Source: an archaeon (GTDB lineage Archaea; Nanobdellota; Nanobdellia; Pacearchaeales; GW2011-AR1). Taken from it: a stretch of 64,000 nt of DNA. Shown here one piece after another: positions 1 to 64,000 of the stretch. The stretch is from the NCBI GenBank assembly GCA_043810775.1, contig JBDRNU010000025.1, positions 1-64,000 of the forward strand, given 5' to 3'. The translations under genes were made by a program, and so were the position numbers. The first letter of the stretch is position 1; every line of letters starts with the position of its first letter. The notes under the pieces were generated by a model. It ran no database searches. It worked only from the letters and a program-made list of their open reading frames with translations, and was not told the DNA's origin.

Positions 1-140
1 TTGCCAGTTTCGTTAATTACAAATATATTGGAAAATCCAATTTCCTCAAGTGCCTGCCTGTCTCGCTTGCCTTCTACTATAATTAGATATTTTTTAAATT
101 TAGCCAGCTCTTTTTCAAGCTCTTTGCGCATTGCTACCAT
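1..140 (-). CDS. Small Toprim-domain protein (5' part only; truncated by window edge)
   Basis: Hand translation from ATG at 140: MVAMRKELEKELAKFKKYLIIVEGKRDRQALEEIGFSNIFVINETG; IIVEGxxD is the Toprim motif. Confidence 0.75.
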   Translation of the reverse strand, partial: MVAMRKELEKELAKFKKYLIIVEGKRDRQALEEIGFSNIFVINETG

Positions 141-152
141 ATTATGCTGAAA

Positions 153-227
153 TGGACCTGAAGGGAGTTGAACCCTCGACACCCGGATTAAGAGTCCGGT
201 GCTCTAACCAAGCTGAGCTACAGATCC
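153..227 (-). tRNA. tRNA-Lys (anticodon CTT), intronless, CCA not encoded
   Basis: Reverse complement GGATCTGTAGCTCAGCTTGGTTAGAGCACCGGACTCTTAATCCGGGTGTCGAGGGTTCAACTCCCTTCAGGTCCA folds as a cloverleaf: acceptor GGATCTG/CAGGTCC, anticodon arm CCGGA-CTCTTAA-TCCGG, T loop GTTCAAC. Confidence 0.95.
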
Positions 228-322
228 ATAAAGGGCACCAAAGGTTCCCTTTAAGAAGACGAGCAATATTAAGTTTAAAAATATGTTGTTAATTACCACA
301 ATTATTAAAAATACAATTTATA

Positions 323-937
323 TTGAGTTTTATGAGTGATGAGGATTATGAAATTTTAGTAGTTCCTAGGGACAAGCTTTTTCCTGAAAAAGCATTTAAC
401 GGCTTTTTAGCCAGAGGTTCTTTTGATTATGAAAAAATTATTTTGGAAAATTGGGAAGCATTGTTAAGAAGCCAGGCTGAAAGCAATTTTTCTTATAAAC
501 AGGCAGTAGGTTATGCATTATTAGCTAATTTTGACAAGAAATTGATTTTTGCTTATCAGCGGGAAAAGGATCCTGGTGCACGTATGCAGAGACCTTCATG
601 GCAGTGGTCTTTAGGTGGAGGTGGTCATATTGAGCCAGGAGATATGGTTGATGGTTCTATAGAAAAAGGGATGTTGCGAGAATTTGGAGAAGAGGTGAGA
701 GTTAATGGAGATCTTAAAATTAATGCTTTGGGATATATTAATGATGATGAAGATGCTTTTGGGAAACTGCACTTTGCCATGCTTTATTTAATTGAAACTG
801 ATGCAACTGAAGTTTTATGGTCTGAAAAAAATGAGATGAGGGTTGCTAAGTTTATACCAGTTGAAGAAGCTGTTGAATTAAAAGAAAAAAGGATTATTAG
901 AAAGCTGGTCCAAAATAGGATTAGAGCAAATACTTAA
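323..937 (+). CDS. Nudix-fold predicted phosphoesterase (COG4112-like); C-terminus probably frameshifted
   Basis: SLGGGGHIEPGD...GMLREFGEEV and GYINDD..FGKLHF motifs; the typical LESWS ending lies in the +1 frame (stop 945-947). Confidence 0.75.
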   Translation: MSFMSDEDYEILVVPRDKLFPEKAFNGFLARGSFDYEKIILENWEALLRSQAESNFSYKQAVGYALLANFDKKLIFAYQREKDPGARMQRPSWQWSLGGGGHIEPGDMVDGSIEKGMLREFGEEVRVNGDLKINALGYINDDEDAFGKLHFAMLYLIETDATEVLWSEKNEMRVAKFIPVEEAVELKEKRIIRKLVQNRIRANT

Positions 938-943
938 TAGATT

Positions 944-1558
944 TTAGCAAATTTTCTTTGTTGGGATTTCTAGTGTATGGTAAATACAGTCTAATTCTTT
1001 GTTTGCATTTCCGTCAATTCCAGTTGATTGAACATTATATTCTCCTTGTACTGTTTTTTGCTGTCCTGGGTCTAGAGTTGTTGATAGTATTTCACTATAT
1101 AATTCCTGACCTTCTATTATTGAATAAGTTAGTTCTATTTTGATTATGCCAGATATTTCATCATCAAAATTCTTAACTTCAGCTGAACAGGTTATAGTTT
1201 TGTCAATACATATGCTTCCGTCATATAGGTTGCATACCTGATTTTTTATAAAACTCTTTATAATATAAGGAATTTCAACTATGCAAGGGTCTTCATTGAT
1301 ATCATCAGTTGAGCTTCCACCACTATCACCTCCACCACCTCCGCCACCACTGCTGGTATTTATTATTGAGTCATCAGTTATTGGCTCTGGATTATTTTCA
1401 GGATTATATGGGTTTTCATCTGTATCTTTATTAAAAATACTTCCAAGATCATTGTCTTTAGGATTGTAGAATATAAGTATTATTCCAACTAGTATAATTA
1501 CAATAAGAATAATTGAGACAATTATAATTTCAGCTGACCCCTTTTTCATACTTTTCAT
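944..1558 (-). CDS. Membrane-anchored/secreted protein with poly-Gly linker and Cys-containing Ig-like region
   Basis: MKKG followed by long hydrophobic helix (class III signal-peptide-like), GGGGGGG linker, several Cys. Confidence 0.6.
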   Translation of the reverse strand: MKSMKKGSAEIIIVSIILIVIILVGIILIFYNPKDNDLGSIFNKDTDENPYNPENNPEPITDDSIINTSSGGGGGGGDSGGSSTDDINEDPCIVEIPYIIKSFIKNQVCNLYDGSICIDKTITCSAEVKNFDDEISGIIKIELTYSIIEGQELYSEILSTTLDPGQQKTVQGEYNVQSTGIDGNANKELDCIYHTLEIPTKKIC

Positions 1559-1653
1559 GTCAATATTAATTAGGATAAGGAATTTATAAATTTAAGGTTT
1601 ACTTGTATTCTCTACTTGAACACAAGTAATCCTATATTATTAATTTATTACTA

Positions 1654-1962
1654 TTACTTGTATTCTCGCCAGGTATGCTTGCACTTTGTACAGCGAAAGA
1701 AACGAGTTTCAGCTTCATCACCTGCTCTAGTTTGAGTTGTCCAAAAATAAGCTTCTTTATGGTTGCATTTTGAGCAAGAGGCAGCTGTAACTGGGAATAC
1801 ATCAGTGTCTTTTTCTGTAACTACTCCTACTTTTTGCTTTTCTTGAAGTTTTTCGCTAGCTTCAATTTTTATTTTGCTTTTAGAGGTATATCCACATTTT
1901 GCGCAACCGAAATTTTTCCTCTTTTCAATAAAGACTGAACCGCATTTTGGGCAAAATTCCAT
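1654..1962 (-). CDS. tfs: Transcription elongation/cleavage factor TFS (RpoM-like)
   Basis: MEFCPKCG N-terminal Zn ribbon; C-terminal CSKC...QTRAGDEAETRFFRCTKCKHTWRE with catalytic DE pair; start moved to ATG at 1962. Confidence 0.92.
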   Translation of the reverse strand: MEFCPKCGSVFIEKRKNFGCAKCGYTSKSKIKIEASEKLQEKQKVGVVTEKDTDVFPVTAASCSKCNHKEAYFWTTQTRAGDEAETRFFRCTKCKHTWREYK

Positions 1963-1996
1963 CGTTTTCTTTATTTTTAATGATTTATAAATGTTT

Positions 1997-2614
1997 CTAG
2001 CTACAACTAGATATTGGTTCTCCCCTATAAATGTCAACAAAAAACAGTTTTATCCATCCTATATAAGGTATTCTTACAAGTGACTTGCCTATAACTGCGT
2101 CTTGTGGAATGTTTTTTTCATCATCCAGCTGATCGAAATTATTATCTCCTTTGGTGGAATAGTAATTTCCTGTAATTTTTTCTTGTTTTAATATTACCCT
2201 ATGAATAATTGGATGAGTTCTTCTAGCTTGAAATATAATCACCTGCCCCGGCTTTATTGAACCATAGCCATAAGCAATTACAATATCTCCTTTATTCAAG
2301 CCGTTTTTAAAAGGCCAGTCTTTTATTTCTTGATTTGAAATATTCATATTATTATACCATTCACTATTTTCAGCAAGCCAGTCATTAAAATTGCCCGGAT
2401 GATACATGCTGCATGATTCTACAACCACTAGCGGAAGCTGAGTGCCTAGTGCAAATGATAGAACTGGAAAGAAAATAAATTTTACAATTATGAAAGCAAG
2501 AATTAAAGATACTATCCAGCTTGCTAAGCTATCTTCACACCAGACAAAGTACCAGAATTTTTTAAGAGGGTTTTCTTCATCTCTGTAAGACTTCCTCTTT
2601 TTTTTGCCATTCAT
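1997..2614 (-). CDS. Signal peptidase I, archaeal S26B (Sec11-like)
   Basis: TM helix then VVESCSMY (catalytic Ser), KGDIV, PIIHRV (His), TKGDNN, IPYIG. Confidence 0.9.
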   Translation of the reverse strand: MNGKKKRKSYRDEENPLKKFWYFVWCEDSLASWIVSLILAFIIVKFIFFPVLSFALGTQLPLVVVESCSMYHPGNFNDWLAENSEWYNNMNISNQEIKDWPFKNGLNKGDIVIAYGYGSIKPGQVIIFQARRTHPIIHRVILKQEKITGNYYSTKGDNNFDQLDDEKNIPQDAVIGKSLVRIPYIGWIKLFFVDIYRGEPISSCS

Positions 2615-2698
2615 TTTATTAACTAGGAATGTGGGTTTTTAAAGTTAGTTAATGATTATCGAAAGATTTAAATAGTATATCTTTCTTGTGTATACATA

Positions 2699-2745
2699 AG
2701 GTATATACATACCTCCTTTCCCGCTGCATTCTTTAAGAATGCAGC
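2699..2745. promoter_or_regulatory. Two adjacent inverted repeats downstream of a TATA-like box (operator or structured leader)
   Basis: AGGTAT-atac-ATACCT and perfect GCTGCATTCTT-T-AAGAATGCAGC (2723-2745); TTTAAATA about 30 nt upstream. Confidence 0.45.
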
Positions 2746-2755
2746 TTATATTCAG

Positions 2756-2932
2756 ATGAAACTAAATAAAAATAAAACAAAGGAAATTAAAGAGGGAGGA
2801 ATTAATATTATTATTAGTGCAGTTATAGCTTTAGCAGTTTATTATATATTCCAATTTTATGATGCTTCAACTGAAACCTGGTTTTTTATGTTTACTTTTT
2901 TATTATTATTCATTCTTTTGGAGCAAAAATAA
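2756..2932 (+). CDS. Small two-TM membrane protein (58 aa), not in ORF track
   Basis: MKLNKNKTKEIKEGGINIIISAVIALAVYYIFQFYDASTETWFFMFTFLLLFILLEQK*; stop 3 nt before next ATG. Confidence 0.65.
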   Translation: MKLNKNKTKEIKEGGINIIISAVIALAVYYIFQFYDASTETWFFMFTFLLLFILLEQK

Positions 2933-2935
2933 AAA

Positions 2936-3292
2936 ATGGCAGACTTATTTTCACACAGGATAATTTGCACCAAGTGCAATAAGGACATGAAACTTATAGA
3001 AATATTTAAAGATGGGTTTAAGATTAGAGCCCTTGAGTGTGAGAGGTGCAAGGAAAAAATTATACATCCTCAAGATGAGGCTGAATATAAAAATTTCGTG
3101 AACTTAAAGAGAAAGAATTATAAAGTCAAATTGCGACTCGTAGGAAATAGCTATACTGTATCAATTCCAAAAGAAATAGTTGAGTTTATGCATGAACAGG
3201 AAAAGATAATGGATGATATGGTTAGATTATGTTTTAGTAATGCCAGGAGATTAAGCTTAATGTTTGGCGAGGAGGATGAAAATGACATCTAA
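2936..3292 (+). CDS. Zn-ribbon plus AbrB/MazE (SpoVT-type) DNA-binding protein
   Basis: CTKC...CERC and LRLVGNSYTVSIPKEIV swapped-hairpin motif. Confidence 0.75.
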   Translation: MADLFSHRIICTKCNKDMKLIEIFKDGFKIRALECERCKEKIIHPQDEAEYKNFVNLKRKNYKVKLRLVGNSYTVSIPKEIVEFMHEQEKIMDDMVRLCFSNARRLSLMFGEEDENDI

Positions 3293-5570
3293 AGATGAAG
3301 TGAGATTAAAGGTTGTAGAAGCTTTGCAGGATGATGCATACAAAGGCATAGCTAGGATTGACTTAGATGTCATGAAAAAACTTGGGCTAAGCAGGGGAGA
3401 TGTTATTTCTATAAAAGGGGGCAAGGAGACTGTTGCTATTGTGGATAGGGCTTATCCTGCTGATATTGGGGAGCCTATAATAAGAATTGATGGGATTATT
3501 AGAAAAAATGCGCGGGCGGGGATTTCTGAAATAGTTGTTGTTAAAAAAGCTGAAATAAGAGAAGCTAAGAAAGTGGTGATTGCCCCTTCTCAAAAGGGTA
3601 TGATTGTGCAGACTGACCCTGAAAATTTAAAGCAGGGATTATTGGGGAGAGCTATAGTTAAGGGAGATATTGTTGTTCTTGGAGGCACACAAAGAAGACG
3701 CGATTTAATGTCTGAAATGGATTTATTCGGGGATATTTTTGAAGCTCTTGGAGGAGGGATAGGTGGTATGGGTTTTTCTGGATTAAGTCAGGTGAGATTT
3801 TTAATAGTTAATACTTCTCCGAATCAGCCAGTAGTAATTACTGAATCCACTGATTTACATTTATCTAGCAAGGCTATTCAAGTTAGTGAAGAAAAAATTC
3901 CAGAAGTAACTTATGAGGATATTGGAGGTTTATCTGAAGAGGTGAAAAAAGTTAGGGAAATGGTTGAGCTTCCTTTAAAACATCCTGAAATTTTTGACAG
4001 GCTTGGAATTGAGCCACCTAAAGGAGTATTATTACATGGGCCTCCTGGAACTGGAAAGACCTTACTTGCCAAGGCAGTTGCAAATGAAAGTGAAGCTAGT
4101 TTTATTTTATTGAACGGGCCTGAAATTATGAGCAAATTTTATGGCGAGTCAGAAAAGAATTTAAGAGATAAGTTTGAAGAAGCTGAGAAAACTGCTCCTG
4201 CGATTATATTTATTGATGAGATAGATGCAATTGCTCCTAAAAGAGAGGAAGCTTTTGGAGAGGTTGAGAGACGAGTGGTGTCGCAGTTACTGACTGCAAT
4301 GGATGGATTACAGTCAAGAGGCAAGGTGGTTGTAATTGCTGCTACAAACAGGCCGAATGCCATTGATCCTGCATTGAGAAGGCCAGGAAGATTTGATCGC
4401 GAGGTTCAGATTTCTGTTCCTGATTATGGCGGAAGATTATCAATTTTAAAAATTCATACTAGGGGTATGCCTCTTGAAGGTGTGAATTTAGAAGAACTTG
4501 CAAGAATTACTCATGGATTTGTTGGTGCAGATTTATCTGCCCTAGCTAAAGAAGCTGCAATGAATGTTTTGAGAAAGCTACTTCCACAACTGAAATTAGA
4601 AGAAGATGAGGAGATTCCTCAGGAGATGCTTGAAAAATTAAGAATTACTAAAAAAGATTTTGATGATGCTTTGAAAGTAGTCAGACCTTCAGCTATGAGG
4701 GAGGTTCTTGTTGAAACTCCTAATATAGGGTGGGATGATGTTGGTGGTTTAGATAAAGTAAAGCAAGAACTTAAGGAAGCAGTTGAGTGGCCATTGAAGC
4801 ATCCTGATTCATTTATTAAAATGGGGATAAGACCTCCAAGAGGTGTTTTATTATATGGGCCTCCTGGAACTGGAAAGACCTTACTTGCCAAGGCAGTTGC
4901 TAAAGAAGCTGAAGCTAATTTTATACAAGTGAAGGGACCTTCATTATTGAGCATGTGGGTTGGCAAATCTGAAGAAGGTGTTAGAAAGGTTTTTGAAAGA
5001 GCAAGACAAGTTGCTCCGTGCATAGTTTTCTTTGATGAGATTGACTCTCTAGCGAGCAGAAGAGGAGCTGACCCAAGCCATCATAGAGTTACTGAACAAG
5101 TGCTAAATCAGATTTTAGCTGAAATGGATGGCTTAGAGGAAATGCGAAATGTTCTTGTAATTGGAGCTACTAATAGACCTGATATGCTGGACCCTGCTAT
5201 TTTAAGACCAGGAAGATTTGACAGGATAGTGCTAGTTCCTCCACCAGTTAAAGAGGGAAGAGAAGAGATTCTTAAAATTCACACTAAAAATATGCCTTTA
5301 GCTAAAGATGTAAGTATAAATCATCTTGCTGATAAGACTGAGGGATATGTTGGGGCAGATATTGAATCTCTGGTTAGAGAAGCTGCTATGCTAACTTTAA
5401 GGAAAGATATCAAGAGCAAGGAAGTTAATAAAAAGGCATTTGAAGAGGCTTTGAAAAAAGTCAGAGCTTCTGTAAGCAAGGAATCTTTGGAGAAATACAA
5501 GAAGCTTGAGGAAAATTATTTGAAGTCAGCTAGAGCTGCGTTAGAGAACGGGCCTGCTTATCTTGGATAA
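3282..5570 (+). CDS. cdc48: Cdc48/VAT-family AAA+ ATPase
   Basis: N-domain plus two AAA modules ([36 protein letters not shown]), C-terminal HbYX-like YLG; GGAGG ahead of ATG 3282. Confidence 0.96.
4036..4900 (+). repeat. Identical 46-bp direct repeat in cdc48 D1 and D2 Walker A regions (4036-4081 and 4855-4900)
   Basis: ATGGGCCTCCTGGAACTGGAAAGACCTTACTTGCCAAGGCAGTTGC occurs twice. Confidence 0.85.
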
Positions 5571-5571
5571 A

Positions 5572-5958
5572 ATGACAGACTATCCAGAACATTTAGATGA
5601 ATCATTTGGAACTAATGGAAAGAGAACAAGCCCCAGATTGAAAAAGGGCGTGAAAAATTTTATAATTGATATTGATGGTGTTGTTTCTGAAGATATTCCT
5701 AATGAAGAGCCTGAAAGGATGGTAACAGCCTGCGAGATTTCTGGATCAAAGGAGCAGATAAATAAATGGTTTGATGAAGGAAATATAATTACTTTTTTTA
5801 CTTCGAGAGGAAATGAGCTGAAGGAAATAACTGAGAGGTGGCTGAAGGAAAGAGGATTTAAGTTTCATCAGCTGATTTGCGGAAAGCCAAGAGGTGGGAG
5901 TTATCATTACATTGATGATAAGGATATACAGGCTACTAAATTTGATGGCAAGTTTTAA
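5572..5958 (+). CDS. Small cap-less HAD-superfamily phosphatase
   Basis: IDIDGVV motif I, FTSR motif II, GKP and YIDDK motifs. Confidence 0.8.
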   Translation: MTDYPEHLDESFGTNGKRTSPRLKKGVKNFIIDIDGVVSEDIPNEEPERMVTACEISGSKEQINKWFDEGNIITFFTSRGNELKEITERWLKERGFKFHQLICGKPRGGSYHYIDDKDIQATKFDGKF

Positions 5959-6083
5959 ATTTAGAAAAAAATCTTTATCTGTCTAAAAATCCGGGTTGTG
6001 GTAAACCTAGTAGTTTTTATAAGCTTAAAAAGCTTTCCTTTTTTGCATAGTCAGATTTAAAAATGATTTTTCTTGATTAAAAT

Positions 6084-6419
6084 ATGATAAAAATGCCTAT
6101 TTGCAAAAAATGCGGGAAGTTATTGAAGATTTTTAGAGAAGGAGAAAAAATTATTGGCAAATGTATTTGTGGATTTGAAAAAGAGGTTTCAATGACTTTT
6201 AACGATAATATTATCAAGAAAACTGAAAAAGGCAAGGGAGTTATTGATAAGAAAAAGGATTTTTCAGGATTTCCCCATACTTGCAAGAAGTGTGGGCATA
6301 GTTTTTCAGATGTTACTGATATGGGCACTTTTTATGGAGATGAGGCAAATGTTTACCTTTTTACTTGTAAGAAGTGTGGATATATAGAAAGGCAGGCTGA
6401 TGGAACTGGCAATAAATAG
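6084..6419 (+). CDS. Divergent TFS/RpoM-like double Zn-ribbon protein
   Basis: CKKCG...CICG; HTCKKCGH...YGDEANVYLFTCKKCGY; GDE kept but QTR missing. Confidence 0.7.
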   Translation: MIKMPICKKCGKLLKIFREGEKIIGKCICGFEKEVSMTFNDNIIKKTEKGKGVIDKKKDFSGFPHTCKKCGHSFSDVTDMGTFYGDEANVYLFTCKKCGYIERQADGTGNK

Positions 6420-6555
6420 CAATATTTTAACAATTATTAATAAAAAATACTTAAAGAGATGTAGGGTGAGGCATTATAAGTTTGGCTCAATTATTGATTG
6501 AATTTTGCATTATCAACAAGATTATTTAGTGCATTATATCAGAATTAACAAATAA

Positions 6556-7449
6556 TTAGATAGTAGTTACTTCTACTTTATCAGTTATGAGGAAGGAGTG
6601 TTCTGCATGAGCTACTTTTCCGTGGCCTTTTTCAATTAGCTGAGGATACTGATGAATTATTTTAGCTTGTTCCATTAGCTTGAGAGAGAGCAAGGCTCTG
6701 GAGCTGAACTTTTTAACTATCCATCTAGTGCAGAATGGAAGGCCTTTATATTCTTGTTCAATGTAGTCCATTATATCACGGGCAAGAGAATCGCGGACTG
6801 CTGCTCTTTTGTCAAAACGATATATTCCAGAAGGCTTGCCTTCGTATACTATTCCCTGTCCTGAAGTTGAAAAAGGTTCAATTGCATAAGTTCCTTGTTC
6901 AAGCTGAACATGTGAGTTATTATCACAGTTAGGAATTGTGATTCCTGCATGGACTTTATAGGCAGATAGTGAGTGCCCTGACAGGTTTCTTATTGGGGTA
7001 AAATTATATGATTCAATTGTTTTTTGAATTATGCTTCCTATTTTACTTACTTCAGTATCTGGCTTGACTATTGAGAGAGCATTTTGAAGTGCTTTTTCAG
7101 CTGCTTCAATTAGCTTTTTGTTTTCTTCAGAGTTTTCTAAGTCAATAGAAAATGCTGTATCGGCAATTTGCCCATTAATATGGACTCCTAAATCAATTTT
7201 CAGCAATCCTGAAGCTTTTGTTTTATCTCCAGGAGAAGGAGTAAAGTGGGCAGCAATGTCATTTATAGAAAGATTAATGGGAAAAGCTGGCCTGCCTCCA
7301 AGTTCGTAGATTTTAGATTCAATTTTTTCTGCAAGTTCAAGTAAAGGAATATCTTTTTTTATAATTGATTTTGCATATTTACAAGTTTCTCGGGCAATTT
7401 GCCCTGCTTTCTTGAATTCCTGAATTTGAGTCTGATTCATTTTTTCCAT
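6556..7449 (-). CDS. map: Methionine aminopeptidase type II
   Basis: AFPINLSINDIAAHFTP, KIDLGVHING..ADTA, NLSGHSL..YKVHAG, AIEPF, AHAEHS. Confidence 0.95.
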   Translation of the reverse strand: MEKMNQTQIQEFKKAGQIARETCKYAKSIIKKDIPLLELAEKIESKIYELGGRPAFPINLSINDIAAHFTPSPGDKTKASGLLKIDLGVHINGQIADTAFSIDLENSEENKKLIEAAEKALQNALSIVKPDTEVSKIGSIIQKTIESYNFTPIRNLSGHSLSAYKVHAGITIPNCDNNSHVQLEQGTYAIEPFSTSGQGIVYEGKPSGIYRFDKRAAVRDSLARDIMDYIEQEYKGLPFCTRWIVKKFSSRALLSLKLMEQAKIIHQYPQLIEKGHGKVAHAEHSFLITDKVEVTTI

Positions 7450-7834
7450 TAAATTCTATATAATCTGCTGGGACAACATGCCATGCCTTATATCTTGGCT
7501 TGCCATTTTTATGCTGTCCTTCTTGTTGTTCGTATGTAAGTAAAACTTTTTGACCTTTAAAAAGCCTTACGTTTCCTTTATTTCCTTTACTATCTCTTTT
7601 CCATTGAACATTTTTCCAGCTGGCAAATGGGCTGTATTCTGATGAGGAAGCTATTTCTTCTGTTCTTTGTTCAGCCATTTTTTCAATTAAGTATTGTTCA
7701 AGATCTTTGGCAGTTTCAAACTCGCTCGCAATAACATCTAGGGGAATAATAAATCCTGAACCTCTATTAAAATCCCAAAAGTGAATTATTCCAACTGTAT
7801 AATTGCTTAGGTAAGATATAGGTATTTTTTCCAT
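7379..7834 (-). CDS. Hypothetical protein with cold-shock/OB-fold-like motifs
   Basis: GIIHFWDFNRGSGFII and FKGQKVLLTY...YKAWHVVP resemble CSD strands, separated by an insert. Confidence 0.5.
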   Translation of the reverse strand: MEKIPISYLSNYTVGIIHFWDFNRGSGFIIPLDVIASEFETAKDLEQYLIEKMAEQRTEEIASSSEYSPFASWKNVQWKRDSKGNKGNVRLFKGQKVLLTYEQQEGQHKNGKPRYKAWHVVPADYIEFNGKNESDSNSGIQESRANCPRNL

Positions 7835-7980
7835 TTTATCACTTTAAGCTATAGGATTTAGGTTTAAAAAGTTACTCATAAACGGTGATGACTTTTTTCA
7901 ATTTAGTAACTTTTAAAAAGACTTAGTTTATAGCTAAATTGAGGTGCAGCGCCTCAGAAGCTTATTCTGAGAAAATTAAG

Positions 7981-9681
7981 ATGGTAAAAAAACAAATTAG
8001 AACACTAAATGTGGATTTAGATAACCATGGTATTGAGCTAGCTGAAAAGCCAGTTGAAGAGGCTAGTTTAGAAGAAAAGCTAGGAGGTTTTGGAAAGGCA
8101 ATTCAGGATATTGGGAAAAATTTAGCAAGAAATCCAGATTTAAGGCTAGCACATGACCCTAGGAATCTTCTTTGCATTAACACTGGTTTTTTAACAGGCA
8201 CCAATGTAATGACAGCAAAGAGAACTTATGTTTCTGCTTTAAGCCCTTTGAAAACAAGCCTTAAAAGGACAAATGGAATTTATTATTCTACAGCAAGTGG
8301 CATGTTTGGACCTGCATTAAAGGGAGCTGGTTTTGATGCAGTTAATATATCTGGAAGAAATGGAAGAAATCCTCTTTACTTGTTTATTGACAGAAATCAC
8401 GCTTCTTTTGAAGACGCATCTGATTTAATTGGAAAGACAACTGAAGAAAAAATTTATCAATTAGCTGAAAAATACCCTAATTCTGGAATAATGGCAATTG
8501 GGCCTGCTGGTGAGAGTTTAGTGAATTATGCAGGAATTGCTTTTTCAACTTATAATCAAATTAAGAAAGGAAGCAAGCATATGAGATTTGCAGGAAGGGG
8601 TGGAATGGGGGCTGTTATGGGTGGGAAAGGATTGGTAGCAGTAGTTGTTAGTGGCGATGAAAGTAAGATTGATGTTGGTGATGTTAAAGAATTAAATAAA
8701 GAAATAGCAACTGGGCAGAAGACTTTAAAATATAGAAAGGAAGGAACTTTTCAAGGAAATATTGTAAGTATGCAAGAGCTAAATGCTGTTATTGTTGATA
8801 ATTTTTCAAGAGGCTCTGATCCAAGAATAGAGAAGCTTTATAGGAAAAGTTTAGAAGAAGCAGGATATGAAATTAAAAATAAGGCATGCCATGGGTGTGG
8901 AGTAGCTTGCTGGAAGGAAATTAGCAAAGATGGGCAAGTTTTAGGCAAGCTAGATTTTGAGCCTGGAATGCTTCTTGGTCCAAATTTAGGGATATATGAT
9001 ATTAATCAGATAATGCACTTAATTAGCCGTGCTGATTCTCTTGGTTTAGATTCAATTTCTTTAGGAGTTTCACTAGGCTATGAATTAGAAAAGCAAAAAA
9101 GATTTGGGGATTTTGAGCTTGCAAGTAGCTTGACTGAGGAAATTGGAATAGGACATCATCCTTTAATGTGGGGTGTTGCAAAATATTCAAACAGGGCTGA
9201 CAATGCATTTCAAGTCAAGGGAGTTGAACTAGCTGCGTATCCTCCCCATGTAAATCCAGGATATTCTTTTGCAGTTGGAGGCCCTCACACTTCAATAGAT
9301 ACTTATAAATGCTTTATATATCCTGACGCTGCAAATGATGCACCAGAGTGGAGAGATAATACTTTGAGAGGTACAAAAATTCTTCTTTATGATATGAATG
9401 GATTATGTAAATTTTCAAAAGTTAATTTTAAAGACAATGCAGATCTTTATGAAAGAGTTTACGGAGAAAGAGTAAGTGAAGATGATTTTAAAAAAATAGG
9501 CCAAAAAGTTCATTTAATAGCTAGAGGAATTGATTCCAGTTTAGGATTTGGCCATGAAGATGATGTTCTTCCTGGAAATGCACATTTAGATTACCAGATT
9601 AATGGTGTCAAGCATTTTAATACGAGAGAGTTTTTCGAAGATTATAAGGGGGAAGTTTACAGGGCTTATGGTGAGGCTTAA
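7981..9681 (+). CDS. aor: Aldehyde:ferredoxin oxidoreductase family protein
   Basis: SPLK, GPALKGAGFD, AIGPAGE, AGRGGMGAVMG.K, CHGCGVAC, GLDSIS, QVKG.E, GLCKF. Confidence 0.88.
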   Translation: MVKKQIRTLNVDLDNHGIELAEKPVEEASLEEKLGGFGKAIQDIGKNLARNPDLRLAHDPRNLLCINTGFLTGTNVMTAKRTYVSALSPLKTSLKRTNGIYYSTASGMFGPALKGAGFDAVNISGRNGRNPLYLFIDRNHASFEDASDLIGKTTEEKIYQLAEKYPNSGIMAIGPAGESLVNYAGIAFSTYNQIKKGSKHMRFAGRGGMGAVMGGKGLVAVVVSGDESKIDVGDVKELNKEIATGQKTLKYRKEGTFQGNIVSMQELNAVIVDNFSRGSDPRIEKLYRKSLEEAGYEIKNKACHGCGVACWKEISKDGQVLGKLDFEPGMLLGPNLGIYDINQIMHLISRADSLGLDSISLGVSLGYELEKQKRFGDFELASSLTEEIGIGHHPLMWGVAKYSNRADNAFQVKGVELAAYPPHVNPGYSFAVGGPHTSIDTYKCFIYPDAANDAPEWRDNTLRGTKILLYDMNGLCKFSKVNFKDNADLYERVYGERVSEDDFKKIGQKVHLIARGIDSSLGFGHEDDVLPGNAHLDYQINGVKHFNTREFFEDYKGEVYRAYGEA

Positions 9682-10343
9682 ATTTTCAGAATTTCTATAA
9701 TTTCACCTATTTTTTTATTAGATGAGTATAATCTTGGAGGCCTGTGAGAGACATTTTTTTTAATTTGTTTAGTTAGCTTTAAAATTCCCAGGGAGAGTAT
9801 TTTTTTCCTGAAATTTCGCTTGTCAAACTTTTTATTAAAGACAATATCATATGTTTTTTGAAGCTGAGTCAGCGTGAATTTATCAGGAAGAAGCGAAAAT
9901 GCAATGGTAGTGTATTCAAATTTCCATCTTAGTCTTTTAATTGCATACTCAAGAATCTTGTTATGGTCAAATGCTAATTTTGGAATTTTGTAAGTTGAAA
10001 ACCAGTGTGCTTCGGCTGCATCTGAAGAGGCTTTTAGCTTTAACTCAGAGGAATTGACTAGGGCCAGATGAGTCACTGTAATTACTCTTCCTCTTGGGTC
10101 TCTATCTGGCTGGCTGAAAGTATAGAGCTGTTCTAGGTAGACTGTTTCAATTCCTGTTTCTTCTTTTAGCTCTCTTTTAGCAGCTTCTTCAACTGTTTCA
10201 TTTATTTTAAGGAATCCTCCGGGAATTGCCCAGTTCCCCTTATAAGGTTCTATAGCTCTTTTTATCAGTAAAACTTTTAAGTCATTGTCTTTTATTGTGA
10301 AGACAACCAGATCTACAGTTACTTTTGGGTTTTCATAAGCCAT
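9678..10343 (-). CDS. nrtR: NrtR, Nudix-related transcriptional regulator (Nudix + winged HTH)
   Basis: VTVDLVVF, WAIPGGF..ETVEEAAKRELKEETG, LEQLYTF..PDRDPRGRVIT, LAFDH, FTLTQL, DKRNFRKK, HRPPRLY. Confidence 0.92.
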   Translation of the reverse strand: MAYENPKVTVDLVVFTIKDNDLKVLLIKRAIEPYKGNWAIPGGFLKINETVEEAAKRELKEETGIETVYLEQLYTFSQPDRDPRGRVITVTHLALVNSSELKLKASSDAAEAHWFSTYKIPKLAFDHNKILEYAIKRLRWKFEYTTIAFSLLPDKFTLTQLQKTYDIVFNKKFDKRNFRKKILSLGILKLTKQIKKNVSHRPPRLYSSNKKIGEIIEILKI

Positions 10344-10346
10344 TTT

Positions 10347-11261
10347 TTATTGATTTTCAAATGTAACAATATTTATTTTATGCCAGTATTCATATCCTTT
10401 TTTGTATTTTTTCTGCAATCCTGTTCTCTGAAGATAGCTAATCCATTTTTTATTATTTAAGATATTATTTACTTTTAATGGAACATACATTGAGTCAATA
10501 ATTTTCATTTTCATTTTAGGCTTATTTTCTAATATAACATCCCAGCACAAGCTTGAAATATTTGTAACTAATATTCCTTTTTTATTTAAATAATCTTGCC
10601 CATAGTATATGAGGTGATTGAGCAAGCCAATTCCTTCATAAGGATTATTTCCTTTATCATCAATTCTCGGCACATATGGGGGATTGCAGATAATCAAGTC
10701 GAATTTGTGGTTTTTTATTTTCTTAAGGCCGTCACCAGCATAAAAAGCAGCTGTTTTATCTTTAATATTATCCATAGCACATTTTATTGCATATGGGTTG
10801 ATATCATTAATTAAAAGAGATTTTACTTTAGATTTTTTTAAGAGATATTTGCTCAAAAATCCAGAGCCACATCCGATTTCAATACAATTACCAAACTTAT
10901 TTCTTTTTTCAAATATTTTTTTAAGAGCTCTTGCAAATAATAGTGTGTCAATAGAAGGGCACCAGACATTTATATGGGTGTAATCCCATGACACAGAAAC
11001 ACCATCATATTCAATAATTCTCGGTTTGTTTGAATATAAAGCAAATAGGGTATCTCTTAGTGTGGGGTTTAGCCTTGATATTTGATAGTTATCTGTTGTT
11101 AGCAATGGATTTTTAAATGTGTGGACATAGATTTTTTTGCTTGGTGGATAGGTGAGAGCTCTTTTTCCATTAATCCTATCTTTTCCCATAATGCTTGCAA
11201 GTTCTACCCCGTTTGCCCATATTTCCTCTTTTTTTAGGTCATTTGAGACTTTTATTATCAT
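10347..11261 (-). CDS. Class I SAM methyltransferase, HemK/PrmC-like with N-terminal extension
   Basis: EIGCGSG, DINPYA, ICNPPY; VWCPSIDTLL. Confidence 0.8.
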   Translation of the reverse strand: MIIKVSNDLKKEEIWANGVELASIMGKDRINGKRALTYPPSKKIYVHTFKNPLLTTDNYQISRLNPTLRDTLFALYSNKPRIIEYDGVSVSWDYTHINVWCPSIDTLLFARALKKIFEKRNKFGNCIEIGCGSGFLSKYLLKKSKVKSLLINDINPYAIKCAMDNIKDKTAAFYAGDGLKKIKNHKFDLIICNPPYVPRIDDKGNNPYEGIGLLNHLIYYGQDYLNKKGILVTNISSLCWDVILENKPKMKMKIIDSMYVPLKVNNILNNKKWISYLQRTGLQKKYKKGYEYWHKINIVTFENQ

Positions 11262-11277
11262 GTATATTATACACTAT
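11257..11277. promoter_or_regulatory. Putative NrtR operator (GT-N7-AC) at the start of the methyltransferase-nrtR operon
   Basis: atcatGT-atattat-ACactat; right arm ACACTA matches the boxes at 20531-20621; minus-strand TTTATAA box at about 11284-11290. Confidence 0.6.
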
Positions 11278-11332
11278 CCTAGCTTATAAATGTTAAGTAT
11301 ATGTTTAAATAATATTAATTCTTTTTTTTGTA

Positions 11333-12823
11333 ATGGTAAGTATTTTATTTCCTGGAAGACATCACATACTCACTAGATTTCAACATCAATATTTAAGAGA
11401 CTTAATTGATAAAGGTGTAAATGGAAAAAAAGTTGATAGAATAGTTTTTATTGTGACTTCTTCTAATCATCAGAACACAAGAAGAAACCCAATACCTCTT
11501 TATTTGAGGGTAATGATGATTACTAAGCTAGCTAGTAATCTCCCTTGTGAAATTAAAGTTTATGCAATACCTGATATTGAGTATACTAATAAATATGCTA
11601 GATATGTACTAAGCCAAATTTTTTACCAAAGTGGAGAAAAGTATACTCCTGAGAATTCAATACTTGCTTGTTCTTCACCTGCTGTAATTAAATTATTTGA
11701 AAAAGAAGGTTTTTCTAATGTTCCTGTTGAACTAATTAATAAAAAGAGTGAAAAATATATTGATTTAAGACCTTTTGAAGTTATAAAGCTGCTTGTTAAA
11801 TCAGGAAAAAAATGGAGACATGACTCTTCTTGGAAGAAGTATACTTCAGAATCTTCACAAGATATTTATCTGGAGTATAATCTTGGAGACTTGATTATTG
11901 AAGTTTATAATGATTCTTTATTAGGTGAGGATGCTGATATAACTGAGACAAGGGATTATAATACTTATGCTCATGGAATGGACAAATCAATTGAATTTAA
12001 ATTTAATGATATAAAAGTTTTTGTAAGGGAAGGAAAAATCGTTGATGCTGGATGTGCGACAGGTGCTTTAATTAATTATCTTGCAAAGGAATTTAATGAG
12101 TCAGATATTATTGGCATTGAAGCTACTAGGAGATTTTATGAGTACTGCAGGATGCAGGATTATCCAAGCCCGTTTGTGTTTTTTTACAGAAGGAATATTC
12201 TTGACCAGAATTTTAAAGAAGGCACTATAAATACTTTTATTTATTCTTCTATTTTGCATGAAATTTATTCTTACCTTAATAAGGCGGCATTGATAAAACT
12301 GCTAAAAAATACTTATAAACAGTTAACTTTTGGAGGAAGAATAGTTATTAGAGATGTTGTTGGTCCTGAAAATCCCAATAAAATTGTTTATATGGAATTA
12401 AATGAAAAAGATGGGGAGAAGGAAGGAAGCATTGAGAAAATGTCTACTTATTCTAAATTTTTTAGATTTGCCAAAGATTTTACAAGAAAAATAAAGTTCA
12501 AAGAAGTAAAAATAAATGAAAAGAAGTTGATTAAGTTAAGGCTAGTTGACGCTTATGAGTATATAAGCAAGATGTCATATACTGATAATTGGAAAAGTGA
12601 GATGCATGAAGAATTTGGCTTTTGGAGTTTTAATGATTGGAAAAAAGAATTAATGAAAGTTGGATTTAATATAGTTAGGGGCAGTAAAGAATTTAAGAAT
12701 CCCCATATTATTGAAAAAAAGTATAAAGGAAAAGTTAATTTCTACACTTTAAGAAATAATAAATTAATTGAAGAAGATTACCCTTGCACTAATATGATTA
12801 TTGCAGGTGAAAAGAAAGATTAA
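11333..12823 (+). CDS. Fusion of HIGH-superfamily nucleotidyltransferase-like domain and class I SAM methyltransferase
   Basis: N-terminal FPGRHHILT...TSSN...TRRNP...R (cytidylyltransferase/NMNAT-like); C-terminal VDAGCATG, SSILHEIYSY, GGRIVIRD. Confidence 0.72.
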   Translation: MVSILFPGRHHILTRFQHQYLRDLIDKGVNGKKVDRIVFIVTSSNHQNTRRNPIPLYLRVMMITKLASNLPCEIKVYAIPDIEYTNKYARYVLSQIFYQSGEKYTPENSILACSSPAVIKLFEKEGFSNVPVELINKKSEKYIDLRPFEVIKLLVKSGKKWRHDSSWKKYTSESSQDIYLEYNLGDLIIEVYNDSLLGEDADITETRDYNTYAHGMDKSIEFKFNDIKVFVREGKIVDAGCATGALINYLAKEFNESDIIGIEATRRFYEYCRMQDYPSPFVFFYRRNILDQNFKEGTINTFIYSSILHEIYSYLNKAALIKLLKNTYKQLTFGGRIVIRDVVGPENPNKIVYMELNEKDGEKEGSIEKMSTYSKFFRFAKDFTRKIKFKEVKINEKKLIKLRLVDAYEYISKMSYTDNWKSEMHEEFGFWSFNDWKKELMKVGFNIVRGSKEFKNPHIIEKKYKGKVNFYTLRNNKLIEEDYPCTNMIIAGEKKD

Positions 12824-13272
12824 TTTTTTGAATTTATCCATTTTTTAACTTGAGAAGATAGCTCTTCTAAAGAGTATACTATTTGCACTTCCGGGCGAAT
12901 TAGATTGGTTTGTATTTCTACATCTGACTTTCTTAAATATTCCGGGTCAACTCCTATAAAAATAGGCTTATTAAACACTGACACTTTTCCTAGCTCATAG
13001 AGTGTTATTGGGCAGAGGGTATCTTTTGGAAACCAAAATATCACCGCATCTGCAAGCTTGAGATGATTGAATTCCCATGTAATTTGTTCTTTTTCTATGT
13101 CTGGAAAGTTTTCAGCGTATTTTTCCCTTCTGGGGTTTAGTATAACAATATTTTCTTCTTTTAGCAGCTCAATGAATTTTGACTGCCAGTCTGCGCATCC
13201 AGTTATACCTCCTGCTAAAAAAATACTTTTTTCTTTTTCAGTGTAAACTTTGGGGCATTGTATACATTTCAT
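12820..13272 (-). CDS. Nucleoside 2-deoxyribosyltransferase-like protein
   Basis: SIFLAGGITGCADWQ, LNPRR, QITWE..HL..AD..FWFP...CPITLYELG. Confidence 0.85.
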   Translation of the reverse strand: MKCIQCPKVYTEKEKSIFLAGGITGCADWQSKFIELLKEENIVILNPRREKYAENFPDIEKEQITWEFNHLKLADAVIFWFPKDTLCPITLYELGKVSVFNKPIFIGVDPEYLRKSDVEIQTNLIRPEVQIVYSLEELSSQVKKWINSKN

Positions 13273-14054
13273 TTTTTGATATCAATAACATTTAGAGGTT
13301 GATTAGAAATTGAAATTTCAACTATATCTCCTTTGTTGAAATTATAAACTGTATTTGAATCAAGTGCAATGATTCCTCCCGAATACCTATCTGACTTGAA
13401 TATAATACTTTCATTTTCAAGCATCTCTCCTGAAAGAAGTTGTGGCTTGAATACTCTTTTTCCTGAATAAGGCTCTCTGACTAAGAATGCTAGTTTTCTT
13501 TCATCATATGGAAAAGGCTTTCCACCAGCTGATTTAAACCAGGCATTGCTTCCTGAGCCAGTTGCAACAAGAACTCCTGAGCTTTTCTGCCTTTCTTCTT
13601 TTCCACGGTATTTTATCAAATATCTTGCAGTGGCAAATTGCTTTTCAGTGCCAATAAAAACCTCGTTCAGAGCAAGCTCTTTAAGATGAGTGCCATTTAT
13701 TTTTACTAAAGCCCTTTGCCTTTTAATCAGATTATATTTTCCGTTTAGAATTTCACCAAGGAAATTAATTTCATCATCTTTTAAGCTAGCTGACGCGCCT
13801 TCACTATATTCTGGCTCTGCATTTATCCCTATGATTGGAGTTTCTTTAAGAAATCTTGCGGCACGAATAAACCCTCCATCTCCCCCTATTGTTATTACTA
13901 AATCAATTTCCTTGAATAAAGATTCAGTTAGGTCGTGCGACTTCGCAAGTGTGTACTTTCTTGCTCCTAAAATAGCCTTTACTTTTTCAATTACCTCAAG
14001 ACATTTGTCTGATTTTCTTTCGCTATATACCACTAAAATTTTTTGAAATTTCAT
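13269..14054 (-). CDS. nadK: NAD(+) kinase
   Basis: ITIGGDGGF, IGIN, ALNEV, SSGVLVATGSGSNAWFKSAGG. Confidence 0.9.
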   Translation of the reverse strand: MKFQKILVVYSERKSDKCLEVIEKVKAILGARKYTLAKSHDLTESLFKEIDLVITIGGDGGFIRAARFLKETPIIGINAEPEYSEGASASLKDDEINFLGEILNGKYNLIKRQRALVKINGTHLKELALNEVFIGTEKQFATARYLIKYRGKEERQKSSGVLVATGSGSNAWFKSAGGKPFPYDERKLAFLVREPYSGKRVFKPQLLSGEMLENESIIFKSDRYSGGIIALDSNTVYNFNKGDIVEISISNQPLNVIDIKK

Positions 14055-14055
14055 T

Positions 14056-14958
14056 TTAAGATTTGTACCTCTGTGACATTACTGCAAGCACATTTAGTGC
14101 AGGTATTATTGTTTCTTTTCTAAGACAGATTTCATCTCCGAACATTAAATTTCTGTATCCCATTCTTAATAAATTATCCAAGTCAGATATATCCTCGCAT
14201 GATGGTTCTGGATTTAGTGCAAGTGAAGATAGTATTCTTGATGCTACTACTGCGTTTTTGTTTCTATTTAATATTTTCTCTAATGCAGGTATTATATTAT
14301 GGGGCCAGTAAAGCTCCATATATAAATCTCCACGAGCAGCCATTAGCCTTGTGTTGATTTCATTAAGGTTATCAAGCCCTTTTTGCGATTCTATTTTTGA
14401 AATTATTTCTGATTCCTGGCTGTACTTCCTGAATTCTTCAATATCCTGCTTTCCTTCTACAAATGAAAGCATATATCTTTTTATTCCAATTTTAGTGCAT
14501 GCTTCTATATATCTTTTGTCAGTGTCAGTTAAGTATCCTTCAACTTCCAGTGTTGGATGAACTATTGTTACTGATTCTCCAGGGCCTACAACTCTTCTTG
14601 GGCCTTCTTGCATTATTAGTTTGTTGCCTTCAACTTCCAGAACTGTGGCTTTTTCATTTCTGTCAGAAAAATATGCTTTGCAAGGAGTATAAACTCTTAT
14701 GTTATGGCTTAGTTCTATTTCAGTGAATGGAGGAACCCCATAGTTTTTTACTCTTAATTGCCTGCACTTTAAGTCAATCCAAAGGTCTTTTTCATATTCA
14801 CTTGCTTTTTCATCCAGATATTTGAGAGTATCTTCTAAGCTGTCTTTAATAGGCATTACTGTGTTTAATCTTATTCCGCCAACTATGCTGTGCTTTAGAA
14901 CTTCGTCTATATAGGGTGCATATGGAGGCATTGTAACTATTGCTATTTTTTGTGCCAT
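14056..14958 (-). CDS. Pyruvate-kinase-like protein (A barrel + B domain, no C domain)
   Basis: GIRLN, LWIDLK, MLSFV, SKIES, AARGDLYME, PSCEDISD, MFGDE. Confidence 0.78.
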   Translation of the reverse strand: MAQKIAIVTMPPYAPYIDEVLKHSIVGGIRLNTVMPIKDSLEDTLKYLDEKASEYEKDLWIDLKCRQLRVKNYGVPPFTEIELSHNIRVYTPCKAYFSDRNEKATVLEVEGNKLIMQEGPRRVVGPGESVTIVHPTLEVEGYLTDTDKRYIEACTKIGIKRYMLSFVEGKQDIEEFRKYSQESEIISKIESQKGLDNLNEINTRLMAARGDLYMELYWPHNIIPALEKILNRNKNAVVASRILSSLALNPEPSCEDISDLDNLLRMGYRNLMFGDEICLRKETIIPALNVLAVMSQRYKS

Positions 14959-14985
14959 TTTTTATGATTTGATTTTAATTTCTTA

Positions 14986-15018
14986 CAAAATTTAAAAAAC
15001 AAAAAAAATAAAAAAAAA
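14986..15018 (-). terminator. T-rich tract downstream of vWA gene (possible archaeal terminator)
   Basis: Plus strand aaaatttaaaaaacaaaaaaaataaaaaaaa gives oligo-U on the minus-strand transcript. Confidence 0.4.
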
Positions 15019-15021
15019 TTT

Positions 15022-16032
15022 TTAGTCGAGCAATGACTTTGTTTTCTTTGAACCAGTTTTGGACATTACAGATAATGCTGGCGGATTGTCATCAATATAT
15101 CTTAGTGATTTATGTACTGATTCCTTTATCATTGGATCGTCGTGTCTTGCGTCAAGATTTATGCTAAAATCAGTGTATTCTCCCCACAACTTAGCAATCA
15201 AGCCCATACCTACATCTACTGCTCTTTGTGCTCCTGGAATAATTATTCCCCCTTCACCTTCAACTTCGTATGGGAGTTCAATTATTCTTTCTCTTCCAAG
15301 CACTTTGCCCCAGTTTTCACCAACTTCTTTAGTAGTTGAGCTTTCATTGCCATGACCGTATGGTTTGTGCATAAAGTAGATATTGAATTTTTGCATTAAG
15401 TTTCTCCAAACTTCTGCTGACTCAAGTTCAGACTGTAAATCATCGCCAATATAGTGCCTTACTTGTTTTCTGTCAACTTTGTCATAAAAAGTTTCGTCCC
15501 CGTAAATTAGTAAGAACGGAGATTTAGCCTTAGGAGTTTTGCAATGTTCCTGAATGAAGTAACCAAAAAGCTCGTAACTTTCTGTTATGTGGCCTCCACC
15601 CCCACCTTCACAACCTAATGCCTTTAGCTTAGCTTCAAGCTCTGCTTCTTTTCCAAAGTCATTTACCTGAAGTGGATAGCTGTCACATGTTGCATCACCG
15701 ATTGCTGCAAAACAGATTTCTAAATCAGGACGATATTTTGAAAGTGTCTGGTATAACAAGGGCAGCCTGTCAAAAATCTCTCCTGGCCAGGTTGCCATTG
15801 AACCTGTTACATCCACTGCAATTACTATTGGATTCTCGCTTTCACTTGTGATTATCTTGCCTTTTGGATTTACTAGAGCCATATCAGGTGTTGATCTTGC
15901 CATGTAACTCCTTGGGCCTGCGTCTACTGCTATCTTGTCGTATCTTGCTCTTGCTGAACCAAAGTCATATGCTTTTGAACCTTTCCAATCATCTGTATCT
16001 CCTCCCCATGCATACATTTTTTTACAATGCAC
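15022..16032 (-). CDS. von Willebrand factor A (vWA) domain protein
   Basis: MIDAS-like AVDVTGSM, AIGDATCD..PLQV, EGGGGG..ESYEL, IYGDE. Confidence 0.82.
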   Translation of the reverse strand: MHCKKMYAWGGDTDDWKGSKAYDFGSARARYDKIAVDAGPRSYMARSTPDMALVNPKGKIITSESENPIVIAVDVTGSMATWPGEIFDRLPLLYQTLSKYRPDLEICFAAIGDATCDSYPLQVNDFGKEAELEAKLKALGCEGGGGGHITESYELFGYFIQEHCKTPKAKSPFLLIYGDETFYDKVDRKQVRHYIGDDLQSELESAEVWRNLMQKFNIYFMHKPYGHGNESSTTKEVGENWGKVLGRERIIELPYEVEGEGGIIIPGAQRAVDVGMGLIAKLWGEYTDFSINLDARHDDPMIKESVHKSLRYIDDNPPALSVMSKTGSKKTKSLLD

Positions 16033-16816
16033 CTCCTTTCACTTTTTTGATGTCTCGGTAGTGTCTTCTTCCGAAAACTTTTTCGCGAATATCAGATAAT
16101 ACTATAATTGGATTTTCTTTTTCCCAGTTTGGTCTTTCAAGAGGATCATATCTAAGAAGGTGATTGCAGAATTCGACTATTTCTTCGGGAGTGTCGCCTC
16201 TAAAGGATTTTTTTGCAATATCTCCCCCTAAAGCCCTCAGCATCACAATTCCTGCACCATATAAGTCTGTTTCTGGAATTGGAGGATTTCCTGCTATTAG
16301 TTCTGGAGCAGCATATCTTGGAGTGTATCCTGGAGAACGTGTTGTACTTTTGGGCCTGTAGCTTGCGAGACCAAAATCAATAAGCTTTATATCATGCTTT
16401 TGAGGTTCTATGAAAACATTTTGTGGTTTTACGTCACTGTGAATTACACCATAGCAATGAGTGTAATATAGTGCTCCAAGCAGTCTTTCTGTTATCCAGC
16501 ACGCATCTTCTGGATGCACCGGACCATTTTTCTCTGTGATGTCTTCCAAAGTCTTGCCATCTATGTAACTCATTACAAGAACAGCATTTGTTCTGTCTAG
16601 CTGAATAAAATCTTTTATACTTGGTATTGAGTGGTGTTCATCAAGTTTCCAGAGTAGTTTACCTTCGTGCTTTAGTAGTTCAACATCAAGCGAACTACTT
16701 ATTTTGTTTTGCTTTAAGCATGCTTTTGTTCCAAGTATCAAATGCTCTGCCTGAAATACTCTTCCAAATCCACCTTCCCCTATTTGCTTCAGTACATTAT
16801 AATTTCCAATTTTCAT
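16022..16816 (-). CDS. Hanks-type Ser/Thr protein kinase (stand-alone, soluble)
   Basis: IGEGGFGRV, CLK, IHSDVKPQN, IDFG, TPRYAAPE, TDLYGAG, R in subdomain XI. Confidence 0.93.
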   Translation of the reverse strand: MKIGNYNVLKQIGEGGFGRVFQAEHLILGTKACLKQNKISSSLDVELLKHEGKLLWKLDEHHSIPSIKDFIQLDRTNAVLVMSYIDGKTLEDITEKNGPVHPEDACWITERLLGALYYTHCYGVIHSDVKPQNVFIEPQKHDIKLIDFGLASYRPKSTTRSPGYTPRYAAPELIAGNPPIPETDLYGAGIVMLRALGGDIAKKSFRGDTPEEIVEFCNHLLRYDPLERPNWEKENPIIVLSDIREKVFGRRHYRDIKKVKGGAL

Positions 16817-17427
16817 CTTGTTTCTCCTGCGTAATTTTTTTCTTCAATTGCGTTTTCCTTTAGGTTTATTTTGTTTTGGATTAGGTCTGCTATTGTCTTT
16901 AATCCAAATTCTTTGCGAAATCTTTCAATTATTTGGTTTTTTTCTAAGTAGTCAGCAACTTCTTCTGAAACTTGTGTTTTCCAGCTGTCCCCTAAAGCCA
17001 TTTCAAGCCTTACCTGAGTTGCTTTTAATTTTACATGCTTTCTTTTTGGAATTATTAGTGAAGGATGCAGGATTTTGTAGGAATCTTGCAGTAATTCTGC
17101 AACATATGGATTTGCAGTTACAAAATAATCTAAGTTTCCAAATTTTTCTTTTACATATTCCCTCCATTTCCCCCCATCAGCATACTCTGGAATATGCGCA
17201 AAATCTGGAATATGGATAACTTTATAGTTCGCGTAATTTTTTAGAGTGAGTTTTATCATTTCTTCTGATTCTTCTGCTGTGAAAGGATTTCTTGAATTGT
17301 ATTTGTTGCAACTACCTATTCCAATTATTAGCTGTTCTGAATTTTCACAGACTGACTCAAGCATTATTGCAGCTCCCTTATGGAGTGGCTTGAATCTTCC
17401 TATTAATCCCACTTTTCCAAATTTCAT
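16813..17427 (-). CDS. nadM: NMN/NaMN adenylyltransferase-like (NadM)
   Basis: IGRFKPLHKGA, IGIGS.N..NSRNPFT..E, ATQVR, W...V; NAD operon context. Confidence 0.8.
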   Translation of the reverse strand: MKFGKVGLIGRFKPLHKGAAIMLESVCENSEQLIIGIGSCNKYNSRNPFTAEESEEMIKLTLKNYANYKVIHIPDFAHIPEYADGGKWREYVKEKFGNLDYFVTANPYVAELLQDSYKILHPSLIIPKRKHVKLKATQVRLEMALGDSWKTQVSEEVADYLEKNQIIERFRKEFGLKTIADLIQNKINLKENAIEEKNYAGETR

Positions 17428-17921
17428 TTTGATTTTTCAGATTGCCTCCTTTCAAGGTAAAATTTGAGAATTTTTCTGTGATGGGGGAATGCCCAGATGT
17501 TTTTTTCAAGAAGATTTTCAAGTTTGCTCTCTTCACAGAGAAAAGCTCTTTTTGCATCTTCATTTGGATTAGGCTTTAGGTTTCCATATCCCTTTGCAGT
17601 ATAGGTCACACTTGCAATAAACTCTCTTGGATCCTGTTCTAATTCTGAAAGTACGCATAGCGGGAATTCTGGAGCGTCTAATTCAATGGTTAGTCCAGTT
17701 TCTTCTTTAGCTTCTTTTAGAGCATTTTCATAAAGGGGAATCCTTTCAGCTATTCCTCCTGGAAGTGCAATTCCAAAAGGGGGATTTTTTCTCTCAATTA
17801 AAACAATTCCCTGCTTTTCCCCATTAGTATATCTTATTACTATATCTGTGGCTAAATACGGGCCACGATATTCTCTTCTTAGGTATTCTTTGAATTTTTC
17901 ATAAGCCATTTTTTTCACCAT
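17424..17921 (-). CDS. Nudix hydrolase (ADP-ribose pyrophosphatase-like)
   Basis: LIERKNPPFGIALPGG...KEAKEETGL, QDPR, AFPHH. Confidence 0.85.
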   Translation of the reverse strand: MVKKMAYEKFKEYLRREYRGPYLATDIVIRYTNGEKQGIVLIERKNPPFGIALPGGIAERIPLYENALKEAKEETGLTIELDAPEFPLCVLSELEQDPREFIASVTYTAKGYGNLKPNPNEDAKRAFLCEESKLENLLEKNIWAFPHHRKILKFYLERRQSEKSK

Positions 17922-18807
17922 TATTGTAATTGAGAGTTACTGGTGCAGTTGGAGGATGAATAATTTCTGATTTTGCTTCAGCAACTTCTCTTCTGAACAT
18001 GATATCTTTCATTATTTCTTGAGCATTCTGAAATTTTTTGTATTTGAATTCAAATTCATATTGATGTATTTGCTTTTCAGCAAGTAGTTTTACTTGAGGG
18101 TGGACAGCCAGTTCTAGATGAGAGAAACCTTGTTTTAGCCCTTCACCAACTAGTTCAGTTAAATCATAATCATATCCCAAGTCTTTGAAATCTGTTTGCC
18201 CTTGATAAAGTCCTGCTGTTGGCGTTCTATTTGCCAAATCTGGAAATCCCAGATAGCAGGCAAGTTCCCTGACAAGTCTTTTTGGAAGGTTTCCTATAGG
18301 ACTTAGATGAACTGCCCCATCTCCAAATAAAGTATAATAACCAATTTCAAAATCTTCATCCCTGTTTCCTGTTCCAAGCAAAAGCTTGTTTTCAGTTGCT
18401 GCTTTTTGGTGAAGTATTACTGCCCGAATTTCTGACATTAGGTTCCCCTTATGATATTTAGAATTCATAGACAGTGGGTTAGTATTTGCAAATGCCCTTA
18501 CTACAGGCTCTATATTCACTATCTCATATCTAATTCCGAGCCTTTCTGCAACTTTTACTCCGTCTTCTTTGTCTTTTGGAAAGTTTGCATTTGAAGGAAG
18601 TATGTATCCTACTAGCTCTAATTGTTTTTCTTTGCAGCTGTCAAAAGCTTTTTTTGCCAGTGCTGCTGTGGTTGTTGAGTCTACCCCTCCACTTAGCCCT
18701 ATTATCCCTCCAACCCTGCCAGATTCAATTATATTCTGGATAATAAAATCTCCAATTTCCCTGCATGCAGTTTCTGGATTTATTTTTGCCAGTTTTATTT
18801 TTTTCAT
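17899..18807 (-). CDS. nadE: NH3-dependent NAD+ synthetase
   Basis: GLSGGVDS, GNL..EIR, GTGNRDE..IGYYTLFGDG, PIGNLPK, PTAGL..GQTD..DLG. Confidence 0.93.
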   Translation of the reverse strand: MKKIKLAKINPETACREIGDFIIQNIIESGRVGGIIGLSGGVDSTTTAALAKKAFDSCKEKQLELVGYILPSNANFPKDKEDGVKVAERLGIRYEIVNIEPVVRAFANTNPLSMNSKYHKGNLMSEIRAVILHQKAATENKLLLGTGNRDEDFEIGYYTLFGDGAVHLSPIGNLPKRLVRELACYLGFPDLANRTPTAGLYQGQTDFKDLGYDYDLTELVGEGLKQGFSHLELAVHPQVKLLAEKQIHQYEFEFKYKKFQNAQEIMKDIMFRREVAEAKSEIIHPPTAPVTLNYNNGEKNGL

Positions 18808-19373
18808 TTTAACATCCCCACGAGTATATTTTTAGTTTTTACAAAAATAGCTCCAGCTTGTGCCATATCTTCTAGAGATTGATTGGTTGATTCTGGAAAT
18901 ACTCCTTTTATTGCGTCTTCAACTACATAACATTTTATTTTTCTTGCAAGCATTCCTAAAACTGCTGCTTTTACACAATAGTCTGTTGCAACTCCGTAGA
19001 CTAGTGCTTTTGTTACTTGTTTTTCTTTTAAGAATCTTGCAAATTCTGGATTTGTAAAAATGTCATAGCTTTGTTTTTCAAAGTAGATTCCTTGTTCTGT
19101 TCTTGTTTCTGTTATTTTTTCCTGCCCATAAGTTCCAGCCATACAGTGGTCAGGAAATGGGCCTTTCCATCTTGCAAGTTCAAGCTCTTTTTCCTTGTAT
19201 TCTTCTGTTCCAAAATGCCTATCAACGCTTCCAAGTATAGGAATTTTATTTTTAATTGCATAATCAGTTAGTAGCTTTAGATTTGGCTTTATTAGTTCTG
19301 CGTCAGGAACATACAGAGCTCCATCTTTATTCATGAAGTCGTTTTGTGTGTCTACATCATAAAAGATTTTCAT
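18804..19373 (-). CDS. pncA: Nicotinamidase (isochorismatase family)
   Basis: VDTQNDF..GALYV, D.H, FPDHC..GT.G, K, GVATDYCV. Confidence 0.92.
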   Translation of the reverse strand: MKIFYDVDTQNDFMNKDGALYVPDAELIKPNLKLLTDYAIKNKIPILGSVDRHFGTEEYKEKELELARWKGPFPDHCMAGTYGQEKITETRTEQGIYFEKQSYDIFTNPEFARFLKEKQVTKALVYGVATDYCVKAAVLGMLARKIKCYVVEDAIKGVFPESTNQSLEDMAQAGAIFVKTKNILVGMLK

Positions 19374-20524
19374 TTTTCGCTTTCTCCTTTAAATTTAGCT
19401 TCTCTTTCATCTCTCCCTTTTTTTGAGTGAGGAACCCAGATTCTATTTTTCTCGCTAAAGTAGGCTACTATATCTGAAGTTGCCATAATTACTCCAGGAA
19501 CAAGACTTCCTGTTCCAATTGAGTCAAATAAGTTTATGCCAGAATATTCTTTGTAGATAGCGTCAGCTTTAACAAAATCAGCTGTTTTTTCTGCATTAAA
19601 TCCTGAGGAAACTGTTAGCTTGACATTTTCATATCCTTCTCTATTGAGAGCTTTTCGCAATGCCCAGACTGGTGCTATTTTTACTCCCTTACCATACACT
19701 TTTTTTGTTTCAATGCATTTTGGAACCTCAATTTCAGTATAGCCTTGAGCATAGTTTTCTCCACAAGTGTCAATTCTTACTCCTGCTAGCTTACTTTTCA
19801 AAGTTTTAGCTACTGCTATTGAGTCATCTATTTCTCTGTTTAGAGTATCAATAAGAACTATTCTTGGCACTTCTTGTGAAATATACTTGTCAAATGCTTT
19901 TGCTGTTTCTACTGTTGGATTATTAGTTTCATATTTTTCTGGAAATTCCTTCATATCAGCTGCAAAACTTAGTATCAGTGCGTGAGGGATTGTTCCTATG
20001 CCTTTAGAATTCCAAGCTTTAGCTCCAATGTCGGTTGAACAGCCTGAAAAACCTTCTTCATAACAAATTCTTGCTATTTGCTCGTCTAGTGAAGGATGAA
20101 AATGGCGAGCTCCAAAATATAAGAGGGGCTTGTCCTGAGCTGCTTGCACTATAGCTCTTGCATTTTCTCTTACTTGCTCTAGGTTTATTTTTCCAGTAAG
20201 ACCTGCAGAAATAAGCCCTAGATAGACTGTTTCTAGTTCTACAAGGTCTTGAACTCGGCCTTCTATTTTAATTAAAGGCTCGCCAGATTCATATTCTATA
20301 CCATCTTTAAGAGAATAAATTTTTACTTTTTCCTGAGCATTTTTTCTAATAAATTCAACTGCTTCACCTAAACCTTTTGTAATTCCTTTTGCTCTTGCAA
20401 ATATTTGATACCTAACTAAAGGATTTACTCCTTCTTGTTCAAGTATATTTCTACTTCTGAGAAAGTACTTATCAGTATATTCCTCGTGTTTACTTATCCA
20501 GGGTTTTTTTGATTCTTGTTTCAT
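19370..20524 (-). CDS. pncB: Nicotinate phosphoribosyltransferase
   Basis: YTDKYF, LVELET, FGARH, GTIPHA, LIDT, GVRIDT.GE, VSSGF. Confidence 0.88.
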   Translation of the reverse strand: MKQESKKPWISKHEEYTDKYFLRSRNILEQEGVNPLVRYQIFARAKGITKGLGEAVEFIRKNAQEKVKIYSLKDGIEYESGEPLIKIEGRVQDLVELETVYLGLISAGLTGKINLEQVRENARAIVQAAQDKPLLYFGARHFHPSLDEQIARICYEEGFSGCSTDIGAKAWNSKGIGTIPHALILSFAADMKEFPEKYETNNPTVETAKAFDKYISQEVPRIVLIDTLNREIDDSIAVAKTLKSKLAGVRIDTCGENYAQGYTEIEVPKCIETKKVYGKGVKIAPVWALRKALNREGYENVKLTVSSGFNAEKTADFVKADAIYKEYSGINLFDSIGTGSLVPGVIMATSDIVAYFSEKNRIWVPHSKKGRDEREAKFKGESEK

Positions 20525-20530
20525 TTTATC

Positions 20531-20621
20531 TTAGTGTGTTTATTACACTTACTATAGTGTATACTTTACACTATATAAAGATTATTGTTCTAGAGAATAC
20601 ATATTGTATAACTTACACTAA
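20531..20621. promoter_or_regulatory. Three putative NrtR operators (GT-N7-AC palindromes) in the pncB promoter
   Basis: AGTGT-gtttatt-ACACT (20533-49); TATAGTGT-atacttt-ACACTATA (20553-75, overlapping minus-strand TTTATATA box); ttGT-ataactt-ACACTA (20604-20). Confidence 0.75.
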
Positions 20622-20662
20622 GTATTGGTTTTTTCGAGAATAAGCATGAATTTATAGAGACA

Positions 20663-21121
20663 CTAAGGAGTTTTGATTCTGCGCTCTTTTGGCACAAAAT
20701 TTGTAATTCTGCCCTGAGATAGCTTACCCATACCAAGCAAGTTATCTTTATATTTTAATATGACTTTTCCCTGTTTTTCTGTTTTAAGATAAATATCGCG
20801 CCCTCTTAGCCAGTCGTGAGCTTGTTCTTGGTTGAGCTCGATAATGCTCTTAGTTATCTGGTCTTTTAACAGAGAGGTTCCGTCAAAACTTAGCCTTAAG
20901 CCGTCATTTTCGCGTTTGAATAGATAGATTCCGAGAATTTCAATGTTTATTGAAGCTCCAAGCTTTAGAATTTCCTCTTTACTTAAAGAGCCTGAATATG
21001 CCCTTACTTTTTCTTTGCCTGTTTTTATTAGCAGATAAGGCAGGCTAGTTATTCCGAAATTTTCACTAAGCTCTGCTAGGATTTCATCTTTTTCAACGCG
21101 CTTGATAAATTCAATATTCAT
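20663..21121 (-). CDS. NIP7/PUA-like (RsmF C-terminal-like) RNA-binding protein
   Basis: GIYLF..RLSFDG, WLRGRD, LGMGK, NFVPKERR; downstream of m5C methyltransferase. Confidence 0.7.
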   Translation of the reverse strand: MNIEFIKRVEKDEILAELSENFGITSLPYLLIKTGKEKVRAYSGSLSKEEILKLGASINIEILGIYLFKRENDGLRLSFDGTSLLKDQITKSIIELNQEQAHDWLRGRDIYLKTEKQGKVILKYKDNLLGMGKLSQGRITNFVPKERRIKTP

Positions 21122-21687
21122 ATGCCTGACAACCTACGGTTTTGTCGGAAATCTTTGGATTTTCGAGCACTCTCAGAAATGTTTTCATTTCTGAAGTCTT
21201 GGCTAACTTTCCCTTGAGATAGATTTAAGGTTTTTTCGTAAGCTATGACTTCTGCTAGATTTACATCTTCATTTTTAAGCTCAGGAAATAATTCATAGCT
21301 GACTTCTTTGAGCTGTTTGTATCCATTTTTCTTGTAGAAATTGTTTGCAGGACCCATCATTGTTTTATGGGTTGTTAGTGAGATTTTTCTGATTCCTTGA
21401 TTTTTTGCAGAATTTTCAAGTTGGTCGTATAATTTTTGAGCGATTCCTTTTTTTCTGTATTCTTTGTCTACATACATTCGTTTTAATCTTCCAATATTAT
21501 TTCCCTGATTTTTCATAGCAATTGTCCCTATTATTTTACCATTATCTTCTGCAATATAGAAAGCTGAATATTCTTCAAAATTTTCCCATTCTTTTATAAA
21601 TGTTTTTTCAAAAAATTCAGTAAGAACTTCCTTAATTATTAATTTTACTTGCTCTTTATCTGTTGGCTGGTATTTTCTGATTATCAT
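21118..21687 (-). CDS. GNAT N-acetyltransferase with repeat-derived C-terminal tail
   Basis: LKRMYV..EYRKKGIA, NNFYKKNGY. Confidence 0.88.
   Translation of the reverse strand: MIIRKYQPTDKEQVKLIIKEVLTEFFEKTFIKEWENFEEYSAFYIAEDNGKIIGTIAMKNQGNNIGRLKRMYVDKEYRKKGIAQKLYDQLENSAKNQGIRKISLTTHKTMMGPANNFYKKNGYKQLKEVSYELFPELKNEDVNLAEVIAYEKTLNLSQGKVSQDFRNENISESARKSKDFRQNRRLSGI
21125..21194. repeat. Multi-hairpin palindromic (REP-like) element inside the 3' end of the GNAT gene
   Basis: GACAA..TTGTC, TCGGAAATC..GATTTTCGA, TCAGAAATG-tttt-CATTTCTGA, with a GAGCA linker between the last two hairpins. Confidence 0.55.
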
Positions 21688-21688
21688 T

Positions 21689-22246
21689 TTATTTGCACAT
21701 TTTTAAGAAATTTTTTAGGATTATTAATCCGTCTGGATTAGAAACTTCTGGATGTGATTGAAATCCATAAATTGGTCTTTTTTTATGTTTCATTATTTCA
21801 ATTTTACAAGTTTTTGAGTGAGCGAGGGGTTTGAATTCTTTTGGAAGCCTACTTATACAATTGACATGTTTTTCTTTTAAGAAAATTTCTTTTTTTAAAC
21901 CTTTGAATAAAGGATCTTTTTTATCTAAAAATATTTTTTCTATTTTGTCTTGCTTTTCCTTTAGTTTTTTTATTGCTCCTCCATAAACTACTCCTATTAA
22001 CTCGTGTCCCATACAGAATCCTATTATAGGTACATTTAGATTTATTAGAGGTATATAATCATTTATTAGACTTTGATAATAAAGGCCTATATTTCCTCCA
22101 GAGAGAATAACTCCCTTTATATTTTTTACTTTGTGTAAGTCAGTTCTATCTTTATGCCCTATTATTTTATATTTTACTTTCCACTTCTTAAATGTTTTTT
22201 CAAATTCTTTTATAAATTTGCTTTGATTGTTTATTATAAGTATCAT
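21689..22246 (-). CDS. Class I glutamine amidotransferase (GMP synthase subunit A-like)
   Basis: ILSGG, GFCMGHE (Cys nucleophile), GFQSHPE. Confidence 0.88.
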   Translation of the reverse strand: MILIINNQSKFIKEFEKTFKKWKVKYKIIGHKDRTDLHKVKNIKGVILSGGNIGLYYQSLINDYIPLINLNVPIIGFCMGHELIGVVYGGAIKKLKEKQDKIEKIFLDKKDPLFKGLKKEIFLKEKHVNCISRLPKEFKPLAHSKTCKIEIMKHKKRPIYGFQSHPEVSNPDGLIILKNFLKMCK

Positions 22247-23196
22247 TTTAAAGACACCTCTGCTTTTCTCATCTTAGCAAGGAAAAATCCTTCTGTATCA
22301 TTATCCTGGGGATAAATTCTTGCACAGTTTTTTAATTCCGGCGAGTAGCTTGAACCTTCCCATTTTACTATTCCTGGCCTTGATTTAATTGGAAGATTTA
22401 GCTTTTCAACTTTTAAGTTAAAATTTTTTACAAGAAAATTTACAACTTCTTCATTTTCTTCTGGAGCATGAGTGCAAGTGCTATAAACTAGAGTTCCTTG
22501 GTCTTTTAATAGGGGAACAGCAAAAGAGGCAATTCTTTTCTGGTTTCTTGAGAGTTTTGAAATCATTTTTATATTCCACATAATAAATGTTTTAGGAGAA
22601 CTTCTAATAGTCCCTTCTCCTGAACAGGCTAGGTCAAGAAGAATCTTGTCAAATTTTACCCCGAGCTTGGCTAGTTTTTGGCATAGCTGAATAGCATCAT
22701 GCCTTGTTACTATTACATTAGTGCAGCTGCATCTTTCAAGATTTGAAGCGAGAATCTTGATTCTGTTCATTTGTTTGTCATTAGCAAGGATTGTTCCTGA
22801 ATTTTCCATTAAAGCTGACATTTGCGTAGTCTTGGAACCAGGAGCTGCAGTCAGGTCTAGTATTAGCTCGTTTGGTTTTGGATTCAAGGCAAGAGGAGGC
22901 ATCATGCTTGAGATATCCTGGACATAGAAGTATCCTAGGAGGTGTTCTTCTGCTTTTCCAAGCTCTCCTGGGAGAAGGTCAGAGGTAATTCTCATTATTT
23001 CTTTGTTATTATAGGGCTGAGAGAGTTTCCAGCCGCGAGCTTCTAGCTTGGATTTTAGTTTTTCAGGCGAGATTTTAAGAGTATTGCATCTAATTGTACT
23101 TGGAGAAGATTTTTTACTAGTGGCTATCCAAGAGTCATAATCTGTGATAAGTTTTCTCATTCTTCGCTCGAGCAATTCTTTTGGTTGAAGGTCCAT
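22243..23196 (-). CDS. RsmB/NOP2/NSUN RNA m5C methyltransferase
   Basis: YVQD.SSM, LDLTAAPGSKTT, LLD..CSGEG, VYSTCT..PEENE, TEGFF. Confidence 0.93.
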   Translation of the reverse strand: MDLQPKELLERRMRKLITDYDSWIATSKKSSPSTIRCNTLKISPEKLKSKLEARGWKLSQPYNNKEIMRITSDLLPGELGKAEEHLLGYFYVQDISSMMPPLALNPKPNELILDLTAAPGSKTTQMSALMENSGTILANDKQMNRIKILASNLERCSCTNVIVTRHDAIQLCQKLAKLGVKFDKILLDLACSGEGTIRSSPKTFIMWNIKMISKLSRNQKRIASFAVPLLKDQGTLVYSTCTHAPEENEEVVNFLVKNFNLKVEKLNLPIKSRPGIVKWEGSSYSPELKNCARIYPQDNDTEGFFLAKMRKAEVSLK

Positions 23197-23306
23197 ATGA
23201 CGTCAAGGAAATTATGGGTTTTAAGGTTTTGCTTTACATAGCTTTAAATACGGCGAAATTTTTTTTGTTTAATGAGAATTAAGTATATAGATGGGTTTGA
23301 AATAAA

Positions 23307-24152
23307 ATGGATGAAATAAATTTAATGAGGGAGCAGGAAAGACTAAGCTTATTTAAATTACATGACTTTAAAAAATGGAAGAAATTAAAGGAGGATTATA
23401 AACTTCCTGTTAAGGTTAAATTAAGGAGAGCTGGGAAAAGAAATGGATTTAAAATATATTTTGTTAATGGCTATAAGATAAGACAATTCATTGATTTTGA
23501 CTTTACTCAAGGAGGTCATGGTTTAAGATACCTTTATATTCCTTTAGATGAAATATGGATTGACAATTCTAACAAACTTGAAAAAAATGAAATAATTAAA
23601 CATGAAATTGTTGAGTTTAAACTAATGAGAAAAGAAATGGATTATAATAGGGCTCATGTCAAGGCAAGTTTAGCAGAACTTCATTTAAGAAACGAGAGGG
23701 TAATTCTGCCTGTTAAACACCACAAGCAAATAAATAACTGGAGCTGCGGGCCCTCTTCACTCAAGATAGTATTGGATTATTATGATGATAAAAGGTATGT
23801 AAGATCTTTAATCAAGAAAACTGGATGTAATCTAAGTGGCACATATCACAAAGGATTCAGGAAAGCTCTAAAGAGGATGGGATATGATTTCTATGAAAAA
23901 GAAAATGCTAAAATTACAGACATTGAGGAGTTTATTCAGAAAGGGATTCCCATAATTGTTGATTATCAAGCATATCATGGGGGGCATTTTTCAGTTGTAA
24001 TTGGGTATGATAAAAATAGATTTTTGTTATCTGATCCTGCTTATGATAAAAAATACAAATGGGTAAAGAAATCTGACTTTTTAAAAAGATGGTGGGAAGA
24101 GGATGAACCAAGAAAGATAATCAAGAGATGGATGCTTGCTATTTACAGATAA
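23307..24152 (+). CDS. C39-like cysteine peptidase with N-terminal HExxE domain
   Basis: HKQ..WSCGPSSL, GHFSVVIGYD, LSDP; N-terminal GGHG..YIP.DEIWID...HEIVE...AH. Confidence 0.72.
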   Translation: MDEINLMREQERLSLFKLHDFKKWKKLKEDYKLPVKVKLRRAGKRNGFKIYFVNGYKIRQFIDFDFTQGGHGLRYLYIPLDEIWIDNSNKLEKNEIIKHEIVEFKLMRKEMDYNRAHVKASLAELHLRNERVILPVKHHKQINNWSCGPSSLKIVLDYYDDKRYVRSLIKKTGCNLSGTYHKGFRKALKRMGYDFYEKENAKITDIEEFIQKGIPIIVDYQAYHGGHFSVVIGYDKNRFLLSDPAYDKKYKWVKKSDFLKRWWEEDEPRKIIKRWMLAIYR

Positions 24153-24193
24153 ATTAATGAAACTTTTAAATATACTAATTTTGATGTTTATTC

Positions 24194-25114
24194 ATGATAA
24201 GTTATTATAAAAAGGTGAATGGCGAAAAAATTCCCAGTAAGATTAAAGATTATAATAAAAGATGCTGGGTTCATGCGGTTGAACCTGATGAAAATGAGAT
24301 AAATATACTTGTTGATAAATTTAATCTTGAAAAAGAAAATATTATTGACGGGCTAGATATTTTTGAAAATCCAAGGTTTGAAGATGAGGGTGGAAATATT
24401 TATCTGTATTTAAGTGTTCCAACAACACAGGTTCCAGATGAGGCCACTTCTTCTTTTTTAATTGTTATTACTAAATTTGATGTGGTTACTATAAGTAAAT
24501 ATCATCTTGAAATTTTTGAGAATATTCAAAAAGGAAAAGTCCATTTTCTTACAAGCAATAGGTCAAGCTTAGTTTTAAGGCTGCTTTCTCTAGTAGCTAA
24601 GAATTATGATATTAATACAAGAAAGATTCTAAGAGAAGTTAGAAAAGATAGGAATTATATTTCAAATCTTAAAAACAAAGATATTCTTGACTTGGTTTTG
24701 CAGGAAGATATACTTAATGATTATCTTTCTAGCTTTGCTCCTTTAATAGATATTTACAATAAACTACTTAAAAATAAGAGTTTGAGATTTCCTAAAGATG
24801 ACCAAGAGTTTATTGAGGATTTGATTAATGATTTAAAGCAGACCTTTTATAGTTGCAGGGCTGCTTTAAAGTCAATATCCAATATGAGAGATTATTATTC
24901 TACTACTCTTTCAATAAATCTTAATAGGGTAATTAGGATTCTTACAATATTCACCATATTTTTAACTATTCCTACAATAATTTCAAGTATTTATGGTATG
25001 AATATTCTTCTTCCTGCACAAAATAATTCTAATATTTTCGCATTTTTAATAATACTTATTATTTCAATATGGGTTTTATTGTTTTTTATTTTTAAGAAAA
25101 TCAAGATAATATAG
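24194..25114 (+). CDS. corA: CorA-family Mg2+ transporter
   Basis: LD..ENPR.E, N..IRILT, IPT..SSIYGMN, two C-terminal TMs. Confidence 0.92.
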   Translation: MISYYKKVNGEKIPSKIKDYNKRCWVHAVEPDENEINILVDKFNLEKENIIDGLDIFENPRFEDEGGNIYLYLSVPTTQVPDEATSSFLIVITKFDVVTISKYHLEIFENIQKGKVHFLTSNRSSLVLRLLSLVAKNYDINTRKILREVRKDRNYISNLKNKDILDLVLQEDILNDYLSSFAPLIDIYNKLLKNKSLRFPKDDQEFIEDLINDLKQTFYSCRAALKSISNMRDYYSTTLSINLNRVIRILTIFTIFLTIPTIISSIYGMNILLPAQNNSNIFAFLIILIISIWVLLFFIFKKIKII

Positions 25115-25124
25115 GAAACTTTCT

Positions 25125-25265
25125 TTATCCTTTTATTCCAGAATCCTTAACTCTTTTGCTGTGATTATCCAGGCGACCTTCATTAAGGCATTTCCAGCAT
25201 GTATGTATTGTTCCATCTGGTTCTTTTACCTGGCCTGTTCCCTTGCATTTTTCGCATATATTCAT
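25125..25265 (-). CDS. 46-aa Zn-finger microprotein (DnaJ-type CxxCxGxG), not in ORF track
   Basis: MNICEKCKGTGQVKEPDGTIHTCWKCLNEGRLDNHSKRVKDSGIKG*. Confidence 0.7.
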   Translation of the reverse strand: MNICEKCKGTGQVKEPDGTIHTCWKCLNEGRLDNHSKRVKDSGIKG

Positions 25266-25375
25266 TAGTTTGCTTGCATTCTCGATTATTTAAAATTTGC
25301 GCTTGTATTTTGCAGTATAATCAGCAGAATATAAGTTTTTATAAACGCCTAATCAGTTTAATTATTGAAAAGAGC

Positions 25376-26161
25376 ATGAAGATCCAGCACTTAGTTTATA
25401 CAGGGTTTTTAGCATTTGCATCTATTTTTAATCCTATAAACTCTTTTGCTGATAATATTTCTTCAAACTTATGTGTAAGAATTAATATCCCTTCTTATGA
25501 ATTAGCAGTTTATAATGGTGAGGAGGAAGTTAAAAAATTTGAAGTAAGAGTTGGGAAGTCTGACTCGCCTACTCCTTTAGGGGAGGGAATTATTGGTGAA
25601 AAAAGAGAGAGGATTTTTTTTAGATATCTTGAAGGTGAAAGGAAAGGAAAGGTTATTAGGTACTCTTATCTTGAGCCTGAAAAAAGAAGCATCAGGATGC
25701 CTTATGAGAAGATGAGGGCACTTCAGATGCTTATGAAAAGGGGAAATAAATTTATAGATGAAGGGAAGGTTATACATTCCACAACTGACTACTGGACTGT
25801 TGGATTTCCTGTTTCTCATGGGTGTATAGGCTTGAGAATAGAAGATATGCAGGAATTATTTGACACTTTAAAAAATGAAGATGAGATTGAACTTAATTTA
25901 AGTTATGAAACTATTTTTGTTAGGGATGGAAAAGTTTTCTTTTATCCTGATATTTATAATAGGGGCACTAATTCTTTGGAGAGAGTTATTGAAAAAGGAG
26001 TTGCTGTGGGCAATAAGGGCAGAGCCAGAGACAAGATTAATATGATTAATATAGAGCTTGATGACAGAGTTAGTCAAGCGAGAAGAGAGATTCAGAAAGG
26101 GAAAAATCCATTAAATTATAAATATAATTTAGTTTACTGCGTTTCAGCTTCTGAGTTCTGA
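25376..26161 (+). CDS. L,D-transpeptidase (YkuD) domain protein with signal peptide
   Basis: RINIPSYEL, VRVGK..SPTPLG, IHST...GFPVSHGCIGL; start moved to MKIQH. Confidence 0.85.
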   Translation: MKIQHLVYTGFLAFASIFNPINSFADNISSNLCVRINIPSYELAVYNGEEEVKKFEVRVGKSDSPTPLGEGIIGEKRERIFFRYLEGERKGKVIRYSYLEPEKRSIRMPYEKMRALQMLMKRGNKFIDEGKVIHSTTDYWTVGFPVSHGCIGLRIEDMQELFDTLKNEDEIELNLSYETIFVRDGKVFFYPDIYNRGTNSLERVIEKGVAVGNKGRARDKINMINIELDDRVSQARREIQKGKNPLNYKYNLVYCVSASEF

Positions 26162-28609
26162 AGCTTTAAAGCCGTCTAGTTTAGTCTGCTTTCTGCCGTC
26201 AATTATTTCTTTTATGTTTATATTAAATACATCCAAAATATTTTCAACTGCAGGCAGAATCTGGTTTTCCAGGTAGTACTGAATATTATACTCTCCTTTT
26301 TCATCTGGAAGCTTGACTTTATCACGGACCAGCTTTTTCTTTTCACGTGTTTCAGCTATAAAGTATTCTATTAAGCTACCTGGTGAAATTGGCAAGTTTC
26401 TAGCATGCATTTTCCTTGCAGCAATTACATGAGGTGAAATAGATTTGTATTCTGAAATGGGCTTTCTTAGCTGAGTTCTTATTAGAATTTTTTTCCTGTC
26501 AATTTCACGAGACTTGACTTTGGCAATTATTTCCTTTACGTATTCAAGAGAGGATATTTCATTTCCTTCTTTGAGAATTTTTTCTAATACTGTATTTTGC
26601 ATTTCCCGAGCTAGCATGCACCAGTCTCTTCTCACTGTTTCAAATCCGCGGACTTTTAACTTGTTTTGAGAGTCAATTAGGGCGTATTTTTTCTTTGCTC
26701 CAAAATCGCCAGTTCGTTTGGTTACCCATATTCCTCTTTTGAAAAAGCCTTCAAGCTCAAGTTCCATTACTCCAGGAAGTTCTGAATTAAGTTTTTTTAA
26801 AAACTCCAGAGTTTCCTTTTCAGTTTTTTCATTAAGAGAAAAGGCAATACTGTCTGTGTCTCCGTAGATAACTTGATAGCCCGCGTTTTTTGTTTTTTCT
26901 ATGATTTCCTTGTTAAATTTTCTTACAAAAGCAAGTATTGAAGCTGAAGATTCTAGTGAGTAGTAGCGAGCCCCAAAAAATCCAATATATCCGTGGGCTG
27001 ATGCTGATAATAGTTTAAAGGCATTGCTTCTTGCCTTGGTAATTGGGTCTGGATTGGCTTTGTATTCTTGCTTGTATTTTTTTCTTTTTTCAAGTATTTC
27101 GTTGAAAAGTGAAGGCAAAAATCCTTGCTTTTTTGAAAAGTAGAATTTTGTTTTTTTCTTGTTAAATTCAACTTCAGGAGATTCATAGCAATCTTTTTCT
27201 TTTTTTCCAAGCAAGGTTGATTTGGAAATATTCATTGAGATAATTATTGAGGTGTGCATTGAGGTAAAGTCAAATACAGCTAAATTTTCATATAGTCCTG
27301 GAGTTGGCTGCATGACAAAGGCTCCTTCAACTGGCTTTCTTGCACGTCTTTCTTCAATTTCCTCGTGAATAGGAGAGCGCTCTATAATTTCATTGTATTT
27401 TTCTGTATTGTGAATTATAAAATCCTCTAAGTGCTGAGGGAGGGTGTTTCTTGAAACTTTATGCAGTGGTTCCTGCACTAGTTTTGTAAATTCCTGCATG
27501 TCAGGCCAGAGTTTTCTAGTAAGTTTGTAAGCTAGAATAGAATCTTGCAGGTTGTATTCAAAAAATTCGTTCCAGTCCTTATCTTTCATTTTTTTATTTA
27601 GGTCGAGATGGCTTATATCAATTTTTTTCTCTCCAAGCAACTCGGAAGATACTTCATTCAGGGAGAGAGTTTCTGATTTTAGGTATTGAGCGTAAACTGG
27701 CTGGATAAACCTGAGCAAGTCAATATGGACTATTCCTTTTGTTTTTGCTGTTCTTAGTCTGCCTCCTGAAAAGCGTGGCTGGGAATTATCTAGATTTAGA
27801 GGAAGACTTAGCTTATAGTGTGAAGCTCGCCCTTTTATGTAAGGCATATCAAATCCGTCTGAATAGTAGCCTACAATTATGTCTGGCTCTTGTTTTTTTA
27901 TGATTTCAACAAATTTTTTAAGCATTTCACGCTCATCTTTACAATATTCAACATAGGAAGGCATTGAGGTGGTTTTTTTCCAGGTAATTACTTTCTTGAA
28001 GCTTTCTGATACTAGGGAAATCATTAGGATTTCGCCTTTGCCTGTTTCAAATTCTGCAGCTTCAATGTCAAAAGCCAGAATCTTGGGCAAGAACTCTAGG
28101 TCAGGAATTTTTTCGCATTTTTCAAGTTCAATACAGAAATCAACTTGCAGGTTTGAGTCAATTCCCTGGAATTTTTCATCATTATTCATTAGTCTTCCTG
28201 ATATTTTATACCATTTTAGTGGAAGAATTTTTGACTCAATAATATAGCGTGTTATTATGCTTATGTCAATTTCTTTTCTATTTGAACTTGGGTCTGCAAT
28301 TTTTGTGAATTCTGAAATTTCTTTTATATGTTTGTAGGATTTTACTATGATTTTAAGTGCTTTTACTGGAGAGTCAAGGTAGTTTTTATTTAGTATCTCG
28401 AGTTTCTTGATATAAGAAGAGATTTCTTTATTTGATTCCAGTTTCTTGCGAAGCTTTTCTAGATTAGGGGAAAGAACATAAAAGTAGTTATCACAGTTGT
28501 CTATTATGCATACTCTCTTACCAGAGCTTGAACGTCCATAAATTTTAACATAGTTTTTATCTTCAAGCTCGAAGTAATCGTAATCTAGAGGAATGAAGCT
28601 GATTTCCAT
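26144..28609 (-). CDS. polB: Family B DNA polymerase
   Basis: FDIE exo I, FD exo II, YNLQD exo III, DFTSM, YGDTDS, KKKYAL, RGFE.VRRDW, YY.ENQILP, C-terminal QTKLDGF PIP. Confidence 0.95.
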   Translation of the reverse strand: MEISFIPLDYDYFELEDKNYVKIYGRSSSGKRVCIIDNCDNYFYVLSPNLEKLRKKLESNKEISSYIKKLEILNKNYLDSPVKALKIIVKSYKHIKEISEFTKIADPSSNRKEIDISIITRYIIESKILPLKWYKISGRLMNNDEKFQGIDSNLQVDFCIELEKCEKIPDLEFLPKILAFDIEAAEFETGKGEILMISLVSESFKKVITWKKTTSMPSYVEYCKDEREMLKKFVEIIKKQEPDIIVGYYSDGFDMPYIKGRASHYKLSLPLNLDNSQPRFSGGRLRTAKTKGIVHIDLLRFIQPVYAQYLKSETLSLNEVSSELLGEKKIDISHLDLNKKMKDKDWNEFFEYNLQDSILAYKLTRKLWPDMQEFTKLVQEPLHKVSRNTLPQHLEDFIIHNTEKYNEIIERSPIHEEIEERRARKPVEGAFVMQPTPGLYENLAVFDFTSMHTSIIISMNISKSTLLGKKEKDCYESPEVEFNKKKTKFYFSKKQGFLPSLFNEILEKRKKYKQEYKANPDPITKARSNAFKLLSASAHGYIGFFGARYYSLESSASILAFVRKFNKEIIEKTKNAGYQVIYGDTDSIAFSLNEKTEKETLEFLKKLNSELPGVMELELEGFFKRGIWVTKRTGDFGAKKKYALIDSQNKLKVRGFETVRRDWCMLAREMQNTVLEKILKEGNEISSLEYVKEIIAKVKSREIDRKKILIRTQLRKPISEYKSISPHVIAARKMHARNLPISPGSLIEYFIAETREKKKLVRDKVKLPDEKGEYNIQYYLENQILPAVENILDVFNINIKEIIDGRKQTKLDGFKASELRS

Positions 28610-28640
28610 TAATGAGTAAATTGAGTTTAACTATATAAAA

Positions 28641-29111
28641 TTATACTATATATTTATCCCTAATACTGGGATGAGCTCTCCTATATGCTATTATAATTTT
28701 AGCTTTATCAAGTCTTGGAATCTGATCGTCAATTGGAGAGTCCATTATACAGCTAGTAAAGAACCACATTTGCTCACTATTTACACCTTGTTTTTCAAGC
28801 ATACTCATAGCAGCTTCTAAAGTTTTTCCTGTTTCCATAGTGTCATCTATGATTAAATGAGGTTTATCAGGAGCGGTTACTTTTGGAATTTTTTCTTGCC
28901 TTGGTTTTTTTGCATTTCCAATGTTTCCTGGAGGAATATAGTAAAGTGTCCTTTCTTCAGGCAATTTTAAGCTGCAGACTCCTTTTATATATCTCATTAC
29001 TGGTGGAAGTTTACCTCTTGTAGGAGATTCAATAATTACTTGATAAATATTTTCTATAGGGTGCAAATTAAGAAGTTCTTGCAGTCCTTCTAATGCTTTT
29101 TTTGGTTCCAT
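28641..29111 (-). CDS. Type I phosphoribosyltransferase-like protein
   Basis: PRPP-binding loop LIIDDTMETGKTL. Confidence 0.7.
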   Translation of the reverse strand: MEPKKALEGLQELLNLHPIENIYQVIIESPTRGKLPPVMRYIKGVCSLKLPEERTLYYIPPGNIGNAKKPRQEKIPKVTAPDKPHLIIDDTMETGKTLEAAMSMLEKQGVNSEQMWFFTSCIMDSPIDDQIPRLDKAKIIIAYRRAHPSIRDKYIV

Positions 29112-29231
29112 ATTATTCTGTTATCTACAGGATTTATAAATATTTCTATTTAATGTTACTTAGTAGTAGTTACAAATAGAAAGGTTTTTAAACTAGAAAT
29201 GTGTGTATTTTTTAGCAGTTTAGAGGTTAAA

Positions 29232-29771
29232 ATGGAAGAGAAAAAGTTTAAGATTAGACCTGAAGATAAGAATACTTATAAGTCTCACCTTAGATCAGGA
29301 GAATATACAAAAGAAGAGCTTGAAGTATCTGCAAAGTTTTATTCATTTATAGAAGAAACTTTTCCTGAAGAGGACTGTTATGAAAAAAATGCCAAAGAAT
29401 TTTTATTAAACGGCATTGCGAATATGGTTATTTTTGATGAAGATGGATTAGTTGAAAAAATAAAAGAACATAAAGAGAGAATTCCAGATTATGATGATTT
29501 TATTTTTTATGTTTATGAATCACTCAACAGGCTGACTCCTGAAGAGGTTGAAGAGGTAAGGGCTAGTGAACCTCTTCCTGAAAATCTTCCTGAATATGGA
29601 ATTAGCGGGAGGGAGTATAATGAGTTTAGAAGAATTTGCAGTCTGCCAAATGCAGGAGCTGTTCTTGCTTATAAGTTTTTTGAGAATTGCAGAGAAAAAA
29701 CTGAAAAAGAATTTGGAGAGGTTGTGAAAGCTTATCAAGATAAAACTATGGGAAATGCTGAGAGAAGATAA
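29232..29771 (+). CDS. Hypothetical acidic protein
   Basis: Long ORF, GAGGT before ATG; no recognised motif. Confidence 0.6.
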   Translation: MEEKKFKIRPEDKNTYKSHLRSGEYTKEELEVSAKFYSFIEETFPEEDCYEKNAKEFLLNGIANMVIFDEDGLVEKIKEHKERIPDYDDFIFYVYESLNRLTPEEVEEVRASEPLPENLPEYGISGREYNEFRRICSLPNAGAVLAYKFFENCREKTEKEFGEVVKAYQDKTMGNAERR

Positions 29772-29772
29772 A

Positions 29773-30267
29773 ATGGATTTAAGAAATGATTATGATGAGA
29801 CTGCAGAATTAAGAAAAGAGGCTTTATTTAGCGGAGACTCTTTAAGATATTATATTTTATGCACTCAGGGAGGTGTTCAGCCTGAGGATCCTACTTTATT
29901 TGGAATTGGCCAGAGAGAGTTTAGTGAGCAGGGATGCTCTGAGCTTGAATTAATGAGTGACAAAGATATAAATTTACTAAGAGATTATTGGAGCAAGATT
30001 TCTGAAGTAGCTCTTCCAAGGTTTCCTGAAACCCAGAGAGGAGAGAGAGTAGGAGTTAGTGAGATAAAACAAAGGCTTGGAGCTATTGAAAAAGCAGGAC
30101 TTAATGTTAAACCATATAAGGATATGAACAGAGCTCAGCTTTGGGATTATTATACCAGCTTGAGAAGAGAAATTGCTCAAACTGCAAGTGTTTACTGCCC
30201 TAAAAAGGTAAGGGAAATTAATTCAAGAAACTTGAGACAAAAAAGAGAAACTGAGAGATGCAGATAA
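29773..30267 (+). CDS. Hypothetical protein
   Basis: ORF coupled to previous gene; no recognised motif. Confidence 0.6.
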   Translation: MDLRNDYDETAELRKEALFSGDSLRYYILCTQGGVQPEDPTLFGIGQREFSEQGCSELELMSDKDINLLRDYWSKISEVALPRFPETQRGERVGVSEIKQRLGAIEKAGLNVKPYKDMNRAQLWDYYTSLRREIAQTASVYCPKKVREINSRNLRQKRETERCR

Positions 30268-30364
30268 TTTTTTATATTCGTGAATTCTAGTATTTTAAGG
30301 GTTTGAATACAATGAAAATTAAAATTTTCAAGCATTTAAACCCACAGAGTGGAGGAGTTTTAAA

Positions 30365-31393
30365 ATGGGTTTAAATATTGCAGAGATAGTTCCGAGAAAG
30401 GCAATTCAGCTTTCTGACTTAAAAGGCAAGCTGATAGCTGTAGATGCAAGCAATATTATTTATCAGTTCTTGAGTACAATAAGACAGCCAGATGGGACTC
30501 CGCTGCAAGATTCTAAAGGAAATATAACCAGCCATTTATCTGGATTATTTTACAGGAATGTTTCTTTATTGCTAGAGGGAATGAGACTTGTTTATGTATT
30601 TGACGGAAAGATGCCTGATTTGAAATACGGCACTAATAAAAAAAGGCAGGATATTAAGGACAAGGCTGAAGTAAAATACAGGGAGGCTAGGGAGAAGGGG
30701 GAGTTTGAAACTGCCTGGAAGTATGCAAGGCAGACAGTAAGGCTAACTTCTGAAATTGCTGAAGAAAGCAAGCAGTTGCTAAAGGCAATGGGAATTGCAG
30801 TTATCCAGGCACCTAGTGAAGCTGAGGCACAGGCAGCTGAAGTTTCTAGAAATAGTGCTTATGCAGTTGGCTCGCAGGATTATGATTCGCTATTATTTGG
30901 AGCTCCGAGATTATTGCAGAATTTAACTCTTGCTAAGAAAAGAAAGACAGCGAGCGGATTTGTTTATATTAGCCCTGAAATTATTGAGCTTGAGAAGGTA
31001 TTAAATTCGCTTGAGATTAATTTAGACCAGCTAATCTGCCTTGGAATACTAGTTGGAACTGATTATAATCCTTCAGGAGTCAAGGGAATAGGGCCTAAGA
31101 AGGCTTTAGCTCTTGTAAGAAGCAAGAAGCAACCCGTTTTAATTTTTGATGAAGTTGCAGAGCAGATTAGAGCCCAGGATGAAGAGGGATATGGATTTGA
31201 CTGGCAGGAAATTTTCGGGATGTTTCATCAGCCAGAAGTTGTGAAAAATCCTGAAGTTGATTTTCCTAAAATCAACAAAGACAAGATAAAGAAAATTTTA
31301 ATGGATAGGGACTTTTCAGAAGAAAGAATCAATAACCAGCTTCTCAAATTAGATGAGGCTAAGGAGAGAGCTAAGCAGAGGACGCTGTTTTAG
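30365..31393 (+). CDS. fen: Flap endonuclease 1
   Basis: AVDA..YQFLSTIRQPDGTPL, VFDG, APSEAEAQ, SQDYDSLLFG, GTDYN..GIGPK, QRTLF PIP. Confidence 0.97.
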   Translation: MGLNIAEIVPRKAIQLSDLKGKLIAVDASNIIYQFLSTIRQPDGTPLQDSKGNITSHLSGLFYRNVSLLLEGMRLVYVFDGKMPDLKYGTNKKRQDIKDKAEVKYREAREKGEFETAWKYARQTVRLTSEIAEESKQLLKAMGIAVIQAPSEAEAQAAEVSRNSAYAVGSQDYDSLLFGAPRLLQNLTLAKKRKTASGFVYISPEIIELEKVLNSLEINLDQLICLGILVGTDYNPSGVKGIGPKKALALVRSKKQPVLIFDEVAEQIRAQDEEGYGFDWQEIFGMFHQPEVVKNPEVDFPKINKDKIKKILMDRDFSEERINNQLLKLDEAKERAKQRTLF

Positions 31394-32319
31394 CTATTTA
31401 ATAGGCATAAATTTTTCTCAAGATTTTCTACACCAAATTCTCCGTTATAGACCAGCTCACCAAACCTATGCATTCCGTTGAGAAGTGAAAATGCATGAAC
31501 AGTATGAATTAAATTTATTTTCTGATTTTCTGCCAAAGATTTTGAAAAATAAGGCAGAAAGTATAGCATTACTATTAGTTTTGAAGGATAGTTTGAGAAA
31601 ATCTGATTTTTTTCAACAGATGCTTTTAGATATTGAATGAACTGCTTTTTTGTTTTTTGAGGAATCTCTATATTTTCAAACTTAAATTTAAAATCTTGAG
31701 TTGGCAGTTTTAGTTTTATACTTTTATTTAGGAACTTGTTTAAATAAGGAAAGAGACTTTTTGACCTGAAAACCAGGATTGGGTCTTCTATTTTTCTTTT
31801 AAGTTTTTTTGGTAAATTAATATTATAATTTTTTATTTTGATCTTATCTAAGATTATATCTTGTTCTTGATTAAGAATATTCAGAAGCAAATTGCAGTAA
31901 GATTCGAGCAAGGTTTTTCTTGAATCTATTTTGCCTATTAAATCAATAAAAATAGGAGTTGAGATTGATTTTTTATCTATCTGAAAAAATATATCAATTT
32001 TTTTTGGTTTTGGATTAGCTAGTTTTTTGCTTGAAATCTGGGGGATGCCACAGACTAGTTCATTGTGGGGAAAACTCTGACAAACTTGTGGCTTGGATTT
32101 ATATCCATGAGTATTGTGGATTGTGCAGGAGTTATCTGGCTCTAGAAATACACATCTTCCTTTTTTCTGCTTTAATCTAGCTACACTATTTTTAACTTCT
32201 ACAAAATCATTTAAGCTATATCCTAGATTATTTACTTTTTTTATATCTTTAATATTTAGGGATATTCCCCATTTTTGACAGCATCTGCCGCATAAATTGC
32301 ATTTTGAAATTATTTTCAT
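31390..32319 (-). CDS. YkgJ-family CxxCxxCC cysteine-cluster protein
   Basis: CNLCGRCC, CVFL...CTIH...KPQVCQSFP. Confidence 0.8.
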   Translation of the reverse strand: MKIISKCNLCGRCCQKWGISLNIKDIKKVNNLGYSLNDFVEVKNSVARLKQKKGRCVFLEPDNSCTIHNTHGYKSKPQVCQSFPHNELVCGIPQISSKKLANPKPKKIDIFFQIDKKSISTPIFIDLIGKIDSRKTLLESYCNLLLNILNQEQDIILDKIKIKNYNINLPKKLKRKIEDPILVFRSKSLFPYLNKFLNKSIKLKLPTQDFKFKFENIEIPQKTKKQFIQYLKASVEKNQIFSNYPSKLIVMLYFLPYFSKSLAENQKINLIHTVHAFSLLNGMHRFGELVYNGEFGVENLEKNLCLLNS

Positions 32320-32327
32320 ATTATTCT

Positions 32328-33002
32328 CTAGGATTTTGATATAGCTTTAGTCAGCGCTTTTCCAGACTTGGCTCCCAGCTCTATGTCTGCTTTGTGCATA
32401 GCTTCTTTCATTTTTTCCCGGTTTTCTTTTATCTGGTCGCCAAATACTTTCATAAATTGGTATAAGAAAATAAAAGCAGCAGCTATTATAATGAACGAAA
32501 TTAGACTATACCACCAAGGCTTGTCTCCTAGGGCTATCCATATTAGAAATTTAGCAAATGTTTCAATTATTTTAAGTTGAGAGGCTATAATTAGCATTAA
32601 AGCTGTTATCCCATATGAAATTGCTGAAGAAAAACTTGAGTAATTTTTGAATATTCCTCCAAGCATAAAGAAAAAGTAAAGCCATATTATTATAATTAGT
32701 AGCAAGGTAAATGACAGTGAATATTCTTGCCCAAATGGAATCTTGAAGAAAATAAAACTAACTGCTTTTTGAGAAAAAAAACTGTTTATCCCAGCAATAT
32801 ACTTATTTTCTAACATTGCTTTCTGTAATTCCTGCCCCAGATAGTCTAGGCTTACTTTACCTTCATATTTTACTGTTCCGAGGACATTGCCAGGGTCCTG
32901 ATTTAGGACTGGGGGCAGGCCTGGAGGGGAGTCTTGAGCCAGGACTAGAGGAAGCAACAATAAAATCAAAATTAAAATAATATTATTTTTTAGCATTTTC
33001 AA
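32328..33002 (-). CDS. Multi-pass membrane protein with signal peptide
   Basis: Signal peptide ending VLA-Q, about 4 hydrophobic helices, charged C-terminal helix. Confidence 0.7.
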   Translation of the reverse strand: MKMLKNNIILILILLLLPLVLAQDSPPGLPPVLNQDPGNVLGTVKYEGKVSLDYLGQELQKAMLENKYIAGINSFFSQKAVSFIFFKIPFGQEYSLSFTLLLIIIIWLYFFFMLGGIFKNYSSFSSAISYGITALMLIIASQLKIIETFAKFLIWIALGDKPWWYSLISFIIIAAAFIFLYQFMKVFGDQIKENREKMKEAMHKADIELGAKSGKALTKAISKS

Positions 33003-33411
33003 CCAGCTTTTTAAGTTTAGGAAGCAAAGAAACCATAAAATGCAAGGTTTTTTTCGCGTCTTCTATGCTGACTTCTTTTCCATAGTATTTAATTCCATTT
33101 CTTATTTTTCTTAGATTGTCCAGAAAGATAATCTCTCCTTCACTAAATTCTTTGAATTTCCTAAGAAATAATATATTAGCTTCGTGTGAGTATGATTTGT
33201 ATCCAGAAAGTGAGAGCTTAGCTTCAATTAGCTCTCTAATAATATCATAAATATCTGCTGTTATATGCTCTGCAGATTCTTCATTTATTTGTTGTTTTTT
33301 AATATAACCTTCACTTTTTTTACTTGATTTTATTAGGGCTTTTGCTAGAATTTCATTTTTTTCCTGCTTTCTTACATCACCAGTTTTTATAAAATCTTCA
33401 AACTCCTTCAT
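32983..33411 (-). CDS. HEPN-domain protein (toxin)
   Basis: GYKSYSHEA, LRKIRNGIKYYG (Rx4-6H/Y-type motif); coupled to MNT. Confidence 0.8.
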   Translation of the reverse strand: MKEFEDFIKTGDVRKQEKNEILAKALIKSSKKSEGYIKKQQINEESAEHITADIYDIIRELIEAKLSLSGYKSYSHEANILFLRKFKEFSEGEIIFLDNLRKIRNGIKYYGKEVSIEDAKKTLHFMVSLLPKLKKLVENAKK

Positions 33412-33926
33412 TTTATACTAATATATCCTGATAAGATTATACCATTTATAATGCTTTCTTTTAGTTCTTTAGTAAGCTTATCAAAACTAATAAATTCTAT
33501 ATTTACTCTTCTATTTAGTTTTTTTTCATAATTTTCTAAGTCTAATTTTTTTTCTTTCGACTCTATTGCTATGTCAATGTCTGATTTTTCTATGTCTTCT
33601 CCCCGAGAATAAGAGCCAAATAAAGTAATATTACTTAGTGGGAAATTATCATGGAGATAATTAAATAATCCAGAGGTGTGTATTGCTCCTAAGTTAGCTA
33701 TTCTTTTAATATTCTTGAATGCTTGATTAGATAGGTTTGCTTGAACTGTGTGAATAAACTTTTTTTCTACAGTGACAAGATTTTCATTTTCCAAATGTTT
33801 TAGTGCTTTTGATACTGCTGGCGGAGAGATTTTTAAAATTCTAGAAATTTCCCTAATATGGAAATTTCTGGTTGGAAAACTAAAAAACAATTCAAGAATT
33901 TTATCTTTCGTATCTGTATTTTTCAT
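33408..33926 (-). CDS. HTH plus minimal nucleotidyltransferase (MNT antitoxin)
   Basis: HIREISRILKISPPAVSKAL HTH; LFGSYSRGED.EKSDIDIAI. Confidence 0.88.
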   Translation of the reverse strand: MKNTDTKDKILELFFSFPTRNFHIREISRILKISPPAVSKALKHLENENLVTVEKKFIHTVQANLSNQAFKNIKRIANLGAIHTSGLFNYLHDNFPLSNITLFGSYSRGEDIEKSDIDIAIESKEKKLDLENYEKKLNRRVNIEFISFDKLTKELKESIINGIILSGYISIK

Positions 33927-33947
33927 TTAACTAGTTTGTTGTTAATA

Positions 33948-33969
33948 TAAAATTACAATTGTAATTTTA
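33948..33969. promoter_or_regulatory. Perfect 22-bp palindrome upstream of HTH-MNT (likely autoregulatory operator)
   Basis: TAAAATTACAATTGTAATTTTA. Confidence 0.5.
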
Positions 33970-34060
33970 AATTTATATTTGTTAATTTAAGTAAACAATA
34001 GTTTTTAAACCTTTTGCTTGCTACTAAATAAAAAAAGAACTAAATTAAAAAAATAAAAAA

Positions 34061-34624
34061 TTAAATTTTCTCTAAAGCTTTTCCTGCTGCACCTAGACCT
34101 TTTATTGTTCCTGCTAGCTTTGTTCCTCCAGCATCTGCTTTAGATGCATGTTCCATAGCTCTTCTTCTCATTAGCCATGGCCCCAAACGAGTTATCCCAA
34201 GATTAACTGCAACGAAAGCAACTAGTGCTGCTCCAAGTGCAAGCCAGACTGCGAACGCTCCTGCAAAAGCCATTACTCCAGTTACCCAAGCTATCATTAC
34301 TACTGAAAACCCTACATTAGCAGCGATTATTCCGACTAATACTGCAACTACCCAGGATACCCATTTTGAAAAAGTAGTGAATGTTGCAAAGATATCCCCG
34401 AATGTCAACACTATCATTCCCCATACAGCAACTGTAACTATTGCTGCGCTAATGGCATTATCAGATATGTCTGCTGGTATTTTACCGAAAATATATTTCA
34501 GAGCATTGAGCCAAGAACCTGCTCCAAGTGAGCTCCATTCAACAGTTGACCCAATTGCCATAACTGCTACAGGCATTACTAGTAAAGCTAAAATACTGAA
34601 CACATAAACTTTTTTCCAGCTCAT
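34061..34624 (-). CDS. Multi-pass membrane protein with signal peptide
   Basis: GGAGGT SD, signal peptide, 3-4 TMs, basic C-terminal tail. Confidence 0.75.
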   Translation of the reverse strand: MSWKKVYVFSILALLVMPVAVMAIGSTVEWSSLGAGSWLNALKYIFGKIPADISDNAISAAIVTVAVWGMIVLTFGDIFATFTTFSKWVSWVVAVLVGIIAANVGFSVVMIAWVTGVMAFAGAFAVWLALGAALVAFVAVNLGITRLGPWLMRRRAMEHASKADAGGTKLAGTIKGLGAAGKALEKI

Positions 34625-34782
34625 ATTTTGAACCTCCTTTTAATATTAATTAGTTATCGATAGAGTTATTTATAAATGTTTTTGTTTTTTATTCATCAAT
34701 TTTAGGTGATGAAGATTGCGAGTTAGAAATATTTATAAAGGTTCCTTCTTTTAATAAAGAAGCAAAACACGATTAAAATAAA

Positions 34783-35604
34783 ATGAATAAAAAGAGGCTT
34801 GCAGTATTCGCATTATTTTTAGTTAGCTTAATTTTAGTTGCAAGTTTTGTTCTTGCTGCTCCATCTAGTGTAAATACCAATGCTATTCCTGAAAAAATTG
34901 GAAAGGTAATTACTGATGTAGTTGCAGGAGCCAATCCTATTCTCACTCCATTATTGGGAGAGTCTCCTGGGGGAGAGCATTTATTTGGGAAGCTTTTGCT
35001 TGGATTAATTTTATTTTCTATAATCTGGATTGTGCTGTCTCAGGTTGATTTTTTCCAAGGAACTACCTGGGCGATTGTTATTGTAAGTGTTGCTGTTACA
35101 ATTTTAGGTGTAAGATGGTTAACTACTCCTGCTTTAATTGACACCATTATTCTTCCGTATTCAGCTTTGGCAATTGCAGTTACAGCTGGACTGCCTTTTG
35201 TAATATTTTTCTTGCTGGTTAATGTTGGGTTTAAGGACCCTAGTGGAAGTTCTTACAAGACATTTAGAAGAATAGCTTGGATATTTTTTGCTGTAATTTT
35301 TGTTGGATTATGGTTTACTAGATATGATGACCTAACTGCACAGGGTTCGCTTGCTGGATGGATTTATCCAATTACTGTGTTGGCTGCAGTAGCTATGGCT
35401 GTTATTGATGGAACTATTCAGAGGTTTTTTAAGAAATTACATCTTGAAAAATTTGAAGCTGCTACTGAACAAGAGCTCAGGGATAAAATACTAAGAAAAA
35501 TTACTGAAGCTAATGATGATTATAGTTCTCATATTATCTCTATTGAAGAAAGAAACAGGAGAATTAATAAGCTTACAAGAGAGCTTGCTAAGATAGGCAG
35601 ATAA
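34783..35604 (+). CDS. Multi-pass membrane protein (paralog of 35647-36405)
   Basis: Signal peptide; IILPYSAL..A.T..LP, RRIAWIFF, WIY, DGT; coiled-coil C-terminus. Confidence 0.78.
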   Translation: MNKKRLAVFALFLVSLILVASFVLAAPSSVNTNAIPEKIGKVITDVVAGANPILTPLLGESPGGEHLFGKLLLGLILFSIIWIVLSQVDFFQGTTWAIVIVSVAVTILGVRWLTTPALIDTIILPYSALAIAVTAGLPFVIFFLLVNVGFKDPSGSSYKTFRRIAWIFFAVIFVGLWFTRYDDLTAQGSLAGWIYPITVLAAVAMAVIDGTIQRFFKKLHLEKFEAATEQELRDKILRKITEANDDYSSHIISIEERNRRINKLTRELAKIGR

Positions 35605-35646
35605 ATAACTCAAAATATTTATAAACTTCTTATTTCTAATAAACTT

Positions 35647-36405
35647 ATGAAAAGAGGGTTAATTGCAGGAGTATTTTTTATAGTTTTATTAGCTAGTCTG
35701 GTTTCTGCCCAGCTTGGAATTAATTTAGCTGAAGGTTCTGCAAATTTTGCAAAAATTTTGCAAGATGCTTTTGGACCTGCTTTATCTATATTATTTGGAA
35801 GCGGAGAGTATATTTTCGAGAGATTTTTGCTTTTTTTAATTGTACTGGCTGTTGTATTTGTAGTGCTTGATAAGGTTCCCGCATTTCAGGAAAGAATGGG
35901 AGTTATATGGATAATTGCCTTTGCAGTAGCTATTCTTTCCACTAGATTTTTATCCAGTGTGCAGACTCTTTACGGAATAATTCTGCCTTATGGGGTTTTG
36001 GGGGTGGCTTTAACTTCACTTTTGCCAATGTTGATATTTTTCTACTTTGTTGAAAGTTTTACAAGCCCGACTGTCAGAAAGCTTGCATGGGTGCTTTTTG
36101 CAGTTGTATTTTTTGGATTGTGGATAGAGTTTTATCCTAAGCTTGGAAATATAGTCTGGATATATTTTGCTACCGGCATTCTAGCCTTGATATTATTTTT
36201 AGCTGATGGAACTGTCAGGAGAGCTTTGAGAAATCAGGAAATGGCTCAACTAGGAGATTGGAAGAGGATTGATTATGAGAGAAAAATAAGAAAAGATATG
36301 GATGAGTTAAATGATGACCTTATTAAAGGGAGAATAACTAAAGGAGATTATTATTCCATAAAGAGAAGACTAAAATCCAGATTGAAATCATTAAGAAAAC
36401 TTTGA
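35647..36405 (+). CDS. Multi-pass membrane protein (paralog of 34783-35604)
   Basis: IILPYGVL..ALTS.LP, RKLAWVLF, WIY, DGT; coiled-coil C-terminus. Confidence 0.78.
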   Translation: MKRGLIAGVFFIVLLASLVSAQLGINLAEGSANFAKILQDAFGPALSILFGSGEYIFERFLLFLIVLAVVFVVLDKVPAFQERMGVIWIIAFAVAILSTRFLSSVQTLYGIILPYGVLGVALTSLLPMLIFFYFVESFTSPTVRKLAWVLFAVVFFGLWIEFYPKLGNIVWIYFATGILALILFLADGTVRRALRNQEMAQLGDWKRIDYERKIRKDMDELNDDLIKGRITKGDYYSIKRRLKSRLKSLRKL

Positions 36406-36660
36406 TTATTTAGCTTTTTCCCGCCTATAACCTATAATCTTATTTTTGTGATAAATTGGAACTTCGTTTTGCTTGTGCCTTGCTTTTCCAGAGAAACCCT
36501 GAGATGCAAAAACTGCTCCAAGAATTATTAAAATCAAGCCCACTATCATTGTATAAGCTGGAGGAAGATTTTTCAGAACAGGAATATTAGATGATGTAAA
36601 TCCTAGGATTAGTATTACTACTCCTACTGCCGCAATAATATAATAGAGCAACTTATTCAT
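36406..36660 (-). CDS. Small two-TM membrane protein
   Basis: Two hydrophobic helices, C-terminal EVPIY..IIGYRR. Confidence 0.7.
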   Translation of the reverse strand: MNKLLYYIIAAVGVVILILGFTSSNIPVLKNLPPAYTMIVGLILIILGAVFASQGFSGKARHKQNEVPIYHKNKIIGYRREKAK

Positions 36661-36736
36661 TTTCTACCTCTTTGATGATTATATTAGTTTCCTATTATTT
36701 ATAAATGTTTTTAAATGGCTTTAACTTTTAGATAAA

Positions 36737-37486
36737 ATGAGTTATGATACAATAGGAAAAATAGCTATTTTGAAGTTAGAAGGCACTTTATCTCAAAGAA
36801 AAAAACTAGCTAGTGGAATACTAAAAGAGAGAAAAAATATTAAGACAGTAGTTGAAAAGAGCGAGAAAGTTCAAGGAAGATTAAGAGTTCCAAAATTTAG
36901 GCATCTGGCAGGGGATAAAACTTTAGAGACTATACATATTGAATCTGGCTGCAGGTTTAAGCTGAATATAGGGAGCTGTTATTTTTCTCCGAGATTAAGC
37001 TTTCAGAGACTGGAGATAGCTAAGCAATGCAAAAAATCAGATAAGGTTCTAGTGTTATTTGCAGGAGTGGCTCCTTATTCAATTATTATAGCTAAGAAAG
37101 CTGGTTCGAGAGTGACAAGTGTAGAGCTAGGAAGAGAGTGCAGTAAATATGCAAGAGAAAATGTAAGGCTGAATAAATTGAGCAATGTTGAAGTTATCCA
37201 GAAGGATGTTAAGAAATTAAAGCTAAGCGAGAAATTTGACAGGATAGTAATGCCAAGACCTCAGCTAAAAGAATCTTTCTTGCGATATATCTGGCCTATG
37301 ACTAAGAAAGGAACTTTAGTTTATTTTTACGATTTTTCTAAGCAAGACAAGCTTGGAAAATTGCTTGAGAGAATTTATAAAGAAAGCACTCACTCTAGGA
37401 TAAAAATAAAAATATTAAAAATAAAGAAAGCTAGTGAGATTGCACCTTACAAGTATATGTACAGGGTTGAGTTTAGAGTTTTGTAG
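36737..37486 (+). CDS. Trm5/Taw2-family tRNA methyltransferase
   Basis: SYD.IG.IAI, G.LR...LAG..TIHIESG, YFSPRL..QR, LFAGVAPY, FDRIVMPRP. Confidence 0.88.
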   Translation: MSYDTIGKIAILKLEGTLSQRKKLASGILKERKNIKTVVEKSEKVQGRLRVPKFRHLAGDKTLETIHIESGCRFKLNIGSCYFSPRLSFQRLEIAKQCKKSDKVLVLFAGVAPYSIIIAKKAGSRVTSVELGRECSKYARENVRLNKLSNVEVIQKDVKKLKLSEKFDRIVMPRPQLKESFLRYIWPMTKKGTLVYFYDFSKQDKLGKLLERIYKESTHSRIKIKILKIKKASEIAPYKYMYRVEFRVL

Positions 37487-37982
37487 GGCTTAAATAAATC
37501 CACCATTTTTCTAAGTCAACTTTTACCCCTAAATCTACTTCATCTTCTGATATTTTTAGTGTGGCCATAATACCTAGTTGATGCTTGTCACTCATCCTAA
37601 ATCTTCTTACTCCTATATCTCTTACATATTCTATAAATTCCTTCATCAACTGCTCTGCATGTTTATTACCTCTTTTTTCTTCTATAATATTAAATGAGAA
37701 AACATGCCCATCAGTGCCTTCTTTGTTTTTATATTCCTGAAATGCTATGTCCCCCATAATCTCACCATCTGAATAAAATAAAACTGAGTCATAGCCATTT
37801 TTCAAGAAAGCTTCTAAATTTTGACTTTCACTTTTCTCAAGCTCTTATCTTAAACTTAAGGTTTTTCTTCCAAATTCAGACTTAGGATTTGCGTTCAGAA
37901 TCTGTTTAATTATGTACTCTCTTAATAAATTATCAATTCCATATAACCCATCGCCGAAAAATAGAGCAGATTGAATTTCCAT
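37473..37982 (-). pseudogene. GNAT-like gene interrupted by in-frame TAA (37845-37847); paralog of 39147-39803
   Basis: ORFs 37845-38036 and 37473-37805 share a frame; read-through gives ..NANPKSEFGRKTLSLR*ELEKSESQNLEAFLKNGYDSVLFYSDGEIMG.., matching ..QAEPDSNFVKK...KYNALLIYSDGEIIG.. of the paralog. Confidence 0.72.
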
Positions 37983-38050
37983 TAAGCTATTAAAAAGGCC
38001 TCTTTTAAAAAGATTACTGTTAATGATGTCAACCAAAATAGTTATAAATC

Positions 38051-39172
38051 ATGATTAATTTAGTGAGTGAGATGATAAGCAAAAAAGTAATGAAAATGGA
38101 CGTAAGCGGAGTGAGGAGAATGTTTGAGCTAGCTTCCAAGCTGAAAAATCCTATTGATTTGACCATAGGCCTGCCTGATTTTGATGTGCCTAGTGAGGTT
38201 AAGGAAGAGGCAATTAAAGCGATAAGGGAAGGCAAGAATAGGTATACAAAAACTGCTGGAATTGACGAGCTAAAAGAAAAAATAATCAAGAAATATGAAA
38301 AAGAAAAAATTGACGTAAAAAATGAGCAGATTATAATTACTTCTGCTGGTTCAGGAGCTTTATCAATAATTCTAACAACAATCATTGAGAAGGATGATGA
38401 GGTTTTAATTTTTGATCCGTATTTTGTTTCTTATAAACAGCTAGTAATTCAAAATGAGGGAAAGCCTGTTTTTGTTAATTGCAATGAGGATTTTTCTCCG
38501 GACCTTGAAGATTTAGAGAAAAAAATAACTCCTAAGACAAAGGCAATTATAATTAATTCCCCGAATAATCCAACTGGCAAGGTATATTCTGAAAATGAAA
38601 TGAGAAAAATTGCCCAGATTGCTGACAAAAATAAGTTATTAGTCATTTCAGATGAGGTTTATGATGAATTTTGCTATGATTTTCCGTATTTTAGGATAAG
38701 CAAGATATACAAAAATACAGCAACTATAAATGCTTTTTCAAAGTCTCATGCAATGACTGGCTGGCGAGTTGGATATCTAATAGCTAGGAAAGATATTGTA
38801 GAGCAGGCAATAAAAGTCCAGCAATATAATTTTGTATGCGCGCCTACACCATTTCAGCATGCAGCACTAAAAGCCATGGATATTAGCATAAAAAATAAGA
38901 TTAAAGAATATAAGAAAAAGCGAGATATAATTTATGAAGGGCTGAAAAACAATTATAAATTTGAAAAGCCAGAGGGGGCATTTTATGCTTTTATTGAGTA
39001 TCCTTATGACTCTGAAAAGTTTATGAAGAGATGCCTAGATAATGAGCTATTGGTAGTTCCAGGAAATGTTTTTTCAGAGAGAAATACTCATTTTAGGATT
39101 TCATTTGCAACTAGCGACGAGACTTTAAAGAAGGCAGTTGAAGTTCTTAATTTGATTTCTGAGGAAAATTAA
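38051..39172 (+). CDS. PLP-dependent aminotransferase class I/II
   Basis: IGLPDF, NSPNNPTG, ISDEVY, FSKSHAMTGWRVG, GAFY, FRISF. Confidence 0.95.
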   Translation: MINLVSEMISKKVMKMDVSGVRRMFELASKLKNPIDLTIGLPDFDVPSEVKEEAIKAIREGKNRYTKTAGIDELKEKIIKKYEKEKIDVKNEQIIITSAGSGALSIILTTIIEKDDEVLIFDPYFVSYKQLVIQNEGKPVFVNCNEDFSPDLEDLEKKITPKTKAIIINSPNNPTGKVYSENEMRKIAQIADKNKLLVISDEVYDEFCYDFPYFRISKIYKNTATINAFSKSHAMTGWRVGYLIARKDIVEQAIKVQQYNFVCAPTPFQHAALKAMDISIKNKIKEYKKKRDIIYEGLKNNYKFEKPEGAFYAFIEYPYDSEKFMKRCLDNELLVVPGNVFSERNTHFRISFATSDETLKKAVEVLNLISEEN

Positions 39173-39803
39173 CCTCTCCATTTATTAGAGTAACTAAATT
39201 AGTGTTAGAGGTAATATGGCCTTTAGGGCATACTGGTGATGGTAAAACTCCATCAATGTAGATTACATCTCTGAAGCAGGAGGGGCAGAGTTGTCTTATT
39301 TTTTCATCAGATTTTTGGAGCAGATAAGCCCACCAGTTTTCCATATCAACTACTGTTCCGAATGTTTTATTCCACCTTCGCAATCCTTTCATTGCAGTTA
39401 TTCCTGATTTATGCTTTCGGCTAAATCTTAATCTGTCTGCTTTTTGCAATCTGCCATGCTCTACTATTCCTTTTAAAAGAGCTTTTAGATTTGACACACT
39501 TCTATGTCCTTCTACTAGATAGCCTTGGATTATTCCTAGATGGGATAAATTATCTTGAAAGTGATGCTGATATCCAGCATGCCCTATAATTTCACCGTCA
39601 GAATAAATTAATAGAGCATTATACTTTTTTGCTTTAAACTCTTTAAGATGGTCTGAATTTCCTTCTTTGATTGCATTAATTAGTTCAGCATTTTTCTTAA
39701 CAAAGTTAGAGTCTGGTTCTGCTTGTTTTAATAAGTCTAGGGCATAGCTTAGTGCTTGGGGGCTTGTTGGGTGTTCATTAAAGAATGATTCATAAGTGAT
39801 CAT
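39147..39803 (-). CDS. GNAT-like fold protein with C-terminal Zn-ribbon
   Basis: DGEIIGHAGYQ..YLVEGHR; C-terminal CPSC...CPKGH. Confidence 0.55.
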   Translation of the reverse strand: MITYESFFNEHPTSPQALSYALDLLKQAEPDSNFVKKNAELINAIKEGNSDHLKEFKAKKYNALLIYSDGEIIGHAGYQHHFQDNLSHLGIIQGYLVEGHRSVSNLKALLKGIVEHGRLQKADRLRFSRKHKSGITAMKGLRRWNKTFGTVVDMENWWAYLLQKSDEKIRQLCPSCFRDVIYIDGVLPSPVCPKGHITSNTNLVTLINGEVNFPQKSN

Positions 39804-39847
39804 ATTTAACTTTTGTATTAAGGGTTTATAAGAATTTCTAGCTTTAA

Positions 39848-41161
39848 TTATAATCTTCGTTCAACCCGGATTGCAGTTGGAGCTTCTCCACCATGCCAAG
39901 TTAATCTTGGATGAACACGCATAGGATAGATTCTTTCTGAATTATCATCTAGAATAATAGCAGAACCTTTTAAATTTGGAAGGTCATCAAGATATTTTTT
40001 AATGTTATCAATAAGATATGACTGCATCATATCATTTAGGGCTTTTATATCAGGCATTGCTGTTACTCTGTGAGAGATTACAATATCTGATTGCGTAATT
40101 GCATCGCGATGAAGAGCACCTGGTTGCTGTGTTGCCATTACCATTGAGATTCCTGGCTGACGCCCTTCTCGCAACAGCTGGATTAGAGCGTCGGTAGCAG
40201 GGGTTTTTCCTGTTTCTGGAATAAATTCGTGAACTTCATCAATGAATATCCAGACTAGTGGAGTTTCACGTTTTTGTTTTATAGCCAGATAATCGATTCC
40301 GTGATGAAGGGCTTCAAGCTCTTCTTTTTTTCTGGCAAGCATTCTTTCGTTGAATAGCTTTCTGCAAATCAAACTTATAACTAGTGCACGGACATTAAAA
40401 GCGCCGACTGAATTATATACTGATAGGTCTAGAATAGTGGTAGTTCCTGCTGATAGCAACTCAGTAATTTCAGTGCCTTTTTCTTTTTTTTCAGAAAAAA
40501 CTTTCCAAGTGAGAGCGGCTTCAAACAAACCAGCAGCGGCATTTTTTTCTGATTTATCTGAGTGAGAGTCTGATTGGATTAGGGAAATAATATCTTCAAT
40601 ATCAAAATCTTGAGAAGATTCCTTTAGCTCGTTTATTTTTCTTTCAATTAAAATTGAGATAGGATTAGTCATTTCTAAATTAAATGTAATAATCCAGTCT
40701 TCTGGATTCATCTCGCTTGGTTTGATTGAGAATTTTTTATCCACTGGAATCCCGCGTGATTCATATTCTGAGAAGTGACCCTGGGGAGCAAAAACTGTTA
40801 TAGGGAGCTCTTTTGGCTTTAGCTGCCATTCACTAAGAAGCTCTTTTTCTTTTTCATTTTTATATTTCATTGTCCAGAAGATTCCCATTGTATCAAAAAT
40901 CAAGGGAGCAATGTTTTGAGCTACTTCTTTAGGCAGAGAAGATATTTCTTCTGCTATTGTTCCCAGAGTGTAAGACTTTCCAGAACCTCTCTTGCCAGCT
41001 ACTAGAATTACATGCGATCGGGCGACATCAAGATGAATAGGATTAGATAAAGAGGTATACTGCCCCATTTTTACATATCCTTTTCCAAGATAGATTAGCC
41101 CTTTGTTTCCAAACCTCTTTTTATCTGCATCATCTCTTCCCACTATTATATCATATGGCAT
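39848..41161 (-). CDS. HerA/FtsK-superfamily ATPase (DUF87)
   Basis: AGKRGSGKSY, IFD..G, FIDEVHEF, LREGRQPGISMVMATQQP. Confidence 0.88.
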   Translation of the reverse strand: MPYDIIVGRDDADKKRFGNKGLIYLGKGYVKMGQYTSLSNPIHLDVARSHVILVAGKRGSGKSYTLGTIAEEISSLPKEVAQNIAPLIFDTMGIFWTMKYKNEKEKELLSEWQLKPKELPITVFAPQGHFSEYESRGIPVDKKFSIKPSEMNPEDWIITFNLEMTNPISILIERKINELKESSQDFDIEDIISLIQSDSHSDKSEKNAAAGLFEAALTWKVFSEKKEKGTEITELLSAGTTTILDLSVYNSVGAFNVRALVISLICRKLFNERMLARKKEELEALHHGIDYLAIKQKRETPLVWIFIDEVHEFIPETGKTPATDALIQLLREGRQPGISMVMATQQPGALHRDAITQSDIVISHRVTAMPDIKALNDMMQSYLIDNIKKYLDDLPNLKGSAIILDDNSERIYPMRVHPRLTWHGGEAPTAIRVERRL

Positions 41162-41260
41162 TTTCTCTTTAATAATATATTTTCTAAGTTTAATAAGGTT
41201 TTGTGTATTCAGGGTTACCGTAAGGTTTTTAAATAAAGTTTTCTTGCAATCTTAAATCAA

Positions 41261-42361
41261 ATGGAAGACAATAATGATATTCTTGGTGAGGAAGTAAAAG
41301 AAATAAGACCTGCAGAGAAAAAGGCTGAGGTTCATGCAGAAAAGGAATCTGAATTTATAAAGAAGATGAAGCAAAATCCCTGGATGGTTTCTACTTTTGT
41401 ATTTGCAATTGCATCTTTAATACTACTTGCATTATATTTTTATTCACCTAATGGGCTGACTGGAAATGTTATATCTGACCAGAGTGCAGTTCAGGATACT
41501 ATTGAATTAGTAAGCAGAGTGTATGGTGTTGATTTAGAGTATACTTCTGTAGTTGAGGAAGATGATATTTATAATATGGCTTTTACCTTAGATGGGAGCC
41601 CTGTTGAGTTAAGTGTCACTAAAGACTTTGAGTTTTTAAAATTACCAAGTGGTGGATGGATAAGAACTGCTGATTATGATAATGTTGATAATACAGCTGA
41701 AAATCCTTCTGCTCAGAATACTCAGACTTCTGTTCCTAAATCTGACAAGCCAGTTGTTGAGATGTTTATAATGAGCCATTGCCCTTATGGAACCCAGGCT
41801 GAAAAAGGAATTATTCCTGTTGCTGAATTATTAGGAAATAAAATTGATTTTACAGTTAGGTATGTTTATTATGCTATGCATCCTTCTCAAGGTGAAGTGG
41901 AAGAACAGCTAAACCAGTATTGTATAAGGGAAGAGCAGAATGCCAAGTTTATTAGTTATTTGAAATGTTTCTTAGATAAGGGAGATGGAGCAAGCTGTTT
42001 AACTACAACTGGAATTGACAAGACAAAGATGAATGCGTGCGTGCAGAAAGCTGATGCTGAATTTGAGGTTAGCAAGAACTTGAATGATAAGTCATTGTGG
42101 CTGAGTGGAAGCTTTCCATTATTTAATGTTGATAAGGATCTAAATGATGAGTATGGCATTGGTGGAAGTCCTACACTAGTTATTAATGGTGTACAAGCAA
42201 GTCCTTCAAGCAGGGCTCCTTCAAGTTATTTAGCCAGTATTTGCAATGCTTTTAATACAGCTCCTGAAGAGTGCAGTGAAGTTGTTTCAAGCGAGGCTCC
42301 TAGTCCTGGATTTGGATGGAGTGGTACAAGTGCAAGTGGAAGCGATGCAACCTGCGGTTAA
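41261..42361 (+). CDS. Membrane-anchored thioredoxin/DsbA-like protein
   Basis: TM helix, TGNVI, MSHCPYG, YGIGGSPTLVING. Confidence 0.75.
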   Translation: MEDNNDILGEEVKEIRPAEKKAEVHAEKESEFIKKMKQNPWMVSTFVFAIASLILLALYFYSPNGLTGNVISDQSAVQDTIELVSRVYGVDLEYTSVVEEDDIYNMAFTLDGSPVELSVTKDFEFLKLPSGGWIRTADYDNVDNTAENPSAQNTQTSVPKSDKPVVEMFIMSHCPYGTQAEKGIIPVAELLGNKIDFTVRYVYYAMHPSQGEVEEQLNQYCIREEQNAKFISYLKCFLDKGDGASCLTTTGIDKTKMNACVQKADAEFEVSKNLNDKSLWLSGSFPLFNVDKDLNDEYGIGGSPTLVINGVQASPSSRAPSSYLASICNAFNTAPEECSEVVSSEAPSPGFGWSGTSASGSDATCG

Positions 42362-42485
42362 ATTTATTTTTAATTAATATGTTAGTTACAGAAAATTGTT
42401 CTAGTGTCAGTATTGAAGAATTATTAAAAATATAGTGTAGCGAACGCATGCACCAAATAAGTCATATTATAAATTATAGTTGATA

Positions 42486-43655
42486 TTAACTAGCATTTAT
42501 GTATTCAATTTCTTCATCAGTTAGCTTTAATTCCTTCTGAACCTGAGGACTTTGAAGTATAGGAAGAAGAATTTTAAATTCATACATTATTCTTTTTGTT
42601 CCGACATGGACATGGCGGGCATATTTCTGAGAAATTGATTTCTTTTTAGCATTTCTCTGGTTAATCATCCAGATTTTAAGTATTCTTGAGGGTTTTTGGT
42701 AGCGAGTAAATCCACTTTTAGCCTCTTTCTTAGCTGAAGCAACTCCTGCTGACATTAGTATATTCTGATAAACTAAAAATCTCCAGTGCTGCTGTCTTCT
42801 TATCCTTCCACGAAAGACATCAGCCAGGCTTAAAGCGTCATAAGCCCGGGCAAGCTCTTCATTTTGATATTCGTTAGGGATATTTTCTTCAAGCCAGAGT
42901 AAAATCTCATCTAAATTTAGGTTAATTGAATCATAAATCACTAAAGTCTCCCTTGAAGTTGGCTCTTTAAATATTCTTTTAAGCACATTAAAAATATCTC
43001 CTTTTTTATCTCTTTCTGCAATTTCAGAGGGCTTAGTTACTAACTGCAGTGTTTGCAAGTCATTTAGAGCAGCGCGAACATCACCGCGCGCTTTTATAGC
43101 CACACTTTTAATCAGCTCTTCATTTACCTGAATTTTTTCTTTTTTAGCTATCTCTGTCAGGATATAAGTTATAATTTTATAATTTAGGTCTTTTAGTTCA
43201 ACTAGCTCGGCTTTTCTTCTTATTTCTGAAAATTTCCTATCCCATATATCATTTGCAGTAATGAGTATTGGATAAGCTGAATCCTTAATTATGCTTATTA
43301 GTTCCTGCAGTCCTCCACGGTCAGCTGTAACAATTCCATCAAGTTCATCTACTAGTATCAGCTTTTTTTTCCCAGATAGGGTGGACTGAAGAGTAGCTGG
43401 TGAGAGTATTGATGCAAGTTTATCTTTATTTCGTAGGTCTGAAGCATTTAGCTCAAAAATTTCAGAATTAGTTTCATTAGCCAGTGCATAAACCAGGGAG
43501 GTCTTGCCTGTTCCAGGAGGCCCGTAGAGGATAATTGCTTTTTTATTTTTAGGAAAGCTTCTTATAAATGACTTAACTAGGTCAACTGCCAGGTCCTGAC
43601 CTTTTAGGTCCAGGAAGCAGTCCGCACGATATTTTTCACAGAGTGTTTTAGTCAT
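42486..43655 (-). CDS. rfcL: Replication factor C large subunit
   Basis: [44 protein letters not shown]. Confidence 0.93.
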   Translation of the reverse strand: MTKTLCEKYRADCFLDLKGQDLAVDLVKSFIRSFPKNKKAIILYGPPGTGKTSLVYALANETNSEIFELNASDLRNKDKLASILSPATLQSTLSGKKKLILVDELDGIVTADRGGLQELISIIKDSAYPILITANDIWDRKFSEIRRKAELVELKDLNYKIITYILTEIAKKEKIQVNEELIKSVAIKARGDVRAALNDLQTLQLVTKPSEIAERDKKGDIFNVLKRIFKEPTSRETLVIYDSINLNLDEILLWLEENIPNEYQNEELARAYDALSLADVFRGRIRRQQHWRFLVYQNILMSAGVASAKKEAKSGFTRYQKPSRILKIWMINQRNAKKKSISQKYARHVHVGTKRIMYEFKILLPILQSPQVQKELKLTDEEIEYINAS

Positions 43656-44008
43656 TTTATTCTTTTCATACCTTCAAAATTTATTTTATCTCCTGTTAGA
43701 ACTTCAATTACTTTGTATTTTCCTTTTGTCCATATATCTTTGTGCTCAATAAAATGGGTTACTTCTATTATTTTTATACTTGCTATTGGTCTTGAGAACT
43801 TCCCATCACCTTTTGTTTTGTAAAGGGGGAGTTCTCCTTTTGCCCATTCTTCATCTTCACTTAACCAGAATAGTCTCTGACCTTTTTTTAGGAAGGGATA
43901 TACTTGACCTGGTTCTAGCTTTTCAGGAAGGCATTGTTCTGGTTTTTTTCCTGGAGTTCCAAATTCTCTTAAAGCCAGGTCTGGATTAAATTCAACTTGG
44001 ATTCCCAT
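43652..44008 (-). CDS. Hypothetical protein
   Basis: MGIQVEFNPDLALR...FLKKGQR..W; coupled to rfcL. Confidence 0.65.
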   Translation of the reverse strand: MGIQVEFNPDLALREFGTPGKKPEQCLPEKLEPGQVYPFLKKGQRLFWLSEDEEWAKGELPLYKTKGDGKFSRPIASIKIIEVTHFIEHKDIWTKGKYKVIEVLTGDKINFEGMKRIK

Positions 44009-44351
44009 TTTGAACTTGGAGTGAGTGCAAGATTCCAAAATGAACTTTTAGAGCTTGCTCAAATGTATAGGATGTTTTTTCTTCTACGAGTTTTATAGCA
44101 GTATCATGCTGGTAGGCAATATCTGGATTATGCTTGCTGTCGTCCCAGAGGCGAGTAATATAGTCATGCTCGTTTGGGCGGTCAATTCTTTGTGTAATTA
44201 TCTTAATTGGGCCAGCTCTGCCTTCAAGCTTGAATCCATCTTTATCCCTGCCCTGATATTTTTTTAGGTCAACTTGAACACTTGAAAAATCAATTCCCTC
44301 AAATATACTTGTATGCAATTCTAATCTAAGAGCTAGTTCTTGCGCTTTCAT
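43992..44351 (-). CDS. Hypothetical protein
   Basis: ATGA-coupled to rfcS stop. Confidence 0.6.
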   Translation of the reverse strand: MKAQELALRLELHTSIFEGIDFSSVQVDLKKYQGRDKDGFKLEGRAGPIKIITQRIDRPNEHDYITRLWDDSKHNPDIAYQHDTAIKLVEEKTSYTFEQALKVHFGILHSLQVQNGNPS

Positions 44352-45316
44352 TTTCCGTGACCAGCTAAGACAAAGCTAGCGAGAAGAGATTGGAGCTGGA
44401 TAAATTCATCGCTACCTTCAACCATCCTGAATTCAATATCCCCTACTTTTTCAGTAAGCTTTACTTTAATGTCTGGCTCAATTTGCAGATTCCAGATTTC
44501 TTTTTGAATGGCTTTAATTATATCCTGTCCTGAGATTGACTCTTTTAGCATTACATCAAGAAGTTTTTCTTTTGACTTTAGAAAGTCTCCTGACAGGGCG
44601 TATTCTAAAACTATTTTAATATCTGATGGCTTTGCTGAAGCTACCATTGTATTTACCAGGTCAGAATTTAAATTAGGAGAAATTGAGGCTGTGGCCTGAA
44701 GTAAATTAATCAGCTTTCTGCAGTCTCCTTCACTTGCTTCATATAGGGATTCTAGAGCTACTGGGTCAACTGTCAGGCTTTCTTTGTCTGCTATTTCTCT
44801 CACTCTTCTGTCTAAATCTTTTTTTTGAAGAAGCCTGAACCTGAAGACTGCGCACCTGCTTTGAATTGGGTCAATGATTTTGCTTGAATAGTTGCATGAC
44901 AGTATAAACCTGCAGGTTGAAGTGAAATTTTCCATTGTTCTTCTTAGGGCCTGCTGGGCTTCTCTTGTAAGGGCATCTGCTTCATCTAGAAATATTACTT
45001 TAAATGGCACGTTGCCCAATGATTTAGTTCTGGCGAAGTTTTTTACTTTTTCCCTGACAACATCAATTCCCCTCTCATCTGAAGCATTAAGCTCAAGATA
45101 GCTCTCTTTCCAGGCAGCTCCGAAAAGCTCTTTTACTATAATTAAAGCAAGAGAGGATTTTCCTGTACCAGCTGGACCTGCAAATAGCAAGTGAGGTATA
45201 TTGAGGCTATTTGTCAGGTTTTGAACTCGCTTTACTATTTCATCTTGCCCAAGAAGCTCGTCAAAATTCTGCGGACGATATTTTTCAGTCCAGATTTCAC
45301 CTACCTTTGATGCCAT
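44348..45316 (-). CDS. rfcS: Replication factor C small subunit
   Basis: WTEKYRP, GPAGTGKS, ELNASDERGIDVVR, LDEAD, AQQALRRTME, IQSRC. Confidence 0.96.
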   Translation of the reverse strand: MASKVGEIWTEKYRPQNFDELLGQDEIVKRVQNLTNSLNIPHLLFAGPAGTGKSSLALIIVKELFGAAWKESYLELNASDERGIDVVREKVKNFARTKSLGNVPFKVIFLDEADALTREAQQALRRTMENFTSTCRFILSCNYSSKIIDPIQSRCAVFRFRLLQKKDLDRRVREIADKESLTVDPVALESLYEASEGDCRKLINLLQATASISPNLNSDLVNTMVASAKPSDIKIVLEYALSGDFLKSKEKLLDVMLKESISGQDIIKAIQKEIWNLQIEPDIKVKLTEKVGDIEFRMVEGSDEFIQLQSLLASFVLAGHGK

Positions 45317-45371
45317 ATTTGTGATTATTGAATAGGATTTATAAGTATATTTGTTGTGAAGAATATAGAAA

Positions 45372-45647
45372 TTATACTGGCGCCTTTTCTTTATAATAAC
45401 GAATAGGTATATTTCTTGCTTTTCTTGGATTTAAATTTTTTTCTTCAACCAGTGCTTTTTCTAGAGTTGATTGCTCTTCTTGGGTTAAGGTAGTTATGTT
45501 TGGCACACTATCACGCTTTACACCCCCAATATACTTATATTTTTCCAGTGCCGCAATAATATCTTTATTAAATATATATAATACCTGCTCATGATGTGTT
45601 CCAGCACCCATATGGGTGGCTTTACAAATAAATTTATACCAGGGCAT
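45372..45647 (-). CDS. Hypothetical protein
   Basis: 91-aa ORF with TATA-like box upstream. Confidence 0.55.
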   Translation of the reverse strand: MPWYKFICKATHMGAGTHHEQVLYIFNKDIIAALEKYKYIGGVKRDSVPNITTLTQEEQSTLEKALVEEKNLNPRKARNIPIRYYKEKAPV

Positions 45648-45719
45648 AATAAATCATACTTTTATTTTTATTTAAATCTTCCTTTATAACTAATTGAAAA
45701 GATATTTAAATCCTCTAAA

Positions 45720-46307
45720 GTGAAGATTGGTATGATAATTGGAGTAGATACTGATGATGTTACAGCTGATTTTACTCCAGCTGTGCTTGATTTTTATAAT
45801 AAGAGAAATGGAACTAGCTGGAAAGTAGAGGATATGTTTAGTTATTCTTTTTGGGAGGTTTGGGGGTGCGCTCAGCAGGAAGCAATTGATGAGTGCAGGG
45901 ATTTTTTCTTGTCTAGAGAGTTTGATAGTGTTATGCCTGTTGAAGGTTCTGTTGAGGCTGTAACTATTTTAGGCCAAGGAAATCGCTTGCCGGTTATTAC
46001 TTCGAGGCCTGTTTATATTAGAGAAAGAACTGAGCATTTTTATTATAAGAAATTTCCACCTGTATTTAATGGGATTTATTTTTCTGATAATAGTTATACT
46101 GGTGCAAAAGCTAATGGAAGCAAGGCAGAATTATGCAGGGAATTAAAAGTTGATAAGATGATTGAAGATTCTGCTGAATATGCTTTGGAGCTTGCAAATA
46201 ATGGCATAGAAGTTTTGCTACTAGATACTCCTTGGAATCAGGGAGCAAGTGGGGAGAGAATTCATAGATTTTCGTCATGGGAAGAAATAACTAAATACCT
46301 AACTTAG
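45720..46307 (+). CDS. HAD-family 5'(3')-deoxyribonucleotidase-like protein
   Basis: GVDTDDV, ITSRP, K..C, MIEDS, PWN, F.SWEEI. Confidence 0.85.
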   Translation: MKIGMIIGVDTDDVTADFTPAVLDFYNKRNGTSWKVEDMFSYSFWEVWGCAQQEAIDECRDFFLSREFDSVMPVEGSVEAVTILGQGNRLPVITSRPVYIRERTEHFYYKKFPPVFNGIYFSDNSYTGAKANGSKAELCRELKVDKMIEDSAEYALELANNGIEVLLLDTPWNQGASGERIHRFSSWEEITKYLT

Positions 46308-46311
46308 AATT

Positions 46312-46632
46312 TTATATTTGAGTTTCTTTGAGGGCTTGATTAATTTCATTAATAATTCCACCTTGTTTTCCAGATGTTATCTTCTTTATTGCTACTCTTA
46401 GTGATGAATCTGCCTGAAGGGCAGCTTTTTCTTGCTCTATAATTTCTTCTAATCCTATATTTAAAATTTCCTCTCCAGTAAGGACAAGGCTTTTAAGATA
46501 AGACTCAATTAGTAATAATTGCTTATAAGCTTTAGATTGCATAAGCTCTTCTTTTGGCAATCCTTTAATTTCTGCCCGCAGGTGAAAATAATCTTCTAAT
46601 AAACATGCAACTTGTTCTGGCTTGTAATCCAT
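46312..46632 (-). CDS. Hypothetical protein
   Basis: 106-aa ORF, helical character. Confidence 0.5.
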   Translation of the reverse strand: MDYKPEQVACLLEDYFHLRAEIKGLPKEELMQSKAYKQLLLIESYLKSLVLTGEEILNIGLEEIIEQEKAALQADSSLRVAIKKITSGKQGGIINEINQALKETQI

Positions 46633-46690
46633 TAGTTTTTAGACTAATTTGAGTTTTTATATATTATTGTTTTAAGAAATATATTTATTT

Positions 46691-46807
46691 TTATTTGCTT
46701 CTAGCTCTACGCTGCTTTCTTTTGTGCTTTTCACGCTTTAGCCTTTTACGCTGCCACTTCCAACGCATCTGGCCTTTCTTTTTCCATCTTCTAGAACTTC
46801 GTTTCAT
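46691..46807 (-). CDS. rpl41e: Ribosomal protein eL41 (L41e), 38 aa, not in ORF track
   Basis: MKRSSRRWKKKGQMRWKWQRKRLKREKHKRKQRRARSK*. Confidence 0.85.
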   Translation of the reverse strand: MKRSSRRWKKKGQMRWKWQRKRLKREKHKRKQRRARSK

Positions 46808-46843
46808 ATTAGATTGAGAAAATATTGCTTTATAAAGCTTAGC

Positions 46844-47068
46844 TTAGTTATTGGAATCTTCAGATGTTTCTATAGGATAACAACTTTCACAGTTAGGAGC
46901 TCCACTAATGCTACATTGAGGAGTAGTTAGTGCCTCACTCGGCATTTTGTAGCTTATTATTATACCTATTCTCCGATTATTATATTTACATACAGCTGTA
47001 GTAAATCTTATTCCTATTGGAGTTTTAACTCCTTTTTCTGATACAGTAAGTGTTTCTAAGTCTTCCAT
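46844..47068 (-). CDS. Small hypothetical Cys-containing protein
   Basis: 74-aa ORF with C..C..CESC; TATA-like box upstream. Confidence 0.45.
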   Translation of the reverse strand: MEDLETLTVSEKGVKTPIGIRFTTAVCKYNNRRIGIIISYKMPSEALTTPQCSISGAPNCESCYPIETSEDSNN

Positions 47069-47148
47069 GTTTTTTAATTAATTAAAGGGTTTATAAAGTT
47101 TATCCTATGTACATAAAACTTTAATAATCTTTATTTCTAGCTAGAATA

Positions 47149-47553
47149 ATGAAGATTTATGTGGGAGCTAGGTTTACCAAGAAGGAAGAGGTTATTAAGC
47201 TTCATAAGATACTAAAAGAAAAAGGGCATGAGATTACTTGTGACTGGACTACTCATTTGCCTATTAGCCCGTATGATAAGAATCAAGAACTAGCGTGAGA
47301 TTATGCTATAGAAGATATTAATGGGGTTAATAAGTGTGATATATTTATTTTTCTAACTAATAATGAAGGAAGTACTGGTTTGTTTGTTGAGTTGGGTGCT
47401 GCTATTTTATCTAGTGTTAGATTTGGCAAGCCATTAATTTATGTGGTTGGAGATAATTTAGGCAGGTCTATATTTTATTATCATCCTTCAGTTAAGCTAG
47501 TTAAAAATATTGCTCAGGTTTTAGAAGAAATTGACAATCTAGCCTATATATGA
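47149..47553 (+). pseudogene. Nucleoside 2-deoxyribosyltransferase-family gene with in-frame TGA (47296-47298)
   Basis: MKIYVGARF...GHEITCDWT.H...QELA*DYAIEDINGVNKCDIFIFL...TGLFVELGAA...SIFYYHP. Confidence 0.8.
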
Positions 47554-47928
47554 AGGCATCTTGCTTGCTGGTTTATGAAGCTCGTCCATGAATTTATTAA
47601 GTTTTTCAATTGTCAGGGGAGATAGATGCTCTAGCTCGTGGGCAAGTTTTAGTGACTGAAATTTATTATGTTTTAGTATATGCTTGGCAAATTTATTAAT
47701 TGTTTTGTGATGATGGGCTATTTGCCTTGCCTGTTTTAGCCCTTGAGAAGTAAATTTAACTTTTGAGTATGGATTAATTTTAATTAGCTTTAGTTTAGAA
47801 AGTTTCTTGAGCATTTCTGATACGCTTGGTTTGCTTATTTTAAGATTTGAGGCTATGTCTACTGATTTTATTTGTTTTTTTTCAAGTAATAAACTATACA
47901 TAACTCTTAGGTAATCCTCTTTTTCCAT
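47539..47928 (-). CDS. DtxR/MntR-family metal-dependent regulator
   Basis: EDYLR, DIASNLKISKPSVSEMLKKL, AHELEH. Confidence 0.88.
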   Translation of the reverse strand: MEKEDYLRVMYSLLLEKKQIKSVDIASNLKISKPSVSEMLKKLSKLKLIKINPYSKVKFTSQGLKQARQIAHHHKTINKFAKHILKHNKFQSLKLAHELEHLSPLTIEKLNKFMDELHKPASKMPSYIG

Positions 47929-48005
47929 TAATGTTAGGTACGCCTAACTTATTTAAATATCTTTCTATTAATAACTTTTATATATTGCTTATTCTTGTAT
48001 ATTTG

Positions 48006-48665
48006 ATGTATGGATTTGATAAAAAAGAGGTAAAAATATTCAAGAGGCTAAACTCCCCTAAAAAAATTCAGCAGTTTTTAGACAAGCTAGAGATGAATTT
48101 TGAAGAGAGAGGAGATACTTGCATGAGTCCAAGGCAGGTTTTAATGACTGGAAAGGCTCATTGCATTGAAGGAGCTATTTTTGCTGCAGCTGCTTTACGC
48201 TTTCATAACTTTAAGCCTTTGATAGTGGATTTAGAGGCTAGTGATAAGGATGATGACCATGTTGTTGCTGTTTTTAAGAATAGGGGGAAGTGGGGGGCTA
48301 TCTCGAAAACTAATCATGGAGTTTTGCGATATAGGGAGCCAATTTATCGGGATGTTCGAGAGCTTGTAATGAGTTATTTTCACGAGTATTTTACTCATGA
48401 TGGCGAGAAGACTTTGAGAGCTTATTCAAGGCCAGTAAACCTGGCTAGATTTGATAAGCTAAACTGGACAACTTCTGGAGAAGATATTTGGTTTATTCCT
48501 GAGCATTTAGTTGATATCAAGCATTTTCCTATTATTGACAGGAAGCAGGTAGCTGGATTAATTGAGCCTCATCCTATTGAGGTAGCTATTGGAAAGATTG
48601 TTGAAAATAAAGATCCTGTAAATAGAAATAAGGAAGAAAAAGTTTATAATGACTTGTTTCCATAG
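48006..48665 (+). CDS. Transglutaminase-like (Cys-His) hypothetical protein
   Basis: SPRQVL..KAHCIEGA, DDDHVVAVF, WGAISKTN...REPIY. Confidence 0.7.
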   Translation: MYGFDKKEVKIFKRLNSPKKIQQFLDKLEMNFEERGDTCMSPRQVLMTGKAHCIEGAIFAAAALRFHNFKPLIVDLEASDKDDDHVVAVFKNRGKWGAISKTNHGVLRYREPIYRDVRELVMSYFHEYFTHDGEKTLRAYSRPVNLARFDKLNWTTSGEDIWFIPEHLVDIKHFPIIDRKQVAGLIEPHPIEVAIGKIVENKDPVNRNKEEKVYNDLFP

Positions 48666-48671
48666 TTTACA

Positions 48672-51600
48672 ATGTTAAAAAGAGAGGTTTTTGCAGTATT
48701 TATTGTAGTTTTTATTATATTTTCACTAATGATTGTTTCTTCTCAAAATATTATAAAAAAACAGCGTTCTTTTAATATTACAGATGAGGGATTGATTCAG
48801 ATAGATGAAAAGACTGATTATATTCCTGAAAAGCAGACTTATATTCTTGAATTTAAAGAAGAGCCGGTATTGAAAAAAGAGATACAGCTTGAAAATGAAA
48901 TAAGGGAGCTTGAGATAAAAGCAATGGTACAGGCAGGCCAAGGAAAAATATCCGGTGCAAGCAGGACCGAATCTCAGGTTAATGCAAAGAAAACCCAGAA
49001 GCAACAGGAAATTTCTAATTATAGAAAAAAGCTGGAAATTGAGCATGAATTTGCACTTGCTGACATAAAGAATAAGCTTGATAAGAAAACATTTATTGGA
49101 AATGTTATTTTTAATTTAAAGAGCATTACTGGAAACGCAATTTTTATGATTTCAGATAATCTTATCTTCTTTTCCCCAGAAGAAAAAATTAAGCCAGAAA
49201 AAGAGTATTTCAATACATTTAATGGAGCTGTAGTTGATTTAACCAGGGAGGAATTAGAAAAAGTAAAAAAATCTTCTTATGTTAAGGAGATTTATCCTGA
49301 TGTTGAGCTTCAGGTGATTTTAGATGATTCAGTACCTCTGATGAATGCAGATGATGTCTGGAGGTTAGTTGATTGGGAGGGAAAAAATATTACTGGTCAA
49401 GGAATGACTATTGCTATTGTTGATACTGGAATAAATTATACTCATTCTGATTTAGGAAGATGTACTAGTGAGGAGTTTTTAAATGGCAACTGTGAAAAGG
49501 TAATTGGAGGATATGATTTTTTTAATGAAGACAGTGACCCAATGGATGACCATGGGCATGGAACTCACTGTGCAGCCACTGCTGCTGGAAAAGGAGATGA
49601 ATCTCTTCAAGTAACTCTTAGAAATTCCAGCTCACTTGAATTTTCAATTGGGCCAGACTATATTGTAATGACTGGCGTGTTAAAAAATGGATATTTTCCA
49701 ATATATTTAGTTTATGGAAATGGAACTTATTTTACAAATCCTGGAAGAAACGACTTAAATAAACTAGTTAGTTCTTCGACTAGTAATATTTTGTTTAATA
49801 GCAGTAGTGATGAACAGTTTATTGCAAGCTGGAACTCCAGTACAGGAGCTGAATCTTATGTCTTGAGTGCAACTATCACAACAAAAGATAGTGCAAATAG
49901 AACAACTATTATTAATAAAATTACAACTAGTGATGTTTGCACTGATTTAACTGAAGGAGATACTTGTTATGTAGGAAATGTTGTCTTAACTGTAAATGAG
50001 GTGTATGTTATAGGAAATACTAAGTGGGTGGATTTGAGTATAGGTGCAGGAGGAAGTTTTGACAAGGTTTTTGATGTAAACAGAACTTATATTTATCTTC
50101 CTTTGAAAGAAAATCTTCCTAATAGAACTTATGTTACTGAAATTTATAGCTCAGATGACAGTATTCTTAGTTCTTGTAATTATTATTGGTGGAGCGAAAA
50201 TGTTGAGTTTGGTGCATGTAGTGGTGGAGGGGGTGGAGGGGGTGGGGAAATTTATGTGGGATTAAATGGGGTGGCTCCAGATACTAAGATATATTCATAT
50301 AAAGTGTGCAGTTCTGGTGGGAGTTGCCCAAGCGTAGATATTATGCAGGCTTTTGAGGCTGCAGTTGATCCTAATAATGATGGGGATTTTTCTGATATGG
50401 TTGATGTAGTTAGTGTAAGTTTAGGGGGCAATGGAAATCCAGATGATGTTCTAAGTAAATCTGCTGATACAATGGTTGAAGCAGGAGTAGTTGCAGTTAT
50501 TGCAGCTGCTAATGCTGGACCGTTAGAAGGTACAATTGGCAGTCCAGGCACATCGAGAAAAGCAATTACAGTAGGAGCAAGTGATAAAAATGACATTATA
50601 GCTGTTTTTAGTTCTAGAGGGCCGGTAGTATGGGAAGATGAAAATAATATAAATAGAACAATGATTAAGCCAGATGTAGTTGCACCAGGAGTTAATATCT
50701 GTGCAGCACAACATGATAGTGCTTGGCAGTATAGCAAGTGTCTTGATGATATACATGTTGCAATATCTGGAACTTCAATGGCAACCCCTCATGTTGCAGG
50801 AGCTGCTGCTTTAATAAAGCAGGCGCATCCTGACTGGACTCCAGCTCAAATAAAATCAGCCTTAAAGAATACTGCAGTTGATATTGGTGAAAATTTATTC
50901 ACTCAGGGAGCAGGAAGAATTAATGTTTTAGAAGCTGTAAGTTTGAATAATTCTTTAGTTATTAATATGGATATTTATCAAGACGGAGAGAATATTATTA
51001 TTAACACTGAAATAACTGGAGAAAATTTAGACAGTTATATTCTTGATTATAAAATAGGGGAAAATGAGTGGAGTGGGTTTGACTCTGGCAGTTTAAATCC
51101 TTTTGGAGATGAATTAATCTTTAGTTATGATTCAACTGAACTAGATAGTGGTTGGGTGTTTTTTAGAGTTAGTGTAAATGATTCAAGTAGTGAGAATTTT
51201 TTTGAGCAGGCTGTATTTAAAATTGATAATTTTAAGATTGCCCAAGCTGGGACGGGGGGATATTTAGTTGAAAGCAGTGAAGATGTTTTTGCAGAGGTGA
51301 CAAGTGGAGAGTATGTTAGTTATGATATTTATATGAGCAGGATGCTGTCTAGCGGTAATTATAGCGAGTGGTTTAGTGTTTATGCTTCTTCTCAGCCATT
51401 AGAAACAGGAAAAATTGCAACTTTAGATGTTGATTCTTTAGAAGATGGAAAATATCAGATGAAAATTGTGGCAATTACAGAGCAAGCTAATCAGGTAGAG
51501 GGTGAGATTTATAAGAAAGTAGTTGTATTAAAAAGTTTTAGAGGAGGAATAATTAGAGAGACTGTACAAATTGAGCCGGGTTATATTTCTGTTGAGAAAA

Positions 51601-54600
51601 TTGAAGATGAGACAGATATTATTTTAAGAAGCATGGCTCATGAAGGGATAGGGGGTGGATGGTATCTGCCTGTGGGAAGAATAGAGATATGGAGAAATGG
51701 TTCTTTGTATAAGTTGATTAGTGATACTTCAAAAGATTCAGAATTTTTTTCAATTTATGGCAATGGACAGTTTAAGTATACTATTTATGAAAAAGACGGT
51801 GAAAAATATATTGTAAACCATGATGCATATGAGGATCCTGAAATCAGCTGGAGAAAAGGCGGAATAATTGATTATACTGGGGAGTATTTATTTAACTGGC
51901 CTAAGCTTTTTGGATATGCTCATAGAGAAGTTAATTGGGGGGAAGGCGAGACTGTGGTTTATGGTGATAAGATTATTTATATGCACCAGTATGAAAATTG
52001 GACTAATGAGAATAATATTTTAGAAGGATATCTTGTGAATTTTGAGTATAAAATAAATATTTATGGGAAAGATGGGGCACTTTTAGACCAGATTATTCTC
52101 AAGCCTTATGAGTTTGAGCTTGTGCCCGGGGCAGGAATTGAGGGGTGGAGAGAGGATATATCTATGACTGCTTTTAAAGATTCTGGAAAGGAGCTAGTTG
52201 CACTAGTTGAAAGAAATACACTAGAGTATGCTTATGAAAACAGCTCCTTAAATAAAGATTGGATTTATGTGCAGTTAAATAATATTGAAACAGGAGCTAG
52301 TGAAGGAAATTTAGAGATTCTGTTTGTGGGCGAATTATTAAATAATTTTAATGAGCCGATTTCTATTGTACAAGATGGCAAAGGCAGGATTGTATTACCA
52401 ATTGAAACTTTTAATGAAACTTTATGGTTGGAAGAGCCTGGAAGGAAAGATGCATGGAGTGTAATTTTTTATTTTATTAATTCTTCTGCTAGTGTTGAAA
52501 ATGAGGTCAGGATAAGTAATTATAGTTTGTATTCAACACTTGCAGCATTAGAGTATGAAAACCAGACTTATGTTTTGGCATCTATGAGAGATGATGAGTC
52601 TGATATGATTTTTATTTTTGATTTTGAAGGAAATATTGTAAGGCAGATTAATGTTTCTAATTCTATATATGAGAGTGTTCCTGTTTTATTGAGAACTGGG
52701 GATATTGATGCTGATGGAATACCTGAAATAGTAGCAGTTTCTTATGAGAGCATACCTTCAGGTGATTATTGGGAAAGGAATATATTAATCAGGGTGTATG
52801 ATTTTTATGGAAATGAGGAAATGAGTTTTAGCATTCCAGTAGTTGAATTAGGAAGTAGCAGTATTAATGATATTGTTATTGCTGATTATAATGATAATGG
52901 ACAGACTGACTTGATTTTTACTATGAGTAGTTTTGATGAGAATTGGAATGAGGTAAATCCTAAGTTGTTTGCTATTGATTTGGGGAGTGAATATAATAAA
53001 GATAAGATGTACTGGGCGTTTCAGAGGGGAGATATGCAGAGAAGTGCTTGCTTTGGATGTGTAGAAGAGCCTGACTTAAGAACAGGGTTATTTTTTAATC
53101 CAGTCACTGGCTTTGGAAATAATCATAGTTTAAGCTTGATTATTGAAAATAATTATATATACTTAAATAGTATGAATTATGAGGTTTCTTATTCAAAATG
53201 TGAGTATGCTGACAGGGCAAGCTGTGCTTATACTTTAGTTAATCAAGGAATTATATCAGGATTAGCGTCAGGGAACAATTATCAGAAAGATATGAGTGTT
53301 TTGTATCCTTTAGTTGGCGAGTATGTATTAAAGCTTAAAGTTAGCTCGAATAATGAAGAGTTTGAAAATATTACTAAGTATTATTCTGTAAATGTTAGGA
53401 GTTTTTATGCAGACTTGTATGCTTATATTTATTATTCTAGCTATTTTGTTAACAGTGAAAATGACATTCAGACTGAGATTTTTAATAAAGGCAATGAAGA
53501 TACAGTTGCAAATGCTACTTTATATGTTCAGGAAGGTTATTGTAGCAAGTTTACTAGTTGTGATAATTTAAGCTTAATTAGTTCTATGGAGTTTGAAGTT
53601 GGAGATAGGGAGTTTGAATATCCTGTTTTTTACTGGACTCCTTATGCTAGTGGAGAGTTTACTTTGGTTTTAAATGTAACTAGCAGTAATGATATTAATT
53701 TAGATGATAATGTTTATTTTCGGAGTATAACTGTCAAAGAACCTGGGGCTGATTTATATGTATATATCCCTTATTTTGACATGTTTGCAAATTTTACTAA
53801 TAATCTCAGCGCTAGAGTTTATAATTTTGGGACTGAAACTCCAGTTAATGCTACACTAGAGTTTTATTATCAAAAAGATTTTTGTTATTATTATGATGGT
53901 GAGTGCACTAATTTAAGCTTAATTGGCTCTAGAGATTTGGTTTTTAGTGAGTGGGAAGAAGCTGTTGAGTATTTTGATTGGTTTAGTGAAAATGAAGGAT
54001 ACTATACTTTTGTTGCAATTGCAAATGCAAGCAATGAGGTTTATCCTGAGGATAATTTTGACTGGAATTATGTATGGGTTAGGTCTAGTGGGCCGGACGT
54101 TGGTGTATATTTTTATAATTTTTATGAATCTTATATGGTTGTTGGGCAGGAAAATGATATTCCTTTTATAGTTTATAATGAAGGAACTGAACCAGCTTTA
54201 AACATAAATTTAACTTTATATCGTGAGATTTATAATTTAAGTGAATGGTGGTACGAGTCTGTTGGCAGTGTTATTATAGGGAGTATAGAACCTGGAGAAG
54301 AGGTTTTTGCAAATATTTCATTTAGTCCTATAGAAAAAGGTTATATTTATTTTATGGCAAATGCTTCAGCTGAAAATGATGTTTACTTTAATAATAATGA
54401 TGCTTTTTATAGTAAAAATATTCTTAGTTTAGGAAGAGATGTTGGGATTGATTATGTATATTCTTCAAATGAGTTTGCAGTTGGACAGACTAGTGGCATG
54501 GTGGTTAGGATAAGCAATGTTGGAAGTGAAAGTGTAGAGAATATTAATGCATCTCTTTATGTTGATGGGGAATTTATTACTAGCGAGGTTTATGACTTTT

Positions 54601-56246
54601 TATATTCAGAAGTTGATGAAGAGTGGCCTACTTCTTATACTTTTCATCTTCAATATACTCCTTTAAGTGTTGGAGTAAAGTCAGCTATAATAAATGTAAG
54701 CATAGATGGAGATGTTGACTTGTCTGATAATAGCCAGAATTATCCTATTATAGTATATTCTTTAAGAAACCTGACTTTAAATATTGTGGATAGCTTGTGG
54801 AATCCTGTGCAAAGATTGGTATTTCTTGAAAATGATGCATATGAAATAAATGGAAGCAATACTATTGAAGTTCCTGATTTACCTGAATTTAATAATTTTG
54901 GGCTGATTCATATACTTGAAGGAAGTATTTATTCTGGCGTTGGGGGAGCTGTTGGGATTTATACTGAAGAGGTTTTTTTAGGAGATAATGAAACTCTGAT
55001 TTCAGAATTTTATGAGAGAATTGAAGATAATAATGAATATTATTATTCTGTTTTTGCTTATAATTTAAGCTTTCCTTTTTATGAAAATCAGTTGTTGATT
55101 TATCTGAATGAAACCTGGACTGAAAGAATAGGATTAAATTCAAGCTCACTTGAGGATTATACCTTGTTTTATTGCAAGAATTTTAATTTTGCAAGCAAGA
55201 GCTGTTTAAGTGGGTGGAAATCTGACTTTATATGGATGGATATTGATATTTACAAAGGTGAGGCTGAATATGAAGCAGTGCTTTATGAGCCTAGCATGGC
55301 TTTTGGGATTTCTATAGCAAATATACTTGATGGGGAAACTAGTGATTTAAGCTTAGTTCCAGACTTATTTAGTGGGTTGATACTTGAAAATACTGCTTTT
55401 GGCAGAGTTAGATTTTTAGATGAGATTAATGTCAGCAGATTAAGGAGCAATCCTTTAGTGTTAGATGATAATGTTAGATTTAGGCTGAGAAAAATTAATC
55501 TGGACACAAGCAACTTACAAGAGCTTGGGAATAAGAGTGCTGAGATTTTAGTTAGAGCTGTTGATTATATTAATCCTGTGATATTATACAATGGGCAGAA
55601 GTGTATGCAATGTTCAAATGTTTATTATAACTCGAGCTTAAATTATATTATTTTCAATTCAACTGGATTTTCTGAATATCAGATTATAGAGGGATGTGGA
55701 GATGGTTATTGTGATGGATTGGAAAATACTGCTAATTGCGCTAGTGATTGTCAGGTTGGGGATGACGATGATGGTGGAGGAGGAGGAGGTGGTGGAGGAG
55801 GTGGTGGCGGGGATGATAGTATTGCATCTAGGTTGAATATTACCAAGCCAGGAGGAATTACACCAACTGGGTGCAATGTAGGGGAGTGTGATTTAGTTGA
55901 GCATAGATATTGCGATGAAAATAGAAACTGGCAAACTGACAGTTATTGCGAATATTGCAAGGAAGATGGAATTTGTGCAGAAGATACCTACTTGCCAAGA
56001 GATTATAATTTGCCATTAGTTGCTCTTTTTATCTTCTTAGTAGCTGCTTCAGGTTTTGTAATTATTTTAATTGCTTGGAAATATGTTGAATTTTTAGAAG
56101 AAAATAAAACTCATAAATCAAAAATGACTAAAGGCAGGGAAATTATCAGCAATGCAAGGAAATCAGGCTATACTAATGAGGAAATCAGAAGAAGATTTAG
56201 GGAAAATGGGTGGAAGGATAAAGATATTAACAAGATGATGAAGTAG
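48672..56246 (+). CDS. Giant surface-anchored S8 subtilisin-like protease
   Basis: Signal peptide, I9-like propeptide, AIVDTG, HGHGTHCA, AAAN.G, SGTSMATPHVAG; FG-GAP-like and CARDB-like repeats, CGDG.C, poly-Gly, C-terminal TM. Confidence 0.92.
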   Translation: MLKREVFAVFIVVFIIFSLMIVSSQNIIKKQRSFNITDEGLIQIDEKTDYIPEKQTYILEFKEEPVLKKEIQLENEIRELEIKAMVQAGQGKISGASRTESQVNAKKTQKQQEISNYRKKLEIEHEFALADIKNKLDKKTFIGNVIFNLKSITGNAIFMISDNLIFFSPEEKIKPEKEYFNTFNGAVVDLTREELEKVKKSSYVKEIYPDVELQVILDDSVPLMNADDVWRLVDWEGKNITGQGMTIAIVDTGINYTHSDLGRCTSEEFLNGNCEKVIGGYDFFNEDSDPMDDHGHGTHCAATAAGKGDESLQVTLRNSSSLEFSIGPDYIVMTGVLKNGYFPIYLVYGNGTYFTNPGRNDLNKLVSSSTSNILFNSSSDEQFIASWNSSTGAESYVLSATITTKDSANRTTIINKITTSDVCTDLTEGDTCYVGNVVLTVNEVYVIGNTKWVDLSIGAGGSFDKVFDVNRTYIYLPLKENLPNRTYVTEIYSSDDSILSSCNYYWWSENVEFGACSGGGGGGGGEIYVGLNGVAPDTKIYSYKVCSSGGSCPSVDIMQAFEAAVDPNNDGDFSDMVDVVSVSLGGNGNPDDVLSKSADTMVEAGVVAVIAAANAGPLEGTIGSPGTSRKAITVGASDKNDIIAVFSSRGPVVWEDENNINRTMIKPDVVAPGVNICAAQHDSAWQYSKCLDDIHVAISGTSMATPHVAGAAALIKQAHPDWTPAQIKSALKNTAVDIGENLFTQGAGRINVLEAVSLNNSLVINMDIYQDGENIIINTEITGENLDSYILDYKIGENEWSGFDSGSLNPFGDELIFSYDSTELDSGWVFFRVSVNDSSSENFFEQAVFKIDNFKIAQAGTGGYLVESSEDVFAEVTSGEYVSYDIYMSRMLSSGNYSEWFSVYASSQPLETGKIATLDVDSLEDGKYQMKIVAITEQANQVEGEIYKKVVVLKSFRGGIIRETVQIEPGYISVEKIEDETDIILRSMAHEGIGGGWYLPVGRIEIWRNGSLYKLISDTSKDSEFFSIYGNGQFKYTIYEKDGEKYIVNHDAYEDPEISWRKGGIIDYTGEYLFNWPKLFGYAHREVNWGEGETVVYGDKIIYMHQYENWTNENNILEGYLVNFEYKINIYGKDGALLDQIILKPYEFELVPGAGIEGWREDISMTAFKDSGKELVALVERNTLEYAYENSSLNKDWIYVQLNNIETGASEGNLEILFVGELLNNFNEPISIVQDGKGRIVLPIETFNETLWLEEPGRKDAWSVIFYFINSSASVENEVRISNYSLYSTLAALEYENQTYVLASMRDDESDMIFIFDFEGNIVRQINVSNSIYESVPVLLRTGDIDADGIPEIVAVSYESIPSGDYWERNILIRVYDFYGNEEMSFSIPVVELGSSSINDIVIADYNDNGQTDLIFTMSSFDENWNEVNPKLFAIDLGSEYNKDKMYWAFQRGDMQRSACFGCVEEPDLRTGLFFNPVTGFGNNHSLSLIIENNYIYLNSMNYEVSYSKCEYADRASCAYTLVNQGIISGLASGNNYQKDMSVLYPLVGEYVLKLKVSSNNEEFENITKYYSVNVRSFYADLYAYIYYSSYFVNSENDIQTEIFNKGNEDTVANATLYVQEGYCSKFTSCDNLSLISSMEFEVGDREFEYPVFYWTPYASGEFTLVLNVTSSNDINLDDNVYFRSITVKEPGADLYVYIPYFDMFANFTNNLSARVYNFGTETPVNATLEFYYQKDFCYYYDGECTNLSLIGSRDLVFSEWEEAVEYFDWFSENEGYYTFVAIANASNEVYPEDNFDWNYVWVRSSGPDVGVYFYNFYESYMVVGQENDIPFIVYNEGTEPALNINLTLYREIYNLSEWWYESVGSVIIGSIEPGEEVFANISFSPIEKGYIYFMANASAENDVYFNNNDAFYSKNILSLGRDVGIDYVYSSNEFAVGQTSGMVVRISNVGSESVENINASLYVDGEFITSEVYDFLYSEVDEEWPTSYTFHLQYTPLSVGVKSAIINVSIDGDVDLSDNSQNYPIIVYSLRNLTLNIVDSLWNPVQRLVFLENDAYEINGSNTIEVPDLPEFNNFGLIHILEGSIYSGVGGAVGIYTEEVFLGDNETLISEFYERIEDNNEYYYSVFAYNLSFPFYENQLLIYLNETWTERIGLNSSSLEDYTLFYCKNFNFASKSCLSGWKSDFIWMDIDIYKGEAEYEAVLYEPSMAFGISIANILDGETSDLSLVPDLFSGLILENTAFGRVRFLDEINVSRLRSNPLVLDDNVRFRLRKINLDTSNLQELGNKSAEILVRAVDYINPVILYNGQKCMQCSNVYYNSSLNYIIFNSTGFSEYQIIEGCGDGYCDGLENTANCASDCQVGDDDDGGGGGGGGGGGGGDDSIASRLNITKPGGITPTGCNVGECDLVEHRYCDENRNWQTDSYCEYCKEDGICAEDTYLPRDYNLPLVALFIFLVAASGFVIILIAWKYVEFLEENKTHKSKMTKGREIISNARKSGYTNEEIRRRFRENGWKDKDINKMMK

Positions 56247-56733
56247 TTTTTCCCCAGGTCATTTCTTTTCCTTGTTTTAAGTGTGCATCTAGAATTTCAA
56301 GCTCTTCATAGATACCTTCAATTAAATCATAACTGGAAGCTTCTTCTAGCGAGACCCACTTGAATTCTGTTAGTGCTTTACAAAGTTTGATGTCTTCTGA
56401 TGCTGGTTCTGCATATAAACTGATAATTAGGCAGGGAATATTATCAGGGCGAATATAAACCAGGCTAGTAACATACCCTATATTTTTAATTTCTAGGTTG
56501 ACTTCTTCTTTTATCTCGCGCTTAAGTAATCTCTCTAGGATATTATACCAGTGAAACTCGGTATCTTTATTGCGAAGAGCATAATCCAGAACTTCAAGCT
56601 TGCCTCCTGGAACTGTCCACTTGCCTGGAAAGGCTTTTTCAAACTCTGCCCGCTTTGTTATAAGATATTTACAATCTTTTACTAGAATTCCGGTAACTAC
56701 AATGTAGTGTGCCTGGTTTTTATCATATATCAT
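56227..56733 (-). CDS. Nudix hydrolase
   Basis: FPGKWTVPGG...LKREIKEEVNL; start moved to MIYDK. Confidence 0.85.
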   Translation of the reverse strand: MIYDKNQAHYIVVTGILVKDCKYLITKRAEFEKAFPGKWTVPGGKLEVLDYALRNKDTEFHWYNILERLLKREIKEEVNLEIKNIGYVTSLVYIRPDNIPCLIISLYAEPASEDIKLCKALTEFKWVSLEEASSYDLIEGIYEELEILDAHLKQGKEMTWGKTTSSSC

Positions 56734-57076
56734 TTTTTTCTTGTAATAGTTTAATTGCGTTTTCTTGTATTTCCTGCAATAGAGTAATTTCAAATGGGCT
56801 AAAAATTTCTGCTTGTGTCTTGTCTATTTGAATATAAGGGCATCCTTCTGAGCTGGATAGAGCAGGCAGGCTTAAATAAATCTTAATTGAGTTGTATCCT
56901 AAATCTGGAGGATTAAATGAGAGATTATTAACAAGACTTTGAGCAATTTCCTGTGCTGATGAATATACACCCCATCCTCTGCCTTTTTTTGTAATAATAG
57001 GATATTTAATAGCTGCTTTTTCATCATGGACTTTTTGGATACTAGTTATATAACAAAATAATTCTAAATCATGCAT
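56723..57076 (-). CDS. Hypothetical protein
   Basis: 117-aa ORF coupled to Nudix gene. Confidence 0.5.
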   Translation of the reverse strand: MHDLELFCYITSIQKVHDEKAAIKYPIITKKGRGWGVYSSAQEIAQSLVNNLSFNPPDLGYNSIKIYLSLPALSSSEGCPYIQIDKTQAEIFSPFEITLLQEIQENAIKLLQEKNDI

Positions 57077-57101
57077 ATTTCAAGATAATTATATTTATAT
57101 G

Positions 57102-57205
57102 TCAAAAATTCCCTCTAATTTTGAATTTTTGAGCATAGTCAAAAACCTCCTTATGGACTTAATAAGTTTTTGATATTTAAAGAATTGCTCAAAAAATTTG
57201 AGCAA
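57102..57205. repeat. Three tandem inverted repeats in a divergent intergenic region
   Basis: TCAAAAATTC..GAATTTTTGA; TCAAAAAC..GTTTTTGA; TTGCTCAAA-aaa-TTTGAGCAA. Confidence 0.55.
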
Positions 57206-57216
57206 ACTAGGGAAAA

Positions 57217-57816
57217 ATGGAGAAAGAAATTTTAGAATTATTTTTATTTAATAATAAGCTAAAGTTTAGCGAGATTGGAAAGCTCTTAAATATCAGAACA
57301 AATAAGCTGGCTTATCACTTGAATAATCTTGTTAAGAAAGGAATTTTAGTTAAAGATAAACAGTCTTATTTTCTATCAGATATTTCTGAAAGCTTAATTC
57401 CTTATTTATCTGATAAAAAAGCAGTACTTCCTGTTATTTTAGTTTTAATTGGAGATAAAAAGAAAGCTTATCTGTATAAGAGATCTAAGAGGCCGTTTAA
57501 AGGATATTTTTCCTTGCCTGGGGGAAGAATTCAGATTGGAGAAAGTATAAGTGATGCTACTAAAAGGATAATGAAGAAGTTTGGGATTAAGGCTAAATTA
57601 GGAAGAGTAAATTCTGTAAGTTTAGAGCATGTAAAGAAGAAGGGAAAAATTATCCATAGTTTTATGCTGATTTTTGTTACAGCTACTTCTAAAGATAATG
57701 TTGATTTTGTTAGTGTTGAAAGGAAAAAAAGGCAGATAATTAAGAGTGATTATTATCTTTTAAGGCATAAATCAGATGAAGAATTAGATATAAATACTAT
57801 TTTTTCAATTGATTGA
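57217..57816 (+). CDS. Winged-HTH plus Nudix-domain protein
   Basis: LKFSEI...TNKLAYHLNNL; RSKRPFKGYFSLPGGRIQIGESI. Confidence 0.8.
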   Translation: MEKEILELFLFNNKLKFSEIGKLLNIRTNKLAYHLNNLVKKGILVKDKQSYFLSDISESLIPYLSDKKAVLPVILVLIGDKKKAYLYKRSKRPFKGYFSLPGGRIQIGESISDATKRIMKKFGIKAKLGRVNSVSLEHVKKKGKIIHSFMLIFVTATSKDNVDFVSVERKKRQIIKSDYYLLRHKSDEELDINTIFSID

Positions 57817-57837
57817 ATTTCTTAGAAAGATTTATAT

Positions 57838-57856
57838 ACTATAGTTATACTATAGT
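57838..57856. promoter_or_regulatory. Two ACTATAGT palindromes, 11-bp period, between TATA box and antitoxin start
   Basis: ACTATAGT at 57838-45 and 57849-56 after TTTATATA. Confidence 0.55.
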
Positions 57857-57859
57857 CTT

Positions 57860-58090
57860 ATGGTAACAACAATTCAGCTTAATGAAAATGTAAAGAATGC
57901 TTTAGATAGATTAAAGTCAAGAAAGCAAACTTATGAAGATGTAATTTTAGAGCTTATGAGAGTTGCTGAACAATGTAAACGAGAGCAAGAACAATTGCTT
58001 ATTGAAGGTTATAAAGAAATGGCTGAAGAAAGCTTGAAGATTAATAAGGAATTTGAATCTATTGAAGAAGACTTTGATTGGAAATGGTAG
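57860..58090 (+). CDS. Antitoxin (RHH-like) of MazF/PemK pair
   Basis: MVTTIQL...L..LK...TYEDVI, LIEGYKEMAEE...EF; overlaps toxin start. Confidence 0.8.
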   Translation: MVTTIQLNENVKNALDRLKSRKQTYEDVILELMRVAEQCKREQEQLLIEGYKEMAEESLKINKEFESIEEDFDWKW

Positions 58091-58431
58091 AAATAAAAAG
58101 AGGAGATATAGTGCTTGTAAATTTAGAACCTGTAAAAGGAAGTGAACAAGGTGGAGTGAGGCCTTGTTTAATTATTCAAAATGATAAAGGGAATAAATAC
58201 AGCCCTCTGGCAATAATTGCACCCTTAACTTCAAAAGAGTTTACAAAAGAGTTTGCAACTAATGTATTTGTTTCTAAAGAAGATTCAAAATTAGACAAAG
58301 ACTCTACAATATTACTAAACCAAATAAAAACAATTGACAAGCGAAGAATAGTAAAAAAGATAAGCTTTTTAGACAGCGAAATTATGAAAAAAATTGACAT
58401 GGCTATTAAAATAAGCTTGGGTTTGGTGTAG
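58084..58431 (+). CDS. mazF: MazF/PemK endoribonuclease toxin
   Basis: RGDIV.VNL.P..GSEQGGVRP..IIQND.GN, APLTS, QIKTIDK.R. Confidence 0.94.
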   Translation: MVEIKRGDIVLVNLEPVKGSEQGGVRPCLIIQNDKGNKYSPLAIIAPLTSKEFTKEFATNVFVSKEDSKLDKDSTILLNQIKTIDKRRIVKKISFLDSEIMKKIDMAIKISLGLV

Positions 58432-58442
58432 TTAATAATAGA

Positions 58443-59273
58443 ATGATAAAATTGAGAAACTTAAAGCTGAAAAATAGATATTTTCTTGCGCCTATGGCTG
58501 AAGTTAATGATATTGTTTTTAGATTGCTATGCAAGAAAGCTGGTGCAGGATTAACTTATACTGGAATGATTCATCCTTTATCCAGGCAAAAACTAGAATT
58601 AGATGATAAACCATCCTTGCAATTGTTTTCTTCAGATGAAAAAGGAATTAAAGAATTTATTAAAAAATATGATATGGAAGTCAGCTTATGGGATTTTAAT
58701 TTAGGATGTCCTGTTAAAAGGGCTGGCGAAGGGGGTTATGGGTATTTCTTACAGGACTTAAAGATGATTGAGAGAATTTTGAAAGTTATGCGAGAAAGCA
58801 CTAAAAAGCCGATTACAGTTAAGCTTAGAAAGTCAAGTCAGGCATTGAAAATAGTTAAGATAGCTGAAAAATATTGTGATGCAATTTCAATTCATCCAAG
58901 GACATTGCAACAAGGTTATTCTGGCAAGGCTGATATTAGTTTTGCTGAGGATATTAAGAAAAAATCAAAATTACCTATTATCTATTCTGGAGATGTAAAT
59001 GAAGCTAATGTTTTTGATTTATTAGAGAAATTTGATTTTGTTATGATTGGTAGAGAAGCAATTGGAAATCCTAATATTTTTGCTAAACTCACTAATAGTA
59101 AGGTTAGCTTAGGATTTAATGATTATCTTAAGTTAACTAAGAAATATAAACTTCCTTTTAAGCAGGTTAAATTTCAAGCAATTAATTTCACTAAAAAAAG
59201 GGGAAATGCGAAGAAGTTAAGAATGGAATTGATGAACGCTAAAAACATTGAAGATATTAGTAAAATCATATAA
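58443..59273 (+). CDS. dus: tRNA-dihydrouridine synthase
   Basis: LAPMA, DFNLGCP, PITVKLR, IHPRT..QGYSG.AD, SGDV, VMIGR..IGNP. Confidence 0.92.
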   Translation: MIKLRNLKLKNRYFLAPMAEVNDIVFRLLCKKAGAGLTYTGMIHPLSRQKLELDDKPSLQLFSSDEKGIKEFIKKYDMEVSLWDFNLGCPVKRAGEGGYGYFLQDLKMIERILKVMRESTKKPITVKLRKSSQALKIVKIAEKYCDAISIHPRTLQQGYSGKADISFAEDIKKKSKLPIIYSGDVNEANVFDLLEKFDFVMIGREAIGNPNIFAKLTNSKVSLGFNDYLKLTKKYKLPFKQVKFQAINFTKKRGNAKKLRMELMNAKNIEDISKII

Positions 59274-59399
59274 CTTTGAAATTTGCAAATATTGCTTTAA
59301 AAATATTTAAATAGAATTTTAACTTTAGATATTAACATTAATAATTGAATATGAAAATAAAAGAATTAAAATTTAAAAAATAAAAAAAAAATTGAGAAA

Positions 59400-60134
59400 T
59401 TACTCGTAACCTAGTTTAGCAATATCAATAGGCATGCTGACATTTTTTCTCTCAAATCTAGCCCTGTAAGTTCCATCTCCGTTTTCAGTTAAAACTACAT
59501 CAGCGTAGTCTTCCATTCCGAAAACTCCGCCAATATCTTCGCAACTTGTAACTGGAGTTTTTCTACCAGTATTTACAGCAACTACTGCCATTGCTTCTAA
59601 AGAACCAGATTGTCCGCCTAAAACTGCTAGCTTTAAGTCAGGATTTTGAACTAGCTCGTAAATTACTTCTTTTAGCATTTGACCTCTGCTTTTACAGATT
59701 TCATTAAAAGGAGTTGTTTTTCCACCATGATATGAATTCATAGTTGGATTTGCAACTAAATCTCTTACGTAAGTGTCAGTGTCTACTTTTCCGCTTTTTA
59801 CAGCATCTTCATTGTATACAATTCCATCGTCCCCAAGTCTTTCATCTTCCATAAATGGTCTTTTTTCAACACCATTTTCAGAAGGGTCAATTCCTAGAGC
59901 ACCTAAATAAATAGCATTTGCAGTATGGGCAGTTCTATTTAATTTATTAGCTCTAAGTAAGACATTTTTTGGTCCAACTTGGTTTTGTTTGCAGTATCCA
60001 CCTAGAGTTTTTCTTGAAGTGTCATAGATTCTTTTAGAAGAATCCCACTGCACTGTATCTTCTATTGTTACTCCATTTGCGTCTTTAGGAACAATTCCGT
60101 GCCTTGATATTCTTATTCTTTTTTCTTTAATCAT
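59400..60134 (-). CDS. Histidine-phosphatase-superfamily-like protein
   Basis: ISRHG near N-terminus, RTAHTA, DERLG; the second catalytic His is not evident (GGQSG). Confidence 0.55.
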   Translation of the reverse strand: MIKEKRIRISRHGIVPKDANGVTIEDTVQWDSSKRIYDTSRKTLGGYCKQNQVGPKNVLLRANKLNRTAHTANAIYLGALGIDPSENGVEKRPFMEDERLGDDGIVYNEDAVKSGKVDTDTYVRDLVANPTMNSYHGGKTTPFNEICKSRGQMLKEVIYELVQNPDLKLAVLGGQSGSLEAMAVVAVNTGRKTPVTSCEDIGGVFGMEDYADVVLTENGDGTYRARFERKNVSMPIDIAKLGYE

Positions 60135-60185
60135 TTTACTTCTCCTTAATTTATTTAACATAATAGAGTATTTAAATCTTTCTAT

Positions 60186-60211
60186 TTGTCACTATTATTT
60201 AATGGTGACAA
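60186..60211. terminator. Inverted repeat just after the stop of 60212-61957 (terminator or operator)
   Basis: TTGTCACTATT-attt-AATGGTGACAA. Confidence 0.4.
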
Positions 60212-61957
60212 TTACTTGTTTTTTCCTTTAATCTTTCTTACAGTGCCATGATTCATTCTTAGCTCGAGTTCATCTCCGTTTTTCAGTACTTTTGTGGCTA
60301 TTTTTGTGCCTATTATGCAAGGTTTATTCATTTCTCGAGAGACTATAGCTGCATGGCTTGTAATCCCCCCTATATCAGTTATTACTGCTCTTGCTTTTCT
60401 CATTAGTTGGACAAAATCTGGACGAGTCATTGGAGTAATTAGAATTTCATCTTCTGAAATTGTTTCTTTATAGGGATTTAAAATTACTTTAGCTTTTCCT
60501 AAAATAATTGGATTTTCACCTCTACAAGCTATGATTCCTTGGAAATTTTCTGTTTCAGAATGTGAATTTTCTTTTAAGAGTATATTTTTAATTGGAATTA
60601 CATCATTTCCTGTAAAAAAGCTAATCTTATTTTTATTTTGAGATACTATAAAAATACCTTCTCTTCTTTCATTCAGTATATTTATATCAAGGTTTTTTTC
60701 AAGTAAATCTGGGAGTTCACTTATTTTTGCGTAAGATGTTAGTTTTGGTTCTAGTCCTGTTCTTTTTCCAAATTCTTCAAAAAATCTGAACATATGATGC
60801 AGCATCATTAGAACTATCTTTTTTCTTTCGTCTTTTATCCATGTTACATTTTGAATGTGCTGTAGTTCTTGGTCTATTTCTGAAGGTATTTTAAATTGTT
60901 TTATTATATTATTTCTTTTTTCTTTAATTGCTTCTGTATCTTCAAGTTCATTAAGTTCTTTTTTTAAATCAGTTAGGGTAAATTCTTTTAGTGCTCCTTT
61001 TATAAATTCAGTGAATTCTATTATTGAGAGTATTGTCCATTGCCCATATGAATTCTGCACCCAATAATAATTTTGCTGATGCTCTTGTATTGCTCTGAAT
61101 ATTTCTGGATAATTCATTTTTAGTTCTGCTAGATAATCTGCATAAGGTAGATTTTTTATAAGATTTCTTTGACGAGGGCTTTGAAAGTATTTTAAAATTA
61201 ATCTTAGGAAGTCTCTTCTTTCTCTTGCTACAAATGATAATTCAAATGGAAGTGTTAGAGTTGCAAATGATTCTTTTGCTTTTTTTTCATCACCAATTAG
61301 CTTTGTAATTTTTGGCATGTAATAATCATCTAAATAATGATTATATGGTTCAACTACTAGGCCTACTTCCCAGAATTTTCCTAGAACTTTGTTAAATTTA
61401 TTAAATTCTTCAACTAGTGCTTCATTTGATAAAGAATCAATTTTAATGAATTCTAGTCTTTTTAGGAATTTTTCTGTTTTTTCATAAATCTCTTCATATT
61501 CTTTTAAGAAGATTTCAATTTTTTCTGGATCTTCTTTTACTGCTTTTATTTGCGCTTTACAGCTTTCTAGTGATTCTTGGATACTTAGAATTTGTTTCAT
61601 GTAGTCTTTTTCTGTGTAAAATATTGAGTGTGATAAGCAGGGTTTGAAGTATTTTTCAGTGTCTGACATTTTTAAGATTCCTATTTCAAGAGTTAAAGGA
61701 AGGCCTGGAGCTTCGTCTGTCCAGAATTTTTCTGTTTTTATATAATTCATAAACTGGTCTTTATTAATTTCTTCTATTTCTTGTTTTTTATTTAGGAATT
61801 TATCAAGGTCTTGTTTTTTATAACGTCTATCTCCACGATTACCTATTCTAATTGCTTTTAAAATTCCAGAATTATCCCAGTTTCTTAGGGTTATTTTACT
61901 AACTCCAAGTAGTTTAGCTGCTGAACTTATATCAATTAAATCTGTATTTTTAACCAT
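60212..61957 (-). CDS. MerR-type HTH + helical region + PEP-utilizing enzyme mobile (phospho-His) domain
   Basis: ISSAAKLLGVS..TLRNWD..G.L...RRY; ILITPMTRPDF...TDIGGITSHAAIVSREMNKPCIIGT. Confidence 0.85.
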   Translation of the reverse strand: MVKNTDLIDISSAAKLLGVSKITLRNWDNSGILKAIRIGNRGDRRYKKQDLDKFLNKKQEIEEINKDQFMNYIKTEKFWTDEAPGLPLTLEIGILKMSDTEKYFKPCLSHSIFYTEKDYMKQILSIQESLESCKAQIKAVKEDPEKIEIFLKEYEEIYEKTEKFLKRLEFIKIDSLSNEALVEEFNKFNKVLGKFWEVGLVVEPYNHYLDDYYMPKITKLIGDEKKAKESFATLTLPFELSFVARERRDFLRLILKYFQSPRQRNLIKNLPYADYLAELKMNYPEIFRAIQEHQQNYYWVQNSYGQWTILSIIEFTEFIKGALKEFTLTDLKKELNELEDTEAIKEKRNNIIKQFKIPSEIDQELQHIQNVTWIKDERKKIVLMMLHHMFRFFEEFGKRTGLEPKLTSYAKISELPDLLEKNLDINILNERREGIFIVSQNKNKISFFTGNDVIPIKNILLKENSHSETENFQGIIACRGENPIILGKAKVILNPYKETISEDEILITPMTRPDFVQLMRKARAVITDIGGITSHAAIVSREMNKPCIIGTKIATKVLKNGDELELRMNHGTVRKIKGKNK

Positions 61958-62035
61958 TTTTAGCTAATTTTGTATATTTAAGTTGATATATATTTATAAT
62001 TAATTATTTATAAATGTTTCGATTTATACGAACTT

Positions 62036-63364
62036 TTAAAGAATCTTTATTACACCAGTATTAGCATCTACTTCAACTTCTTGGCCGTCCTTTAAGACTT
62101 GTGTAGCTATTTTAGTTCCTATAATACAAGGCTTTCTTAGTTCACGAGCTACTATAGCAGCGTGGCAAGTAATTCCACCTTCATCTGTTATTATAGCAGA
62201 AGCTTTTTTACAAGCTGTTATGATATTTGGACGTGTCATTTCACTAACTAAGACGTCTCCTTCTTGCATATTTTTTATTTTTTCCAAGTGATTGTCAGCG
62301 TTTCTATAGGAAAGCACTATAACCTTACCTTTTACTTTTCCTTTGTTTGCTATAGCTCCTTTTAATTCTTTTAAATCTAATTTTACAGATAAACTTTCTT
62401 TAATCTCTTTAGCTTTATTTCCTTCAAGTATATTTATTTCATTATTTTTTAAAATAAATATTGAGCTTTCTTTTCTTTCCTGTAATATGCTTTTTTCAAT
62501 TTTCTTTCCTGTTTCAAGCATTTTAGCTATTTCTTGATAATTGCAAAGTCTAAGCTCTTCTTTTGATATCTTAAGCCTGGTTTTTATTTCTTCTAGGATC
62601 AATTCATTATAATATAGGGCTTGCATCCAGATAAGCCTCATTCTAAATCTTTGCTCAGTTATATTTCTTAAGATATCTGAAATTAATACAGCTTCTCCTG
62701 GAATTTCAGAATTTTGAATTAAGCTCATTCTTTCTTTTTGATCTGCATCCTCTTCTTTGAATAAGACTTTTTTATTAAGATTTTTGTCTATTTTAGCTTC
62801 TTCTGACTTAATTGATTCTGCAAATGATTTTAAGAAAGGATTATTTTTTTCATTAATGATGAATCTCTTTTTAGGAGTAGTCAAAGCAATTATTATTCCA
62901 TCTATATCTTTTATTCCTTGACTGGTTAATAAATCTCTTAATTTTTTTTCTATTTTACTTATATTATGTGGTTGAGTTGCAATGTAGCTTATAAAACACT
63001 CTTTTATTCCCCTTCCAAAAGTATCTAGTAAGTTACTTAACTCTTCATTGCTTATTTCTTTGAAATCTTGTTCAGCTAGTTTTTGCATTTGGGTCACTAT
63101 CGAACTGTAAGCAGTTTTTACTTCTTTTTCAAATTTCTTGAATTTAGTAGTACTTCTGAAAAATTCATATCCTTCATTTTCAGCTTTTTTAAGTTCTTCT
63201 TCTTGAACATAAAATTCAGCATTAAATCCATTACCCCATACTAGTGCTTGGCTTATTCCAAATCCAAATCTTTCTTTTAGTCTTGGACCGTAATTTAGCA
63301 AGATACCATTTAAGTCATAGTAATTCTGATTTTCATCTGCCCACATTAAAATATATTTATTCAT
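62036..63364 (-). CDS. Helical region + PEP-utilizing enzyme mobile (phospho-His) domain
   Basis: GKVKGKV, VLVSEMTRP, TDEGGITCHAAIVARELRKPCIIGT, VEVDANTG. Confidence 0.88.
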   Translation of the reverse strand: MNKYILMWADENQNYYDLNGILLNYGPRLKERFGFGISQALVWGNGFNAEFYVQEEELKKAENEGYEFFRSTTKFKKFEKEVKTAYSSIVTQMQKLAEQDFKEISNEELSNLLDTFGRGIKECFISYIATQPHNISKIEKKLRDLLTSQGIKDIDGIIIALTTPKKRFIINEKNNPFLKSFAESIKSEEAKIDKNLNKKVLFKEEDADQKERMSLIQNSEIPGEAVLISDILRNITEQRFRMRLIWMQALYYNELILEEIKTRLKISKEELRLCNYQEIAKMLETGKKIEKSILQERKESSIFILKNNEINILEGNKAKEIKESLSVKLDLKELKGAIANKGKVKGKVIVLSYRNADNHLEKIKNMQEGDVLVSEMTRPNIITACKKASAIITDEGGITCHAAIVARELRKPCIIGTKIATQVLKDGQEVEVDANTGVIKIL

Positions 63365-64000
63365 TTTGTCCTCTTTCTGTATATTCTCTGCATCTAGCTC
63401 TTACTTTATTATCGCTTTCTTGCACATATGCACTCCATTTTTCATAATTTAGATACTTCAGTCTTCTTATACCTGAATAAGCATCTGCCCAGATTCTTTC
63501 ACCCAATTTTCTTCCTTGAACTATAAGTTCGTGAGCTTCTTGATCTCTAGCTGCTTTATCTCCAGCACGGTATTCCCATCCATTCATTGAATAGTATCTT
63601 GCATCTGCAGGTTTAAGGTCTTCTGGAGTTTTTCCTTGTTTTTTAGGAATAACTACTCTATTTACAAAGTCATTAGGGACTTCTGTGTCATCCATATCTT
63701 TTCCATAAACTTTATGTGTGAATTTTGTTCCTTCAAGAACTGTTTTGTATTTTCTTCCTTTTCTTTGACCTGCTTGTTTTTGATATTCTCCAAGAATATG
63801 TGTGTCTACTGCATAAACTTTATCAGCTTGTCTTAATTTTTCTCTTGTTGAAGCTTTTCTACCAGTATTCCTAAGGGCCTCTATGTCTAAGTTATATCTA
63901 CCTATACTTTCTTCTAAAGCTTGAATATGCTTATCTTCAATAGGATGGTTTTCTTTATTTCCTATATAGTCTGGATGACCCATGCCTTCGGCTGTAATCT
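63357..64000 (-). CDS. Possible LMW-PTP/arsenate-reductase-fold protein (5'-truncated by window edge)
   Basis: Frame stays open to window end (..ITAEGMGH..); REKLRQADKVYAVD and EVPND resemble the LMW-PTP AD.I..MD and DVPDP segments; P-loop not visible. Confidence 0.4.
   Translation of the reverse strand, partial: ITAEGMGHPDYIGNKENHPIEDKHIQALEESIGRYNLDIEALRNTGRKASTREKLRQADKVYAVDTHILGEYQKQAGQRKGRKYKTVLEGTKFTHKVYGKDMDDTEVPNDFVNRVVIPKKQGKTPEDLKPADARYYSMNGWEYRAGDKAARDQEAHELIVQGRKLGERIWADAYSGIRRLKYLNYEKWSAYVQESDNKVRARCREYTERGQNE

Follow-up and report, generated by a model that had tools for sequence, protein, structure and literature searches.

A candidate NrtR regulon for NAD(P) salvage in a DPANN archaeon includes kinase, vWA and mini pyruvate kinase genes that recur beside NAD genes in archaea and bacteria

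A gene block that encodes a NadM-type adenylyltransferase, a Hanks-type kinase (in archaea), a vWA protein and a pyruvate kinase without its C-domain (mini-PK) has been inherited as a unit in both archaea and bacteria: the locus that we describe here has kinase, vWA and mini-PK genes whose counterparts adjoin the same set of NAD genes in dozens of further archaea and bacteria. Our literature search found no publication on this NadM-(kinase)-vWA-mini-PK module. The locus lies in a stretch of 64,000 nucleotides (the window) from the ~1-Mb genome (995 kb; 80% complete) of a DPANN-type archaeon, in which archaeal SSU and LSU rRNA are present. We give about an even chance to the reading that it serves NAD(P) salvage and recycling under NrtR control and is equipped with a PEP-to-ATP module that the vWA protein and the kinase regulate.

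The locus spans positions 9678-20524 (Table 1). Its one-strand run (pncB-like, pncA, nadE, Nudix, nadM, Hanks kinase, vWA, mini-PK, nadK and NDT-like) is adjoined by a fusion of an NMNAT-like domain with a methyltransferase, a HemK-like methyltransferase gene and nrtR. An ORF check found all thirteen genes at the positions given by the first-pass annotation, and its observation that the genes from pncB to vWA overlap at their stop/start junctions was borne out (4, 4, 23, 4, 4 and 11 nt); an alternative vWA ATG five codons inward would turn the 11-nt overlap into a 4-nt gap. Past vWA come a 63-nt T-rich gap, the PK-like gene, a 1-nt gap, nadK, a 4-nt overlap and the NDT-like gene. Judged by its sequence, the 63-nt spacer could serve to end transcription inside the operon and start it anew; the box scan found no NrtR box inside it, so that transcription of the PK-like, nadK and NDT-like genes may be separate here.

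Table 1. Genes and control elements of the locus (window positions)
Feature	Position	Strand	Basis or remark
pncB promoter/operator region with three NrtR boxes	20532..20620	-	box scan
NrtR box, 1 mismatch	20602-20620		upstream of pncB
NrtR box, perfect	20555-20573		upstream of pncB
NrtR box, 2 mismatches	20532-20550		upstream of pncB
pncB-like, archaeal-type nicotinate phosphoribosyltransferase-like, 384 aa	19370..20524	-	Pfam: QRPTase_N only
pncA, nicotinamidase (isochorismatase family), 189 aa	18804..19373	-	Pfam/NCBIfam
nadE, NH3-type NAD synthase, 302 aa	17899..18807	-	PF02540, E 1e-49
Nudix hydrolase, 165 aa	17424..17921	-	NUDIX, E 1.8e-6
nadM-like NMN/NaMN adenylyltransferase, archaeal-type, 204 aa	16813..17427	-	NF002243, MJ0541 likeness
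Hanks-type Ser/Thr protein kinase, kinase domain alone, 264 aa	16022..16816	-	Pkinase, E 8e-40
Predicted vWA-fold protein, unnamed family, 336 aa	15022..16032	-	AF2 model + Foldseek; phrog_2971
T-rich spacer, 63 nt, vWA / PK-like	14959..15021	-	sequence
Mini pyruvate kinase (PK-like), 300 aa	14056..14958	-	pyruvate kinase barrel, E 1e-15
nadK, NAD kinase, 261 aa	13269..14054	-	Pfam/NCBIfam
Nucleoside 2-deoxyribosyltransferase-like (NDT-like), 150 aa	12820..13272	-	Nuc_deoxyri_tr2, PF15891, E 7e-19
NMNAT-like nucleotidyltransferase + class I SAM methyltransferase fusion, 496 aa	11333..12823	+	domain matches
NrtR box, 2 mismatches, in 71-nt divergent promoter	11258..11276	.	overlaps HemK-like start codon
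HemK/MTS-like methyltransferase, 304 aa; opens hemK-like/nrtR unit	10347..11261	-	domain matches
nrtR, Nudix domain + NrtR winged-helix domain, 221 aa	9678..10343	-	NrtR_WHD, E 1.6e-23

Gene identities come from Pfam and NCBIfam domain matches, three of which score under the NCBIfam cut-offs: PncB-like (NF006415, 188 bits against 243), NadM-like (NF002243, 97 against 127) and NrtR (NF050029, 177.6 against a curated 400). The PncB-like protein is 52% identical to the first gene product of an NAD operon in a relative from the host's own order (L022). The Nudix box of NrtR is intact by eye, and nrtR orthologues (61-74% identity) occur in 8 of 60 relatives. The separate Nudix hydrolase is presumed to be the ADP-ribose pyrophosphatase partner of NadM. 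The fusion belongs to a family of ~500 aa, known from DPANN and CPR (53-77% identity among the full-length proteins listed), and its gene diverges from nrtR in four other loci (L019, L020, L022 and L042).

That NrtR controls the operon, as the first-pass annotation had proposed, is a prediction supported by operator sites in the window, in the genome and in related loci. The operator reads TAGTGTA-N5-TACACTA, and its core agrees with GT-N7-AC, the NrtR consensus core in the bacterial regulons described by Rodionov et al. (2008; PMC2330246). The window contains seven boxes at up to 3 mismatches (2.4 expected; none of 100 shuffles gave seven), four of which fall within the two promoter regions. 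At up to 1 mismatch the whole genome has only three sites, two of them upstream of pncB. We read TTTATATA (20571-20578) as a probable TATA-like element that overlaps the perfect box; a putative counterpart at 11284-11291 lies upstream of the box in the divergent promoter. Of 39 related archaeal loci (the archaeal part of the best 80 of 302, described below), 29 have the box. These 39 contain 59 boxes at up to 2 mismatches (shuffles: mean 4.1, maximum 9), most of which lie a short way upstream of pncB or nrtR, and the 41 bacterial loci of the same set contain six. In loci L057 and L058 the boxes immediately precede nadM, the gene that opens the NadM-kinase-vWA-PK-like string. If it behaves like bacterial NrtR, the regulator here would respond to ADP-ribose; since all NrtR regulons are commonly modelled with that mode of induction (PMC2330246), it is not enough to distinguish this locus from housekeeping.

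The main result is the linkage of the accessory genes, which we surveyed in the best 80 of 302 vWA-encoding loci, 39 archaeal and 41 bacterial (all counts below out of 80, 39 archaeal or 41 bacterial loci refer to this best-80 set). NadM is directly upstream of vWA in 77 of the 80 and mini-PK follows vWA in 69; NadM is present in 37/39 archaeal and 40/41 bacterial loci, and the PK-like gene in 37/39 and 32/41. The kinase (36/39 archaeal loci) sits between NadM and vWA in archaea but is absent from that slot in bacteria, where the order is a tight, kinase-free NadM-vWA-PK-NadE string. The Nudix gene is kept between NadE and NadM in 32/39 archaeal loci, and ADP-ribosylglycohydrolase genes join the block in 11/39, which fits a theme of ADP-ribose and NAD turnover. 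Archaea and bacteria split cleanly in FastTree phylogenies of NadM (support 0.994), vWA (0.867) and the PK-like protein (0.979). In the phylum sample, all 11 NAD-linked DPANN loci have NadM-(kinase)-vWA-PK-like-NadK, save that L041 is without the kinase and L046 ends at a contig edge within NadM; NadE and Nudix are also present in 10 of the 11. The kinase-vWA-PK trio also occurs without NAD genes, in three DPANN loci and a 485-kb phage, from which it appears that the trio may work as its own unit, and it is found in two or three copies within single genomes (G254, G343 and G118).

The first-pass annotation had interpreted the locus as an inducible NAD+-damage response to which six non-salvage genes add signalling or modification steps. 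For three of the six (kinase, vWA and PK-like), linkage with NadM, NadE and nrtR recurs across many lineages; it is weaker for the fusion (nrtR-linked in 6/39 archaeal loci and in three of seven own-order loci), for the NDT-like gene (5/39) and for the HemK-like gene (3/39 archaeal loci). As a whole, that interpretation is partly supported.

The mini-PK retains the A (TIM barrel) and B domains, but no C-terminal allosteric or tetramerisation domain. PDB pyruvate kinases match its family profile (E 1e-16), and its model (pLDDT 91.5) aligns with pyruvate kinases at a TM of 0.8 over the query and 0.5 over the targets. Twelve catalytic-site positions are invariant in 69/69 sequences and R209 is kept in 67/69; the invariant positions lie in RLN, DxK..R, KIE, ARGDL and SR, which we take to be the catalytic residues of pyruvate kinase. 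The model places the same A-domain barrel and B-domain cap in mini-PK and canonical pyruvate kinase (PDB 5ws8, 1pky), from which mini-PK differs in its length of 300 aa, the missing C-domain and a vWA gene that always adjoins it. Because canonical pyruvate kinase also occurs in 6 of 14 trio-bearing genomes (it is absent from 8), the mini-PK is not a plain replacement for it. In the host genome, enolase and GAPDH are present and would provide a PEP supply, and no other match to the PK family was found there, so that mini-PK may also serve ordinary glycolysis in this organism.

Neither Pfam nor NCBIfam gave a match to the vWA protein, and no Pfam vWA model fits the family; its AF2 model (pLDDT 85), for which all Foldseek matches are vWA/beta-I domains, predicts a vWA fold. 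Invariant residues are a MIDAS-like DVTGS, D113, D117, E142, G143, G146, E151 and D179; the acidic and Gly-rich set beyond the MIDAS is unchanged in 87/87 sequences. A MIDAS alone would need fewer invariant acidic and glycine residues, which is a hint that vWA is an enzyme and not a scaffold. G-loop, HSD, DFG and APE motifs are read in the translated kinase. Four Ser positions of vWA, including two within its C-terminal tail, are conserved in the archaeal clade that carries the kinase and nowhere else; the PK-like protein has a single position of this kind, and none is seen in NadM. This pattern could be mere clade divergence. Since the bacterial module has no inserted kinase, phosphorylation cannot be essential to the core job. 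Among phages, about 200 records of Bxz1-like mycobacteriophages contain a kinase-vWA pair, and phage vWA homologues adjoin adenylosuccinate-synthetase-like genes and kinases.

The nadM-like gene is the best NMNAT-like match in the host genome, and the closest solved relative of its product is the archaeal NMNAT MJ0541 (PDB 1f9a; E 9e-18). The two are of the same NMNAT type, but the HxGH motif reads HKGA here, and archaeal members of the module have HxG[G/A/S]: the second His is present in 3/37 archaeal and 32/38 bacterial NadM proteins. As in the bifunctional NadM-Nudix enzymes (PDB 2qjt, 2qjo), an archaeal/NadM-type NMNAT is paired with a Nudix hydrolase, although here in two genes, Nudix first and NadM second. 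In bacteria, a canonical NadD is encoded elsewhere in five of five genomes checked, and a second NadE in three of the five; the bacterial module would therefore be an extra NAD route beside housekeeping NadD. The first-pass annotation saw no PRPP synthetase in the locus, and we found no Prs N-terminal domain anywhere in the 80%-complete host genome.

Bearing these features in mind, we hypothesize that NrtR binds boxes that overlap two TATA-to-start regions, one belonging to the pncB operon and one to the hemK-like/nrtR unit that encodes it, and would release them when ADP-ribose signals NAD breakdown. PncA, PncB-like, NadM, NadE and NadK would then convert nicotinamide to NAD(P), as the Nudix enzyme cleaves ADP-ribose to AMP and ribose 5-phosphate. 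Mini-PK would make ATP from PEP and ADP for the ATP-hungry salvage steps, PEP being the single glycolytic energy donor that could still be used once NAD+ has dropped below what GAPDH requires. For vWA we propose a role as a regulatory or scaffolding partner of mini-PK, and the Hanks kinase, in archaea and phages, would gate the unit by phosphorylating vWA. Gene identities, operator sites, conserved linkage, folds and conserved catalytic positions are observed in silico; we infer the ADP-ribose response, the PEP/ATP chemistry, any contact of vWA with PK or kinase, and vWA phosphorylation. The ATP-supply role is suggested by the conserved PK residues together with pathway logic, and the real substrate could differ.

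An operon placed by NrtR boxes under an ADP-ribose-type signal, accompanied by ADP-ribosylglycohydrolase in 11/39 archaeal loci, could also be a dedicated counter to NADase toxins or defence effectors of a host or competitor, its accessory genes sensing the attack or modifying the products. The extra bacterial NAD route, the trio in a huge phage, and the NAD reconstitution pathways described as phage-borne (10.1101/2024.02.11.579819, PMC13464706) point the same way. We nonetheless consider this unlikely: the host's only good NMNAT-like gene is in the operon, which could be the one, housekeeping route in this organism; we saw neither NADase, TIR or SIR2 genes nor defence genes next to the locus, and found no SIR2 in the genome; PADLOC has no model that matches the vWA or PK-like proteins; and bacteria are described as commonly having ordinary salvage genes in NrtR regulons (PMC2330246). 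We see a similarly small chance that mini-PK and vWA catalyse a new step in NAD/ADP-ribose recycling, such as PEP-driven phosphorylation of ribose phosphate or of an ADP-ribose-derived intermediate, leading to PRPP or to an activated ADP-ribose like that of NARP1. PncB needs PRPP, and Prs was found neither in the host (80% complete) nor in genome G233 (97% complete); the vWA constellation beyond the MIDAS, the constant position of the module between Nudix/NadM and NadE or NadK in the best-80 set, and the nucleotide-metabolism context of phage vWA homologues would also suit such a step. On the other hand, Prs is encoded in four of five other trio-bearing genomes, and inside the block in 2/39 archaeal loci; all PK positions mapped to PEP, metal and nucleotide binding are kept, which favours ordinary PK chemistry, and trios free of NAD genes argue for a function independent of NAD intermediates.

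Those stand-alone trios, like the mycobacteriophage kinase-vWA pairs, are what would be seen if kinase-vWA-PK were a mobile signalling or conflict cassette hitch-hiking in NAD operons, its linkage reflecting whole-operon transfer and not shared function. The host is the only member of its family found to carry the module (none of 13 family members and none of seven own-order nrtR loci have it), and its locus has a chimeric appearance: the part from NadE to PK-like resembles distant lineages, the part from NadK to NrtR own-order relatives. We think such hitch-hiking very unlikely, given that NAD-linked vWA and PK form their own clade apart from stand-alone and phage trios, that NadM adjacency (77/80) holds in two domains with congruent trees, that the bacterial vWA-PK pair lies within its kinase-free string, and that NrtR boxes directly precede nadM in L057 and L058. 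We also strongly doubt that the PK-like protein is a plain glycolytic pyruvate kinase beside an unrelated vWA and kinase. The host's enolase and GAPDH, its single PK family match and the 8/14 trio-bearing genomes that are missing the canonical enzyme would fit; the coexistence of both enzymes in 6/14, the multiple trio copies in three genomes and the order with vWA kept in 69/80 loci would not, and a PK family match is missing altogether from about 204 of the 300 genomes sampled in the phylum (206 of 301 with the host).

Known systems resemble parts of this locus. The TerY-P triad comprises a vWA protein, a PP2C phosphatase and a Ser/Thr kinase. In the Sulfolobus ArnA/ArnB/ArnC system, as outlined in PMC6509490 and PMC12852372, a cytoplasmic vWA gene likewise adjoins a Hanks-type kinase gene, and the kinase acts on the vWA protein, ArnB being the substrate of ArnC. 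No FHA partner or PP2C phosphatase, as in Arn and TerY-P, was identified in any annotated locus; here the vWA gene is accompanied by one for a PK-like enzyme, among genes of NAD metabolism.

The bacterial NrtR regulons, as presented in PMC2330246, include nrtR-pncA-pncB-nadD-nadE in Clostridium acetobutylicum and nrtR-nadD<>pncA-pncB-nadE in Pseudomonas. Our locus shares with them a Nudix and winged-helix regulator that adjoins its targets, a palindromic operator with the GT-N7-AC core, the targets pncA, pncB, nadE and an adenylyltransferase, autoregulation through a divergent promoter, and an occasional nearby draG (ADP-ribosylglycohydrolase). The table and text of that source cover bacteria only, whereas the present locus is archaeal, so that its NrtR boxes would sit on TATA-type promoters, unlike those of the bacterial regulons; nadK, the kinase, vWA, mini-PK, NDT-like and methyltransferase fusion genes do not appear in its regulon table. 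The NARP1, NARP2 and NARP3 pathways, as outlined in 10.1101/2024.02.11.579819 and PMC13464706, are likewise compact sets that rebuild NAD+ from breakdown products, and NARP2 has NMNAT and Nudix functions in common with our operon. The route encoded here differs from those outlines in proceeding through PncA, PncB-like and NadE, and not through Nampt, Adps/Namat or PnuC/NadR, and the operon is chromosomal, predicted to be NrtR-regulated, and carries added vWA, PK and kinase genes.

The NAD genes of the window (contig C25 of its source genome) lie together on the minus strand, and every gene call that the first-pass annotation had made for it is confirmed by open reading frames together with Pfam and NCBIfam scans. 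From pncB to the gene for the 336-aa protein the coding regions overlap at each junction (by 4, 4, 23, 4, 4 and 11 nt); a T-rich gap of 63 nt precedes the gene for the pyruvate-kinase (PK)-like protein.

Features of the window, of the remainder of its source genome and of a phage with a similar trio
Feature	Location	Coordinates	Strand	Remarks
NAPRTase-like (pncB-like) gene	window	19370-20524	-	Pfam/NCBIfam scan
pncA	window		-	follows pncB-like gene
nadE	window		-	follows pncA
Nudix gene	window		-	follows nadE
nadM, archaeal-type NMNAT-like	window	16813-17427	-	follows Nudix gene
Hanks Ser/Thr kinase gene	window		-	follows nadM
Gene for 336-aa protein	window		-	follows kinase gene; no family match
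PK-like gene	window		-	300-aa pyruvate-kinase-barrel protein
nadK	window		-	follows PK-like gene
NDT-like gene	window		-	follows nadK
NMNAT-like/SAM methyltransferase fusion gene	window	11333-12823	+	496 aa; convergent with NAD operon
HemK-like methyltransferase gene, then nrtR	window			divergent from fusion gene
Three tandem NrtR boxes	window	20532-20620		
Single NrtR box	window	11258-11276		in 71-nt divergent hemK-like/fusion promoter
Aldehyde:ferredoxin oxidoreductase (AFOR) gene	window	7939-9681	+	abuts nrtR
Stretch of chimeric appearance	window	12820-20524		
2524-aa ORF	window	48672-56246	+	
NrtR-type site, one mismatch	source genome, C3	39699		apparently coding sequence
tRNA-like gene	source genome, C5	1067-1150		irregular anticodon loop
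tRNA-like gene	source genome, C26	46544-46633		irregular anticodon loop
Kinase-vWA-PK-like trio	phage LR745208.1, L054	10890-13853		

The host had been described as a reduced archaeon, correctly so, since its genome is small (995 kb, 80% complete) and carries archaeal SSU and LSU rRNA, and close protein relatives of the window were found in MAGs whose titles name Nanoarchaeota or Woesearchaeota. The remark that the locus holds no PRPP synthetase is also borne out: Prs was found neither there nor in the 80%-complete genome. Two tRNA-like genes whose anticodon loops are irregular (reported as '???' by ARAGORN) may represent archaeal tRNAs that are split or contain introns, and the window's single 2524-aa ORF, in a stretch of very high GC skew (0.4), probably encodes a giant surface protein.

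The regulator combines an N-terminal Nudix domain (PF00293, E 2.7e-22), with a Nudix box that looks intact by eye in the translation, and a C-terminal winged helix (PF21906, E 1.6e-23); its NF050029 score of 177.6 bits is below the equivalog cut-off of 400. Upstream of pncB we observed a perfect palindrome, TAGTGTA-N5-TACACTA. At three or fewer mismatches the window contains seven such boxes against 2.4 expected, a number that none of 100 shuffles reached. Genome-wide there are only three sites with at most one mismatch, two of which are among the boxes upstream of pncB; the third, on contig C3, was set aside as chance. The core of the window's boxes, GT-N7-AC, is present at both promoter regions and is that given for NrtR operators by Rodionov et al. 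(PMC2330246). The perfect box appears to overlap a TATA-like element, TTTATATA, that precedes the pncB start by about 50 nt; in the divergent promoter the box appears to have a TATA-like element on one side and the start codon of the hemK-like gene on the other. Such a geometry would be expected of an archaeal repressor.

These predicted operators are conserved. In loci from the same order a box lies upstream of pncB or between nrtR and the divergent fusion gene, the latter in several relatives; of 11 loci from other families, 10 have a box ahead of nrtR or of whichever NAD gene comes first, and in loci L057 and L058 a box is 43-73 nt upstream of nadM. At two or fewer mismatches, 59 boxes occur in 39 archaeal loci, at least one in 29 of them, versus 6 in 41 bacterial loci; in twenty shuffles for the archaeal count the mean was 4.1 boxes and the highest number 9. 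The NrtR control proposed in the first-pass annotation is thus supported by predicted operators in both promoters that recur in relatives. We regard it as a firm in silico prediction that the locus is an NrtR regulon for PncA/PncB-type salvage together with NadM, NadE and NadK, and that it takes in the NadM-kinase-vWA genes; the PK-like gene would belong as well, provided that the T-rich gap does not end the transcript. As judged from the family, repression would be relieved by ADP-ribose, a product of NAD cleavage. AFOR was considered as a further member and judged unsupported (one of the 39 archaeal loci, plus this window). The gene is nonetheless the first of the NAD operon in one distant relative (L045, the same locus as L087), with NrtR-type boxes upstream; its position beside nrtR or boxes could be chance.

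Among 60 relatives, 8 have an nrtR orthologue of full length; of seven such loci that were examined, four contain NAD genes (in the order, for example, pncB-pncA-nadE-Nudix-nadK-(NDT)-fusion<>nrtR) and none contains the kinase, vWA or PK-like gene. Across the phylum, the vWA protein was found in 14 of 300 other genomes and in 0 of 13 genomes of the host's own family. All 11 of the best loci, from nine families, bear the block NadM-kinase-vWA-PK-like-NadK, with two exceptions in detail: one has no kinase, and L046 retains just a fragment of NadM at a contig end. In 10 of these 11 the block comes after NadE and Nudix, and in nine the stretch includes a full nrtR. Three more loci hold a paralogous kinase-vWA-PK trio with neither NAD genes nor boxes. 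Recurrent additional genes in the block encode ADP-ribosylglycohydrolase, Prs, a nucleoside hydrolase, GNAT and a protein of about 290 aa; the last, situated between vWA and PK-like in L043, L044, L045, L047 and L048, counted in 7/39 archaeal loci and absent from the window, has no Pfam, PHROG or PADLOC match. The recurrent linkage expected by the first-pass annotation therefore stands for kinase, vWA and PK-like, which accompany NAD genes or nrtR in relatives; the fusion, NDT-like and HemK-like genes recur in 6, 5 and 3 of 39 archaeal loci, and membership of the HemK-like methyltransferase in the regulon is unsupported. The stretch of the window from the pncB-like to the NDT-like gene itself looks chimeric when set against L017, L019, L022, L042 and L057. 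From NadE to PK-like its proteins are 55-80% identical to those of distant lineages, NadE being only 30-38% identical to own-order relatives; NadK, the NDT-like protein, the fusion, NrtR and the pncB-like protein are closest to own-order relatives. This pattern suggests that the genes from NadE to PK-like were acquired together, as one block.

When one genome per species was scanned, 302 loci proved to encode a vWA relative; the best 80 were annotated and, according to the titles of their records, divided into 39 archaeal and 41 bacterial loci.

Genes found in the best 80 of 302 loci; bacterial zeros come from tblastn with archaeal proteins at E 1e-5, which can miss diverged versions
Gene	Archaeal loci	Bacterial loci
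NadM	37/39	40/41
PK-like	37/39	32/41
NadE	33/39	21/41
Kinase	36/39	6/41
Nudix (operon type)	32/39	0/41
NadK	26/39	0/41
Full-length NrtR	21/39	0/41
ADP-ribosylglycohydrolase	11/39	0/41
NMNAT-like/methyltransferase fusion	6/39	0/41
NDT-like	5/39	0/41
HemK-like	3/39	0/41

The bacterial loci span Planctomycetota, Myxococcota (including Chondromyces apiculatus DSM 436), Chloroflexota, Acidobacteriota and Clostridia. Where PK-like or NadE is absent from them, this is mostly at contig ends, and some zeros may be misses, because an Anaerolineales chromosome does have a divergent Nudix gene, followed by nadM, vWA, PK-like and a glutamine-type nadE. The bacterial kinase never lies between NadM and vWA; in three Planctomycetota loci it is divergent, just upstream of nadM. 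FastTree phylogenies of NadM, vWA and PK-like each part archaea from bacteria (support 0.994, 0.867 and 0.979, respectively), and stand-alone trios and phage copies fall outside the NAD-linked clade. Taken together, locus counts, gene order and trees argue that the conserved core is NadM-vWA-mini-PK, usually with NadE and Nudix, and that the kinase has been added to it in archaea and phages. In five bacterial genomes with the cluster, canonical NadD is encoded elsewhere in all five and a second strong NadE in three, from which we infer that the cluster is an additional NAD route there.

The predicted fold places the 336-aa protein among the vWA proteins: for the AF2 model (pLDDT 85.1), the Foldseek matches listed include only vWA/integrin beta-I domains (integrin beta-I, SpaC, NorD, ITIH1 and Ku80; probability 0.99-1.0, E ~2e-5 to 1.6e-4, with low query TM values of ~0.3-0.4), and an ESM Atlas structure match to a VWA cluster gave TM 0.58/0.73. 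By sequence it is elusive: Pfam and NCBIfam gave no match for the window protein, 31 members of its family likewise had none even with E allowed up to 1, the family profile found nothing in the PDB (best E 0.14), and the only match is phrog_2971, which is annotated as of unknown function. Its DVTGS is a MIDAS variant. Across 87 aligned sequences, phage and stand-alone copies included, DxTGS (D74, T76, S78) and D179 are invariant; the position usually held by the MIDAS Thr varies, and E151 next to it is invariant. The full invariant set (D74, T76, G77, S78, G112, D113, D117, E142, G143, G146, E151 and D179) exceeds what a MIDAS site needs. Only the archaeal clade that bears the kinase conserves the serines at positions 26, 171, 309 and 321; there is one position of this kind in PK-like and none in NadM. 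The kinase (PF00069, E 7.8e-40) carries GEGGFG, HSDVKPQN, DFG and APE in translation, the first two of which we take to be the Gly-rich loop and HxD motif. PADLOC returned only generic PD-T4-6/kinase models for it, and no match for the vWA or PK-like protein. In an alignment of 76 NadM sequences, HxGH is kept in 32 of 38 bacterial members; archaeal ones have HxG[G/A/S], with the second His in 3 of 37, and its loss, also in the window's NadM, coincides with presence of the kinase gene. The fusion protein belongs to a family of about 500 aa that is common to DPANN archaea and CPR/Patescibacteria (970 proteins scored in the search; listed full-length members 53-77% identical) and annotated only as 'methyltransferase domain-containing'.

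The PK-like protein matches PF00224 (E 1e-15), PDB pyruvate kinases match its family profile at E 1e-16, and its predicted model (pLDDT 91.5) finds pyruvate kinases in Foldseek at E 7e-21. TM values of ~0.8 over the query and ~0.5 over the target indicate that the A and B domains are present and the C domain absent; as modelled, then, it consists of a TIM barrel (the A domain) into which the B domain is inserted. The C-terminal allosteric/oligomerisation domain is missing throughout the family (295-335 aa; 300 aa here). Twelve residues are invariant in 69 of 69 sequences (R30, N32, D62, K64, R66, R69, K188, E190, G210, D211, S240 and R241), presumably the counterparts of those that serve PEP, K+ and Mg2+ binding and the proton relay in pyruvate kinase. 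Since the first 120 aa alone have no PDB match, the mapping of the N-terminal RLN and DxK motifs rests on the profile match to 8iw2_A (profile 17-279) and on the fold.

Copies also occur in phages. A complete kinase-vWA-mini-PK trio, 34-35% identical to the window proteins and with no NAD genes within 12 kb, is carried by a 485-kb uncultured phage (LR745208.1). In about 200 records of Bxz1-like mycobacteriophages the kinase (gp257) adjoins a vWA homologue (gp258), with an adenylosuccinate-synthetase-like gene nearby, as in the gp257-gp260 region of Mycobacterium phage LinStu (L055); in Vibrio phage Va1 (L056) the vWA homologue adjoins adenylosuccinate synthase (Va1_038-039). These two unrelated phage groups suggest that the vWA family is tied more widely to nucleotide metabolism.

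What might the module do? Salvage steps cost several ATP per NAD(P). Our committed guess, which we expect to fail about twice as often as it succeeds, is that the mini-PK would make ATP for these steps from PEP, which would be usable when NAD+ is depleted because it lies downstream of the NAD-dependent GAPDH step. The vWA protein would replace the missing regulatory C domain, or scaffold the mini-PK to NadM or NadE, and the kinase would gate the unit through C-terminal serines of the vWA protein, as ArnC is reported to do with ArnB.

One competing explanation is a plain glycolytic pyruvate kinase: the source genome has no other PK match and does encode enolase and GAPDH. Against this, 6 of 14 trio-bearing genomes also hold a canonical PK (versus about 82 of 300 sampled), so the PK-like protein is not a simple substitute for it. 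The module might instead catalyse a new PEP-driven step towards PRPP or activated ADP-ribose; it might be the countermeasure against NADases that the first-pass annotation envisaged; or the genes might be a hitch-hiking mobile cassette. Returning to ATP supply by the mini-PK, we can frame a broader proposal, itself less likely than not in our estimation: that the vWA protein and the C-domain-less PK, with a Hanks kinase in archaea and phages, would be an unrecognised unit of NAD metabolism, either an ADP-ribose-switched, PEP-powered emergency ATP supply at NAD+ collapse or a new enzyme pair for NAD/ADP-ribose reconstitution. It would be common to DPANN archaea, Planctomycetota, Myxococcota, Chloroflexota, Acidobacteriota and Clostridia, and huge phages would have picked up a version of it.

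Textbooks treat NAD salvage as a closed pathway. Yet in at least 69 of the best 80 of 302 loci, which come from two domains of life, genes for the uncharacterised vWA and PK-like proteins separate nadM from nadE or nadK; this suggests that the accepted scheme of NAD homeostasis lacks a component, whether regulatory, energetic or catalytic. Should the module buffer NAD collapse, it would be relevant to the survival of ultra-small symbionts and phages under NAD-depleting immunity. Small soluble proteins and a cultured carrier, C. apiculatus DSM 436 (L117), offer a cheap experimental entry.

Our literature searches found no paper on a NadM-vWA-PK cluster and nothing relevant on DPANN NAD salvage or on nicotinamide/NAD in Woesearchaeota; for vWA, protein kinase and PK-like in archaea they returned Arn-type papers only. 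TerY-P type triads and ArnA-ArnB-ArnC include a PP2C phosphatase or FHA partner, and neither is present among the window genes or the recurrent extra genes of relatives (the 290-aa gene having no Pfam match). The phage pathways NARP1 and NARP2 use Adps (Prs-like) with Namat, or Nampt with NMNAT/Nudix; the locus has no more than the NMNAT and Nudix functions in common with them, its phosphoribosyltransferase being NAPRTase-like and no Prs having been found in it or in the 80%-complete genome. Bacterial NrtR regulons of pncA, pncB and nadE are already known, and no archaeal one is described in the available portion of PMC2330246 or in the literature searched for NrtR. The locus is thus a known type of regulon in a new domain, one that would extend NrtR operator logic to archaeal promoters, and it bears a widespread, uncharacterised conserved module.
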